IMG/VR virus record: IMGVR_UViG_3300045988_136498
Reading direction: 5' to 3' (one strand)
Source of the DNA: a virus
DNA length: 33,968 nucleotides
Below are positions 1 through 33,968 of the stretch, piece by piece. The position numbers and the translations under genes are program-made. The notes beneath the pieces were generated by a model. That model was not told the DNA's origin. It worked only from the letters and a program-made list of their open reading frames with translations, and made no database searches. Within the stretch, counting starts at the first letter, position 1. The number at the start of each line of letters is the position of its first letter.

Positions 1-99
1 ACGCTCGGGATATTAAGGGAAGACATGGGCGAATACTTCGGAAGCATGTAAGCGGCAAAAGAGAGGATCACGCGCATAGCGCGTCGCGAAAAAAAAAAG
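1..99. repeat. Terminal direct repeat, left copy (identical to 33870-33968)
   Basis: Exact 99-nt identity read directly. Bases 1-51 duplicate the 3' end of the CDS at 33705-33920, so the breakpoint falls inside a gene. Confidence 0.95.
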
Positions 100-254
100 G
101 GGACGCGCCGGTGATAACCTCCCAGCGGCGCGGACGAGGATGGTGACCGGGGAACGGAAGAATCCGCCGTGGACGGACGGCGGAGCCGTGGCTCGGGGAA
201 TTCGCGGCGCGCTATGCGCGTGGGGGAAGTGAAAGAGAGAAAGGGGCGTGTGAA

Positions 255-842
255 ATGAGGCGGATTTGGAAGATGTTACGAATGTTGGGGCTCGGCTGGG
301 TTGGGATGCTGCTGATCAGCGCGGGTATTCGAGCGGCGTCGAGCAGGCTGCTGCCGGAGGCGGCGGCCACGACGCCGGAGCCGACGGCGCAGCAGGTCAT
401 ATTGACGGCGGTCCAGCTTCCGACACCGGAGCCGGAGCAAGCACCGAGAAAGGTCGAGATCATCGAATACGATAACGACTTTTCAGAGATAGAAATCCTG
501 GCACGGCTGCTGTGGAGCTCACCGCTATACTGCGAGGGAGAAAAGCAAAAGCTCCTGTGGGTAGTGTTCAACAGGGTCGCGGATCAAAGCGACGCCTTCG
601 GATCGACAATTCACGAAGTCGTGAGCACGCATGAATTCACGTTCTATGATGAAAAGGCGCATCTTTCTGAGGAGAATCTCCGAATCGCGAATGCGGCGAT
701 GAATCAATGGAAGAGCGAACAAGATGGGCATTATATCGGCGCACACGTGCCGCCGGAGGGCGTCTACATTCGATTCGCAGGGGACAGGAATCGCGAGTTG
801 GAAGTGACCGCGGAGCCGGGTGGAGAGGCGCTCGTATGGTGA
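255..842 (+). CDS. Secreted or membrane-anchored cell-wall hydrolase, SleB/CwlJ-like (Hydrolase_2-like)
   Basis: N-terminal hydrophobic signal/TM segment (LGLGWVGMLLISAGI). Motif EILARLLWSS...GEKQKLLWVVFNRV...FGSTIHEVV...EFTF resembles the SleB-type hydrolase core. Confidence 0.55.
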   Translation: MRRIWKMLRMLGLGWVGMLLISAGIRAASSRLLPEAAATTPEPTAQQVILTAVQLPTPEPEQAPRKVEIIEYDNDFSEIEILARLLWSSPLYCEGEKQKLLWVVFNRVADQSDAFGSTIHEVVSTHEFTFYDEKAHLSEENLRIANAAMNQWKSEQDGHYIGAHVPPEGVYIRFAGDRNRELEVTAEPGGEALVW

Positions 843-1018
843 TTAAGAAAGCAATGCTGCATGCTGAGGTGAAGACGGGAACAGGGATGGTGTATACAGA
901 TCGGCGAGGGATCCTGCTGATCATTCCAGGACGCATCCCGCAGAAGACCGTGAGGATCACGGTCGAGACACTGCCGGCAGTAAAGAGGGCGGGAAGGTCG
1001 AGGAATGGCGAGATGTAA
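836..1018 (+). CDS. Hypothetical protein (60 aa)
   Basis: The ATG overlaps the upstream stop (ATGGTGA coupling). Same-strand operon context. Confidence 0.4.
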   Translation: MVIKKAMLHAEVKTGTGMVYTDRRGILLIIPGRIPQKTVRITVETLPAVKRAGRSRNGEM

Positions 1019-1391
1019 GCAGTGCGGCCGAATGGTGGCATATGTCCGAGGAGAGAGCGGGAGGACGGTGATAGTGGATCCGGAGCCGGTGTGGGTCATT
1101 CCGCGAGAGGGAGCTCAGGTTGTGACAACGATGGATGGACGGATCCGGAGAGGACGGACAGTCCCTAAAGGAACGCCGGGCGCGATCATGGCGTATGTTC
1201 CGCACTACACAACATGTATGCGGCGAAAGGAGATCAGCCAGCATGAGTATCGAAAGGCCCAAAGGGCCGCAAGGATTAAGCTGCCGCCGTTCAGAAAGAA
1301 AGAGTTGGAGAAAAGGCAGGAAGGGAGAACAGAGACCGCGGAGCAGATTCGGCTCTTCGGCGAAAGAGAATGGAACAACAAATCTATATGA
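1005..1391 (+). CDS. Hypothetical Zn-finger-like protein
   Basis: CxxC at the N-terminus (CKQCG) plus HxxxC (HYTTC); basic C-terminal tail. Confidence 0.5.
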   Translation: MARCKQCGRMVAYVRGESGRTVIVDPEPVWVIPREGAQVVTTMDGRIRRGRTVPKGTPGAIMAYVPHYTTCMRRKEISQHEYRKAQRAARIKLPPFRKKELEKRQEGRTETAEQIRLFGEREWNNKSI

Positions 1392-1606
1392 CGAAAGAGA
1401 TGTTCGTCGAGCGCTTTCTTGCGGATCAGCGGCGGCGGAACGGTCGGAGCGCGGCGCGCAGCTGGATGGACAGGATTGAAAAAGAAGAGCGTGAGCAGCT
1501 GGAGCAAGCGAGACGGATGGAGATAGAGCTGCATGGATATGAACGCGAGATGAAGATTAAATGGAGCAAGAAGAAGCGAGAGAGACGAAGAAGGGGATAC
1601 AAATGA
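1370..1606 (+). CDS. Hypothetical basic coiled-coil protein
   Basis: ORF in the operon. Its stop overlaps the next start (ATGATG/TGA). Confidence 0.45.
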   Translation: MEQQIYMTKEMFVERFLADQRRRNGRSAARSWMDRIEKEEREQLEQARRMEIELHGYEREMKIKWSKKKRERRRRGYK

Positions 1607-2115
1607 TGGCGGGAATGCGTGAAGAATTGGAGCGGGTAGCGGCCGCCGTATGCGACACGGTTTGTCACTATCGCATGACGGCGGTTGACGAAACAACGCT
1701 GGACGATATGTGCATCCGATGCGAGGTGGCGCATCGGATGAAGAGGCTTATGGATGCGGCGGAGCAGAAGACGCCGCAGGCAGAGCAAATTCGGAGGTTT
1801 GAAGCATTCTGGCGAGCTTATCCGCGCAAGGAAGGGAAGAAGAAGGCACTTCAAGCGTGGATGAAGATCGCGCCGGACGATCAGCTGACAAGACGCATCA
1901 TTTCGGCGGTTAAGGATGCGAAGGTTTCCGCCCAATGGCGGGAGGGCTTCATTCCGCATGCAGCGACTTACCTCAACGGAGAGCGATGGAACGATGAGAT
2001 CATGGAGCGGCCGAGGCATGGGGCGGCGCGGGGTGCGAACCGCGAATACGAGATGCATGCGGTGAGAGATGAGGACTTTGAATACTTAGATTTGGAAAGA
2101 GGATACGACGGATGA
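1603..2115 (+). CDS. Hypothetical phage early protein with a conserved Trp-rich C-terminal motif
   Basis: The motif FEAFWRAYPRKEGKKKA...IPHAATYLNGERWNDE recalls a module seen in phage replication-region proteins (recollection, unverified). Start chosen at the ATG coupled to the upstream stop; the maximal ORF starts at 1561. Confidence 0.5.
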   Translation: MMAGMREELERVAAAVCDTVCHYRMTAVDETTLDDMCIRCEVAHRMKRLMDAAEQKTPQAEQIRRFEAFWRAYPRKEGKKKALQAWMKIAPDDQLTRRIISAVKDAKVSAQWREGFIPHAATYLNGERWNDEIMERPRHGAARGANREYEMHAVRDEDFEYLDLERGYDG

Positions 2116-2480
2116 AGCGGATCTCATCAAGAAGGGCGAAGGCGTTGGAGATCCCGCAGAGCGTTAAGCGGCGCGTGTGGGAGAGAGACGGAGCGCAATG
2201 CATCCTCTGTGGGAACCGTGAGGCGATGCCAAATGCACATTATATCAGCCGCGCGCAGGGCGGGCTGGGTGTTGAGCAGAACGTGGTGACGCTTTGCGCG
2301 GATTGCCACAGGCGATACGACCAGAGCACGGAGCGAGAGATGCTGAGGAAGCTCATCAAGAGATATTTGCAAATACAATATGAGGACTGGAACGAAGAAC
2401 ACCTGAGATATAGAAAGGGATCCTTTATGGCGGGCGGCGCTGAAGCAGATGCGGAGGAAACGGAGGGCGAAGCGGAATGA
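2112..2480 (+). CDS. HNH endonuclease
   Basis: CILCG...NAHYISR...NVVTLCADCH gives the CxxC...H...N...CxxCH HNH signature. Confidence 0.85.
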   Translation: MKRISSRRAKALEIPQSVKRRVWERDGAQCILCGNREAMPNAHYISRAQGGLGVEQNVVTLCADCHRRYDQSTEREMLRKLIKRYLQIQYEDWNEEHLRYRKGSFMAGGAEADAEETEGEAE

Positions 2481-2680
2481 AGATCGGTACAGCTTGCGCG
2501 ATCTTCTTACAGATCAACAGCGAGAAATACACAGACGAAGAGAAAGGAACGGCAATTCTTGAAGTTCTGAAAATGCCGACGCATAACAGAATTTCAAAAT
2601 CTGCCATGCTGGAGGTTATCGGCTATCTTCTGAATTTAGCGTTTGACGTTCCGGAGGAAAGCGAGGTGGCGGACGAATGA
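2477..2680 (+). CDS. Hypothetical protein (67 aa)
   Basis: Start and stop both overlap neighbours (translational coupling on each side). Confidence 0.5.
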   Translation: MKIGTACAIFLQINSEKYTDEEKGTAILEVLKMPTHNRISKSAMLEVIGYLLNLAFDVPEESEVADE

Positions 2681-3131
2681 ATGCGGCGCTTCTATCCTCT
2701 AAAAATATATGCTGGTGTACGCCGCAAGACTTCTTCGACAAGCTGAACGCCGAATTCGGCTTCGTGCTTGATCCGGCGGCGACCGACAAGACGGCGAAAT
2801 GCTCTTTGTATTACACGCCGGAAACGGACGGGCTTTCACAAAGCTGGGATCGCGGCGGCGCGGTATTCTGCAATCCGCCTTACGGACGCGAGATCGGCAA
2901 GTGGGTTCAGAAGGCTTTCGAGGAAGCACGGGGGGGTATCCGATTGTCTTACTTATCCCAGCGCGGACAGACACAGCATATTTTCACGATTACATTTACG
3001 GGAAAGCGGAAATCCGCTTCGTGCGCGGGCGGCTACGGTTCACGGACGACGACGGGAACGCCGCCGAACACGCGCCCTTCCCTTCAATGGTAGTTATTTA
3101 TAATGGGGAGCAAATGAAGGAACGAACATGA
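2677..3131 (+). pseudogene. Phage Dam-like N6-adenine DNA methyltransferase (NPPY), reading frame broken at a G7 tract
   Basis: The 5' part (frame of 2677) reads WCTPQDFF...DPAA...FCNPPYGREIGKWV. The 3' part (frame of 2799) reads YPIVLLIPARTDTAYFHD...IRFVRGRLRF...APFPSMVV. The junction is the G run at 2930-2936. Confidence 0.8.
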
Positions 3132-3247
3132 AACGGTCTTTGTTATCTGCATACAGAGCCGTCTTGTAATGAGCGGGGATACAAGGGCGAAGCAGTATGT
3201 GTTGAGCCGGACGACTTTTGCAGCTACGGAGAGAGGGAGGAGACAAA

Positions 3248-3427
3248 GTGATAATTAGGACGGCGGCTGATAAAGACCAATGGTTTCTAACCCCGTGCAT
3301 CGGGATCATAAATGAAACCCATTATTACGGATACCCGGTAATTGATATAGCTTTTGCATGGCTGATCTGGCGGGCAAAGATACAGATTGGAGTGAGAAAA
3401 GTCAAATTCGAGGAGGATGCAGCATGA
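3248..3427 (+). CDS. Hypothetical protein
   Basis: GTG start 6 nt after GGAGGAG. The maximal ORF starts at TTG 3218. Confidence 0.45.
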   Translation: MIIRTAADKDQWFLTPCIGIINETHYYGYPVIDIAFAWLIWRAKIQIGVRKVKFEEDAA

Positions 3428-3498
3428 GGTGTGAATATTGTCCCTTGTCAGACCCGGAAGATGTCTGCCCGGAAGCAGAGGGAGCATACGGGATTTAA
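3424..3498 (+). CDS. Short Cys-rich ORF (24 aa), possibly the N-terminal part of the next gene, cut by an in-frame TAA
   Basis: The ATG is coupled to the upstream stop (ATGA). It shares a frame with 3541-3885, separated only by TAA 3496-3498. Confidence 0.4.
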   Translation: MRCEYCPLSDPEDVCPEAEGAYGI

Positions 3499-3540
3499 TT
3501 TAAGGATGGCGCATTAGGATGCAAACACCCCCGGAACTGG

Positions 3541-3885
3541 GTGGAAAAACGAGACAGCGAACATGACACCCTATACGGGGAAATGGGGATGGATATGGGC
3601 ATAGAGATGAACTTGACGGAAGAAGAGTTTGCCAAAGCCATAGAGATATGCAAGCACATGGTGGGACTGGATAGCGAAAGGCCATATCACCGACACGGCA
3701 AGGCTTTTTATCGGGCATACCGGAACTACTTCGGAGACGGGCCGGAGGGAAACATACTTCTGGATAAATTACCAGAGTGCCTATTCACGGTTCACCGGGA
3801 TGAGCGTGGAGCAACATATCATCTCACAAAAACCGGCTTGGAGTGGCTGGGGAGACAGCTGCACATCACAATAACGAGGAGGTAA
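3541..3885 (+). CDS. Hypothetical protein
   Basis: Coding-like ORF, but with no convincing RBS or start of its own (GTG 3541 or ATG 3583). Confidence 0.55.
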   Translation: MEKRDSEHDTLYGEMGMDMGIEMNLTEEEFAKAIEICKHMVGLDSERPYHRHGKAFYRAYRNYFGDGPEGNILLDKLPECLFTVHRDERGATYHLTKTGLEWLGRQLHITITRR

Positions 3886-4054
3886 AAATGATGACGATAT
3901 ATCGACGTTCGGACGCAGAAGATTAAAGACTGCCCCGATACGCCGGAAGGAGTGCATGACGATGACGGCCACGAACTGGAAAAGCTGGGCGTTAGGTATC
4001 TGACGGAAGAAGAAATGTTGGAAGAATGACGTGGTTACGGAGAAAGGAAAACGG

Positions 4055-4132
4055 ATGAGTAAAGAGTACATTGAGCTCTGCGCGAGCTGGAACACCAGAA
4101 GCGAGGCAGGGCGCGCGCAGACAGCGCCATAG
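4055..4132 (+). CDS. Short ORF (25 aa) paralogous to an N-terminal segment of the Rep protein
   Basis: RBS GGAGAAAGGAAAACGG precedes the ATG. KEYIELCASWNTRSEAGRAQ resembles KEIEVCAVWNAKSEAGRAR in the 5303-6208 product. A 19-nt exact repeat links 4099-4117 and 5473-5491. Confidence 0.35.
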   Translation: MSKEYIELCASWNTRSEAGRAQTAP

Positions 4133-4149
4133 GAAAGGAGCTATTCGAT

Positions 4150-4923
4150 ATGCAAGAGAACAAACACGGCTTCGAGCCGAAACAGGAATTCACGATGGGC
4201 GGGATCGCTTGGACGGTCATTCAAACGGGCGCGGATTGGGTGAAGTGTATCGCTTCCGATTGCGTCGAGGAACGCGCCTTCAATGAAGGGAAAAAGAACG
4301 ACTTTGCCGCTTCTTCCCTTCGTGCCTATCTGAACGGCGAATTCTTGCGCCGTCTGATTAAGGCGGGCGCGCCGGAAGAAATGTTCGAGTATTTTAATAT
4401 TGACTTGACCGCCGACGACGGCTTGAAGAATTACGGCGGCGATCGCGTCCGGATCGGGCTTATCACTTGCGAGGAATACCGCCTTTTGCGCGGCAACATT
4501 CCGGCGCTTCTGGATCGCTGGTGGTGGACGGCTACACCGGACAGCCCGATAAATTCTTACGTCCGATACGTCCATTCGGACGGCACGTTGTACAGCGGCA
4601 TCGCGCTCGCCGGCCGCGGGGGCGTTCGCCCGCTTTGCAATCTCAAATCTGAAATCTTGGTATCGTTCTTAAACGGCGAGAACGCAGAGGAACAGAAGAA
4701 GCGCGCCGAAGCCGTCGATATGATGAAGCATCTTGCCGCCGCGTGGGACATCGACGCGGTTGAGGTCGTGCGGTGTCGAGACTGCAAGCATCACAGAACG
4801 CTCCGAGATCGAGATATGTGTGCCAAAAACGCCGACATGCTTAACGGTCGTGAGGTGGGCTTGAGAGCCACACGAGCTGATGACTTCTGCAGCCGAGGAG
4901 AAAGGAGAACTGACAATGGATGA
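4150..4923 (+). CDS. DUF6273-like domain protein with a C-terminal Cys-rich motif
   Basis: WTVI...SSLRAYLNGEF...RWWWTATP...GVRPLCNL resembles the DUF6273 pattern. The C-terminus has RCRDCKHH...FCSRGERR. Confidence 0.5.
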   Translation: MQENKHGFEPKQEFTMGGIAWTVIQTGADWVKCIASDCVEERAFNEGKKNDFAASSLRAYLNGEFLRRLIKAGAPEEMFEYFNIDLTADDGLKNYGGDRVRIGLITCEEYRLLRGNIPALLDRWWWTATPDSPINSYVRYVHSDGTLYSGIALAGRGGVRPLCNLKSEILVSFLNGENAEEQKKRAEAVDMMKHLAAAWDIDAVEVVRCRDCKHHRTLRDRDMCAKNADMLNGREVGLRATRADDFCSRGERRTDNG

Positions 4924-5245
4924 ATACATAGAACGAGAAGCTCTGATAGCCAAATTTAAGCGGCTGGGGTTGGGCGAAAACAATCTTATCGAAAGAGTAT
5001 TTGCAGACGGAGTATATGCCATTATTGAACAATTCCCCGCTGCTGATGTTGCGCCGGTGGTGCATGCGTACTGGATTGGGTACGAAACAATGTCGTGGAG
5101 ACATGGGAGCCCCAAACGGCGTAAATACAATCGATGCTCAAATTGCAAAACTGCAAGCGCTGTTAGGAGCAAGGTATGCCCGAACTGCGGCGCGAGGATG
5201 CACGTGAGTATGTCAACACAAAACAGGATCACGACCAACAGTTAA
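4916..5245 (+). CDS. Hypothetical zinc-ribbon protein
   Basis: RBS GGAGAAAGGAG, and an ATG overlapping the upstream stop. The C-terminus has CSNC...CPNCG. Confidence 0.55.
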   Translation: MDEYIEREALIAKFKRLGLGENNLIERVFADGVYAIIEQFPAADVAPVVHAYWIGYETMSWRHGSPKRRKYNRCSNCKTASAVRSKVCPNCGARMHVSMSTQNRITTNS

Positions 5246-5302
5246 TTAGAGCGAGTCAATCAGAAGGCATGCCTTTCTCGACCTTGTATATGGTGATAAC
5301 AA

Positions 5303-6208
5303 ATGAGACAAACATACGGTGCGGAAACCTATCAGAGCCTATATGACATCGATATAGGAGAAGCGGAGTATCGAGACGCCATGGCGACGAAGGGCGTCAA
5401 GGTCTACCGCAGGAAGGAGATCACATCGGGTCCAATTAAGGAGATTGAGGTCTGCGCCGTATGGAATGCGAAAAGCGAGGCAGGGCGCGCGAGAGCGGCG
5501 ATGCGCAGCCAAAGCGCCGAGACGATCGAGCGCAGAAACCAGAGGAATGCCGAAAAGACGGTCGAAAGGATCGTGAACGCGAATTTTAAAGCGGGAGACA
5601 TCGCGCTCTATCTCACCATGAGGAAGGAGGCAGATGCGGCAGAACTGAAGAAGGCGTTAACATGGTATATCAGGGAGATCCGACGCGAGATGAAGCGAAA
5701 GGGAACAGAGGACGCGATGAGGTATCTGTACATCATAGAGCAGGCGGATCGGGACGGGCACGCGGTCCGTCCGCACATTCACATGTTCGTGACGGGGCAG
5801 CTTGAGCGGGACTGGCTCGAAGAAAAATGGCGGGCGAGGCATGGGATCGCGAACGCGACGCGCCTCGTGCCGGACGAAAACGGCCTATCCGGATTTGCGA
5901 GATATATCCAAAAGGCGAAAAGGGATGTTCGGCGGGCGCGCCGGTGGGCGTGTTCGAGAAATTGCGAGAGGCCGCAGCCAAAACGGAGCACACGCCTGCC
6001 GGGCGGTAAGGTCATCACGAGAAGGTTGATCGCGGACATTGTGAGCGGGAGAAAAGATGCGAAGGCGCTTTTCGAAAAGGCGTATCCTGGGTGGATCTTC
6101 GTGAACATGCGCGCGAAGATGAGCGAGTGGGTCGCGGGCGTATATCTGGATGTAAGAATGCGGAGGTGGAGCGAGAATGAGCAGACTGTATCGCCTCAGG
6201 CGGTATAG
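5303..6208 (+). CDS. Rolling-circle replication initiator, HUH endonuclease-like
   Basis: HUH-like motif RPHIHMFVTG and a downstream Tyr motif GFARYIQKAK. Sits at the end of the early operon. Confidence 0.6.
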   Translation: MRQTYGAETYQSLYDIDIGEAEYRDAMATKGVKVYRRKEITSGPIKEIEVCAVWNAKSEAGRARAAMRSQSAETIERRNQRNAEKTVERIVNANFKAGDIALYLTMRKEADAAELKKALTWYIREIRREMKRKGTEDAMRYLYIIEQADRDGHAVRPHIHMFVTGQLERDWLEEKWRARHGIANATRLVPDENGLSGFARYIQKAKRDVRRARRWACSRNCERPQPKRSTRLPGGKVITRRLIADIVSGRKDAKALFEKAYPGWIFVNMRAKMSEWVAGVYLDVRMRRWSENEQTVSPQAV

Positions 6209-6608
6209 AAGAGCCGTGCTAGAGAGGGCCGCGATTCGCGAAGAGATCAAGCGGACAAGAGAAGAGGGGGCGGAGGTGACGGAAGCGGTCCAGGCGTCGC
6301 TTGCGGAATTCCCTTACACGAAAACTCGGACAAGAGTTGAGGGCAGGATTCTCAGCGCGCGGGATCAGGAGAGGACAAGGGAGCTCGCGGCGATCGAGGC
6401 GGAACTGAACAAGGAGATCTGGGAGACAGAGAAGATGGTGGCGGATGTGCGAGATCCGCTGATACGCGCCTGTGCAGAGATCCATTATCTGGAAAATAAG
6501 ACATGGAGAGAGACGGCGGTCCTGATGTACGGAACGCCGTCAGCGATGGACACGGTTCGGATGATGGTCAACCGATTCTTTGACAGGAGGGAAGAAGAGC
6601 GCCGTTAG
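6177..6608 (+). CDS. Putative late-gene transcriptional regulator (sigma-70 region-4-like HTH, ArpU/RinA-like position)
   Basis: RBS GGAGGTGGAG. The C-terminal part (IHYLENKTWRETAVLMYGTPSAMDTVRMMVNRF) looks like an r4-type HTH. It is the last rightward gene before the packaging module. Confidence 0.45.
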   Translation: MSRLYRLRRYRRAVLERAAIREEIKRTREEGAEVTEAVQASLAEFPYTKTRTRVEGRILSARDQERTRELAAIEAELNKEIWETEKMVADVRDPLIRACAEIHYLENKTWRETAVLMYGTPSAMDTVRMMVNRFFDRREEERR

Positions 6609-6619
6609 GCGCTCTTCTT
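6592..6619. terminator. Bidirectional hairpin terminator between convergent genes
   Basis: AAGAAGAGCGCC-GTTA-GGCGCTCTTCTT, a perfect 12-bp stem. Confidence 0.7.
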
Positions 6620-6634
6620 AGATGTGCTGGGCGG

Positions 6635-6826
6635 TCACTCGGGGCGGAGATCACGATCGAGCTCGGCGGAGACCAAGCGGAGAAGGAGCGAGTTAACGCT
6701 TTCCCCGTGACGGTCGGCGTAATCCTTGATGCGCTGACGCTGACCCTTGGGGACCTTGAATTCGATTCGATCGAATTTCTGCAAATAAGCCTGAGCATAG
6801 GGCTTGTTGTATTCGTATCGAGACAT
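6635..6826 (-). CDS. Ribbon-helix-helix (Arc/CopG-like) DNA-binding protein
   Basis: IEFKVPKGQRQRIKDYADRHGESVNSLLLRLV fits a beta-strand plus two helices (RHH). It is the last gene of the leftward cassette. Confidence 0.6.
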   Translation of the reverse strand: MSRYEYNKPYAQAYLQKFDRIEFKVPKGQRQRIKDYADRHGESVNSLLLRLVSAELDRDLRPE

Positions 6827-6883
6827 GAAGAGATCCTTTCAGAAGATGCACGCGACGAGGCAGCTGTCGTTGTATATACTCAT

Positions 6884-7096
6884 TTAGAGTTTGAATGTGG
6901 CGACCTTTTCATAGTGGGCACCGATCTCAACATTCTTCTCGCCGATGATGTAAGCGCTGTAGCTGCCATCCTCGCCGAAATGCAGAAATTTAGCAGTCAG
7001 GCCGTCAGCCGTCATGCCGACGAGCGTTAGGGAGGCGATATCGGATGATCCGATGCCGTGCTGGGGGAAGTCCTTATATTGCTTCTTTGCTGTCAT
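6884..7096 (-). CDS. Hypothetical protein (70 aa)
   Basis: RBS GGAAAGGAA precedes the ATG. A repeated hairpin element lies upstream. Confidence 0.55.
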   Translation of the reverse strand: MTAKKQYKDFPQHGIGSSDIASLTLVGMTADGLTAKFLHFGEDGSYSAYIIGEKNVEIGAHYEKVATFKL

Positions 7097-7131
7097 AACA
7101 ATTCCTTTCCGGGCGGTTTAACCGCCACCCG

Positions 7132-7344
7132 TTATTCCACGTAAATAGTCAGGTCTTCTCCATCGATGCGGAAAGAAACGAGCGTCGCGTTGAGCTGCGC
7201 TTCATACGGCGTGTCCTTCGCCATCGGGTCTGCCACAACGTCGCCGAAAAGCTGCGTTTCTTCCTTCCCGCCGCGAGCAACGAAAATGCGGTGAATCGAG
7301 CTGGACGCATAAAGGAGCTTGTTCAGAAATTGTCGTACTTTCAT
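7132..7344 (-). CDS. Hypothetical protein (70 aa)
   Basis: Internal ATG chosen, downstream of the repeated hairpin element. The maximal ORF extends to 7389. Confidence 0.5.
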   Translation of the reverse strand: MKVRQFLNKLLYASSSIHRIFVARGGKEETQLFGDVVADPMAKDTPYEAQLNATLVSFRIDGEDLTIYVE

Positions 7345-7407
7345 TGGTTGTTCACCATTTCCGGGCGGTTTAGCCGCCGCCCTCGGCAATCGGTCGTTCT
7401 GTGGCTC

Positions 7408-7734
7408 TTACTCGTCGTCCTCGTCGTCATCGTCCTTGATGCGGTTTGAATCGAACATCGTGTCGTCGTAGCTGATGCTGTGGAAGGCGGCCCAATCAAT
7501 CGCGCCCGTGTCCTCATCAATCGCCCACTCGTTGAGATCCTCCAGGCGAACGACACCAACATAGATATGACGCTTGCGCTTTTCAAAAGCGGTGAGATAC
7601 CACCAAGCCAGATCTGCGGCCTTGTTCGCCTCGTCGAGCGAATCATACGCGTCCTGAAAGTCATCGCCGCCGAATCCATTTTTCGGCTCGTCAACCACGA
7701 TGTATTTGTGCTCGTTCTTGTTGATGTTCAACAT
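7408..7734 (-). CDS. Highly acidic hypothetical protein (108 aa)
   Basis: RBS GAAAGGAAGAG. Carries 29 Asp/Glu residues, including the C-terminal DDDDEDDE tail. Confidence 0.65.
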   Translation of the reverse strand: MLNINKNEHKYIVVDEPKNGFGGDDFQDAYDSLDEANKAADLAWWYLTAFEKRKRHIYVGVVRLEDLNEWAIDEDTGAIDWAAFHSISYDDTMFDSNRIKDDDDEDDE

Positions 7735-7794
7735 ATTCTCTTCCTTTCTGCCCTCGTGACCGCCGGGGCGGCGCTTCTCTTGTTTCGATAACTC

Positions 7795-7823
7795 ATTATA
7801 CTATGCCGACATAGAAAAGCCAA
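7795..7823 (-). promoter_or_regulatory. Sigma-70-type promoter for the leftward cassette
   Basis: The minus strand reads TTGGCT, then 17 nt, then TATAAT. Confidence 0.65.
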
Positions 7824-8007
7824 TAGATTTTTTGCGGATTTTGCAAAAAAAATCAAATAAAAACGGCGACGGAACGCGCGCGCACGCGCGAGGGAAAAAT
7901 GTTCGCGCCGTTCGTTTCAGAGCGCTTAAAATAGAAGCATAGGAATGGGGGCGGAGGCCTCCGAGATCCTGCTTTCATACACCCCCCTTTAGCGATCCCG
8001 CTCTTCC

Positions 8008-8547
8008 TTGCGGGATCTTTTTCATTCGCAAGAAAAGGCGGTGGAATTGTTTTTGGGAAAGAAGAAGACGAGATACGAAGAATTGGGGATCGCCGAGAAG
8101 CTCGACAGCATCAGAGGTTGGGCGCTCCATGGCGGAAAGAAGGCCGTGGCGCAGCATCTCGGCATCGCGCAGAGCACGCTCGCGGCGTGGATCGGGCGTT
8201 ATCCTGACTTGGCGGAGGCCGTGAAAAAAGGCGTCGACGAGAGTAACGGAGAGTTGTTGACGTCGGCATTCGACATGGCGCGCGGATATGAGCGCGACGT
8301 CCAGGAGGTCGTGAAGGTCAAGATTCAACGCATTGATCCGGAGACGGGGAAGATCTTAACGGAGGAGCGGGCGGAGCTTGTGGAGCTGAAGAGATTTTTC
8401 CCGCCGGATCCAAGGATGAATCAGTTCCTTTTGGCGAATCGGCTGAGGGCCGATTACAGAAAGACGCCGGAGCCGGAGCAGCCGGCCGACGATAAAGTGG
8501 TGCGGCTTGTGTTCGAAGGCACAGAGGGCGAGGACTTCACCGGATGA
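8008..8547 (+). CDS. terS: Terminase small subunit
   Basis: HTH segment (AQHLGIAQSTLAAWIGRYPDLAEAVKKG) and the motif LLANRLRADYRK. Lies immediately upstream of and overlapping TerL. The start is uncertain: TTG 8008 lies inside a hairpin, and GTG 8041 is an alternative. Confidence 0.7.
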   Translation: MRDLFHSQEKAVELFLGKKKTRYEELGIAEKLDSIRGWALHGGKKAVAQHLGIAQSTLAAWIGRYPDLAEAVKKGVDESNGELLTSAFDMARGYERDVQEVVKVKIQRIDPETGKILTEERAELVELKRFFPPDPRMNQFLLANRLRADYRKTPEPEQPADDKVVRLVFEGTEGEDFTG

Positions 8548-9881
8548 GAACGATCGTGCTCGGAGAACGACCGTCGGCGCCGCAGGAAGCTTTTCTGCGC
8601 GCGCGGGCGCGGCATATCGGATACGGCGGCGCACGTGGCGGCGGTAAAAGCTGGGCGATGCGAACGAAGCTCCTGCTGCTGGGCGGCGCGTACGAAGGCA
8701 TTCAAATGCTGTTGCTGCGCAGAACGCTTCCGGAGCTTAACGAGAACCATGTTCTGCCGCTGCTGCGGCAGCTGAACGGCGTTGCGAAATTCAACAACCA
8801 ACGGAAAGAGTTTCTCTTTCCGAACGGCAGCCGCATCAAGCTGGGATACTGCGCCGCGGAAAAGGATGTGTATCAGTACCAGGGGCAGGAATACGACGTG
8901 ATCGGGATGGAAGAGGCGACGCATTTCTCGGATGACCAGCGGATTTTTTTAACGACGTGCAACAGATCGATTCGAGCGGATTTCTCGCCGCGCATGTACT
9001 ACACCGCAAATCCGGGCGGGGTCGGACATGCATGGTTTAAACGGCTGTTTATCGACAGAAGATACCAAAACAAAGAGCGCGCGGAAGACTATGTCTTTAT
9101 CCCGGCGCGCGTATACGATAACAAGGTGCTCATGCGAAACAATCCGGAGTACGCGGAGACGCTTGAGAATCTGCCGCCAGATCTGCGCCGGGCGCATCTC
9201 GATGGCGACTGGGATGTGTTCGCAGGGCAGTATTTCACACAGTTCAGACGCGATCTGCATGTCATAGAACCGTTCGAAATACCACAATGGTGGCCACGAT
9301 ACAGGGCCATAGACTACGGGCTGGATTGCGCCGCGTGCATATGGGCCGCGTTCGATGAGCTGGGCAATGCGTATGTGTATCGCGAATACGCCGAAAAAAA
9401 CAAGGTGATCTCGGAGGCTGCGCATGACATTTTAGATTTAACGCCGAACGATGAAAACATAGAGATGACGTTCGCGCCGGAGGACATGTGGGGGAGATCG
9501 CGAGAATCGGGAGCGACGCAGGACGAGCTGTTCGGGACGTCTGGACTGCTGCTGTGCAAGGTAAGGCAGCCGAGGGTGTCCGGATGGCTGAATCTTGCAG
9601 AGTGGCTCAAGCCCATCAACGATGGGACGGGCGCGCGGGCGAGGCTTAGGATCTTTTCGAACTGCGCAAGAATCATCAGCGAGCTGCCGCAGCTGCAGCA
9701 CGACAAACGGAACGCATCCGACGTGGCGCAGGATCCGCATGAGATCACGCATCTGCCGGATGCGCTTCGGTATCTTATGGCAGGGCGGCCGCAGTGCGCG
9801 ACAGCGCCTCTGGCCAGAGATTATGATGGCGCCCCGACAGAGGCGGAGCAGCTGCAGAGCTTCCTGGGATATGGACGGTAA
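8544..9881 (+). CDS. terL: Terminase large subunit
   Basis: Walker A-like GGARGGGKS and Walker B-like DVIGMEEA. 445 aa, in the position expected relative to TerS and portal. Confidence 0.9.
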   Translation: MRTIVLGERPSAPQEAFLRARARHIGYGGARGGGKSWAMRTKLLLLGGAYEGIQMLLLRRTLPELNENHVLPLLRQLNGVAKFNNQRKEFLFPNGSRIKLGYCAAEKDVYQYQGQEYDVIGMEEATHFSDDQRIFLTTCNRSIRADFSPRMYYTANPGGVGHAWFKRLFIDRRYQNKERAEDYVFIPARVYDNKVLMRNNPEYAETLENLPPDLRRAHLDGDWDVFAGQYFTQFRRDLHVIEPFEIPQWWPRYRAIDYGLDCAACIWAAFDELGNAYVYREYAEKNKVISEAAHDILDLTPNDENIEMTFAPEDMWGRSRESGATQDELFGTSGLLLCKVRQPRVSGWLNLAEWLKPINDGTGARARLRIFSNCARIISELPQLQHDKRNASDVAQDPHEITHLPDALRYLMAGRPQCATAPLARDYDGAPTEAEQLQSFLGYGR

Positions 9882-9891
9882 GGAGGATGAA

Positions 9892-10101
9892 ATGGGATAT
9901 ATCATCAGTGCGGTGATAGGATCGGTGTTTGGCGCGACGATGTTTGCGATCGGATTCAAATGCGGTCGATTTTTAAAAAAAACAGATCAAGAGCCGCATG
10001 AGGAGCCGCAGAAGTCGGAGACGGACGAGCGTAAGCAACGTGAAGAACAATGGGACAACCTCATGAGCTATACAGGGAGGAAGCGACGTGAAAATCGATA
10101 G
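9892..10101 (+). CDS. Small membrane protein (69 aa)
   Basis: RBS AAGGAGG. N-terminal TM segment (IISAVIGSVFGATMFAIGF). Confidence 0.55.
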   Translation: MGYIISAVIGSVFGATMFAIGFKCGRFLKKTDQEPHEEPQKSETDERKQREEQWDNLMSYTGRKRRENR

Positions 10102-11680
10102 GAGCCCAGTGGGGATCTGGAACGAGTATCAACGCGGGATTGACTACAAAAACGCGATCGACCTTTATGACACGGTCGAAGAGAACGAGAATTTTTTCGT
10201 GGGGAGACAATGGGAGGGCGTGAATGCGCCGGACCTGCAAAAGCCCGTGTTAAACATCCTCCAGCGAGCTGTGGCATATTTCGTAGCAACGATATGTAGC
10301 GACGACGTCGGAACACGGCTTACCGCATTCAAGAATGACGATGAGACGGAAAAGCTCATGCGGACGTTTTCGAAAGACATCGAGCGGATCATGGAGAACG
10401 ACCAAACAAAAGCAAAGTTTCGCGACATCGTGCGAAATGCAGCGGTCGACGGCGATGGATGCATGTATTTCTATTTTGATCCGGACATAAAAACGGGACA
10501 GACCGCTGAGGGCGATGTTCGGTCAGAGGTCGTGGAGAATATCAACGTGATATTTGGGAACCCATACGAGCAGGATGTGCAGCGACAGCCGTATATCATC
10601 ATCGCGCTGCGGAAGCCGGTCGATGAAGTGAGAGACGAAGCGCGCGGGCATGGGATCGAGGATTACGAAGCGATCGTTCCGGATAGTGACGAGAACCAGG
10701 GCGAGCGGGGGAACGGAAACGAACTCTGCACGGTTCTGGTGAAGATTTGGAATGAAGCGCACCGGATCCGTGCGATCAAAACGACGAAAAACGGCATTGT
10801 TCGCAGAGAGTGGACGACTGGAAGCAGCTTGTATCCGATCGCCTGGATGAGCTGGAACAAGATGCGAAAGAGTTGTCATGGACAAGCGGCGGTGACGGGA
10901 CTGATCCCGAATCAAATCTCCATCAACAAGCTTTTTGCGATGCTCATCCGGTCGGTAGAGCTGAATGCTTTCCCAAAAATTGTATACGATAAGAGACTTT
11001 TTGCGAACGGATGGAACAACAGCGTTGGAGAGGCGATTGCGGTAGTGGGGGATCCGTCCCAAGCGGCAGTCAATGTGTTGAGAGGCGGAGACGTTAGCCC
11101 GCAAGTCATGGAGGTCATACAGACATGCATTGCGCTGACCAAAGATTGTATCGGAGCGACAGACGCGGCGCTCGGAAATGTGAGAACAGAGAATGCCGCG
11201 GCATCAGCGATCATTGCGACGCAGCAGGCCTCAGCGGCGCCGCTTGAGCTTCAGAGACGCGCGTTTTTTGATTTCGTTGAGCAAACTGTGCGCATAATCT
11301 TAGACCTCATGGGGGCGTATTACGGAACAAGGAAAGCGATTGCAGAGCCGCAGACAGAGGGCGGCGAGGAAATGACGGTCGACTACAGCGTGATCCCGGA
11401 ACTGATACAGAAGATCGATGTATCGATAGGATCGAGCGCGTATTGGTCGGAGCTGATGCAGATGCAGACTGTTGACAATTTGATGAAAGCAGGGATCATC
11501 ACAGACGCCGTGTTGTATCTGGAAAGCATCCCGGATAAATGGATCCCAAACAAACAAAACATCATTGATGGGATCAAGAACGCTCAGCAGACGGATATGC
11601 CAGAGGACGGCGGACTTGCGAATAGCATGGAGATGCAGATGCGTGAGAATCCGGCGACATATGAAGAGATGCTCGGTTAG
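10088..11680 (+). CDS. Portal protein
   Basis: 530 aa, directly after TerL and before the scaffold and capsid genes. GTG start after AGGGAGGAAG. Confidence 0.8.
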   Translation: MKIDRSPVGIWNEYQRGIDYKNAIDLYDTVEENENFFVGRQWEGVNAPDLQKPVLNILQRAVAYFVATICSDDVGTRLTAFKNDDETEKLMRTFSKDIERIMENDQTKAKFRDIVRNAAVDGDGCMYFYFDPDIKTGQTAEGDVRSEVVENINVIFGNPYEQDVQRQPYIIIALRKPVDEVRDEARGHGIEDYEAIVPDSDENQGERGNGNELCTVLVKIWNEAHRIRAIKTTKNGIVRREWTTGSSLYPIAWMSWNKMRKSCHGQAAVTGLIPNQISINKLFAMLIRSVELNAFPKIVYDKRLFANGWNNSVGEAIAVVGDPSQAAVNVLRGGDVSPQVMEVIQTCIALTKDCIGATDAALGNVRTENAAASAIIATQQASAAPLELQRRAFFDFVEQTVRIILDLMGAYYGTRKAIAEPQTEGGEEMTVDYSVIPELIQKIDVSIGSSAYWSELMQMQTVDNLMKAGIITDAVLYLESIPDKWIPNKQNIIDGIKNAQQTDMPEDGGLANSMEMQMRENPATYEEMLG

Positions 11681-11752
11681 AGAGTGTTTAGATGTTTCGA
11701 AGCGGATATACCAACCGCACCCCGGTCACCATGCCGGGAGAAAGGAATCGAA

Positions 11753-12538
11753 ATGAAAGACGATGAAAAGAAAAACGTTGACCTGGACGACATCGATTTT
11801 GACGCGGAAATCGCAGAAAAGCCGGATGGCCAGGAGAAGGACGAGGCAGAAGAACGGCCGGATGCAGCGGAGCAGACCGGGACCACGCCTCCGAAGGGGA
11901 TCCGCGTAAAATATAATGGGGAAGACAAGGAGCTGACTGAGCCGGAAGCGATTGAATATGCACAGAAGGGCATGAATTATGACAAAATCAAATCGACACT
12001 CGACGCGCTGGAGAAAGACGGCGCACGGGAGGCGCTGGATCTTGTCCGCGGGCTTGCGGAAGAGAATGGAATGAGCGTCGCGGATTATATTAGATTTGCA
12101 GCGGAAAATGCGTCGACTGCGTCGGTGAGTGCTCAGCTTAGACAGATCCAAAAGGAGACGCCGGACCTGCCGGAGGCGGTCGCACGAGAGCTCGCAGAGA
12201 GCCGAGCCGCCAAGCGAACGGAGCAGCTGCGCAAAGCACGGGAAGCAAAAGAACAGGAGCCGTGGGATGAGCTGCTTGCGGCGTATCCGGACGTCAAGGA
12301 CGCGGAAGCGCTTCCGCAAACAGTAAAGGACGCGATCAAGGGCGGGAAAGCCCCGCTCATGGCGATGCGGGAGAACGAGATCGCCGAACTGAAAGCGAAG
12401 CTCGCGCGTATGGAGCAGGAAGGAAAAGCCAAGGAGCAGAACGACAAAAACCGCCAGGATGCGCTGGGCAGCGCGCGGGGAGATGCGAAGGGCAAGCCGG
12501 ATCCGGTGCTCGAGGCACTCATGGCGGAATACGATTAA
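11753..12538 (+). CDS. Scaffolding protein (acidic, coiled-coil)
   Basis: Lies between portal and capsid. Charged, helical composition. RBS GGAGAAAGGAA. The maximal ORF starts at 11684. Confidence 0.6.
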   Translation: MKDDEKKNVDLDDIDFDAEIAEKPDGQEKDEAEERPDAAEQTGTTPPKGIRVKYNGEDKELTEPEAIEYAQKGMNYDKIKSTLDALEKDGAREALDLVRGLAEENGMSVADYIRFAAENASTASVSAQLRQIQKETPDLPEAVARELAESRAAKRTEQLRKAREAKEQEPWDELLAAYPDVKDAEALPQTVKDAIKGGKAPLMAMRENEIAELKAKLARMEQEGKAKEQNDKNRQDALGSARGDAKGKPDPVLEALMAEYD

Positions 12539-12551
12539 GGAGAACGAAAAA

Positions 12552-13607
12552 ATGGGAACAGTGAATTTGCATGTGAACTATAAACAGCCGCTCGTCGAGG
12601 CGTTTGAGCATACAAGCGTACTGACGGGAAAGAGCACGACGGAATTTGACTGGCGCGGAAACAGCGCGATCGTCCTGACGGATATCGAGACGGATGAGCT
12701 GCACGACTATAACAGAACCGCTTCCAGCAATCGCTACGGCACGCCGACGGAAGTGGCTGATCGTCAGCAGCTGCTCGAGCTGCAGAAAGACCGAAGCTTT
12801 TCGAAAACGGTCGATAAAGGGAATTATCAAGAATCGAATTATCTAAAAAAAGGCGCCAGCGTCATTAAAGCGTTCATGAGCGAGCAGGTGTCGCCGGAAA
12901 TGGAGAAATTTGCATTCGGAGAGCTCGCCGGGAATGCAGGGCAGGTCGTGGCCGCAACGTCTGCGCCGACCAAGAGCACGATCCTTGAAACTGTGCTCAG
13001 CGTCGAGACCAAGATGGATGATGCGAGAGTGCCGAAGGCGAATCGCTTTCTTGCGATCGCAAACAGCTATGTAGCGCTGCTGAAACAGTCGCTGCTGGAC
13101 TGCGACGACATCACGGACGAATGGGTGCGGAAAGGCGTGATCGGACGGATCGGGACACTGCATATCCTGCCGACGGTCGGATCGGATCTTCCGACAAATT
13201 GCTACATGATCGGCTGGCAGCGCAGAAGCTTTGCGAACCCCAAAACGATTGAGGATGCGAAAGTCTCTAAGGACGTGCCGGGGATCTCGGGCATCCTCGT
13301 AGAAGGACGCTTCAGATACGGCGCATTCGTCGTTGGGAAACGTGCGAATGGCGTGGTGGCACTGGTGGCGAGCTCTTCGAAGTGTGCGACGCCGACCGCG
13401 ACCAAGAGTACGACGACGGCGATCGCGTCGAGCACAGATGATGCGGTGATCCGATATACGCTGGACGGGTCGGATCCGCGTTACAGCAAAACGGCGATCA
13501 CCTACTCCGCGGCGATCGCGAACCCGGCAGCCGGAACAAAACTGCGCGCTGTGGCAACAAAAAACGGCATGTTTGCATCAGACGTGCTGCATCACACCTG
13601 CGCGTAA
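12552..13607 (+). CDS. Major capsid protein with a C-terminal Ig-like (CHB_HEX_C-like) domain
   Basis: RBS AAGGAGAA. Position after the scaffold gene. C-terminal VIRYTLDGSDPRYSKTAITYSAAI...KLRAVATKNGMFASDV. Confidence 0.75.
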   Translation: MGTVNLHVNYKQPLVEAFEHTSVLTGKSTTEFDWRGNSAIVLTDIETDELHDYNRTASSNRYGTPTEVADRQQLLELQKDRSFSKTVDKGNYQESNYLKKGASVIKAFMSEQVSPEMEKFAFGELAGNAGQVVAATSAPTKSTILETVLSVETKMDDARVPKANRFLAIANSYVALLKQSLLDCDDITDEWVRKGVIGRIGTLHILPTVGSDLPTNCYMIGWQRRSFANPKTIEDAKVSKDVPGISGILVEGRFRYGAFVVGKRANGVVALVASSSKCATPTATKSTTTAIASSTDDAVIRYTLDGSDPRYSKTAITYSAAIANPAAGTKLRAVATKNGMFASDVLHHTCA

Positions 13608-13620
13608 GGGGATCAGAGAT

Positions 13621-13649
13621 AGCGAGGACGGAAAAGATCCGCCCTCGCT
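13621..13649 (+). terminator. Hairpin after the capsid gene (terminator or attenuator-like)
   Basis: AGCGAGGACGG-AAAAGAT-CCGCCCTCGCT, an 11-bp stem with one mismatch. The downstream T tract is weak. Confidence 0.4.
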
Positions 13650-13669
13650 TCTTGCGTATAGGAGGGCAC

Positions 13670-14044
13670 ATGACGGCAAGCGACATTTTTAAAACAGGGG
13701 CGGCGCTGCTCGCAGAAAAACCGGGGGAGGATCCGGACACGGCATATTTTACACCGACGTATTTGTCGATCATTTTAATGGAGTGCCTAGACGCTGAGAA
13801 CACGATGCGAGAGGCGGAAGGCAAGCCGACGCTGGAGACGGCGCCAATAATAACAAGCCTAACACAGGAGATCGAATATAGCGACCGGCTTACGCGGGTA
13901 GCGATCCCATATGCGCTTGCGGCGCACTATTATCGAGAAAACGGCGATAACTATCACGAGCAGATGTTTCGCGCGGAATACGTATCAGCCGTGGCGGAGT
14001 GTCAGCGCGCGAGAAGCGAACGAATCATAGGGGTATACGATTGA
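13670..14044 (+). CDS. Hypothetical structural protein (possible head-tail adaptor position)
   Basis: RBS AGGAGGG. Sits directly after the capsid gene. Confidence 0.5.
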   Translation: MTASDIFKTGAALLAEKPGEDPDTAYFTPTYLSIILMECLDAENTMREAEGKPTLETAPIITSLTQEIEYSDRLTRVAIPYALAAHYYRENGDNYHEQMFRAEYVSAVAECQRARSERIIGVYD

Positions 14045-14054
14045 GGAGGACATC

Positions 14055-16088
14055 ATGCGCCAGATCAACATGGGGACGCCGCAGCAGGTAAACACGTATG
14101 GAAAACAATACACGCAGTTCCGCGGCGTTGACTTCTCAACGGACAGCACACAGGTAAGCGAGGCGAGATCGCCGGCGGCTCAGAATATCGTGTCGGACAT
14201 GTCCGGATTCCCGGAAAAACGTCTCGGTTGGCGATATCTTCACAAGATGAACGCAACGATACACGCGATGTTTTATGCGGTGTTCGCGAACGGAGACAAG
14301 CATCTGTTTGTACACGCGGGCACGGCACTGTATACATGGGACGAGTCGGACGCCGCGCCGGTACAAGCCGTAACGGGACTTGCAGACGCAGAAAGCACTC
14401 ATTTCGTCCACGCGGGGATCTTGTACTTGCTTGACGGAACGACATATTGGAGCGTACGAAAGACAGACGCTGGTTTGTTCGAGAAAAAAGCGGTCGCAGA
14501 GGATGATCCATACATCCCGACCGTGCGTATTTCGATAACAGGCAACGCTGTAACGGCACTTGACGATAAGGGGACACAGACGATAGGTGGCCACACATAC
14601 GTTGAGCATGAAGAGCCGAATTACTTGACGGATCATAGAAAATGCACGATGGTTGGAGATGGGGTATCGACGATATTCCGCTTGCCGGAGAAGCCGGTCA
14701 GCACGGTCGTCAAAGTCACGGTGGAAGGGACCGTGAAAACGGATGGGTATACGCTGGACACAGAAAAGGGAGAGATCACATTCGCAGAAGCGCCGGCGGC
14801 AGCGGAGGCGGGGGCAGGGCTTGCCAATATTGAGATTGAATATACGGTTGAAAGCGAGAAGAATGCGGCGTGCATCAATCGCTGTACGATCGCAGACACC
14901 TTTGGATATTTCAACGACAACAGGTTCTTTCTGTCGGGAGACCCGACGCAGGAATATTGGAACGTAGATTACATGTCGGGCACGGATGATCCGACATATT
15001 TTCCATACGATGGATATGTGAGGATCGGCGCTGATACGTCCAGGATCATGGGATATTTGAAACAGTACGATTCGCAGCTTATCATCAAAGAGGACAACGA
15101 TCAGGATGCACAAATCTATGTGAGAACTGCGTCGTTTGATGATGAGAACGGAACGCTGTTTCCGGTACAGCAGGGAGTGCGCGGCGTGGGCGCCGTGGCG
15201 AAAAGAGCGATGGGGGTGCTGCGGGACGATCCGTTGTTTCTGGCGGAAGAAGGCGTATTCGCAATAACGTCAAGCAGCGTAAAGGAGCACAGATCTGTTC
15301 AGGACAGATCTTTCTTTGTAAACGCCAAGCTGCAAAATGAACCGAACATGGATAAAGCGGTAGCGGCGACGTGGAACGGATATTTTGTTCTATGTTTGAA
15401 TGATCATTGCTACGTAGCAGACGCGCGACAGCAGACGGCCATGAGCAGTACGGAGGAATACGGATACGAATGGTACTACTGGACCAACATCCCGGCAAAA
15501 GTCATGCTGTCGCACGATGGGAGTTTGTATTTTGGATCCAATGATAATGGGGTTTGCAAATTCAACTCGGACATTGCGCGCATGACAAAATACGCAGACG
15601 GCGCCTTTCCGACCATTCCAACGTCACAAATGACAGAGGAAGAGCAGGAGACGTTCGACGCGATCACGGATGCGGAAGAAAAACAACACTACCGAGAGAG
15701 CCTGCGTCCGGGAGTGGCGATAGAGGCCGTGTGGGCGACCCGCTCGGAGACGTTCGGGACAATCACAAACACGAAGAACATCGCCAAAAAGGGATGCGCG
15801 ATCATGATAAAGCCGTACACGAGATCAAGCGTTGAGATTGCATATCTGACGGAGCGCGAGGGAAACACGGAGATACGGAAGGCGATCGCGGATATCTTAG
15901 ACTTCAGCGATATAGACTTTTCAAGGATCACGTTCAACACGTTGGATATGCCGATGGTGATCCCTATCAACCGAAAAATTAAGAAGTTCAATATCTTACA
16001 AATATTCTTGACAAATAGAGAGATCAACGAGGGGTTCGGCGTGTACAGCATTCAGGTGACGTACACGATCGGCGGATACGTGAAGTGA
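14055..16088 (+). CDS. Large virion structural protein (677 aa), putative tail or nozzle component
   Basis: RBS GAGGAGG. Structural-module position. No motif recognised. Confidence 0.6.
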   Translation: MRQINMGTPQQVNTYGKQYTQFRGVDFSTDSTQVSEARSPAAQNIVSDMSGFPEKRLGWRYLHKMNATIHAMFYAVFANGDKHLFVHAGTALYTWDESDAAPVQAVTGLADAESTHFVHAGILYLLDGTTYWSVRKTDAGLFEKKAVAEDDPYIPTVRISITGNAVTALDDKGTQTIGGHTYVEHEEPNYLTDHRKCTMVGDGVSTIFRLPEKPVSTVVKVTVEGTVKTDGYTLDTEKGEITFAEAPAAAEAGAGLANIEIEYTVESEKNAACINRCTIADTFGYFNDNRFFLSGDPTQEYWNVDYMSGTDDPTYFPYDGYVRIGADTSRIMGYLKQYDSQLIIKEDNDQDAQIYVRTASFDDENGTLFPVQQGVRGVGAVAKRAMGVLRDDPLFLAEEGVFAITSSSVKEHRSVQDRSFFVNAKLQNEPNMDKAVAATWNGYFVLCLNDHCYVADARQQTAMSSTEEYGYEWYYWTNIPAKVMLSHDGSLYFGSNDNGVCKFNSDIARMTKYADGAFPTIPTSQMTEEEQETFDAITDAEEKQHYRESLRPGVAIEAVWATRSETFGTITNTKNIAKKGCAIMIKPYTRSSVEIAYLTEREGNTEIRKAIADILDFSDIDFSRITFNTLDMPMVIPINRKIKKFNILQIFLTNREINEGFGVYSIQVTYTIGGYVK

Positions 16089-16101
16089 GGGGAAGATCGG
16101 A

Positions 16102-19100
16102 ATGCAGTCATACGACGAGACGACCAGAAAGTACAACGAATATTTGAGCAATGCCCAGAAAAAAGCATTGAAGCAAAGGGCACAGCAGCTTTCAATGATG
16201 AACGCGCCGGAGAGGATCCAGGCGCAAAGCGAAGCGATCGTAGGACGAAAGAGGCAGAACGAGACACTTTCAAATCTTGGGCTTGCGAGATCGCTGACCA
16301 GAGCCCCATCAAGCGGCCTGGATGAGAAGGCGCGCCGGATGCGCGAGTTTGAGCAGCAGATGGGCGCGTTTGAAGCGAAGGAAACGGCGCAGCTCAACCG
16401 TGTAGGAGAGAAATACAAGCAGCAGACGATTGCGGCGCGGGCACGGCAGGCAGAGCTTAATCGCAGGAACAAAGCGACGGAGGACCTCAAGGAAGCGATC
16501 AAGGACGCCATGAGGAATGGCATGAATGCCGGAGAAGGGGCGGCCATGATGCGACAGGCGGATGAGGGCGACTTAGCAAACGTGGCAAACACGCTGCAAA
16601 AGTTCGGAGAAGGCCTCGAAAAGAACCGCGCATTTGTGAGAAACGCATTCTGGACAAAAGCTGCGAAACAAACAGTGTCTGACTTTGAAGACATGCAGAA
16701 AAGGCGGACGGACCTGTATTTCCAAAACCTATCAGATGAGGAGTTTAATGCGAAGCTTCGGGAAGCTAGGGAGGATTATGAAGCGGCGCGAGACCGCCGG
16801 GATCGGAGGCAGAAACAAACACTAATCTATAGGGAAACGGACGAAAACGGTAAGAGAGTGGAGAAGTCCAGAATCAACTGGACGGATGATGAAGAAGCAG
16901 AATATCAAAAGATCGCGACAAAATATGAGCGGCTTAAGAACTACAAATCAGAAAGAAATAACGAAAGACTACGAAAACAATACAGTGGATATTTCGTAAT
17001 GGATGCAGAGGACTTGAAGACAGAGAAGAAAAGGCTTGAAGGACTGCTGCAGGAGGAGCGAGCCGCGTCATACAGTCTGAGGAACGTAAGCGGAGCCCAC
17101 GTGGAGGAGTGGAAGAAAGAGGCAGAAACACGGATCGCGAAAATGCAGGCGCTCGAGGACAAGATCAGCCTTATCGGTCTGGTTGAGAAACAACATGCGC
17201 TAGACCGCAGGCAAGAAAGATACGAATCGCTGCGCAGCGTTGAGAACGCAAGAGACTTTGAAGAATACGCACAAAAGGGAGCCAATCTTACCCTGGTGAC
17301 ATCGGAAAAAGACGCGAAAAACATGCCAGATGCAATCAAGAGCGACGCAAAAACCGAGCTGACATATGCGATCATCAATGGGGGCGTAGAGGAAGCGGAC
17401 GCGAGACTGTTTGGCGGAGGGGTAAACACACAACAACAGCGAAACGAGATCCTTTCTCTGAGGGAATCGACACAGCTTATGACGCAGGAGGAGAAACAGG
17501 GATACAACTATAGGTTCGCGAAATATGGCGCAGAGGCCGCGAACGCCTACATGGATCGGTTGCAAACGTATATCAACGAAAGGCGAATGACGCAGCTGGA
17601 AGAGATGACGAAAGCAAACGCAACAAAGGTTCCATGGCTATCCGAGATCAGCCAGTCGTTGATTTCGGTTTTAGCAACGCCGTTTGAGGGATTGGGCGAG
17701 TTGTACACCTTGTACTCGGAAATAACGGGGCAAGAGATCGATCCATACCACCCATCGTTTCGAGCGTCTGTTTTCAAAAATGCGACAAGAACAGCTGTTG
17801 CGGACGAGATCGCGAAAGCAATCTATGACGACGGCGGAAGCGAAGCGCTCGGGAGCGCGCTTGCATTCGGGTATCAAACGCTCATGGGCGTTGCGGACAA
17901 CGCTCTGTTGCTCTACATGGGCAAGGGGCTCGGAACGTTCGGCACAACGGCAAAAGCGGCCCAAACGATAACAGAAGTGACAAACCTCGGGATCATGTCG
18001 TTAAACGCCGCGGCGGATACGACCCGACAGGCACTGCTGAACGGCGCGACGCAGGAACAGGCAGTTGCGCTCGGACTGTTCGCCGGAGCATGGGAGGCGG
18101 TGTTCGAAAAGGTATCCTTGGACAATCTTCTGGACATGCCGAAGCTGCAAGCCTCATCGTGGATCAGCAGGACGCTGACGCAGGCAGGCGTGGAGGCATC
18201 AGAGGAGTTCTGCACAGAGATGGCGAACACACTGACGAATATGGCGATTCTCGGGAGCGAAAGCGACTATAACAGTGCAGTGACACAGTATATGCTCAAC
18301 GAAGGTTACACGCGGGCGGAAGCGGAATCGCTCGCGATGCTGGAACAGATCCAGAACATTGGCATGGCGGCGGCGGGAGGTTTTTTGTCAGGCGGCATGA
18401 TGGGCGGTTTTCACGCAGCCATGAGCGATGTACAGACGAGACGGATCGGACAGACCATCAAGAGCAGCGGAGGAACGCAGACTTTGCTGGAGGAAGCATC
18501 GAAGATTCGGGACAACGGAATCGCGGAAAAGCTTTACGCAAAGTTGAACAATGCGTTTTCGGCAAACAAGAATCTGTCCAACATGGATGTTGGACGGATG
18601 AACTTTCTGGTGGCCACATCAGAGCTTCCAACCATCAACGGAACGATTGACCGATTTGTGCAGGAGGGCAAGCTGACAAAGCAGCAGGGCGAAAAAATGA
18701 AAGGGCTGTTTGAGCAGCGCGCCATGACGGAGGGGGTCACGGGGATCGAGCAGAGCGCAGAGGAAGCGGCAGAGTGGCGACAGTTCGATGCGGAGACGCT
18801 GAACGAGTTGTACTTAACGGTAGCGAAGCAATACGGCCAGCAGAACACCAAAGCAGAAACGAACAAACGAGAAGTGGCTGAACGTGCGGCAAAGCAGAAG
18901 GAACAAAACAATGAAAATCCGCTGCTGTGGCGAGCGGAGAGCCGCGGAGAGCGCGCGGGCGAGATCGATGACAGGATTTATCGCCTAAACGGTGAAACCG
19001 CCTCAGAGCTTGAAATGCGGCGCGAAAATCAAAACCGAGACGCATATCTGAGCACGCTGCCATATGCGACCGATCAGGGCGTGCGGAACAAAGCCGGCCG

Positions 19101-22100
19101 CATCACGCTGCCGGCCATGCTTGCGGACACGACGGACGCGAAAAGGCGCTGGGCGGAGGCAAACGAAATCGAAGTGCCGGAGGGCTTTCGCGGGCTTCCG
19201 ATGCGCTTTGAAACGGAGCAGCAGGCGGCGCGCGTCGCGGAGCCGGGCGAACGGCTGACGCAAAGCAGCTTGACGGAGAACACGAAGAAGGTGCAGACGC
19301 AGCGCGGCGTTACGATCCGGCTGCACAAGAACACGGATCTCAGCCAGCTGTCAAATACGGAGCGGGATGCCCTGAAGCTTGCGCAGGCGGTCAAAATGCT
19401 GGGCGTGACGAACGTGGAAGCACACGACACGCTGTCCGCCAATGGCATGTATGACCCGACCACAAACACAGTACATTTCGCGCTGGATGCGGAGAACCCG
19501 ATCGCCGCGCTGTCGCACGAGCTTGCACATTATATCGAGTATCACGCGGGCGAGAAGTACGGCGAATTTGTAGAGTTCCTGCAGCAACAGGCGAACGCAG
19601 CGCGAAGGAATGGCTGGGACACGCTCGTGCAGGAAAAGCTGGAACAGTACGCCGATGCAACGCGGTCCGAAACGGACATGCGGGCGCTGGCGGAATCGGA
19701 GGCGATCGCGGAGATGTGCGAGGATCTGCTACGGAGCGAGACGCGGTTCCGCGAGTTCATCCAGCGGGATCGCACGCTCGGCGAACGGATCGTAGACTTC
19801 TTTGACGACATTCTGCGGAATCTGCGGCAGCTCATCCCGACACGGTCGGCACGCGGCGCCTCCACCATGATCCGTGACGTGGAAAAAGCAAGGGACTATT
19901 ACTGGTCGCTGCTGGAGGAGGCAAAGGGGCAGGAAACGGCCGGGCAGGATCGAATCGCACAGGCAAAAAGGGGCGACACGAGCGGCCTATATCGGGGCGC
20001 ATATACCGAGAACGGTGAACTGCTGGTTGACACGATCGCGGAAGACGAATACAATGATAATGCAAATCTGCACAGACAGATACAACTCGGGAAGGCCCGA
20101 TACAAGGAAGTATTGCGGGAAGCGAACCTCGCAAATGCAGAGGAGTTTTTCGAGCGCGGACACTTGAGCAAATTGAATTCCGTGGTCGTCGGGAAGACAC
20201 GATACATGTACATGAATTTCAGCGATCAAAACGTTGGCGATGGAGTGAACATGATCGTGACGGACAAGGCGAGGGTCGGGACAAAAGAAGAAGCGAATTT
20301 GTTACGAGAGGTTGAAGATCTTAATGGAAGACAAAGGAGTAGAGAAGGTTCTGCAGAACGTCGATATGATGCAGGCGATGGGCGTACCGGCTCGGATCAG
20401 GCTGGACGCAATCAGAAAGATATCAGTTTCAGACGAGAGAATCGATCGATTCTGGGAGTATCTGAAAGCGAATCCCACGGCGACGCCAGAGGAGGTCGCA
20501 GAGGAAATGGACCGGCTGGAACGAACGATCCCTCTGACGCCGGAAAAAGCGCAGATGCTCCGAGAGATGGAAGAGGAGGACATGCAGTAAGCATAGGGCA
20601 TGCAGCAACAAATGAAAGCACCGATACCGGTGCTTTTTCTTTGCGTGAAACCCCGTGGGGTATCCGTGAATCGCGCCGCACGTTCCCGGAGCGGGAGGCA
20701 CGGCCGGCGTTAAAGCGAGCGCAGGAGATTATGGGAAGCACGCAGGAGCGGTACGAGGACGGACGGAAGATCCCGAGCGGAAAGGAGGTTGCGCAGCTTC
20801 TTGCGGGAGGGCTGCATGCAAACCGCAGCTGGGGCCTGAAGGACGTGGTGCGGAACATCGACGCATTCGCCGGGAAGAACACGGAGGTGCGGAATCGTCT
20901 CGAGGAGATGATCGAGCGCCCGTTCAATGAGGCGGGCGGCGCGTATGCGCGAAACCTCAAGGCGCGGACGACGGCATTCTTAGAGACGATGAAGGCGCTC
21001 GACATTCGAACGGAACAGGACAGCGCGGCGGTGCAGCGCTGGGGCGAGGGCGTCCGGCAGAACCAATACGGCGAGCTCGTGGAGTATACGCTGGCGGATC
21101 TGCAGCGAGAGTGCCCGGACAACTGGCGGAACGTGCAGCGGGCGGCAGAGGTATGCCGCGGGATCTATGAAGGGTATGTGGACGAGCTGAACGCCATGCT
21201 CGAACAGATCTATCCGAACGTGATCGAGCATGCGGAGACGGACGCAGAGCGATTGCAGCAGTATATCGATCTTGAGCGGGAGCGGATCGGGAACCAGCGG
21301 CGCGTGATCACGGAGATCGAGAACAGGATCGAGGGCAAGCGGGACGCGCTGAAGCAGCGAGAATTACCATTCGCAGGGAAGGATCGGACGAAAACGCAGG
21401 CCTATGCCAACCTCCAAAACGAGCTTGCGACGCTGGAGCTAAGGTTGCAAAACGCAAAAGCATTGCTGGAACGATACGAACAGCGGGCGATTGTTAGGGA
21501 AACGCAGAAGGCGGAAATTCTGCAGGCGATCGAAAGTGGCGAAGTTCTGCGAAATCGAAGAGTGTTGAAGCGCGCGGACTACTTTCACCACTTTCAGGAA
21601 ATGGAAGAAGGATTTGGCGCGCTTGCGAACATCTTCAGAACGAATTTCGACATCGATCCGCAGCTCGCGGGCAAGAGTGCGGAAACAAAGCCGAAGTCGA
21701 AATGGGCAGGCTTTATGCAGCAGCGCGGACAGGGACGGTATCAGGAGGACGCCGTTTCTGGTATGCTCCGATATATGAATGCAGCGGAGTACAAGCTTGC
21801 ATACGATCCTGTCTCTGAGCATCTGCGAACGCTTGAGCAGGAGGTGCGCAGCGAAGCGCGGCATTCGCACATTGAGGCGAACGACTTTCTGAAATGGATT
21901 GGCGAGTGGCGGAACAGCCTGCTCGGGAAAAGCAACAGCTTTGACCGCGTTGCATCGGACAGCGGAATCGTGGGGCGCAAGGCGATACAGATCGCAAAGT
22001 GGATCAACAGCCGCGTGAAGTCGAACGCAGTATTGGGAAACATGCGCTCGGCGATCGTACAGATATCGAACATAACGAATGCTGCAGCATACATTCCGAA

Positions 22101-24207
22101 CCCGCAGGACTGGATCAACGGCGCACGGAGCTACCTTGCGGCGAGAACTTCCGCGGATATGCAGAGTATCATGGAGCGGTCGAACTTTCTGTCACAACGA
22201 TACATGGACATCCAGAATCCGTTTGAGAAGACGTCGGCGGCAAAGAGGGTGGCGCTCTGGATGCTGGAGGTCGGCGACAAAGAGGCGGCAAAACTGATGT
22301 GGTGGTCTGCGTATCAGCAATTCCGACGCAGCCCGGAGAACGCACAACGGGTCGGCGGAATGAATTACCAAAACGCCGTAGAGTATGCAGACGACATCAC
22401 GCGAAGGAGCGTCGGAGGAAGAGGCGTCGGAGAGCTGCCGACGATGCTGAATTCACAGCTGCTGAACCTTATCGGACCGTTCCAGGTCGAAGTAACCAAT
22501 ACGTGGAACAACATGGTCGAGCAGGTCGGGAAAAAGAACGCCAAGGGACTGATCGCGTTTGAGATCACAACATTCGTGCTGAACACCCTGTTCCAGGCGG
22601 CAATCGGCGATAGACCGTTACCGTTCGACATGATCGAGGCTATCGTGGAGGCCATCAAAAACGCTGCGGACGATGAGGGTAAGTGGTATGAAGATGTGCT
22701 GGGCGGGCTTCAAGGAGCTGCGGCGGAGGTAGGAAAGGGCGTTCCGTTTGTGGCGCAAATCGCACCGGCACTCCTTAGCGAGGAAACGACGCAGATGCTC
22801 TTCGGATCAGATGATCCGACACGCGGGGGAACGGCCAACATTGGGATCAGTGCCATAGGAGACACGATTGAGGAAAGCGCAGAACTGATCAAAATGGTGC
22901 TGAGCGGGAACCTCAACAGCGCAGACAAGATCTGGACAGCACTGCTCGACCGGACAAGCGGTTTGAATCTACTCATGCCATGGGGAGCGACGCAGCTCGT
23001 GAGAACGGCAAAGGGGATCGATACCGTCGTGCGGGGATACAGTCAGAAACTGAATTCTGCAGGGGAAGCTGAGGCACAGTTTGCAGTAGATCAAAATGTT
23101 GGCGAACTGATTAAGGCGGCCGTTTTTGGAAAATGGTCGTTAAGCGAAGGGCAGGACTATCTGGGGAACTGGTCGCTTCTGCGAGCTCTTGCAGGGGACG
23201 AGCAAAAAGCACAGACCCGGCTAAACGCAGAGACGACTGAGGAAATGAAAGAGGCAGCAAGGGCGGGAATCCGTCCGAAACAGTTCTTCGAGATAGAGAA
23301 CAGCATGCGAGGCATGGAGAGCGTCCGGGATGAAGATGGGAACACGATTGATCCAAAGACGGCGCAGCAGGCAGAGAGAGTCGCAAGCGACAAAACTCTT
23401 ACGAACGTGCAAAAGCTCCTCATGACAAAGCAGATCAACCAGACGTTGTACGAACACGCGTCCGAGGCGTATGCGAAAGGCGTGCCGACCGACGTATTCC
23501 TTGAGCTGTATGCAAAAAAAAGCCGGTTCCAGCCAATGAAGGACGAGAACGGAAAGACGATAAAAACAACAAGCGACTATGTGCGTGAGGCTCTCCTGCG
23601 GGAAAAGACACTTACTGAAGCTCAGAAACGAACGCTCGATGAGATATTGATCGGAAGCAACAACAGCCGCGACTATCGAAGCGAAGCCTGGTTCGAATTG
23701 TCCAGCAACGAGGCGTCATATCAAAGGGCGCAGGAAGCCGAGAAGAGCGGGGTCAATTCGGGAACCTACTTGAAGTACGCAGAAATGAAAGCAAAGTACA
23801 GCAGCGATGAGGACGAGGAGACGGGGAAAGACGAGGTGCTGCAAGCCATCATGGAGGATGCGAGCATGAGCCCACAGCAGAAAGCTGTGTTGGAACAGGC
23901 GATGTACCATCAGGAGGGAAAGGCGTATGTTGCAAAAGACTATACAGACGGCAACCGGTTTTACCTCTCGCTTGTGGGCGGGAAGTACCCGGAGAAGGGA
24001 GAGCTTGCGCAAAAGTATGGGATTAGTCTAAAAAGCACTGTGGCTTATGTGAAACGATACAGACAGGCCGCAGCGGAGAAGACTGGAACCGGAAAAAATG
24101 GAGCGGTCAACAAGAGAGATTGCTTTAGCTTGATGGAGCGCGCGGGCATTCCGAAGGACAAGCAAGAAGTGATGTATCGCATCATGACAGGAAAGATCAG
24201 GTCGTAA
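16102..24207 (+). CDS. Giant virion-associated protein (2701 aa as one ORF) with coiled-coil, Gly-rich hydrophobic segments and an HExxH metallopeptidase-like motif; possibly two genes
   Basis: RBS GAGGGGAAG. SHELAHYIEYH sits at 19513-19545 (HELAH at 19516-19530). The frame is continuously open, but its translation is low-complexity over about 20325-20650. Confidence 0.7.
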   Translation: MQSYDETTRKYNEYLSNAQKKALKQRAQQLSMMNAPERIQAQSEAIVGRKRQNETLSNLGLARSLTRAPSSGLDEKARRMREFEQQMGAFEAKETAQLNRVGEKYKQQTIAARARQAELNRRNKATEDLKEAIKDAMRNGMNAGEGAAMMRQADEGDLANVANTLQKFGEGLEKNRAFVRNAFWTKAAKQTVSDFEDMQKRRTDLYFQNLSDEEFNAKLREAREDYEAARDRRDRRQKQTLIYRETDENGKRVEKSRINWTDDEEAEYQKIATKYERLKNYKSERNNERLRKQYSGYFVMDAEDLKTEKKRLEGLLQEERAASYSLRNVSGAHVEEWKKEAETRIAKMQALEDKISLIGLVEKQHALDRRQERYESLRSVENARDFEEYAQKGANLTLVTSEKDAKNMPDAIKSDAKTELTYAIINGGVEEADARLFGGGVNTQQQRNEILSLRESTQLMTQEEKQGYNYRFAKYGAEAANAYMDRLQTYINERRMTQLEEMTKANATKVPWLSEISQSLISVLATPFEGLGELYTLYSEITGQEIDPYHPSFRASVFKNATRTAVADEIAKAIYDDGGSEALGSALAFGYQTLMGVADNALLLYMGKGLGTFGTTAKAAQTITEVTNLGIMSLNAAADTTRQALLNGATQEQAVALGLFAGAWEAVFEKVSLDNLLDMPKLQASSWISRTLTQAGVEASEEFCTEMANTLTNMAILGSESDYNSAVTQYMLNEGYTRAEAESLAMLEQIQNIGMAAAGGFLSGGMMGGFHAAMSDVQTRRIGQTIKSSGGTQTLLEEASKIRDNGIAEKLYAKLNNAFSANKNLSNMDVGRMNFLVATSELPTINGTIDRFVQEGKLTKQQGEKMKGLFEQRAMTEGVTGIEQSAEEAAEWRQFDAETLNELYLTVAKQYGQQNTKAETNKREVAERAAKQKEQNNENPLLWRAESRGERAGEIDDRIYRLNGETASELEMRRENQNRDAYLSTLPYATDQGVRNKAGRITLPAMLADTTDAKRRWAEANEIEVPEGFRGLPMRFETEQQAARVAEPGERLTQSSLTENTKKVQTQRGVTIRLHKNTDLSQLSNTERDALKLAQAVKMLGVTNVEAHDTLSANGMYDPTTNTVHFALDAENPIAALSHELAHYIEYHAGEKYGEFVEFLQQQANAARRNGWDTLVQEKLEQYADATRSETDMRALAESEAIAEMCEDLLRSETRFREFIQRDRTLGERIVDFFDDILRNLRQLIPTRSARGASTMIRDVEKARDYYWSLLEEAKGQETAGQDRIAQAKRGDTSGLYRGAYTENGELLVDTIAEDEYNDNANLHRQIQLGKARYKEVLREANLANAEEFFERGHLSKLNSVVVGKTRYMYMNFSDQNVGDGVNMIVTDKARVGTKEEANLLREVEDLNGRQRSREGSAERRYDAGDGRTGSDQAGRNQKDISFRRENRSILGVSESESHGDARGGRRGNGPAGTNDPSDAGKSADAPRDGRGGHAVSIGHAATNESTDTGAFSLRETPWGIRESRRTFPEREARPALKRAQEIMGSTQERYEDGRKIPSGKEVAQLLAGGLHANRSWGLKDVVRNIDAFAGKNTEVRNRLEEMIERPFNEAGGAYARNLKARTTAFLETMKALDIRTEQDSAAVQRWGEGVRQNQYGELVEYTLADLQRECPDNWRNVQRAAEVCRGIYEGYVDELNAMLEQIYPNVIEHAETDAERLQQYIDLERERIGNQRRVITEIENRIEGKRDALKQRELPFAGKDRTKTQAYANLQNELATLELRLQNAKALLERYEQRAIVRETQKAEILQAIESGEVLRNRRVLKRADYFHHFQEMEEGFGALANIFRTNFDIDPQLAGKSAETKPKSKWAGFMQQRGQGRYQEDAVSGMLRYMNAAEYKLAYDPVSEHLRTLEQEVRSEARHSHIEANDFLKWIGEWRNSLLGKSNSFDRVASDSGIVGRKAIQIAKWINSRVKSNAVLGNMRSAIVQISNITNAAAYIPNPQDWINGARSYLAARTSADMQSIMERSNFLSQRYMDIQNPFEKTSAAKRVALWMLEVGDKEAAKLMWWSAYQQFRRSPENAQRVGGMNYQNAVEYADDITRRSVGGRGVGELPTMLNSQLLNLIGPFQVEVTNTWNNMVEQVGKKNAKGLIAFEITTFVLNTLFQAAIGDRPLPFDMIEAIVEAIKNAADDEGKWYEDVLGGLQGAAAEVGKGVPFVAQIAPALLSEETTQMLFGSDDPTRGGTANIGISAIGDTIEESAELIKMVLSGNLNSADKIWTALLDRTSGLNLLMPWGATQLVRTAKGIDTVVRGYSQKLNSAGEAEAQFAVDQNVGELIKAAVFGKWSLSEGQDYLGNWSLLRALAGDEQKAQTRLNAETTEEMKEAARAGIRPKQFFEIENSMRGMESVRDEDGNTIDPKTAQQAERVASDKTLTNVQKLLMTKQINQTLYEHASEAYAKGVPTDVFLELYAKKSRFQPMKDENGKTIKTTSDYVREALLREKTLTEAQKRTLDEILIGSNNSRDYRSEAWFELSSNEASYQRAQEAEKSGVNSGTYLKYAEMKAKYSSDEDEETGKDEVLQAIMEDASMSPQQKAVLEQAMYHQEGKAYVAKDYTDGNRFYLSLVGGKYPEKGELAQKYGISLKSTVAYVKRYRQAAAEKTGTGKNGAVNKRDCFSLMERAGIPKDKQEVMYRIMTGKIRS
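20324..20590 (+). CDS. Embedded +1-frame ORF (88 aa from the ATG; frame open from 20261)
   Basis: Balanced helical sequence using codons typical of this genome. TAA at 20588-20590 is followed by an intrinsic terminator. Confidence 0.45.
   Translation: MEDKGVEKVLQNVDMMQAMGVPARIRLDAIRKISVSDERIDRFWEYLKANPTATPEEVAEEMDRLERTIPLTPEKAQMLREMEEEDMQ
20615..20643 (+). terminator. Canonical intrinsic terminator located inside the giant ORF
   Basis: AAAGCACCG-ATAC-CGGTGCTTT followed by TTCTTTG. The stem is 9 bp and the loop 4 nt. Confidence 0.65.
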
Positions 24208-24221
24208 CAGGAGGCGAGAGA

Positions 24222-25145
24222 ATGGGAATTAAGACGCGGAAAATTGATGAGTGGCAAAACCCGGTAGTCGGAGAAGATGATAGACCGAACCGGCCGGCGG
24301 CGCAGATGAAGGCGATTTTCGACAGCAATTCAAACCAGCTGAAGGATTCGTTAAACGGAATGATTGACGATCTACGCGCGGGGGATGTAGACGTATCATT
24401 CACACAAGCGGAGCAACGTACAGAGCTGGAAACGGGGGATACACTCACTGTTTTATTCGGAAAAATCAAAAAATGGCTTACGGACACGCTTCCGGCCATT
24501 CAGACTGTGAAGAAGGATCAAGGCGTAACAAGGTTCCTTCGTGGGGACGGTGTATATGCCGTCCCCGAAGCAGGAATGGCTGCAAATGGAATGCCGGCCG
24601 GCGGCACAACAGGGCAGGCCCTTTTAAAAAAAAGCGGACAAGACTTTGACGGAAAATGGGAGACGCTCACACCGAAGAGCATCGGCGCAGCGGCGGCAAG
24701 TCATGCGGCATCCCACGCGGCCGGCGGCGCGGATGCATTGACCCCTACGGCGATCGGCGCAATCCCAACAAGCTCGGTGGGCGCGGCAAACGGCGTCGCA
24801 ACGCTGGATACGGCGGGCAAGGTCGCTGCGGCACAGGCAAGCGCGGCCATCGTCGAGAAAACAGCGGCGTATACCCTTGCGCTGACGGATGCGGGGAAAC
24901 TCATCGCGTTGACCGCCGATACGGCGCTGACCGTTACGGTCCCCGCAAACAGCGCGGCTGCGTTCCCCATCGGCACGGAGATCGAGCTTGTGCAGTTCGG
25001 CGCGGGCGCGGTCACGGTCGCAGCAGCGGAGGGCGTGACGGTTCACTCGCTCGACAGCTCGGTAAAGCTTGCCGGGCAGTATGCCGCAGTCTGCCTGAAA
25101 AAGATCGCAGCGGATATATGGCTGCTCGGAGGTGCGCTCGAATGA
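24222..25145 (+). CDS. Tail fibre / receptor-binding protein
   Basis: RBS AGGAGG. Motifs FLRGDGVYA, GQALLKKSG..W, and HAASHAAGGADALTPTAIGA...GVATLDTAGKV are typical of phage tail fibres. Confidence 0.7.
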   Translation: MGIKTRKIDEWQNPVVGEDDRPNRPAAQMKAIFDSNSNQLKDSLNGMIDDLRAGDVDVSFTQAEQRTELETGDTLTVLFGKIKKWLTDTLPAIQTVKKDQGVTRFLRGDGVYAVPEAGMAANGMPAGGTTGQALLKKSGQDFDGKWETLTPKSIGAAAASHAASHAAGGADALTPTAIGAIPTSSVGAANGVATLDTAGKVAAAQASAAIVEKTAAYTLALTDAGKLIALTADTALTVTVPANSAAAFPIGTEIELVQFGAGAVTVAAAEGVTVHSLDSSVKLAGQYAAVCLKKIAADIWLLGGALE

Positions 25146-25609
25146 GGATGTGCAGACGGCTTGCGCTGAGAGCAGTGAGTGGCCTGCCGCGTGGCTACCT
25201 GTATTATCGCGGGAAGCTCAGCAAAAAGCTCGGCGGCTTCGGAAGCAGCAGATGCTCCATATCTATGGATGCGGACGCTGTTACGTTCAAGAACGATACC
25301 AGCATATCCAACTCGCGCTTCAGTTTTCGCAGTGACAAGAAGGTGCTGTTATCCGGATACACGACATTGAGATTCGTTGTGTATATATCCGTTCCAGCGT
25401 CTCTGTATCGGTTCGGGATCACGGAATCGGATGCACAAAACCCAACAAACGACGATTTGACGAAGTTTTCTCAAAACGCAAGCTCAGGAGGAAGGAACCA
25501 GATAATTGATGTTGACATTACCGGCGTGGACGGGGAGTTCTACGTAGCCGGAAGTCGGAACGCCAGCAACACGTTTACTAACAAAATTTATGAGATCAAA
25601 CTGCTATGA
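25142..25609 (+). CDS. Hypothetical tail-associated protein (155 aa)
   Basis: The ATG overlaps the tail-fibre stop (ATGA). The upstream part of the 24656 ORF is an Arg/Gly-rich overlap and is discarded. Confidence 0.5.
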   Translation: MRMCRRLALRAVSGLPRGYLYYRGKLSKKLGGFGSSRCSISMDADAVTFKNDTSISNSRFSFRSDKKVLLSGYTTLRFVVYISVPASLYRFGITESDAQNPTNDDLTKFSQNASSGGRNQIIDVDITGVDGEFYVAGSRNASNTFTNKIYEIKLL

Positions 25610-25621
25610 GGGGGCGAAGAA

Positions 25622-26491
25622 GTGGAATTGACAAGAATCCTTAAAAGATACCGCAGCGGCGCGGACGTGAAAGCCGTGAAGGAAAGGCTCGTTGAACTGG
25701 GCTACCTCTGTAAAGCCACGCACAGCATGTATGGCAATGACACCTACCGTGCGGTCAAGGCGTTCCAGGCGGCGAACAATCTTGACATTGACGGCATGGT
25801 AGGCCCGATGACATGGGCCGCTCTGTTCCCCGTTTCCGCCTCGGACGAGACGGGCAAGCCGGTCGAACCTCCGTCTCACATCGGGGCCACGGCAAGACAG
25901 GCAATCAAGCTCGCGCTGTCGCAGGGGTCGAGCCTCAGAGCGGATATCTGTGTTGACGCGCTCCAACACTGCGTGGACCCCTACGCAGACAGAATTGATC
26001 TCCGCTCGTTCTACATCCGCGGGGGCAATCTTTACAATAAAGACCTCACGCCGAACGTTATGACAGCGGCAAAGCTGAACAGCTATCTCCGCAGGGCAGA
26101 TTACGCGTCGTACTATGACGGCGGCAGAGACGCGATGATGCGAGCGCAAGCGTTGAGAAGCGGTTACACGCAGACCGGCGCGGACTGCTCAGGTGGGGTC
26201 GTCGGTCTTTGGAGGAAGCACAAGGTCAAAAGCAGCGGCTTCGACGCGAGCGCGAACACGCTATACTCGTCGTACTGCGTTCAAACGAAGAACCCAAAGC
26301 CGGGCGATCTTGCGTGGCGTTCCGGACACATCGGTATCGTCGTAGGTGGCGGATACGTCGTAGAGTGGATCGGCGGGGCGTATGGCTGTCAGCTGACGAA
26401 GATCAACGACAGGCGTGCTTATAACTATGTTGATAAGAGAATGCACAGATTTTCGCAGTGGTCGGCATTCGGCGACCCGAAAGCGTATTAA
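25622..26491 (+). CDS. Endolysin: PG_binding_1 domain plus NlpC/P60 endopeptidase
   Basis: YGNDTYRAVKAFQAANNLDIDGMVGPMTWAAL marks the PG-binding domain. GADCSGGVVG (catalytic Cys) and SGHIGIVVG (His) mark the peptidase. Confidence 0.9.
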   Translation: MELTRILKRYRSGADVKAVKERLVELGYLCKATHSMYGNDTYRAVKAFQAANNLDIDGMVGPMTWAALFPVSASDETGKPVEPPSHIGATARQAIKLALSQGSSLRADICVDALQHCVDPYADRIDLRSFYIRGGNLYNKDLTPNVMTAAKLNSYLRRADYASYYDGGRDAMMRAQALRSGYTQTGADCSGGVVGLWRKHKVKSSGFDASANTLYSSYCVQTKNPKPGDLAWRSGHIGIVVGGGYVVEWIGGAYGCQLTKINDRRAYNYVDKRMHRFSQWSAFGDPKAY

Positions 26492-26513
26492 GAAGTAAGA
26501 AGGAGGACGAAGA

Positions 26514-26780
26514 ATGACAGAATGGGGAGTTGTTGGCGTGATCGCGGCACTGGTCGCCTTGGGTGCGGCGATAGTTACGCCACTGGTTAAACTTACAAAA
26601 GCGATCACGGCGCTCACGATTAACGTGAGCGCTATGCAAAAGGCGATCGAGGGCCACAAAGCCGACAACAAAGCCAGCCACGATCGGCTGTGGAGACGCA
26701 GCGACGAGCATGATGCAAAGCTTTCCGACCACGAGACGCGGATCGGAATCATTGAACAAATGGAAAGGATGGATAAGTGA
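26514..26780 (+). CDS. Lysis-cassette membrane protein (N-terminal TM plus coiled coil)
   Basis: RBS AGGAGGA. TM segment VVGVIAALVALGAAIV. C-terminal DEHDAKLSDHETRIGIIE. Confidence 0.55.
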   Translation: MTEWGVVGVIAALVALGAAIVTPLVKLTKAITALTINVSAMQKAIEGHKADNKASHDRLWRRSDEHDAKLSDHETRIGIIEQMERMDK

Positions 26781-26980
26781 TGAAGTACGATTTCAAACAG
26801 TGGATTAAGGCAGCGGGCATTCGCGCGCTGAAAACCCTAGCGCAGGCAGCGATCGCTATGATCGGCACGTCTGCCGTGCTGGACGAGGTGAACTGGGTGA
26901 TGGTGGCAAGCGCGTCTGCGCTCGCTGCGGTCCTGTCTCTGCTCACCAGCGTGGCAGGGCTACCGGAGCTCGAGGAGTAA
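26780..26980 (+). CDS. Holin (LL-H-like)
   Basis: AGIRALKTLAQAAIAMIG...VASASALAAVLSLLTSVAGLPE gives two hydrophobic helices. Adjacent to the endolysin. Confidence 0.65.
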   Translation: MKYDFKQWIKAAGIRALKTLAQAAIAMIGTSAVLDEVNWVMVASASALAAVLSLLTSVAGLPELEE

Positions 26981-27038
26981 AGAAGATAGTGGAGGCGCCC
27001 CGGTGACGAGCCGGGGCTATCTGATACGGAGGGAAAAG

Positions 27039-27191
27039 ATGTTCTGGAAACGAAGACGGGAGATGTTTGAACTCCTAACACGGGTTTTTGAGCTCGAGGC
27101 GAAAAACGATGCGCTGCGCCCCGAGGTAAAGCTCCTCCGTGAGGAAATGGGGATAATCGCGGAGGAGAGGGAGAAGGATATCAATCGATGA
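27039..27191 (+). CDS. Hypothetical coiled-coil protein (50 aa)
   Basis: RBS GGAGGGAAAAG. The stop overlaps the next start. Confidence 0.4.
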   Translation: MFWKRRREMFELLTRVFELEAKNDALRPEVKLLREEMGIIAEEREKDINR

Positions 27192-27472
27192 TGATATGTG
27201 ATCCGGAGGTCGCATGCATCCTCGTCTATCTCGGGGAACGAGAACAAGAGGTGTCGATGCGTGATATTCTTGACGCAAAGCCGCGATCCGAGTGGCTACA
27301 ATTGATTCAGCAATGGATCCATAACGAGACGGACCGAGAGATGATCACACGGCGGCTTTTAGACGGAAAGACGTATGAGCAGCTGTGTGATGAATTTGGG
27401 CCGCTTCAGATAGACCAGATTAAGAGGAGGATCAGTCGCGCACAAAAGCAGCTCATATCGCACGCAAATTGA
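27188..27472 (+). CDS. Sigma-70 region-4-like HTH regulator
   Basis: REMITRRLLDGKTYEQLCDEFGPLQIDQIKRRISRAQKQL. Confidence 0.55.
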   Translation: MMICDPEVACILVYLGEREQEVSMRDILDAKPRSEWLQLIQQWIHNETDREMITRRLLDGKTYEQLCDEFGPLQIDQIKRRISRAQKQLISHAN

Positions 27473-27502
27473 GCGTAGTTTTTAATAAAAAGAGACGCGG
27501 AT

Positions 27503-27538
27503 AAGCCCTATCGATGCACTTCGATAGGGCTTTTTTTT
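27503..27538 (+). terminator. Strong intrinsic terminator
   Basis: AAGCCCTATCGA-TGCACT-TCGATAGGGCTT followed by a T run. Confidence 0.85.
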
Positions 27539-27579
27539 GTGCCAAAATTTAGGCACGGAGAAAGAAAAGGAGGCCGACG

Positions 27580-27981
27580 ATGTATACACATTATCCGATG
27601 AATGCGCAGACGCCATACATGCAGCAAGCGAGTATCTATGGGAACCCATACCAGCAACGTCTTGAGGCCATCACGCAGCAACAAGCACAGCAGCAGAGCC
27701 CGCAGTCCAATGCGCAGTTCGTCATGGTCGACGGGATCGAAGCTGCAAGGAATACGGCTGTTATGCCTGGCCAGATCAGATGGATGATGAACAACGACGG
27801 CTCCATGATGTATGTTAAGGCGGTGGATATGACGGGAGCAGTCTCGATGCGCGTATTGAATCTTGTGGAAGTCACGCCGGATATGCAGCAGAAACCCGGG
27901 AAGGAGTACGCGCCGATGGATCGCCTGATTGAGATTGAACGTAGAATTGATGCACTCGAGCAGAAAGGGACGTCGGAATGA
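27580..27981 (+). CDS. Hypothetical protein with a Gln-rich N-terminus
   Basis: RBS AAAGGAGG. About 13 Gln in the first 46 residues. Confidence 0.6.
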   Translation: MYTHYPMNAQTPYMQQASIYGNPYQQRLEAITQQQAQQQSPQSNAQFVMVDGIEAARNTAVMPGQIRWMMNNDGSMMYVKAVDMTGAVSMRVLNLVEVTPDMQQKPGKEYAPMDRLIEIERRIDALEQKGTSE

Positions 27982-28202
27982 ATCTCGCAGATTTAGCAAG
28001 AGGTGCGTCGATAAAAGGGGTAGCGCAGCAACCGAGTAACCCAGTCCAAATGATGCAGGCATTTGCGCAATTCAAACAACAGTTACACGACAAAGATCCT
28101 CGAGCAATAGTGGAAAGTCTGCTGGCGACAGGACAAATGACGAAAGAGCAATTTGTGATGCTCAAACAACAGGCGGAGGCCCTTTCAGGGCTACTGAAAT
28201 AA
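27978..28202 (+). CDS. Hypothetical protein (74 aa)
   Basis: ATGA overlap with the upstream gene. Confidence 0.55.
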   Translation: MNLADLARGASIKGVAQQPSNPVQMMQAFAQFKQQLHDKDPRAIVESLLATGQMTKEQFVMLKQQAEALSGLLK

Positions 28203-28251
28203 GAGCGGTCCGGAACGCTTTTATAATACATAGAGAAAGGAAAGAAATGTT

Positions 28252-28842
28252 ATGGAAAACGGAATGACCCCTGCCGACATTGGTGCGATCATGGGGAACC
28301 GTGACGGTGAAGGATTTGGCGGCGGCGCGTGGTGGATCATCATCCTGTTCCTGTTCGTGTTCATGGGTGGTGGTTGCTGGGGCAACAGACAGGGCGATTA
28401 CAGCCAATACGCCACGGCGGCCTCGCAGCAGCAGATCCTTTTCAATCAGCAATTTGACCAGATTAACCAGCGTCTGACGAACATCGGCAACGGGATCTGC
28501 GACAGCACCTACGTGCTTAACAACTCTATCACGGGGGAAGGGCGAGCGCTCTCTGCGCAGATCGCGAATTGCTGCTGCGAGAATCGCCTCGCCACGGCGA
28601 ACCTATCAGCGCAGATCGACAGGCAGACGTGCGACATCACATCTGCGATACATGCGGAAGGAGAGGCAACAAGATCGCTGATCCATACTAACGAGATCCA
28701 AACGCTGAGAGATAAGGTCGCGAGCCTCGAGATGGACAACCGTATGTATGGTGTAGTGAGATATCCGAACGGATACACATACAGCGCGGGGAACTCTCCA
28801 TTCTGCGCATGCGGAAACGGATGCGGATGCGGTAACTTTTGA
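28252..28842 (+). CDS. Membrane-anchored Cys-rich hypothetical protein
   Basis: Gly-rich segment plus TM (GFGGGAWWIIILFLFVFMGGG). Motifs GICDSTYVLNNSI and NCCCEN, and a C-terminal FCACGNGCGCGNF. 10 Cys in total. Confidence 0.65.
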   Translation: MENGMTPADIGAIMGNRDGEGFGGGAWWIIILFLFVFMGGGCWGNRQGDYSQYATAASQQQILFNQQFDQINQRLTNIGNGICDSTYVLNNSITGEGRALSAQIANCCCENRLATANLSAQIDRQTCDITSAIHAEGEATRSLIHTNEIQTLRDKVASLEMDNRMYGVVRYPNGYTYSAGNSPFCACGNGCGCGNF

Positions 28843-28878
28843 AAAAGGATACGCCCTGTTAGGCGAGGAAGTTTAACA

Positions 28879-28906
28879 GGGGCGGGAAACCGCCCCAATC
28901 TATTTT
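28879..28906 (+). terminator. Hairpin with a GAAA tetraloop (terminator-like)
   Basis: GGGGCGG-GAAA-CCGCCCC followed by AATCTATTTT. Confidence 0.5.
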
Positions 28907-28929
28907 GAAAGGAAGGAAAAAAAGACCAC

Positions 28930-29331
28930 ATGAGCAAGGCTTTGATTTATGCTGTAAATACGGAAGCTCCGACGATCGCTGAGGGCGGGAGTGTGCCCGT
29001 AGGGACGGTTATTCATCGATTTGGATGCGCTCTGCGCAAAGCAGGTAACACGATCCAGGCGATTGGTAAAGGATACTTCGAGGGGACGGTATCCGCGACG
29101 ATAGCGCCGACAGCGGCAGGAACGGCGACAATCACGGCGACGAAAGACGGAGTGGCCATACCGGGAGCAGTAGGCAAGGCGACGGTGGCGACAGCAGGGG
29201 ACAATGCAGTAGTGTCGTTCCCGTTCGCATTCCGTAACTACAACGAATGCGACACATCGATGATCGCGTTTGTTCTAAGCGGAGCAACGGGTGTGTTGAA
29301 CAATCTTTCGATTGTCGTCGAAAAGGCGTGA
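28930..29331 (+). CDS. Beta-rich hypothetical protein, possibly a BclA-C-terminal/ExsF-like (C1q/TNF-like) fold
   Basis: RBS GGAAGGA. The pattern IQAIGKGYFEGTVSATI...ATKDGVAIPGA...LSIVVEKA recalls exosporium C-terminal domains (recollection, unverified). Confidence 0.55.
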   Translation: MSKALIYAVNTEAPTIAEGGSVPVGTVIHRFGCALRKAGNTIQAIGKGYFEGTVSATIAPTAAGTATITATKDGVAIPGAVGKATVATAGDNAVVSFPFAFRNYNECDTSMIAFVLSGATGVLNNLSIVVEKA

Positions 29332-29336
29332 CGAGC

Positions 29337-29852
29337 ATGAATGCGCAGGACGTTTATTCCAAAATCAGCGACATGCTGTTGGAAGGCGTGATGTTTCATG
29401 ACCAAATGGCGGATTGCTTCAGATTTCTAGGGCTGGATGGATTCGCATGCGAGCACGAGGAACAGGCGATCAAAGAGGCGGCAGCGCGGAGAGAAATGGT
29501 TCGGTATTTTATTGGAAACCATAACCAACTGCTGAAAGACGCGAGCCCGCATAATCCCGGAGTAATTCCGGACACATGGCGGAAGTACGCAAGGCAACAG
29601 ATCGACACGGCGACAAAGAGACGCGCCGTAAGGGATACTTATGAACGATGGTTCAAAAGGGAGAAAGAGGTTAAGGAGATTCTAGAGACATTCTATAAAG
29701 AACTGATCGAGGAGGCGGAGATCGCGGCTGCGACCAAGATACAAGACATCATCTGCGCGGTAGAATCGGAACTTTGTAGAATTGTTAAGAAACAACTGAT
29801 ACTGCAGAGCACGGACTACGATATTGGTTGCATAAATTCCATGCAGAAATAG
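29337..29852 (+). CDS. Helical hypothetical protein (possible four-helix-bundle or ferritin-like)
   Basis: The ATG lies 6 nt after the upstream stop. The maximal ORF from 29247 overlaps the previous gene. Confidence 0.55.
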   Translation: MNAQDVYSKISDMLLEGVMFHDQMADCFRFLGLDGFACEHEEQAIKEAAARREMVRYFIGNHNQLLKDASPHNPGVIPDTWRKYARQQIDTATKRRAVRDTYERWFKREKEVKEILETFYKELIEEAEIAAATKIQDIICAVESELCRIVKKQLILQSTDYDIGCINSMQK

Positions 29853-29877
29853 AAAGGTTGAAATATCCATATAAAAT

Positions 29878-29902
29878 AAGTGTGTACTTTTTTGTGTACT
29901 TT
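29878..29902. repeat. 25-nt direct repeat, copy 1 (two GTGTACTTT half-sites); candidate integrase arm-type site
   Basis: AAGTGTGTACTTTTTTGTGTACTTT, identical to 30130-30154. Confidence 0.8.
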
Positions 29903-30129
29903 TGGTTATGCAAAATGCGAAAACCCCAGATATTATCTGGGGTTTTCATGGTGCCGGAAGTGGGAGGCATACCCACAAGGGTTGAATTTCATAGAGTATA
30001 TATGCAAACATCGGAATTGCAGTTCGAACAAATTTACAAGGAAAACAGGCGGTTTTTGAGATTCAAGACGAGGTTGCAGCCCTGCATGATTACTCAAAAT
30101 GCAATACGAATATTCAGTGGTACAATAGA
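29903..30129. other. Candidate attP core region
   Basis: Non-coding and AT-richer. Bracketed by the 25-nt repeats and adjacent to the integrase 3' end. Confidence 0.5.
29919..29947. terminator. Hairpin terminator at the end of the accessory cassette
   Basis: GAAAACCCCA-GATATTATC-TGGGGTTTTC, a 10-bp stem. Confidence 0.7.
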
Positions 30130-30154
30130 AAGTGTGTACTTTTTTGTGTACTTT
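30130..30154. repeat. 25-nt direct repeat, copy 2; candidate integrase arm-type site
   Basis: Identical 25-mer that overlaps the integrase stop codon. Confidence 0.8.
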
Positions 30155-31256
30155 ATAAAAACTCATTTTGATGCAATAAGGAAGAAAAAGCGGCGTCCGT
30201 CTTCTCTTTAATGCGCTGCATCTGGTCCGTCAGGGCGTGATTGTAAACGCCGAGCGTATCCATGTTCTGGCCATGCCCGAGAACAGAGCGAAGCTCCGCG
30301 AGCGACAGATCGCCGAGCCCTGCTATGATCGAAACGTAGGTATGCCGCATTTCATAAGGCGTGATCTCGGGGATATTGTTCCGGACGAGGTATCGATGCA
30401 GCTCAACGGCGATATGCTGCTGGCAAGCCTGGCTGCCGTCGGCAGCCGGGAACACATGCTTGCTGACGATTCCGGCTTGCAAGAGCATCTGTCGCTGCGC
30501 GGAGAGGATCTCCGCGGCGATAATGGTCAACGGTTCATCGCGAATCGCATTCTCATTTTTGCCGCGCGTCATCTCATCGTCATAATTTCTGGAGCCGCGG
30601 ACGCGGATCGTATTCCGATCAACGTGCCGCCATTCGAGCGCGACCAGTTCGCCGGGGCGCAGTCCGGTCACGACGGCGAAGCGCCACGCGTGAATGTACC
30701 AGCAGCGAACGTCCTTTCTGTAGTAAGTGGTCAAGTCCGAATTAAAAAGTGTGCTCAACCCGCTCGGCTGAAGGATGCGCTTCTCATTCTGAGGGGCGCT
30801 TTTGCTGACCACGAGCCGCTCCGAACGGTCATAGAATGCTAGGAAATTCGAGATCGCTCCGCGAATGTTCTCCAGCGACTTCTTGGATAACCCGTGCGCG
30901 GCTCCTTTGTTCAAAATGTCTTGAAAATCCTGCCGAGAGACGGAGGACAGCCTTTTCTTGCCGATCGCAGGGCGGATCCATGTTTCGGTGATGCTTTTGC
31001 GCTGTCGATAATTGGAACCGCCCGTGGAGATCTTGACGTGTTCCAACCATTTGTCGAGCAGGCGATCACAGCGCCCAGACGCGCCGGAAACGGTGGCGAG
31101 AAGCCACTTATCCGCCTTTCGGTTGCATTCGGTTTGCCCGGAACGGCCGGGCGTCGAGCAGACGAAGGTCTTGCGTTCGCCGGCCTCGTTGGTCACATTG
31201 ACCTGCCAACGCTGTGAGGCTTCAATCCACTTTGCGGTAGTGTTTCGAATTCGCAT
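30153..31256 (-). CDS. int: Tyrosine site-specific integrase
   Basis: RBS AGGAG 7 nt before the ATG. Motifs TGLRPGELVALEW (Arg), YEMRHTYVS (HxxR) and LGHGQNMDTLGVYNH (His/Tyr). The upstream part of the 448-aa ORF overlaps the next gene and is discarded. Confidence 0.93.
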   Translation of the reverse strand: MRIRNTTAKWIEASQRWQVNVTNEAGERKTFVCSTPGRSGQTECNRKADKWLLATVSGASGRCDRLLDKWLEHVKISTGGSNYRQRKSITETWIRPAIGKKRLSSVSRQDFQDILNKGAAHGLSKKSLENIRGAISNFLAFYDRSERLVVSKSAPQNEKRILQPSGLSTLFNSDLTTYYRKDVRCWYIHAWRFAVVTGLRPGELVALEWRHVDRNTIRVRGSRNYDDEMTRGKNENAIRDEPLTIIAAEILSAQRQMLLQAGIVSKHVFPAADGSQACQQHIAVELHRYLVRNNIPEITPYEMRHTYVSIIAGLGDLSLAELRSVLGHGQNMDTLGVYNHALTDQMQRIKEKTDAAFSSLLHQNEFL

Positions 31257-31314
31257 GAAAATCTCCTTTTTTGGATATACGAAAGCCGCCGTGCGGCGGC
31301 TTATTGGATACGGC

Positions 31315-31797
31315 TTACGTCTCGGGTGTGTCCGGGGCATCGGATGCGAGACCGCCATCGCCGGCTGCCGCAAGCGCGCGGGCATAATGCTTCCGCTGCC
31401 GGGAGGCATAGGAGGCGTTGATGATGAGGCCGAGCGTGACGCCAACAGCAGCGGAGGCGACATCCAGGAGCAGAGCCACGCCGCCGTAGGAGTACCCATA
31501 CCCCATCGAGGACACGGCGGCCGCGGATGAGATAGCCTTCACAAAGGGAGCGACGACAGAGAGCACGGCGAGACCGACGCCGAATTTGGACTTTCGGATT
31601 TCGGGCGGCTTCTCCATCAGCTCATCGTATATGGCGTCCTTTTTCTCATCACTGAGAGCCTTCCACTCAGGCACTGTGCGGCCGTCGGCAAGAATCGGCG
31701 CGCCGCATTTGGGGCATTTCCGCTTCAATGACGGCGAGGATTCGTCCCAACCCAAGTAGGTCTTTCGACATTTCAAGCAGTAGTACGCGAATTCCAT
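31315..31797 (-). CDS. Zinc-ribbon membrane protein
   Basis: RBS GAGGAGG. CLKC...CPKCG at the N-terminus and two hydrophobic Gly/Ala-rich segments at the C-terminus. Confidence 0.6.
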   Translation of the reverse strand: MEFAYYCLKCRKTYLGWDESSPSLKRKCPKCGAPILADGRTVPEWKALSDEKKDAIYDELMEKPPEIRKSKFGVGLAVLSVVAPFVKAISSAAAVSSMGYGYSYGGVALLLDVASAAVGVTLGLIINASYASRQRKHYARALAAAGDGGLASDAPDTPET

Positions 31798-31808
31798 ATG
31801 ATACCTCC

Positions 31809-32249
31809 TCAAACGATATATCCCATCAAGCGGCCGGCGATGTCGCGGAACCAGCCGACGTTGGGGTTGAGTCTGTCGCACACGAGCAAGCTGATCACGC
31901 CCAGAAGGACAGCGACCAGCGCCGCGACGATAAGCGCCTTTTCGGTGCGGAGCCGGTGAAGCTCACGCCTCTGTGATTCGACCTCGGCGCGGAGATAGTC
32001 GATCATGATGCTGTGCAGATCGTGAGAGCCTTCCGGCGGGACAAAGGCGGGGGAGAACAGATCGTCGAGCGAACCGTCCAACGCGTGGACGATCGCGACA
32101 AGCGTATCTGCGCGCGGGGCCTGCGTGCGGCCGTTGAAAACGTCTCTTACCGTCGGCAACGGAACGCCGGAGCGATCGGAGATCTGCTGCAGCGACAAGC
32201 TGCGGGAACTCCTGAGGGAATTAAGAGATTCGAGAAAGCCACAGTCCAT
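31809..32249 (-). CDS. XRE-family HTH protein with a C-terminal transmembrane anchor
   Basis: RBS GGAGG. HTH segment LSLQQISDRSGVPLPTVRDVFNGRTQAPRADTLVAIVHAL, a coiled segment, and TM ALIVAALVAVLLGVISLLV. Confidence 0.65.
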   Translation of the reverse strand: MDCGFLESLNSLRSSRSLSLQQISDRSGVPLPTVRDVFNGRTQAPRADTLVAIVHALDGSLDDLFSPAFVPPEGSHDLHSIMIDYLRAEVESQRRELHRLRTEKALIVAALVAVLLGVISLLVCDRLNPNVGWFRDIAGRLMGYIV

Positions 32250-32462
32250 GATATGCCTCCAAAACCCGAAATGGTGGAAAACCGTCTGAACTTGACGGAA
32301 CTCCGTGGCCGAAACGGGGTGTTCCGGTCTTGGCGCGCGGGCAGGAATCGGATATGATGAAACCAGCCCGGACGGCGACGCAGAGAAAGCGTCTGGGCGA
32401 CAGACGGCGGAGGATGTTGCAGCATCCACCGCTGCCAGAAGAATATGGCAGGGGGGAAAGAA

Positions 32463-32612
32463 ATGAAAAAGGAATCAATGATCAAACTGCTGCTCGATCA
32501 AATGAATGAGCAGCAGTTCCGGAACTATCTCGACATCATCTCCTCGTATGGAATGGCTCGGTTCGGTATCTCAGTTGTGGTTTCCGATAAAAATGTGGAG
32601 GAAACAACATGA
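32463..32612 (+). CDS. Small hypothetical protein (49 aa)
   Basis: RBS GGGGGGAAAG. The stop overlaps the next start. Confidence 0.35.
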   Translation: MKKESMIKLLLDQMNEQQFRNYLDIISSYGMARFGISVVVSDKNVEETT

Positions 32613-32698
32613 AAGAAAAGATTTTGAACCTACTGGAAAACGCAAGCGACCACGAGCTCCGTCTGATCTATCGATTCATCGTTGCACTGATCGCCTGA
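32609..32698 (+). CDS. Small hypothetical protein (29 aa)
   Basis: RBS GGAGGA. The motif ILNLLENASDHELRLIYRFIVAL resembles IKLLLDQMNEQQFRNYLDII of the preceding ORF. Confidence 0.35.
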   Translation: MKEKILNLLENASDHELRLIYRFIVALIA

Positions 32699-32700
32699 GC

Positions 32701-33063
32701 CTACTGCTCGTCAAACAGCTCCCGCGCCTTGCGCTCGATCAATGCCCATTCGTCGATTGACATCCGAGCGAGTACAATCAACAAACGTCGGCGGAAATCG
32801 GGATTGCCGCGGAGAACGTCCCCAAAGAAAGCTGCGAGTTCATCCTCGCGGCTTATTTTTATGGTCATATCGCCCTCGCCTGTGAGCAGCCATTGCTTGT
32901 TGAGATTGAAGCGGATCTCCATCAGCGCGACGATCGCGTCGGACGGCGTATTCTCGCCGGATTCCCATTTCCGAACAGCAGATAAGGACACATTGAGCGC
33001 TTTTCCGAAATTGGTCTGGCTTAAATTGAGCGAATTTCTGAAAAATTTGATGCGTTCATTCAT
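32701..33063 (-). CDS. CI-like repressor (XRE-family HTH)
   Basis: LNLSQTNFGKALNVSLSAVRKWESGENTPSDAIVALMEIRFNLNKQWLLTGEG. Divergent from the early promoter. Confidence 0.8.
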   Translation of the reverse strand: MNERIKFFRNSLNLSQTNFGKALNVSLSAVRKWESGENTPSDAIVALMEIRFNLNKQWLLTGEGDMTIKISREDELAAFFGDVLRGNPDFRRRLLIVLARMSIDEWALIERKARELFDEQ

Positions 33064-33086
33064 AGATTTAGTCTCCTATGCCTCAA

Positions 33087-33115
33087 ATAGTATCACCATT
33101 AAAAAAAGAAGTCAA
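33087..33115 (-). promoter_or_regulatory. Leftward promoter for the repressor gene
   Basis: The minus strand reads TTGACT, then 17 nt, then TACTAT. Confidence 0.6.
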
Positions 33116-33145
33116 CAGCCAATTGACATTTAATAACAAAAGCAC

Positions 33146-33191
33146 TTGACATGCGTTATCAAATGGCATATCATACTGTTATGAGATAACA
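33146..33191 (+). promoter_or_regulatory. Rightward early promoter plus a palindromic operator candidate
   Basis: TTGACA, 17 nt, TATCAT at 33146-33174. TGTTAT-GAG-ATAACA at 33177-33191. Confidence 0.6.
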
Positions 33192-33207
33192 CATCGAGGT
33201 GAATTTA

Positions 33208-33360
33208 ATGAGCGAACAAGAGAAAGAGATCGGTCTGCGGTTGGCAGAGGCGTACAATGCGCTGCCGGAGACGGAGCAGGCGCGACTGGTGGGATTTGCG
33301 GAGGGGGTCGCGGCGATGACGCCGCGGCAGGAACCGGAGGCCGAAGAACAGACGGCGTAA
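33208..33360 (+). CDS. Small early protein (50 aa)
   Basis: RBS GAGGTG. First ORF after the early promoter. Confidence 0.5.
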   Translation: MSEQEKEIGLRLAEAYNALPETEQARLVGFAEGVAAMTPRQEPEAEEQTA

Positions 33361-33372
33361 AGGAGGCAAAAC

Positions 33373-33708
33373 ATGAGCAGCTGCAATCACGACTGCTTCA
33401 ACTGTCCGTATCCCGACTGCATTGTGGATGACATGACCGCAGAGGAGTATCGAGAGCTGAGCAGGATTGAACGGGAACTCATCAGACCGAAGAGCCGAAA
33501 GGAGCTAGCGATCGCAGCGAAGAAGCGCGAGTACCGGGAGGCGAATCGCGAATCGATCGCAGCGAAGCAGCGCGAGTACCGGGAGGCGAATCGCGAATCG
33601 ATCGCAGCGAAGCAGCGCGAGTACCGGGAGGCGAATCGCGAATCGATCGCAGCGAAGAAGCGCGAGTACCGGGAGGCGAAAAGAAAAGGAGGGAGTGAGC
33701 GAGGATGA
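33373..33708 (+). CDS. Cys-rich early protein with a 15-aa tandem repeat array
   Basis: CNHDCFNCPYPDC at the N-terminus, then IAAK(K/Q)REYREANRES repeated about 3.8 times. Confidence 0.65.
   Translation: MSSCNHDCFNCPYPDCIVDDMTAEEYRELSRIERELIRPKSRKELAIAAKKREYREANRESIAAKQREYREANRESIAAKQREYREANRESIAAKKREYREAKRKGGSERG
33511..33680 (+). repeat. 45-bp tandem repeat, about 3.8 copies, in frame
   Basis: Units at 33511-33555, 33556-33600 and 33601-33645, plus a partial unit at 33646-33680. Units differ only by A/C at one position. Confidence 0.95.
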
Positions 33709-33920
33709 AACGGAAACCGAAATTCGCGAAGGTGCGATACAGAATGGCGGAGCTGGGAATCACACAGTATGAGCTGGCGATAGAGATCGACAGAACGCCA
33801 TGCTATGTGAGCAGAGCGTTATCGGGGAAAAGCCAACTGACGCTGAAGGACGTATGGGGGATCATGCAGACGCTCGGGATATTAAGGGAAGACATGGGCG
33901 AATACTTCGGAAGCATGTAA
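33705..33920 (+). CDS. DUF739-like HTH protein
   Basis: AELGITQYELAIEIDRTPCYVSRALSGKSQLTLKDVWGIMQTLGILREDMGEYF. Its 3' end is duplicated at 1-51. Confidence 0.6.
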   Translation: MKRKPKFAKVRYRMAELGITQYELAIEIDRTPCYVSRALSGKSQLTLKDVWGIMQTLGILREDMGEYFGSM

Positions 33921-33968
33921 GCGGCAAAAGAGAGGATCACGCGCATAGCGCGTCGCGAAAAAAAAAAG
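33870..33968. repeat. Terminal direct repeat, right copy (identical to 1-99)
   Basis: Exact identity to bases 1-99. Confidence 0.95.

Follow-up and report, generated by a model that had tools for sequence, protein, structure and literature searches.

A self-contained antisense cassette carried by a temperate phage of gut Clostridia resembles RHH-controlled accessory operons of the acr-aca type

Why would a phage carry a small operon that runs against the genes on both sides of it, and what might its products do? The question is raised by a stretch of 33,968 nucleotides (IMG/VR record IMGVR_UViG_3300045988_136498; hereafter the window) from a phage of gut Clostridia with a P22-type portal. We read this phage as temperate because it encodes an integrase and HTH repressors; a leftward lysogeny module at 30153-33063 holds the integrase and two HTH_3 proteins. 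An earlier note, made from the letters of the DNA, had described a four-gene cassette on the opposite strand and proposed an acr-aca-like anti-defence role for it. The cassette is there largely as described, with g1 to g4 all on the minus strand, and it is placed where the replication module borders on the packaging module. It had been called the only leftward block, which holds for the stretch between the early and the lysis genes, but the lysogeny module is a second one. The neighboring 143-aa protein, labeled a late regulator, has no family match.

The cassette (6592-7850, minus strand) is self-contained: four ORFs run from a promoter of its own to a strong bidirectional terminator. The terminator hairpin (6592-6619, both strands) has a perfect 12-bp stem and a 4-nt loop, and the convergent 143-aa gene uses the same hairpin. 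Its fold energy of -22.8 kcal/mol (z = -5.3) was equaled by none of 200 shuffled sequences. Transcription that ends here would leave the cassette insulated from the rightward genes for replication and packaging on either side.

Transcription would start from a sigma-70-type promoter at 7823-7795 (minus strand; -35 TTGGCT at 7823-7818, 17-nt spacer, -10 TATAAT at 7800-7795). This promoter matches the consensus at 10 of 12 positions, in keeping with its earlier description as near-consensus, and in sister phages L006, L011, and L017 the -35 is TTGACT, which raises the match to 11 of 12. Across the 34-kb window five sites match at 10 or more positions, compared to 2.2 expected. By position, the cassette promoter lies outside the large ORFs, and so does a site at 33146 on the plus strand, which falls between an HTH_3 gene (32701-33063, minus strand) and an ORF at 33373-33708.

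Two symmetric sequences at this promoter could serve as a regulator-binding site. The earlier note had pointed to an AT-rich inverted repeat immediately 5' of the -35, TTTTTTGC-N7-GCAAAAAA (7828-7850), which is indeed present, is the only copy in the window (0.15 expected), and is kept in all sister phages with T-runs of differing length. The first reading had overlooked a perfect palindrome, CTATG-tcgg-CATAG (7801-7814), which lies within the promoter spacer and abuts the -10; the window has no other exact copy of it (0.39 expected at one mismatch or fewer). In L013 the arms of this palindrome are intact despite five nearby substitutions, with the center and the -10 mutated. Promoters of RHH homologues likewise carry palindromes with arms of 5 or 6 nt around a 4-nt center at the core promoter, as in L125 (ATAAG-N4-CTTAT, in the spacer and present twice) and L128 (ATATTG-N4-CAATAT). 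Judged by sequence, the spacer palindrome is the best operator candidate for the RHH protein g4. The upstream repeat is a less likely operator than this palindrome, whose geometry recurs in the promoters of RHH homologues, and may be an UP-like element or a further regulator site.

The presumed autorepressor of the cassette is the product of its last gene before the terminator, g4 (6635-6826, minus strand), a basic protein of 63 aa (pI 9.39) from the Arc/Mnt family. Its earlier assignment as a ribbon-helix-helix (RHH) protein was confirmed by a match to Pfam Arc PF03869 (22.9 bits; cut-off, 20.4), and g4 also matched phrog_13890 (2.9e-10). A profile of the g4 subfamily, searched against the PDB, found Mnt as the best match (1e-4), followed by AmrZ (6.6e-4) and Arc (5.6e-3). 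The RHH match covers residues 18-54 of 63, with no C-terminal extension. Some relatives in this subfamily adjoin serine recombinases and relaxases, so the regulator is generic rather than diagnostic of anti-defence. At least 22 contigs, which differ in their cargo, encode the identical g4 protein, and no close relative of it was found in IMG/VR. These loci were retrieved through exact protein identity; the apparent conservation of the RHH protein is therefore partly by construction, and the zero nonsynonymous changes in g4 are no independent sign of selection.

The cargo upstream of g4 begins with g1 (7408-7734, minus strand; 108 aa), which belongs to an approximately 90-aa domain family found in phage and prophage contexts (12 close clusters; 306 representative clusters by profile). 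Its homologues in other prophages are placed at the integrase side and face away from the early lytic genes. An AF2 model of g1 (pLDDT 79.8) gave no fold match in the PDB by Foldseek (best E, 0.84), and in BFVD it matched uncharacterized phage proteins only, along with a weak DUF7336 match. Pfam searches revealed no informative fusion partner in multi-domain proteins with the g1 domain and nothing among the neighbors of g1 homologues. The acidity that had been remarked on is real (29 Asp/Glu; pI 4.19; C-terminus DDDDEDDE). We nonetheless reject the acidic tail as grounds for calling g1 DNA-mimic-like, because other members of the family lack it or have a different one, and because it is part of a recombination junction that a non-homologous replacement gene also has. 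Homology between g1 and its replacement in L017 (g1') had been suspected, and none was detectable.

The second cargo gene, g2 (7132-7344, minus strand), encodes 70 aa from an ATG start, and its N-terminus, MKVRQFLNKLLYASS, is invariant in 20 homologues. In other temperate phages, g2 homologues are the first or second gene of the early operon, beside a divergent gene for a CI-like HTH repressor.

The third, g3 (6884-7096, minus strand; 70 aa), is the truncated N-terminal part of an all-beta protein of approximately 100 to 134 aa. Relative to L006, L011, and L017, codon 71 has changed from TGG to TAA and 147 bp have been deleted; the stop codon and internal deletion left behind a C-terminal remnant, MSIYNDSCLVACIF-stop, at 6839-6883 (minus strand). 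The full-length allele of L011 (134 aa) lies at 5584-5988. In an AF2 model of the g3 family (pLDDT 80.7), the truncation point falls within the strand at residues 63-75, and the g3 of the window lacks the last third of the fold. This truncated form is the commonest allele, and here g3 is probably a non-functional, dead remnant. The description of three small proteins without recognizable motifs holds in that g1 to g3 have no match in Pfam, PHROGs, NCBIfam, or PADLOC, but g3 is a truncated remnant.

The g3 family is nonetheless represented at more than 120 IMG/VR loci. Foldseek of the family model against the PDB returned ComJ (4mqd) as the best match (E, 6e-3; TM, 0.47-0.48), with an rmsd of about 5 Å and 12-13% identity. 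By sequence, this link found no PDB profile match, and there was no Pfam match in 31 family members. Structural comparison, a check that the earlier note had named, therefore yielded no PDB fold for g1 and only a weak ComJ match (TM below 0.5) for g3.

Most g3 homologues have no adjacent regulator; among 45 distinct combinations of g3 and downstream gene in IMG/VR, an RHH gene follows g3 in one. In L029 a g3 homologue and a different RHH-like gene, which encodes 47 aa and begins 5 nt after it, form an antisense two-gene unit with its own promoter, adjoining the Rep gene of another phage. The 47-aa protein shows a weak resemblance (E, 0.12) to the RHH portion of KacA/DUF1778 antitoxins. In L092 an RHH gene follows g3, and by eye an HTH-like protein follows it in L088. 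One g3 homologue lies in an array with Pfam matches to Lar_restr_allev and AcrIC5. A sequence that recurs downstream of g3 homologues proved to be neither a tRNA, a repeat array, nor an Rfam RNA.

Taken together, the cargo proteins are small, probably soluble, and acidic to mildly acidic (pI 4.2-6.2), and their three families occur only in phages and prophages. A search of g1 to g3 for known Acr or anti-defence families, on which the earlier proposal bore directly, gave no match by sequence (Pfam including Acr families, PHROGs, NCBIfam, PADLOC, and PDB sequences) and none that was convincing by fold. PDB sequence and profile searches with the three proteins returned nothing meaningful, and blastn and tblastn against GenBank phages found only unannotated gut contigs and one hypothetical protein of a Fusobacterium phage.

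Comparison of near-identical sister phages revealed how variable this cargo is. The promoter and the gene for an identical RHH protein are kept, while the genes between them have been gained, lost, replaced, or frameshifted. With the identical RHH protein, the gene orders (in aa) are 108-70-70-63 in the window, 108-70-134-63, 108-134-63, 113-134-63, and a frameshifted g1 plus 63. The last is L013, in which most of the cargo has been deleted; its RHH gene is intact alongside decayed cargo and a decayed -10, which hints that the RHH protein may act beyond the cassette. Where g3 is full length, the RHH gene starts 12 nt later. Nonsynonymous and synonymous differences stand at 4:3 in g1 and 4:1 in the N-terminal part of g3, a balance that is reversed in the flanking genes (0:8 in the 143-aa gene; 3:12 in terS).

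The end-points of these exchanges coincide with a conserved linker, a hairpin joined to a Shine-Dalgarno sequence, of which the cassette has two copies on the minus strand. Copy 1 (7358-7382, between g1 and g2) reads GGGCGG-CGGCTAAA-CCGCCC-GGAAA, and copy 2 (7106-7130, between g2 and g3) reads GGGTGG-CGGTTAAA-CCGCCC-GGAAAGGAA. Sister phages L011, L017, and L018 lack g2, which we attribute to recombination between the two copies. The linker, with a consensus of approximately 35 nt (AAGCCGA-GGGCGG-CGGCTAAA-CCGCCC-RGAAAGGA), is also found between small, unrelated ORFs in at least 57 contigs of IMG/VR and in 7 genomes of Clostridia. No Pfam match was found for 39 of 41 linker-flanked ORFs; elsewhere, one linker-flanked gene contains an ArdC-N anti-restriction domain. 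The fold energies of the two hairpins are unexceptional (z, -0.3 and -1.4), and no part of the cassette, the linker included, has an Rfam family. When a covariance model was used to look for diverged copies, almost all those recovered were near-exact, which made a statistical test of covariation impossible.

Given these features, the best explanation for the locus, and one that we put forward as plausible but still tentative, is that it is a plug-and-play accessory operon of the acr-aca type in a temperate phage, autoregulated by its RHH protein and, we infer, directed against host defences. Leftward transcription from the promoter at 7823-7795 would cover g1, g2, what is left of g3, and g4, and would end at the hairpin at 6592-6619. 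A dimer of the basic, Arc/Mnt-type g4 protein would then bind CTATG-N4-CATAG in the promoter spacer and shut the operon off after an initial burst. Such autorepression would follow the same logic as that exerted on acr promoters by Aca1, Aca2, and Aca14. The most plausible role of the cargo proteins is to inhibit host proteins stoichiometrically, and defence systems would be their likeliest targets. The linker precedes cargo genes (the mapped copies stand before g2 and before g3) and would provide homology for gain, loss, and swapping of genes between phages; recombination between two copies would produce the presence/absence polymorphism of g2. As for the acr-aca layout itself, the promoter and terminator of its own and the retention of the RHH gene and promoter amid variable cargo agree with the earlier proposal, but no cargo protein matches a known Acr.

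A further element of this model is held more loosely. It is possible that the linker is a portable, context-insulated translation start that doubles as a homologous-recombination junction for small, probably anti-defence, genes. Unrelated Clostridia phages would be the exchange partners, and the genes would be stacked behind a single RHH-controlled promoter.

A different role for the same genes would be that of a prophage-expressed moron, switched on in the lysogen and of benefit to it through superinfection exclusion or host physiology, with the RHH protein setting the level of expression. The integrase and HTH repressors of the phage agree with this. An antisense unit with its own promoter and terminator, placed between conserved modules and present or absent among close relatives, is also the classic layout of a moron, although the cassette differs from phage morons in having several genes and a built-in repressor. 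Moreover, the g1 homologues of other prophages are co-oriented with the integrase and divergent from the lytic early genes, a placement that suits prophage-expressed functions equally well. Most exclusion proteins are membrane proteins, and defence effectors tend to be large enzymes. The cargo, however, consists of mildly hydrophilic proteins of 70 to 134 aa (GRAVY, -0.06 to -0.85) with no long hydrophobic stretch by eye, and it matches no PADLOC defence model. Given also that other phages have their homologues of g2 and g3 within early lytic operons, we consider a moron unlikely.

Control of phage development is another conceivable role, with the small proteins acting as early regulators or host-takeover factors and the RHH protein as a developmental repressor, as in P22 immI, where the RHH repressors Arc and Mnt control ant. 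This idea draws on real resemblances. The g4 protein and Arc fall in the same Pfam family (PF03869), Mnt is the best PDB sequence match of g4, and both loci are small autonomous units amid genes of opposite orientation in a temperate phage. At Pant of P22, Arc follows the same repressor logic from an operator between the -35 and -10, which is where the operator candidate of the cassette lies. The early-operon position of g2 homologues beside a divergent CI-like gene, the location of the cassette at the replication/packaging boundary, and the retention of the RHH gene in L013 after the cargo had decayed would suit such a module too. Its targets might be the lysis-lysogeny decision or replication and packaging. 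In immI, though, arc is first rather than last, and the cassette has no antirepressor (ANT/Bro) gene. Pfam likewise found no ANT, Bro, KilA, or DNA-binding domain in g1 to g3. The genes are dispensable and interchangeable among near-identical phages, which is unusual for core developmental regulators, and a developmental module is thus distinctly unlikely.

The decay seen in some cassettes raises the prospect that the cargo is largely neutral, a set of ORFans at a recombination hot spot. Exchange through the linker would then shuffle genes that do little in this phage at present, and the RHH gene would be retained on other grounds, for example to control a neighboring promoter. Truncation of g3 in its commonest allele, the frameshift and deletions of L013, and the high nonsynonymous-to-synonymous counts, which fit relaxed constraint, all point this way. 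Yet g1 and g2 are intact, each with its own Shine-Dalgarno-like purine tract ahead of it. In addition, the g1, g2, and g3 families are conserved, with invariant motifs, across many unrelated phages, which implies that they are functional proteins somewhere. Neutral cargo is therefore improbable. Finally, the pairing of the RHH protein with a toxin, which the earlier note had itself named as one outcome that would count against its proposal, would make g4 the antitoxin and the adjacent g3 the toxin of a type II system, and while the short gap between these genes (12 nt past full-length g3; 5 nt in L029), the KacA/DUF1778 resemblance in L029, and the inactivated g3 of the window (toxin inactivation being common in such loci) are compatible with this, it is very improbable given that no cargo protein matches a toxin family in Pfam, NCBIfam, or PADLOC, that g4 ends about four residues past the RHH fold (the Pfam match reaches residue 54 of 63) and so lacks the toxin-binding C-terminal extension typical of RHH antitoxins, that the pairing is not conserved (1 of 45 combinations), and that the gene upstream of the RHH gene varies and the RHH gene also occurs with decayed cargo.

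Anti-defence genes of gut-Clostridia phages are almost unknown because the Acr and Aca baits used to find them come mostly from Proteobacteria and Bacilli. If the cassette is an RHH-controlled anti-defence operon, it would contribute three candidate inhibitor families (g1, g2, and g3), an RHH bait for guilt-by-association searches, and a linker that flags where exchangeable accessory genes begin and end in at least 57 viral contigs. Should the plug-and-play reading also be true, these three inhibitor families would be new, and the linker could become a search handle for many more. Whatever the role of the cargo, the sister-phage series is a clear case of gene gain, loss, and pseudogenization at defined junctions.

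Among known systems, acr-aca operons resemble the cassette in that a strong promoter serves a set of small genes, with the gene for a small DNA-binding regulator behind them; both also have an inverted repeat at the core promoter and a regulator that is kept while the upstream genes vary. The closest parallel in regulator type is Aca14 (WP_005725436.1), an RHH protein for which experiments have shown autoregulation of anti-defence operons, by way of an inverted repeat that overlaps the -10 (PMC13551039). Aca14 operons and the cassette both have an RHH rather than an HTH regulator; they agree in fold class and in the position of the operator, which in the cassette is a candidate. They differ in that the cassette genes lack homology to any known Acr or anti-defence protein, and in host clade, which for the cassette is gut Clostridia rather than Proteobacteria. 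For the g3 family, the nearest comparison is ComJ/Nin, the inhibitor of the Bacillus subtilis nuclease NucA, which is likewise small, all-beta, and of similar size, although the TM of only 0.47-0.48 comes with no sequence or profile match. The linker, in turn, resembles the PeSL cassettes of T4-type phages (PMC2839356, PMC4122927) and the start-associated sequences of Cluster K mycobacteriophages (PMC3203893). In both of these systems, as in ours, a short conserved motif bounds small variable ORFs, immediately ahead of their start codons, and coincides with the end-points of insertions, deletions, and replacements. The linker is distinct from them in being a promoterless GC-rich hairpin with a Shine-Dalgarno sequence that sits inside an operon, and in being common to several unrelated lineages of Clostridia phages.

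The minus strand of the window carries, between 6592 and 7850, a compact transcription unit of four ORFs, hereafter the cassette. Its cargo genes g1 (7408-7734; 108 aa, pI 4.19), g2 (7132-7344; 70 aa) and g3 (6884-7096; 70 aa) are followed by g4 (6635-6826; 63 aa, pI 9.39), and the unit ends in a hairpin with a 12-bp perfect stem (6592-6619; -22.8 kcal/mol, z = -5.3) common to p143, the convergent 143-aa gene. The promoter, TTGGCT-17-TATAAT (7823..7795, minus strand), has 10 of the 12 consensus bases. The 34-kb window has five sites of at least this quality (2.2 expected); the cassette promoter and a site at 33146(+), between an HTH_3 gene (32701-33063, minus strand) and ORF 33373-33708, are outside large ORFs by position. 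An earlier note had described this oppositely oriented cassette, its near-consensus promoter, a terminal ribbon-helix-helix (RHH) protein, an acidic first protein, small proteins free of recognizable motifs and an 8-bp inverted repeat. That observation is confirmed, since ORFs, promoter, terminator and RHH protein were all found, g1 has 29 Asp/Glu residues and ends in DDDDEDDE, the repeat is present and unique at 7828-7850, and g1, g2 and g3 had no match in Pfam, PHROGs, NCBIfam or PADLOC. An architecture with a single promoter, exchangeable cargo, an RHH gene at the end and a terminator is well supported.

The window is essentially the whole genome of a ~34-kb temperate tailed phage, with known sister contigs of 33,951 and 33,674 bp. 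Among its rightward genes are those for Dam, HNH, a REP_ORF2/G2P-type replication initiator (phrog_3584; 5303-6208), terS (8008-8547), terL and a P22-type portal. The cassette had been called the only leftward block within the rightward early and late genes; this is true of the early-to-lysis run but not of the whole genome, because the lysogeny module, an integrase and two HTH_3 proteins (30153-33063), is also leftward. The label of late regulator given to p143 has no family match behind it. The phage combines a rolling-circle-type initiator (5303-6208) with a tyrosine integrase (30153-31499), in a ~34-kb tailed temperate genome with a P22-type portal, and a single 2701-aa ORF (16102-24207) between structural and tail-fibre-like genes takes up a quarter of its length. 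Upstream of the cassette promoter in this phage family is an alternating GC-rich motif, CGCGCGTGCGCGCG (7877-7890), which recurs in an otherwise different phage family (L029, 4724-4737; also L030 and L031). Both families have REP_ORF2/G2P-type initiators, and the motif might serve as an origin, as a pac site or as a regulatory site that the two share.

The most informative evidence came from sister phages, whose loci we retrieved by exact-protein look-up of g1 and g4 and then aligned; the look-ups returned near-identical phages with differing cassettes. The window's arrangement, g1-g2-g3(70 aa)-RHH, occurs in many samples, while L006 has g1-g2-g3(134 aa)-RHH, L011 and L018 have g1-g3(134 aa)-RHH, and L017 has an unrelated 113-aa acidic protein in g1's place, then g3(134 aa)-RHH. 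In L013 (5360-6200) the cassette is decayed, with g1 frameshifted by a 10-bp deletion, g2 and most of g3 deleted, the -10 mutated to TGTAAT and the RHH gene intact. By this alignment, promoter and RHH gene are constant and cargo variable, and the window's g3 is a remnant, its codon 71 changed from TGG to TAA, 147 bp lost downstream and a 14-codon relic left at 6839-6883. The L017 protein (1250-1591) lacks homology to g1 (BLASTP E 0.12), and the two genes share nothing but the ribosome-binding region and their final ~18 nt (DEDDE-stop); this is an allelic replacement whose junctions fall within the acidic tail. Because this tail is common at the DNA level to g1 and a non-homologous replacement, it is part of the junction; several g1 family members lack such a tail. 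Between the window and L011, nonsynonymous to synonymous changes stood at 4:3 in g1 and 4:1 in the N-terminal part of g3, whereas synonymous changes were in excess in the flanking genes (0:8 in p143, 3:12 in terS). The ratio of 0:7 in g4 does not count as independent evidence, since the loci were retrieved by their identical g4 protein. The unchanged RHH protein in the decayed L013 cassette suggests that it may have a role beyond regulating its own cargo.

The least expected element was a linker composed of a hairpin and a Shine-Dalgarno sequence, AAGCCGA-GGGCGG-CGGCTAAA-CCGCCC-RGAAAGGA, with a start codon 8 to 15 nt further on. The window has just two copies, both inside the cassette (0.08 expected), at 7358-7382 and 7106-7130 on the minus strand, forming a 25-nt direct repeat that bounds g2. 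Phages without g2 have a single hybrid copy, and the sister alignment shows g2 to be an indel bounded by two linker copies, which recombination between them explains. The exact pattern lies between unrelated small ORFs in 57 contigs of IMG/VR and in 7 Clostridia genomes (further loci with the linker are L019, L023, L026, L027, L117 and L132-L198); by this motif, relatives are placed in Oscillospiraceae, Lachnospiraceae, Acutalibacteraceae and other Clostridia of the human gut and the rumen. Of the 57 IMG/VR copies, 56 have an ORF of at least 45 codons that ends 6 to 68 nt upstream, mostly 11 to 18 nt, and 52 lie 5' of another small ORF's start. The flanking ORFs fall into at least 29 downstream and at least 36 upstream sequence groups; 39 of 41 had no Pfam match, and one matched the ArdC-N anti-restriction domain. 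Copies also stand after g1 homologues of unrelated prophages and after a g2 homologue, and flank a gene matching AcrIC5 in L026 and L027. The linker folds into a 6- to 7-bp stem of unexceptional energy that leaves the Shine-Dalgarno sequence unpaired, and two diverged copies keep the stem by compensatory changes (GGCCGG/CCGGCC in L166; GCCCGG/CCGGGC in L192). In a covariance-model search, diverged copies were too few for a statistical test, and the linker matched no Rfam family.

Sequence comparison identifies g4 as an RHH protein: it scores 22.9 bits against Pfam Arc (gathering threshold 20.4) and 2.9e-10 against phrog_13890, and its subfamily profile matches Mnt, AmrZ, Arc and CopG in the PDB. 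The inverted repeat at 7828-7850 is upstream of the -35, and the promoter spacer is taken up by CTATG-tcgg-CATAG (7801-7814), a perfect palindrome that abuts the -10; L013 keeps its arms despite an altered centre and -10. Promoters of RHH homologues carry core-promoter palindromes of the same geometry, namely ATAAG-cacc-CTTAT immediately 3' of TTGACA in L125 (14 bp, two copies upstream) and ATATTG-ggta-CAATAT in L128. The L029 promoter has ATTACA-N12-TGTAAT around the -10. The Arc operator in P22 Pant is similarly placed, and we infer that g4 represses its own promoter through the CTATG-N4-CATAG palindrome. Relatives in the RHH subfamily precede a serine recombinase, sit beside relaxases or head other variable cargo; the regulator is of a kind general among mobile elements. 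In L125 and L127 (2288-2671 and downstream), two related phages, a g4 homologue is the first gene of an operon, and the cargo after it differs between the two: by eye, the gene in L127 resembles a P-loop ATPase and that in L125 an acetyltransferase.

Only 12 close clusters were found for g1, and a profile search extended these to 306 representative clusters (117 at E <= 1e-10) with a ~90-aa domain that is at times fused to other regions without known function. Its AF2 model (pLDDT 79.8) matched no PDB fold (best E 0.84) and, in BFVD, only uncharacterized gut-phage proteins. Homologues of g1 in other prophages occupy a variable block that runs to the integrase and diverges from an early operon with SSB and AntA. 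The g2 family is very conserved (28 clusters), and an N-terminus invariant in 20 homologues confirms the ATG start; in other temperate phages its members are among the first early-operon genes, beside a divergent HTH repressor gene. The g3 family, with 35 clusters and no fewer than 123 loci in IMG/VR, is a ~100-aa domain marked by invariant motifs. Its model is all-beta (pLDDT 80.7), the window truncation falling inside strand 63-75, and the best PDB match is ComJ, inhibitor of the nuclease NucA (E 6e-3, TM 0.47-0.48); this predicted likeness is a lead only, and sequence searches gave it no support. In a different phage (L029-L031), a g3 homologue and, after it, a 47-aa protein weakly assigned as RHH make up a two-gene unit, antisense and under its own promoter (TTGCAT-17-TATAAT), adjoining the Rep gene. 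After g3 comes an RHH protein of the g4 subfamily in L092 and a 111-aa protein, HTH-like by eye, in L088; among 45 distinct combinations of g3 and downstream gene, only one had an RHH after g3. The L026 array that holds a g3 homologue also has Pfam matches to Lar_restr_allev and AcrIC5.

Anti-defence is our best single guess for the cargo, held tentatively, because the cargo turns over rapidly and is restricted to phages, g2 and g3 homologues sit in early operons, g3 is repeatedly paired with different regulators, and there are faint associations with ComJ, ArdC, Lar and AcrIC5. The cargo could instead be a moron expressed from the prophage, which we think unlikely, or a developmental control module of the kind found in immI, the P22 region with the Arc and Mnt repressors, which is more unlikely still. 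We give slightly less credence again to the view that the cargo is largely neutral and sits at a recombination hot spot. A toxin-antitoxin pair was rejected as very improbable, because no toxin was found, g4 has no antitoxin extension and there is no obligate pairing. The most likely mechanism, by analogy with acr-aca (anti-CRISPR genes and their associated regulator), is that the cargo, which would be small inhibitors of host proteins, is expressed in a burst, after which the RHH protein would shut the cassette off.

The linker is functionally like the PeSL motifs of T4-type phages (PMC2839356, PMC4122927) and the start-associated sequences of Cluster K mycobacteriophages (PMC3203893). RHH-regulated anti-defence operons are already known from Aca14 (2026), whose operator overlaps the -10 (PMC13551039), a position like that of the palindrome at 7801-7814. 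If its cargo is anti-defence, the cassette would add a different host clade and three uncharacterized cargo families to operons of the Aca14 type.

Follow-up and report, generated by a model that had tools for sequence, protein, structure and literature searches.

In the lambda Rz/Rz1 pair and other embedded two-component spanins, a complete small gene in the +1 frame begins at its own start and is wholly enclosed by a larger phage gene, and both frames serve as coding sequence (PMC5295617, PMC6139136). Morons, for instance gene 15 of the HK97 tail operon (PMC3594210), lie between genes. A third related group, the polyvalent proteins of phages and conjugative elements, was described by Iyer et al. 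2017 (PMC5512222), in the text of which the terms 'frameshift', 'overlapping' and 'immunity protein' do not occur.

We describe here a locus in a 33,968-nt stretch of DNA (the window). This stretch represents a complete, circular genome (~33.9 kb); the temperate gut phage to which it belongs probably infects an Oscillospiraceae-like bacterium of the gut Clostridia. Its giant ORF (16102-24207; this and all features below are on the + strand) encodes in frame 0 a polyvalent-type protein of 2701 aa, presumed to be a virion protein. As in Rz/Rz1, a small ORF in the +1 frame (20324-20590, 88 codons plus TAA) lies wholly inside the larger one on the same strand, in all 20 loci, and the nested frame has protein-level constraint of its own, as judged from codon score, GC3, dN/dS against the divergent allele L001, length and the AF2 model. 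Unlike Rz and Rz1, which are functional partners of similar size in a lysis cassette, the 2 products here have no known partnership; the small ORF is enclosed by an 8.1-kb gene of polyvalent type, in which the overlapped segment encodes a low-complexity linker and not a functional domain, and the nested gene has promoter-like and terminator-like signals. At the sequence level the arrangement is also moron-like, in that a small ORF is placed between a sigma-70-type match and a factor-independent terminator-like hairpin in the late structural operon of a temperate phage. In contrast to morons, the nested unit is inside a gene that is read through it in another frame, and its base composition is the same as that of its neighbours. 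The enclosing protein resembles polyvalent proteins in being a giant multi-module protein, encoded beside packaging and head genes, whose modules vary between relatives; a relative carries MuF_C/PBECR in the same slot and an orthologue carries LPD3 and ART-PolyVal.

Results

The giant ORF is situated downstream of the genes for a terminase, a P22-type portal, a major head protein and a 677-aa structural protein, and is placed between the head genes and the tail-fibre-like and lysis genes. Comparison of the 2701-aa protein with Pfam, polyvalent-domain models included, gave nothing at E <= 0.1, in which respect it differs from known polyvalent proteins; the HELAH zincin-like motif at 19516-19530 was the only such feature seen. 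In a comparison with relatives that do not have the zincin module, no exact direct repeat was found to flank it; the junction is just an imperfectly similar GC-rich stretch. The closer phage relatives of the giant gene found by protein search were just 3 fragments, at 42-51%. Four distant orthologues are polyvalent-type proteins, and their ORFs are continuous across the equivalent junction: 2 of them (L010, 3220 aa, and L008, 1840 aa) are complete, and the other 2 (L026 and L027) run off the contig start. In Pfam searches with L010, LPD3 passed the curated cut-off and ART-PolyVal fell short of it.

An earlier note on this DNA had proposed a frame switch inside the 8.1-kb gene, a claim that was borne out by frame-specific codon-usage and GC3 analysis. 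With a codon log-likelihood trained on 9 other genes of the window, the segment 20272-20512 was the sole part of the 8.1-kb ORF in which frame 0 was not the best frame; within it frame 0 scored about -0.1 to -0.2 and the +1 frame up to about +0.3. GC3 of 20324-20587 was 0.659 in the +1 frame versus 0.330 when read in frame 0, the former value matching those found elsewhere in the giant ORF (0.659 and 0.678). Codon usage across this segment is genome-typical in the +1 frame and atypical in frame 0. The GC content of the nested unit (0.536, versus 0.55 in the flanks) is the same as that of its surroundings, and its GC3 is genome-typical; there is therefore no compositional sign of foreign origin. 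The positions given in the earlier note were all correct, namely the ORF of 2701 aa, a +1 frame open from 20261, its TAA at 20588-20590, a hairpin at 20615-20643 and an AGGAG-ATT-ATG sequence at 20723-20733.

We have shown that the +1 frame is the codon-adapted, conserved and protein-like one in this segment. The small ORF was intact and of the same length in 20 of 20 related loci, ending in TAA and having no stops or indels, and the same frame relationship was kept in all 20, including an allele that has diverged by 26%. Forty-five of 50 database homologues, at 64-100% identity, are exactly 88 aa long, and one that is identical to the window's 88-aa protein is present on 62 contigs. Residues 36-68, the core of the small protein, are almost invariant. 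Upstream of the ATG, which is invariant in the 7 aligned loci, is a Shine-Dalgarno-like GAGAGG (20307-20312; GGAGG in relatives), the GAGG portion of which is invariant within an otherwise diverged stretch of the aligned loci, L001 included. The spacing of 11 nt between this element and the nested ATG is longer than the roughly 5-9 nt at the other called phage genes, which counts against the reading as a gene.

Substitution patterns were in part consistent with selection on the small protein. With L001, a single divergent allele covering about two thirds of the small ORF, dN/dS was 0.26-0.41 in the +1 frame versus 1.2-1.9 in frame 0; over the first 62 codons the +1 frame was 53% identical to L001 (BLOSUM62 sum 177) and frame 0 was 39% identical (BLOSUM62 sum 107). 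Among the close alleles, 30 of 35 polymorphic changes in the small ORF were nonsynonymous and 5 were synonymous, which is no purifying signal, and the dN/dS support consequently rests on the one divergent allele. Of all single substitutions in the +1 ORF, 4.7% would create a stop; when sets of 69 substitutions were simulated, 8.7% left the +1 ORF intact, and 6.4% of those also left frame 0 open. The ORF also persists away from an intact giant frame. At one host locus (L005) a 10-nt deletion breaks frame 0, and at another, downstream of an amylase gene, an 861-nt piece occurs alone without frame-0 context, yet both loci retain an intact 88-aa ORF. Where the giant ORF is intact the small gene goes unannotated by gene callers, which report it just at host loci with a truncated giant frame. 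From the sequence evidence taken in the aggregate, we consider that the nested ORF is a real gene.

The small protein is acidic, and AF2 predicted a five-helix bundle for it (pLDDT 87.7, pTM 0.76). Searches of Pfam, PHROGs, NCBIfam and PADLOC gave no usable match, and those of IMG/VR and GTDB genomes gave none. Against PDB sequences the best E was about 0.8-0.9 (Aca2 HTH proteins at ~0.9), which is not significant, and Foldseek comparison with PDB and BFVD yielded nothing under E = 0.49. A phmmer search of 1.84 billion representative proteins returned near-identical copies and no source gene outside the cassette; it also returned repeat-rich proteins, which were judged spurious, their scores being sums of weak repeats. 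We also asked whether the small protein had been copied from the C-terminal repeats of the giant protein; BLASTP detected no significant similarity between them.

Where the small gene is read in the +1 frame, frame 0 encodes a low-complexity linker of 113 aa (20323-20661) that is rich in G (18%), R (14%), S (12%) and D (9%) and poor in L, I, V, M and K. Frame 0 has stayed open here in all loci. The earlier note's estimate that this would happen by chance about 1% of the time was about right: in synonymous codon resampling of the +1 peptide, frame 0 was stop-free in 2-7% of trials, and frame 0 then stays open for 23 further codons, of non-coding origin, after the +1 stop. For comparison, 5.6% of 89-codon windows in the real genes of this genome are open in the -1 frame. 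By these sequence criteria, the frame-0 read-through looks functional.

We also examined the region for signals by which the small gene might be transcribed on its own. A sigma-70-like match, TTGACA-17 nt-TACAAT (11/12), is present at 20027-20055, 269 nt upstream of the nested ATG. The whole genome contains 2 matches of at least 11/12, versus 0.16 expected, the other lying in the intergenic region between the repressor and the early genes. Relatives show no change in the hexamers apart from the 10-nt deletion in L005; conservation of the hexamers is uninformative because the candidate promoter sits inside a uniformly conserved stretch. On the 3' side, 25 nt past the nested stop, is an intrinsic-terminator-like hairpin with a T tract (20615-20643), which consists of a 9-10 bp stem and ATAC loop, AAAGCACCG-ATAC-CGGTGCTTT (20615-20636), followed by TTCTTTG to position 20643. 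RNA folding predicted a 10-bp stem and, for a 76-nt stretch, -26.2 kcal/mol (z = -2.55). The hairpin is kept in 7 of 7 aligned loci, in the form of an 8-bp stem and 6-nt loop in L001 and L003. Neither the 269-nt leader nor the hairpin matched any RNA element in Rfam. If the intrinsic terminator works, its position within an essential late gene of 8.1 kb would carry a cost, unless transcription bypasses it.

The nested gene belongs to a larger unit of 861 nt (19857-20717), defined by blastn boundaries, junction sequences and host context, which also occurs alone in a host chromosome, where it follows an alpha-amylase gene. The unit includes the sequence from module X through a 21-nt unit. Module X (19937-20323, about 129 aa coding in frame 0) was cassette-specific in a protein comparison (P0002-P0010), and frame 0 is the best-scoring frame there by codon log-likelihood. 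It gave no match in Pfam, NCBIfam, PHROGs or PADLOC, and its single-sequence AF2 model was too poor (pLDDT 60.7) for a fold search to be done. The 21-nt unit (20680-20700; TFPEREA), at the 3' cassette boundary, is present in one copy here and in 1-3 tandem copies in relatives. The slot at about 19937-20661 of the giant ORF appears to take exchangeable modules: relatives have other modules in the same slot, such as MuF_C/PBECR (Pfam MuF_C on P0010), and these are in-frame and without a nested unit. In the lineage of the window, the slot would be occupied by a frame-0 module and, after it, by the complete +1-frame small gene.

The cassette had zero matches in blastn and tblastn searches of 50,697 phage records, and the relatives bearing it, other than exact phage copies, were all host-chromosome fragments. 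A host locus between ycxB and rplL has the same conserved arms with alternative cassettes between them (this cassette, MuF_C/PBECR and another); the small gene is kept at 2 places in the host chromosome. Nested units were sought in 2 other host-locus cassettes (L031 and L032) and none was found, a 183-codon open stretch in the +1 frame of L032 being a junk translation.

Discussion

We think it likely that this locus contains an overprinted small gene that is translated from its own start, and that the giant ORF is read straight across it in frame 0 as a linker. The parts of the small gene would be the GAGG/GGAGG element, the ATG at 20324, 88 codons, the TAA at 20588 and the hairpin at 20615-20643, together with the sigma-70-type site 269 nt upstream. 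Ribosomes would initiate on the small gene at its own ATG, and translation of the giant ORF would pass over the same DNA in frame 0, such that the 113-residue Gly/Arg/Ser/Asp-rich linker would join the N- and C-terminal halves in one chain. Since codon usage is genome-typical in the +1 frame and not in frame 0, we infer that a free-standing small gene was captured into the giant ORF. The putative promoter and hairpin could make it an autonomous, moron-like transcription unit, expressible both from the host copies and while the prophage is repressed; late transcription would presumably have to pass the hairpin. Of the possibilities raised in the earlier note, an overprinted small gene in a disordered linker is thus the one that our data support, through a conserved +1 ORF and a frame 0 that is open in 20 loci. 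That note had set against its proposal the case of homologues that conserve the frame-0 peptide and interrupt the +1 frame, and the opposite was seen.

The simplest alternative, an assembly or sequencing indel that has joined 2 ordinary adjacent genes, has nothing in its favour except the frame flip itself, and its probability is practically negligible. The exact 2701-aa protein is present on at least 7 contigs, the 3 shown coming from 3 samples and 3 assemblers; the frame relationship is the same in 20 loci, the 26%-diverged allele among them, and none of the orthologue ORFs is interrupted at the equivalent junction. As far as assemblies go, these observations refute the suggestion of 2 genes split by a 1-nt error and confirm that the frame flip is real and not a sequencing error. 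We also regard as very unlikely a programmed +1 frameshift near 20310-20326, giving a product of about 1495 aa beside the 2701-aa read-through. Frameshifting is of the +1 type at the bacterial prfB site and of the -1 type in lambda G/GT. The locus resembles both in that coding potential changes frame in a structural operon downstream of an SD-like element; a shift is geometrically possible in the window, with the +1 frame open from 20261, the placement of GAGG/GGAGG upstream of CTT AAT is loosely prfB-like, and a stop and terminator-like hairpin follow the +1 frame. It differs from both in having no conserved slippery site, a target-frame stop upstream in L001 and an invariant ATG of its own. 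The L001 stop is a +1-frame TAA 18 nt upstream of the ATG, and the stretch between the two differs from that in the window (GCG AAA ATC AAT in L001 versus GAA GAT CTT AAT), which leaves no common slippery site. Frame 0 at the proposed site has no slow or stop codon. Moreover, an 88-aa gene persists on its own at loci with a broken upstream frame-0 ORF or none at all. Given the L001 stop, the unshared site and the invariant ATG and GAGG, the proposal of a 1495-aa frameshift product in the earlier note is not supported.

Another reading, in which the +1 ORF is an unexpressed fossil, either a relic of a captured gene or the former 3' end of a gene with its terminator, and the frame-0 linker alone matters, draws on the 5 synonymous versus 30 nonsynonymous changes among close alleles, on the finding of no homologue outside the cassette, and on the 91-100% identity of most copies, which indicates recent shared ancestry. 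Against it, the ORF is without stops or indels in 20 loci and 45 of 50 homologues are full length, though 4.7% of substitutions give a stop; the divergent allele retains the length, ATG, SD element and a conservative substitution pattern; the core at residues 36-68 is almost invariant; and the ORF is retained at host loci in which frame 0 is already broken. We therefore find the fossil reading quite unlikely. Finally, transcription and translation of the N-terminal part might stop at the hairpin, with the C-terminal half being re-initiated at AGGAG-ATT-ATG (20723-20733; ATG at 20731), as the earlier note had suggested in proposing a possible restart. The window, which is the only phage-context sequence, does have ATG and AGGAG at this position versus TTG or CTG and GGGAG in the host fragments. 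However, the codon is not preserved as ATG in the relatives, the AGGAG is 3 nt from the ATG, versus roughly 5-9 nt for the SD-like motifs of other called genes, frame-0 conservation with other cassette variants begins upstream of 20731, at IRESxRRTFPEREA, and the orthologue ORFs are again continuous. There is no frame-0 stop, and ribosomes on read-through transcripts would therefore make the fusion anyway. A restart was thus not borne out, ATG 20731 is probably merely an internal Met codon, and synthesis of 2 separate halves seems to us most improbable.

The overprinted small gene might have a role connected with the module that precedes it. One possibility, which we offer as a speculation and consider unlikely, is that the small protein is a neutraliser (immunity-like or superinfection-exclusion-like) of an effector module that directly precedes it in the giant, injected protein, and that the host ycxB-rplL locus is a cassette reservoir. 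The small protein's own promoter would then drive its expression in lysogens, and it would also be expressed from 'orphan' host copies at the 2 chromosomal loci. If this were true, nesting would keep an effector-immunity pair together within one polyvalent ORF, and the ycxB-rplL host locus would swap cassettes with phage by homologous recombination. More generally, the host copies raise the prospect that bacteria may domesticate nested genes against phage, or that such copies may be a cassette reservoir for phage. If the hairpin terminates transcription, it would regulate the amounts of the C-terminal half and of downstream tail and lysis mRNA.

The locus is a tangible and well-supported instance of a gene hidden within a long phage ORF. 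A complete small gene that has promoter-like and terminator-like signals can apparently occupy an essential giant gene if the other frame stays open and encodes a tolerable linker, and this widens the search space for accessory genes.

A frame switch within the giant ORF

Reading frames along the giant ORF (16102-24207, + strand, frame 0, 2701 aa) were compared by a codon log-likelihood score for which nine other window genes served as the training set. Over the whole 8.1-kb ORF the mean score was +0.28 for frame 0, -0.52 for +1 and -0.42 for +2, and frame 0 lost its best rank solely in windows 20272-20512, where it scored -0.1 to -0.2 and the +1 frame scored up to +0.3. The GC3 value of 20324-20587 was 0.659 read in +1 and 0.330 for the same DNA in frame 0; the remaining giant ORF gave 0.659 and 0.678. 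Read in frame 0, this DNA lies in a 113-residue linker (20323-20661; G 18%, R 14%, S 12%, D 9%) in which L, I, V, M and K are nearly absent. The frame switch described in an earlier note is real, and it is unique within the 8.1-kb ORF. We also reproduced that note's positions for the +1 frame (open from 20261 and ended by TAA 20588-20590), for a terminator-like hairpin (AAAGCACCG-ATAC-CGGTGCTTT at 20615-20636, then TTCTTTG) and for an AGGAG-ATT-ATG sequence (20723-20733).

The nested +1 gene

The +1 ORF with its own ATG and TAA (20324-20590, + strand) constitutes an independent gene. Its 88-aa product drew 50 homologues in a profile search, 45 of them exactly 88 aa long, at 64-100% identity and annotated as stand-alone genes; one has the window's peptide without change, occurs on 62 contigs and is recorded at NCBI as a hypothetical protein in MAGs of Eubacteriales and Clostridium sp. 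When seven loci were aligned at the DNA level, the ATG was invariant, as was a GAGG 11 nt before it (GGAGG in most) despite divergence of the neighbouring bases, and the TAA was conserved. The most divergent allele, L001, differs from the window at 69 of 268 compared nt. Within codons 1-62 the +1 translations of these two alleles are 53% identical (BLOSUM62 sum 177) and those of frame 0 39% identical (sum 107), the +2 frame having many stops; dN/dS by the Nei-Gojobori method is 0.26-0.41 in +1 and 1.2-1.9 in frame 0. Only 8.7% of simulated 69-substitution sets left the +1 ORF intact. AlphaFold2, given a 36-sequence alignment, predicted a five-helix bundle (best-model pLDDT 87.7, pTM 0.76; 59-74 for the remaining four models).

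Close alleles by themselves gave no purifying signal in +1: 30 of the 35 polymorphic changes alter the encoded residue in that frame, and they are concentrated in codons 3-36 and 69-86, codons 37-68 being nearly invariant, a pattern compatible with diversifying or relaxed selection at the protein's two ends. The divergence of L001 forms one patch (window 20285-20500, L001 6445-6660), running from ~40 nt before the nested ATG to about two thirds into the ORF between flanks that are 97-100% identical. This confinement of the divergence, together with mosaic allelic patches in the small-protein alignment, indicates recombination among alleles of the small gene. On a 2195-nt contig (P0023), a 7-nt deletion within the small gene joins frame 0 to +1, so that frame 0 terminates at the nested TAA. 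Searches of protein families, solved structures and predicted viral structures gave no significant match to the small protein, for which a role in immunity or exclusion might be hypothesized.

Frame 0 across the nested gene

Frame 0 is without stops across the small gene in 20/20 loci. The chance of such an open frame was 2-7% by synonymous-codon resampling of four alleles, 5.6% from real genes of this phage read in the -1 frame in 89-codon windows, and 6.4% in simulations of L001-like divergence with +1 kept intact; the frame must remain open, too, over 23 more codons, hairpin included, of DNA that was formerly non-coding. In four remote relatives, which match the C-terminal half at 36-43% identity, the ORF is uninterrupted at the equivalent junction: L010 (3220 aa), L008 (1840 aa), and L026 and L027, from Dysosmobacter and Faecousia MAGs, respectively, where it runs off the contig start. 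Frame 0 is kept open, and the fused ORF is the norm.

Putative signals flanking the nested gene

A genome-wide scan for sigma-70 sites matching at least 11 of 12 positions found two, against 0.16 expected. One (TTGACA-17-TATCAT, 33146-33174) is flanked by an HTH_3 repressor-like gene on the minus strand (32701-33063) and, divergently, by small early ORFs on the + strand (from 33208); because of this location it is likely to be an early promoter, a divergent intergenic region beside a repressor-like gene being the textbook position for one. The other (TTGACA-17-TACAAT, 20027-20055, + strand) is inside the exchangeable cassette, 269 nt upstream of the nested ATG. As RNA, the hairpin has a 10 bp stem, and the 76-nt stretch containing it has a folding energy of -26.2 kcal/mol (z = -2.55 relative to shuffled sequences). 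It is kept across the seven aligned loci, two of which have an 8-bp stem and a 6-nt loop. From these features we infer promoter activity at 20027-20055 and terminator activity at 20615-20643. In locus L005 (about 7740), a 10-nt deletion in the upstream frame-0 module X (19937-20323) breaks frame 0 and takes the end of the -10 hexamer; the 88-aa ORF is intact.

A promoter-ORF-terminator layout is defining for morons (PMC3594210), and the arrangement here, a sigma-70-like site, an ORF and a hairpin 25 nt past its stop, would correspond to it. Unlike morons, however, this unit is enclosed by another gene and does not stand out in GC content.

The phage and its giant protein

An exact 99-nt direct repeat at the window ends (1-99 and 33870-33968) identifies a circularly assembled genome of ~33.9 kb (about 33,869 bp). 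The phage is temperate. The giant ORF lies downstream of head and packaging genes (terminase, P22-type portal, major head protein, 677-aa structural protein); other genes encode a tail-fibre-like protein, endolysin, holin, integrase and HTH repressor-like proteins. The giant protein has a module slot (~19937 to 20661) whose contents are exchangeable between relatives, and it is flanked by conserved arms, ...EEAKGQE to the left and IRESxRRTFPEREA... to the right. In a close relative (P0010) exactly this slot is filled by MuF_C (PBECR), and L010 has Pfam matches to LPD3 and ART-PolyVal, the latter under Pfam's cut-off; for these reasons we consider that the giant protein behaves like a polyvalent protein sensu Iyer et al. 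2017 (PMC5512222).

A zincin-like HExxH module (~19239-19844; HELAH at 19516-19530), to which no Pfam model matched, is missing from most host-locus copies. Its junction falls in a GC-rich stretch of imperfect similarity (QQ[A/S]AR... and ...SARGAS), and a search there for an exact repeat found none. At its 3' edge the cassette has a 21-nt unit (20680-20700) coding for TFPEREA, which is single in the window and present in 2-3 tandem copies in relatives L001 (about 6840-6900), L003 and P0004-P0006.

Copies in host chromosomes

The small-gene unit is also found at two loci in bacterial chromosomes, at 88.6-98% identity to the phage. Downstream of and convergent with an alpha-amylase gene, only window 19857-20717 is present; this 861-nt piece, which holds the promoter-like site, module X, the nested gene and the hairpin, stands alone in many samples (L002, L004, L012-L023) and is flanked by an 8-bp direct repeat, TGTTCTGC, possibly a target-site duplication or else microhomology. 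The second locus, between ycxB and rplL, has window 18911-21246 as a 1.6-2.3 kb fragment of the phage giant gene that extends to the rplL terminator (L001, L003, L005, L006, L025, L031, L032). This locus is polymorphic across samples with constant conserved arms: some have this cassette, in forms that include or lack the zincin module, others a MuF_C/PBECR cassette, and others a third module. The other ycxB-rplL cassettes showed neither a frame flip nor a nested unit. In L014 (1-12267) the ycxB left flank is joined to the alpha-amylase right flank through the common cassette, reflecting either recombination between two host copies (a chromosomal rearrangement) or an assembly chimera. Several further contigs end 200-430 nt upstream of the small gene. 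The host copies may be small-gene copies that have been domesticated, or else decaying prophage remnants that swap cassettes with newly arriving phages.

Interpretation

The earlier note had allowed that a 1-nt assembly error created the frame switch. This is refuted: at least 7 contigs, each 20-50 kb long, have the exact 2701-aa protein on record, three of them shown to come from three samples and three different assembly tools, and the frame relationship is identical in all 20 related loci. Nor is a programmed +1 frameshift, also proposed there, supported. L001 has a +1-frame TAA 18 nt before the ATG, immediately 5' of AGGAGG; the two alleles have no slippery site in common (GCG AAA ATC AAT in L001 versus GAA GAT CTT AAT in the window); and the small ORF survives both in L005, despite the broken upstream frame-0 ORF, and where just the 861-nt piece is present. 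The suggested restart at ATG 20731 is unlikely, as this codon is TTG or CTG in relatives and lies 3 nt from AGGAG, compared with ~5-9 nt for the SD-like motifs of this phage's other called genes.

The note's observation as a whole stands, and its best explanation is a small, independently initiated gene nested in the frame-0 linker. On this reading, the linker region of a giant polyvalent-type gene would hold a complete small gene in +1, and the giant gene would read over it in frame 0. Because codon usage is genome-typical in +1 and not in frame 0, the most likely origin of the nested DNA is capture of a free-standing small gene by the giant ORF, with de novo overprinting of an old linker the less likely origin. 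The nested gene is related in kind both to morons and to known embedded genes, of which Rz1 within Rz is an example, and is notable for its unusual placement, for the putative terminator within an ORF, and for its copies in host chromosomes.
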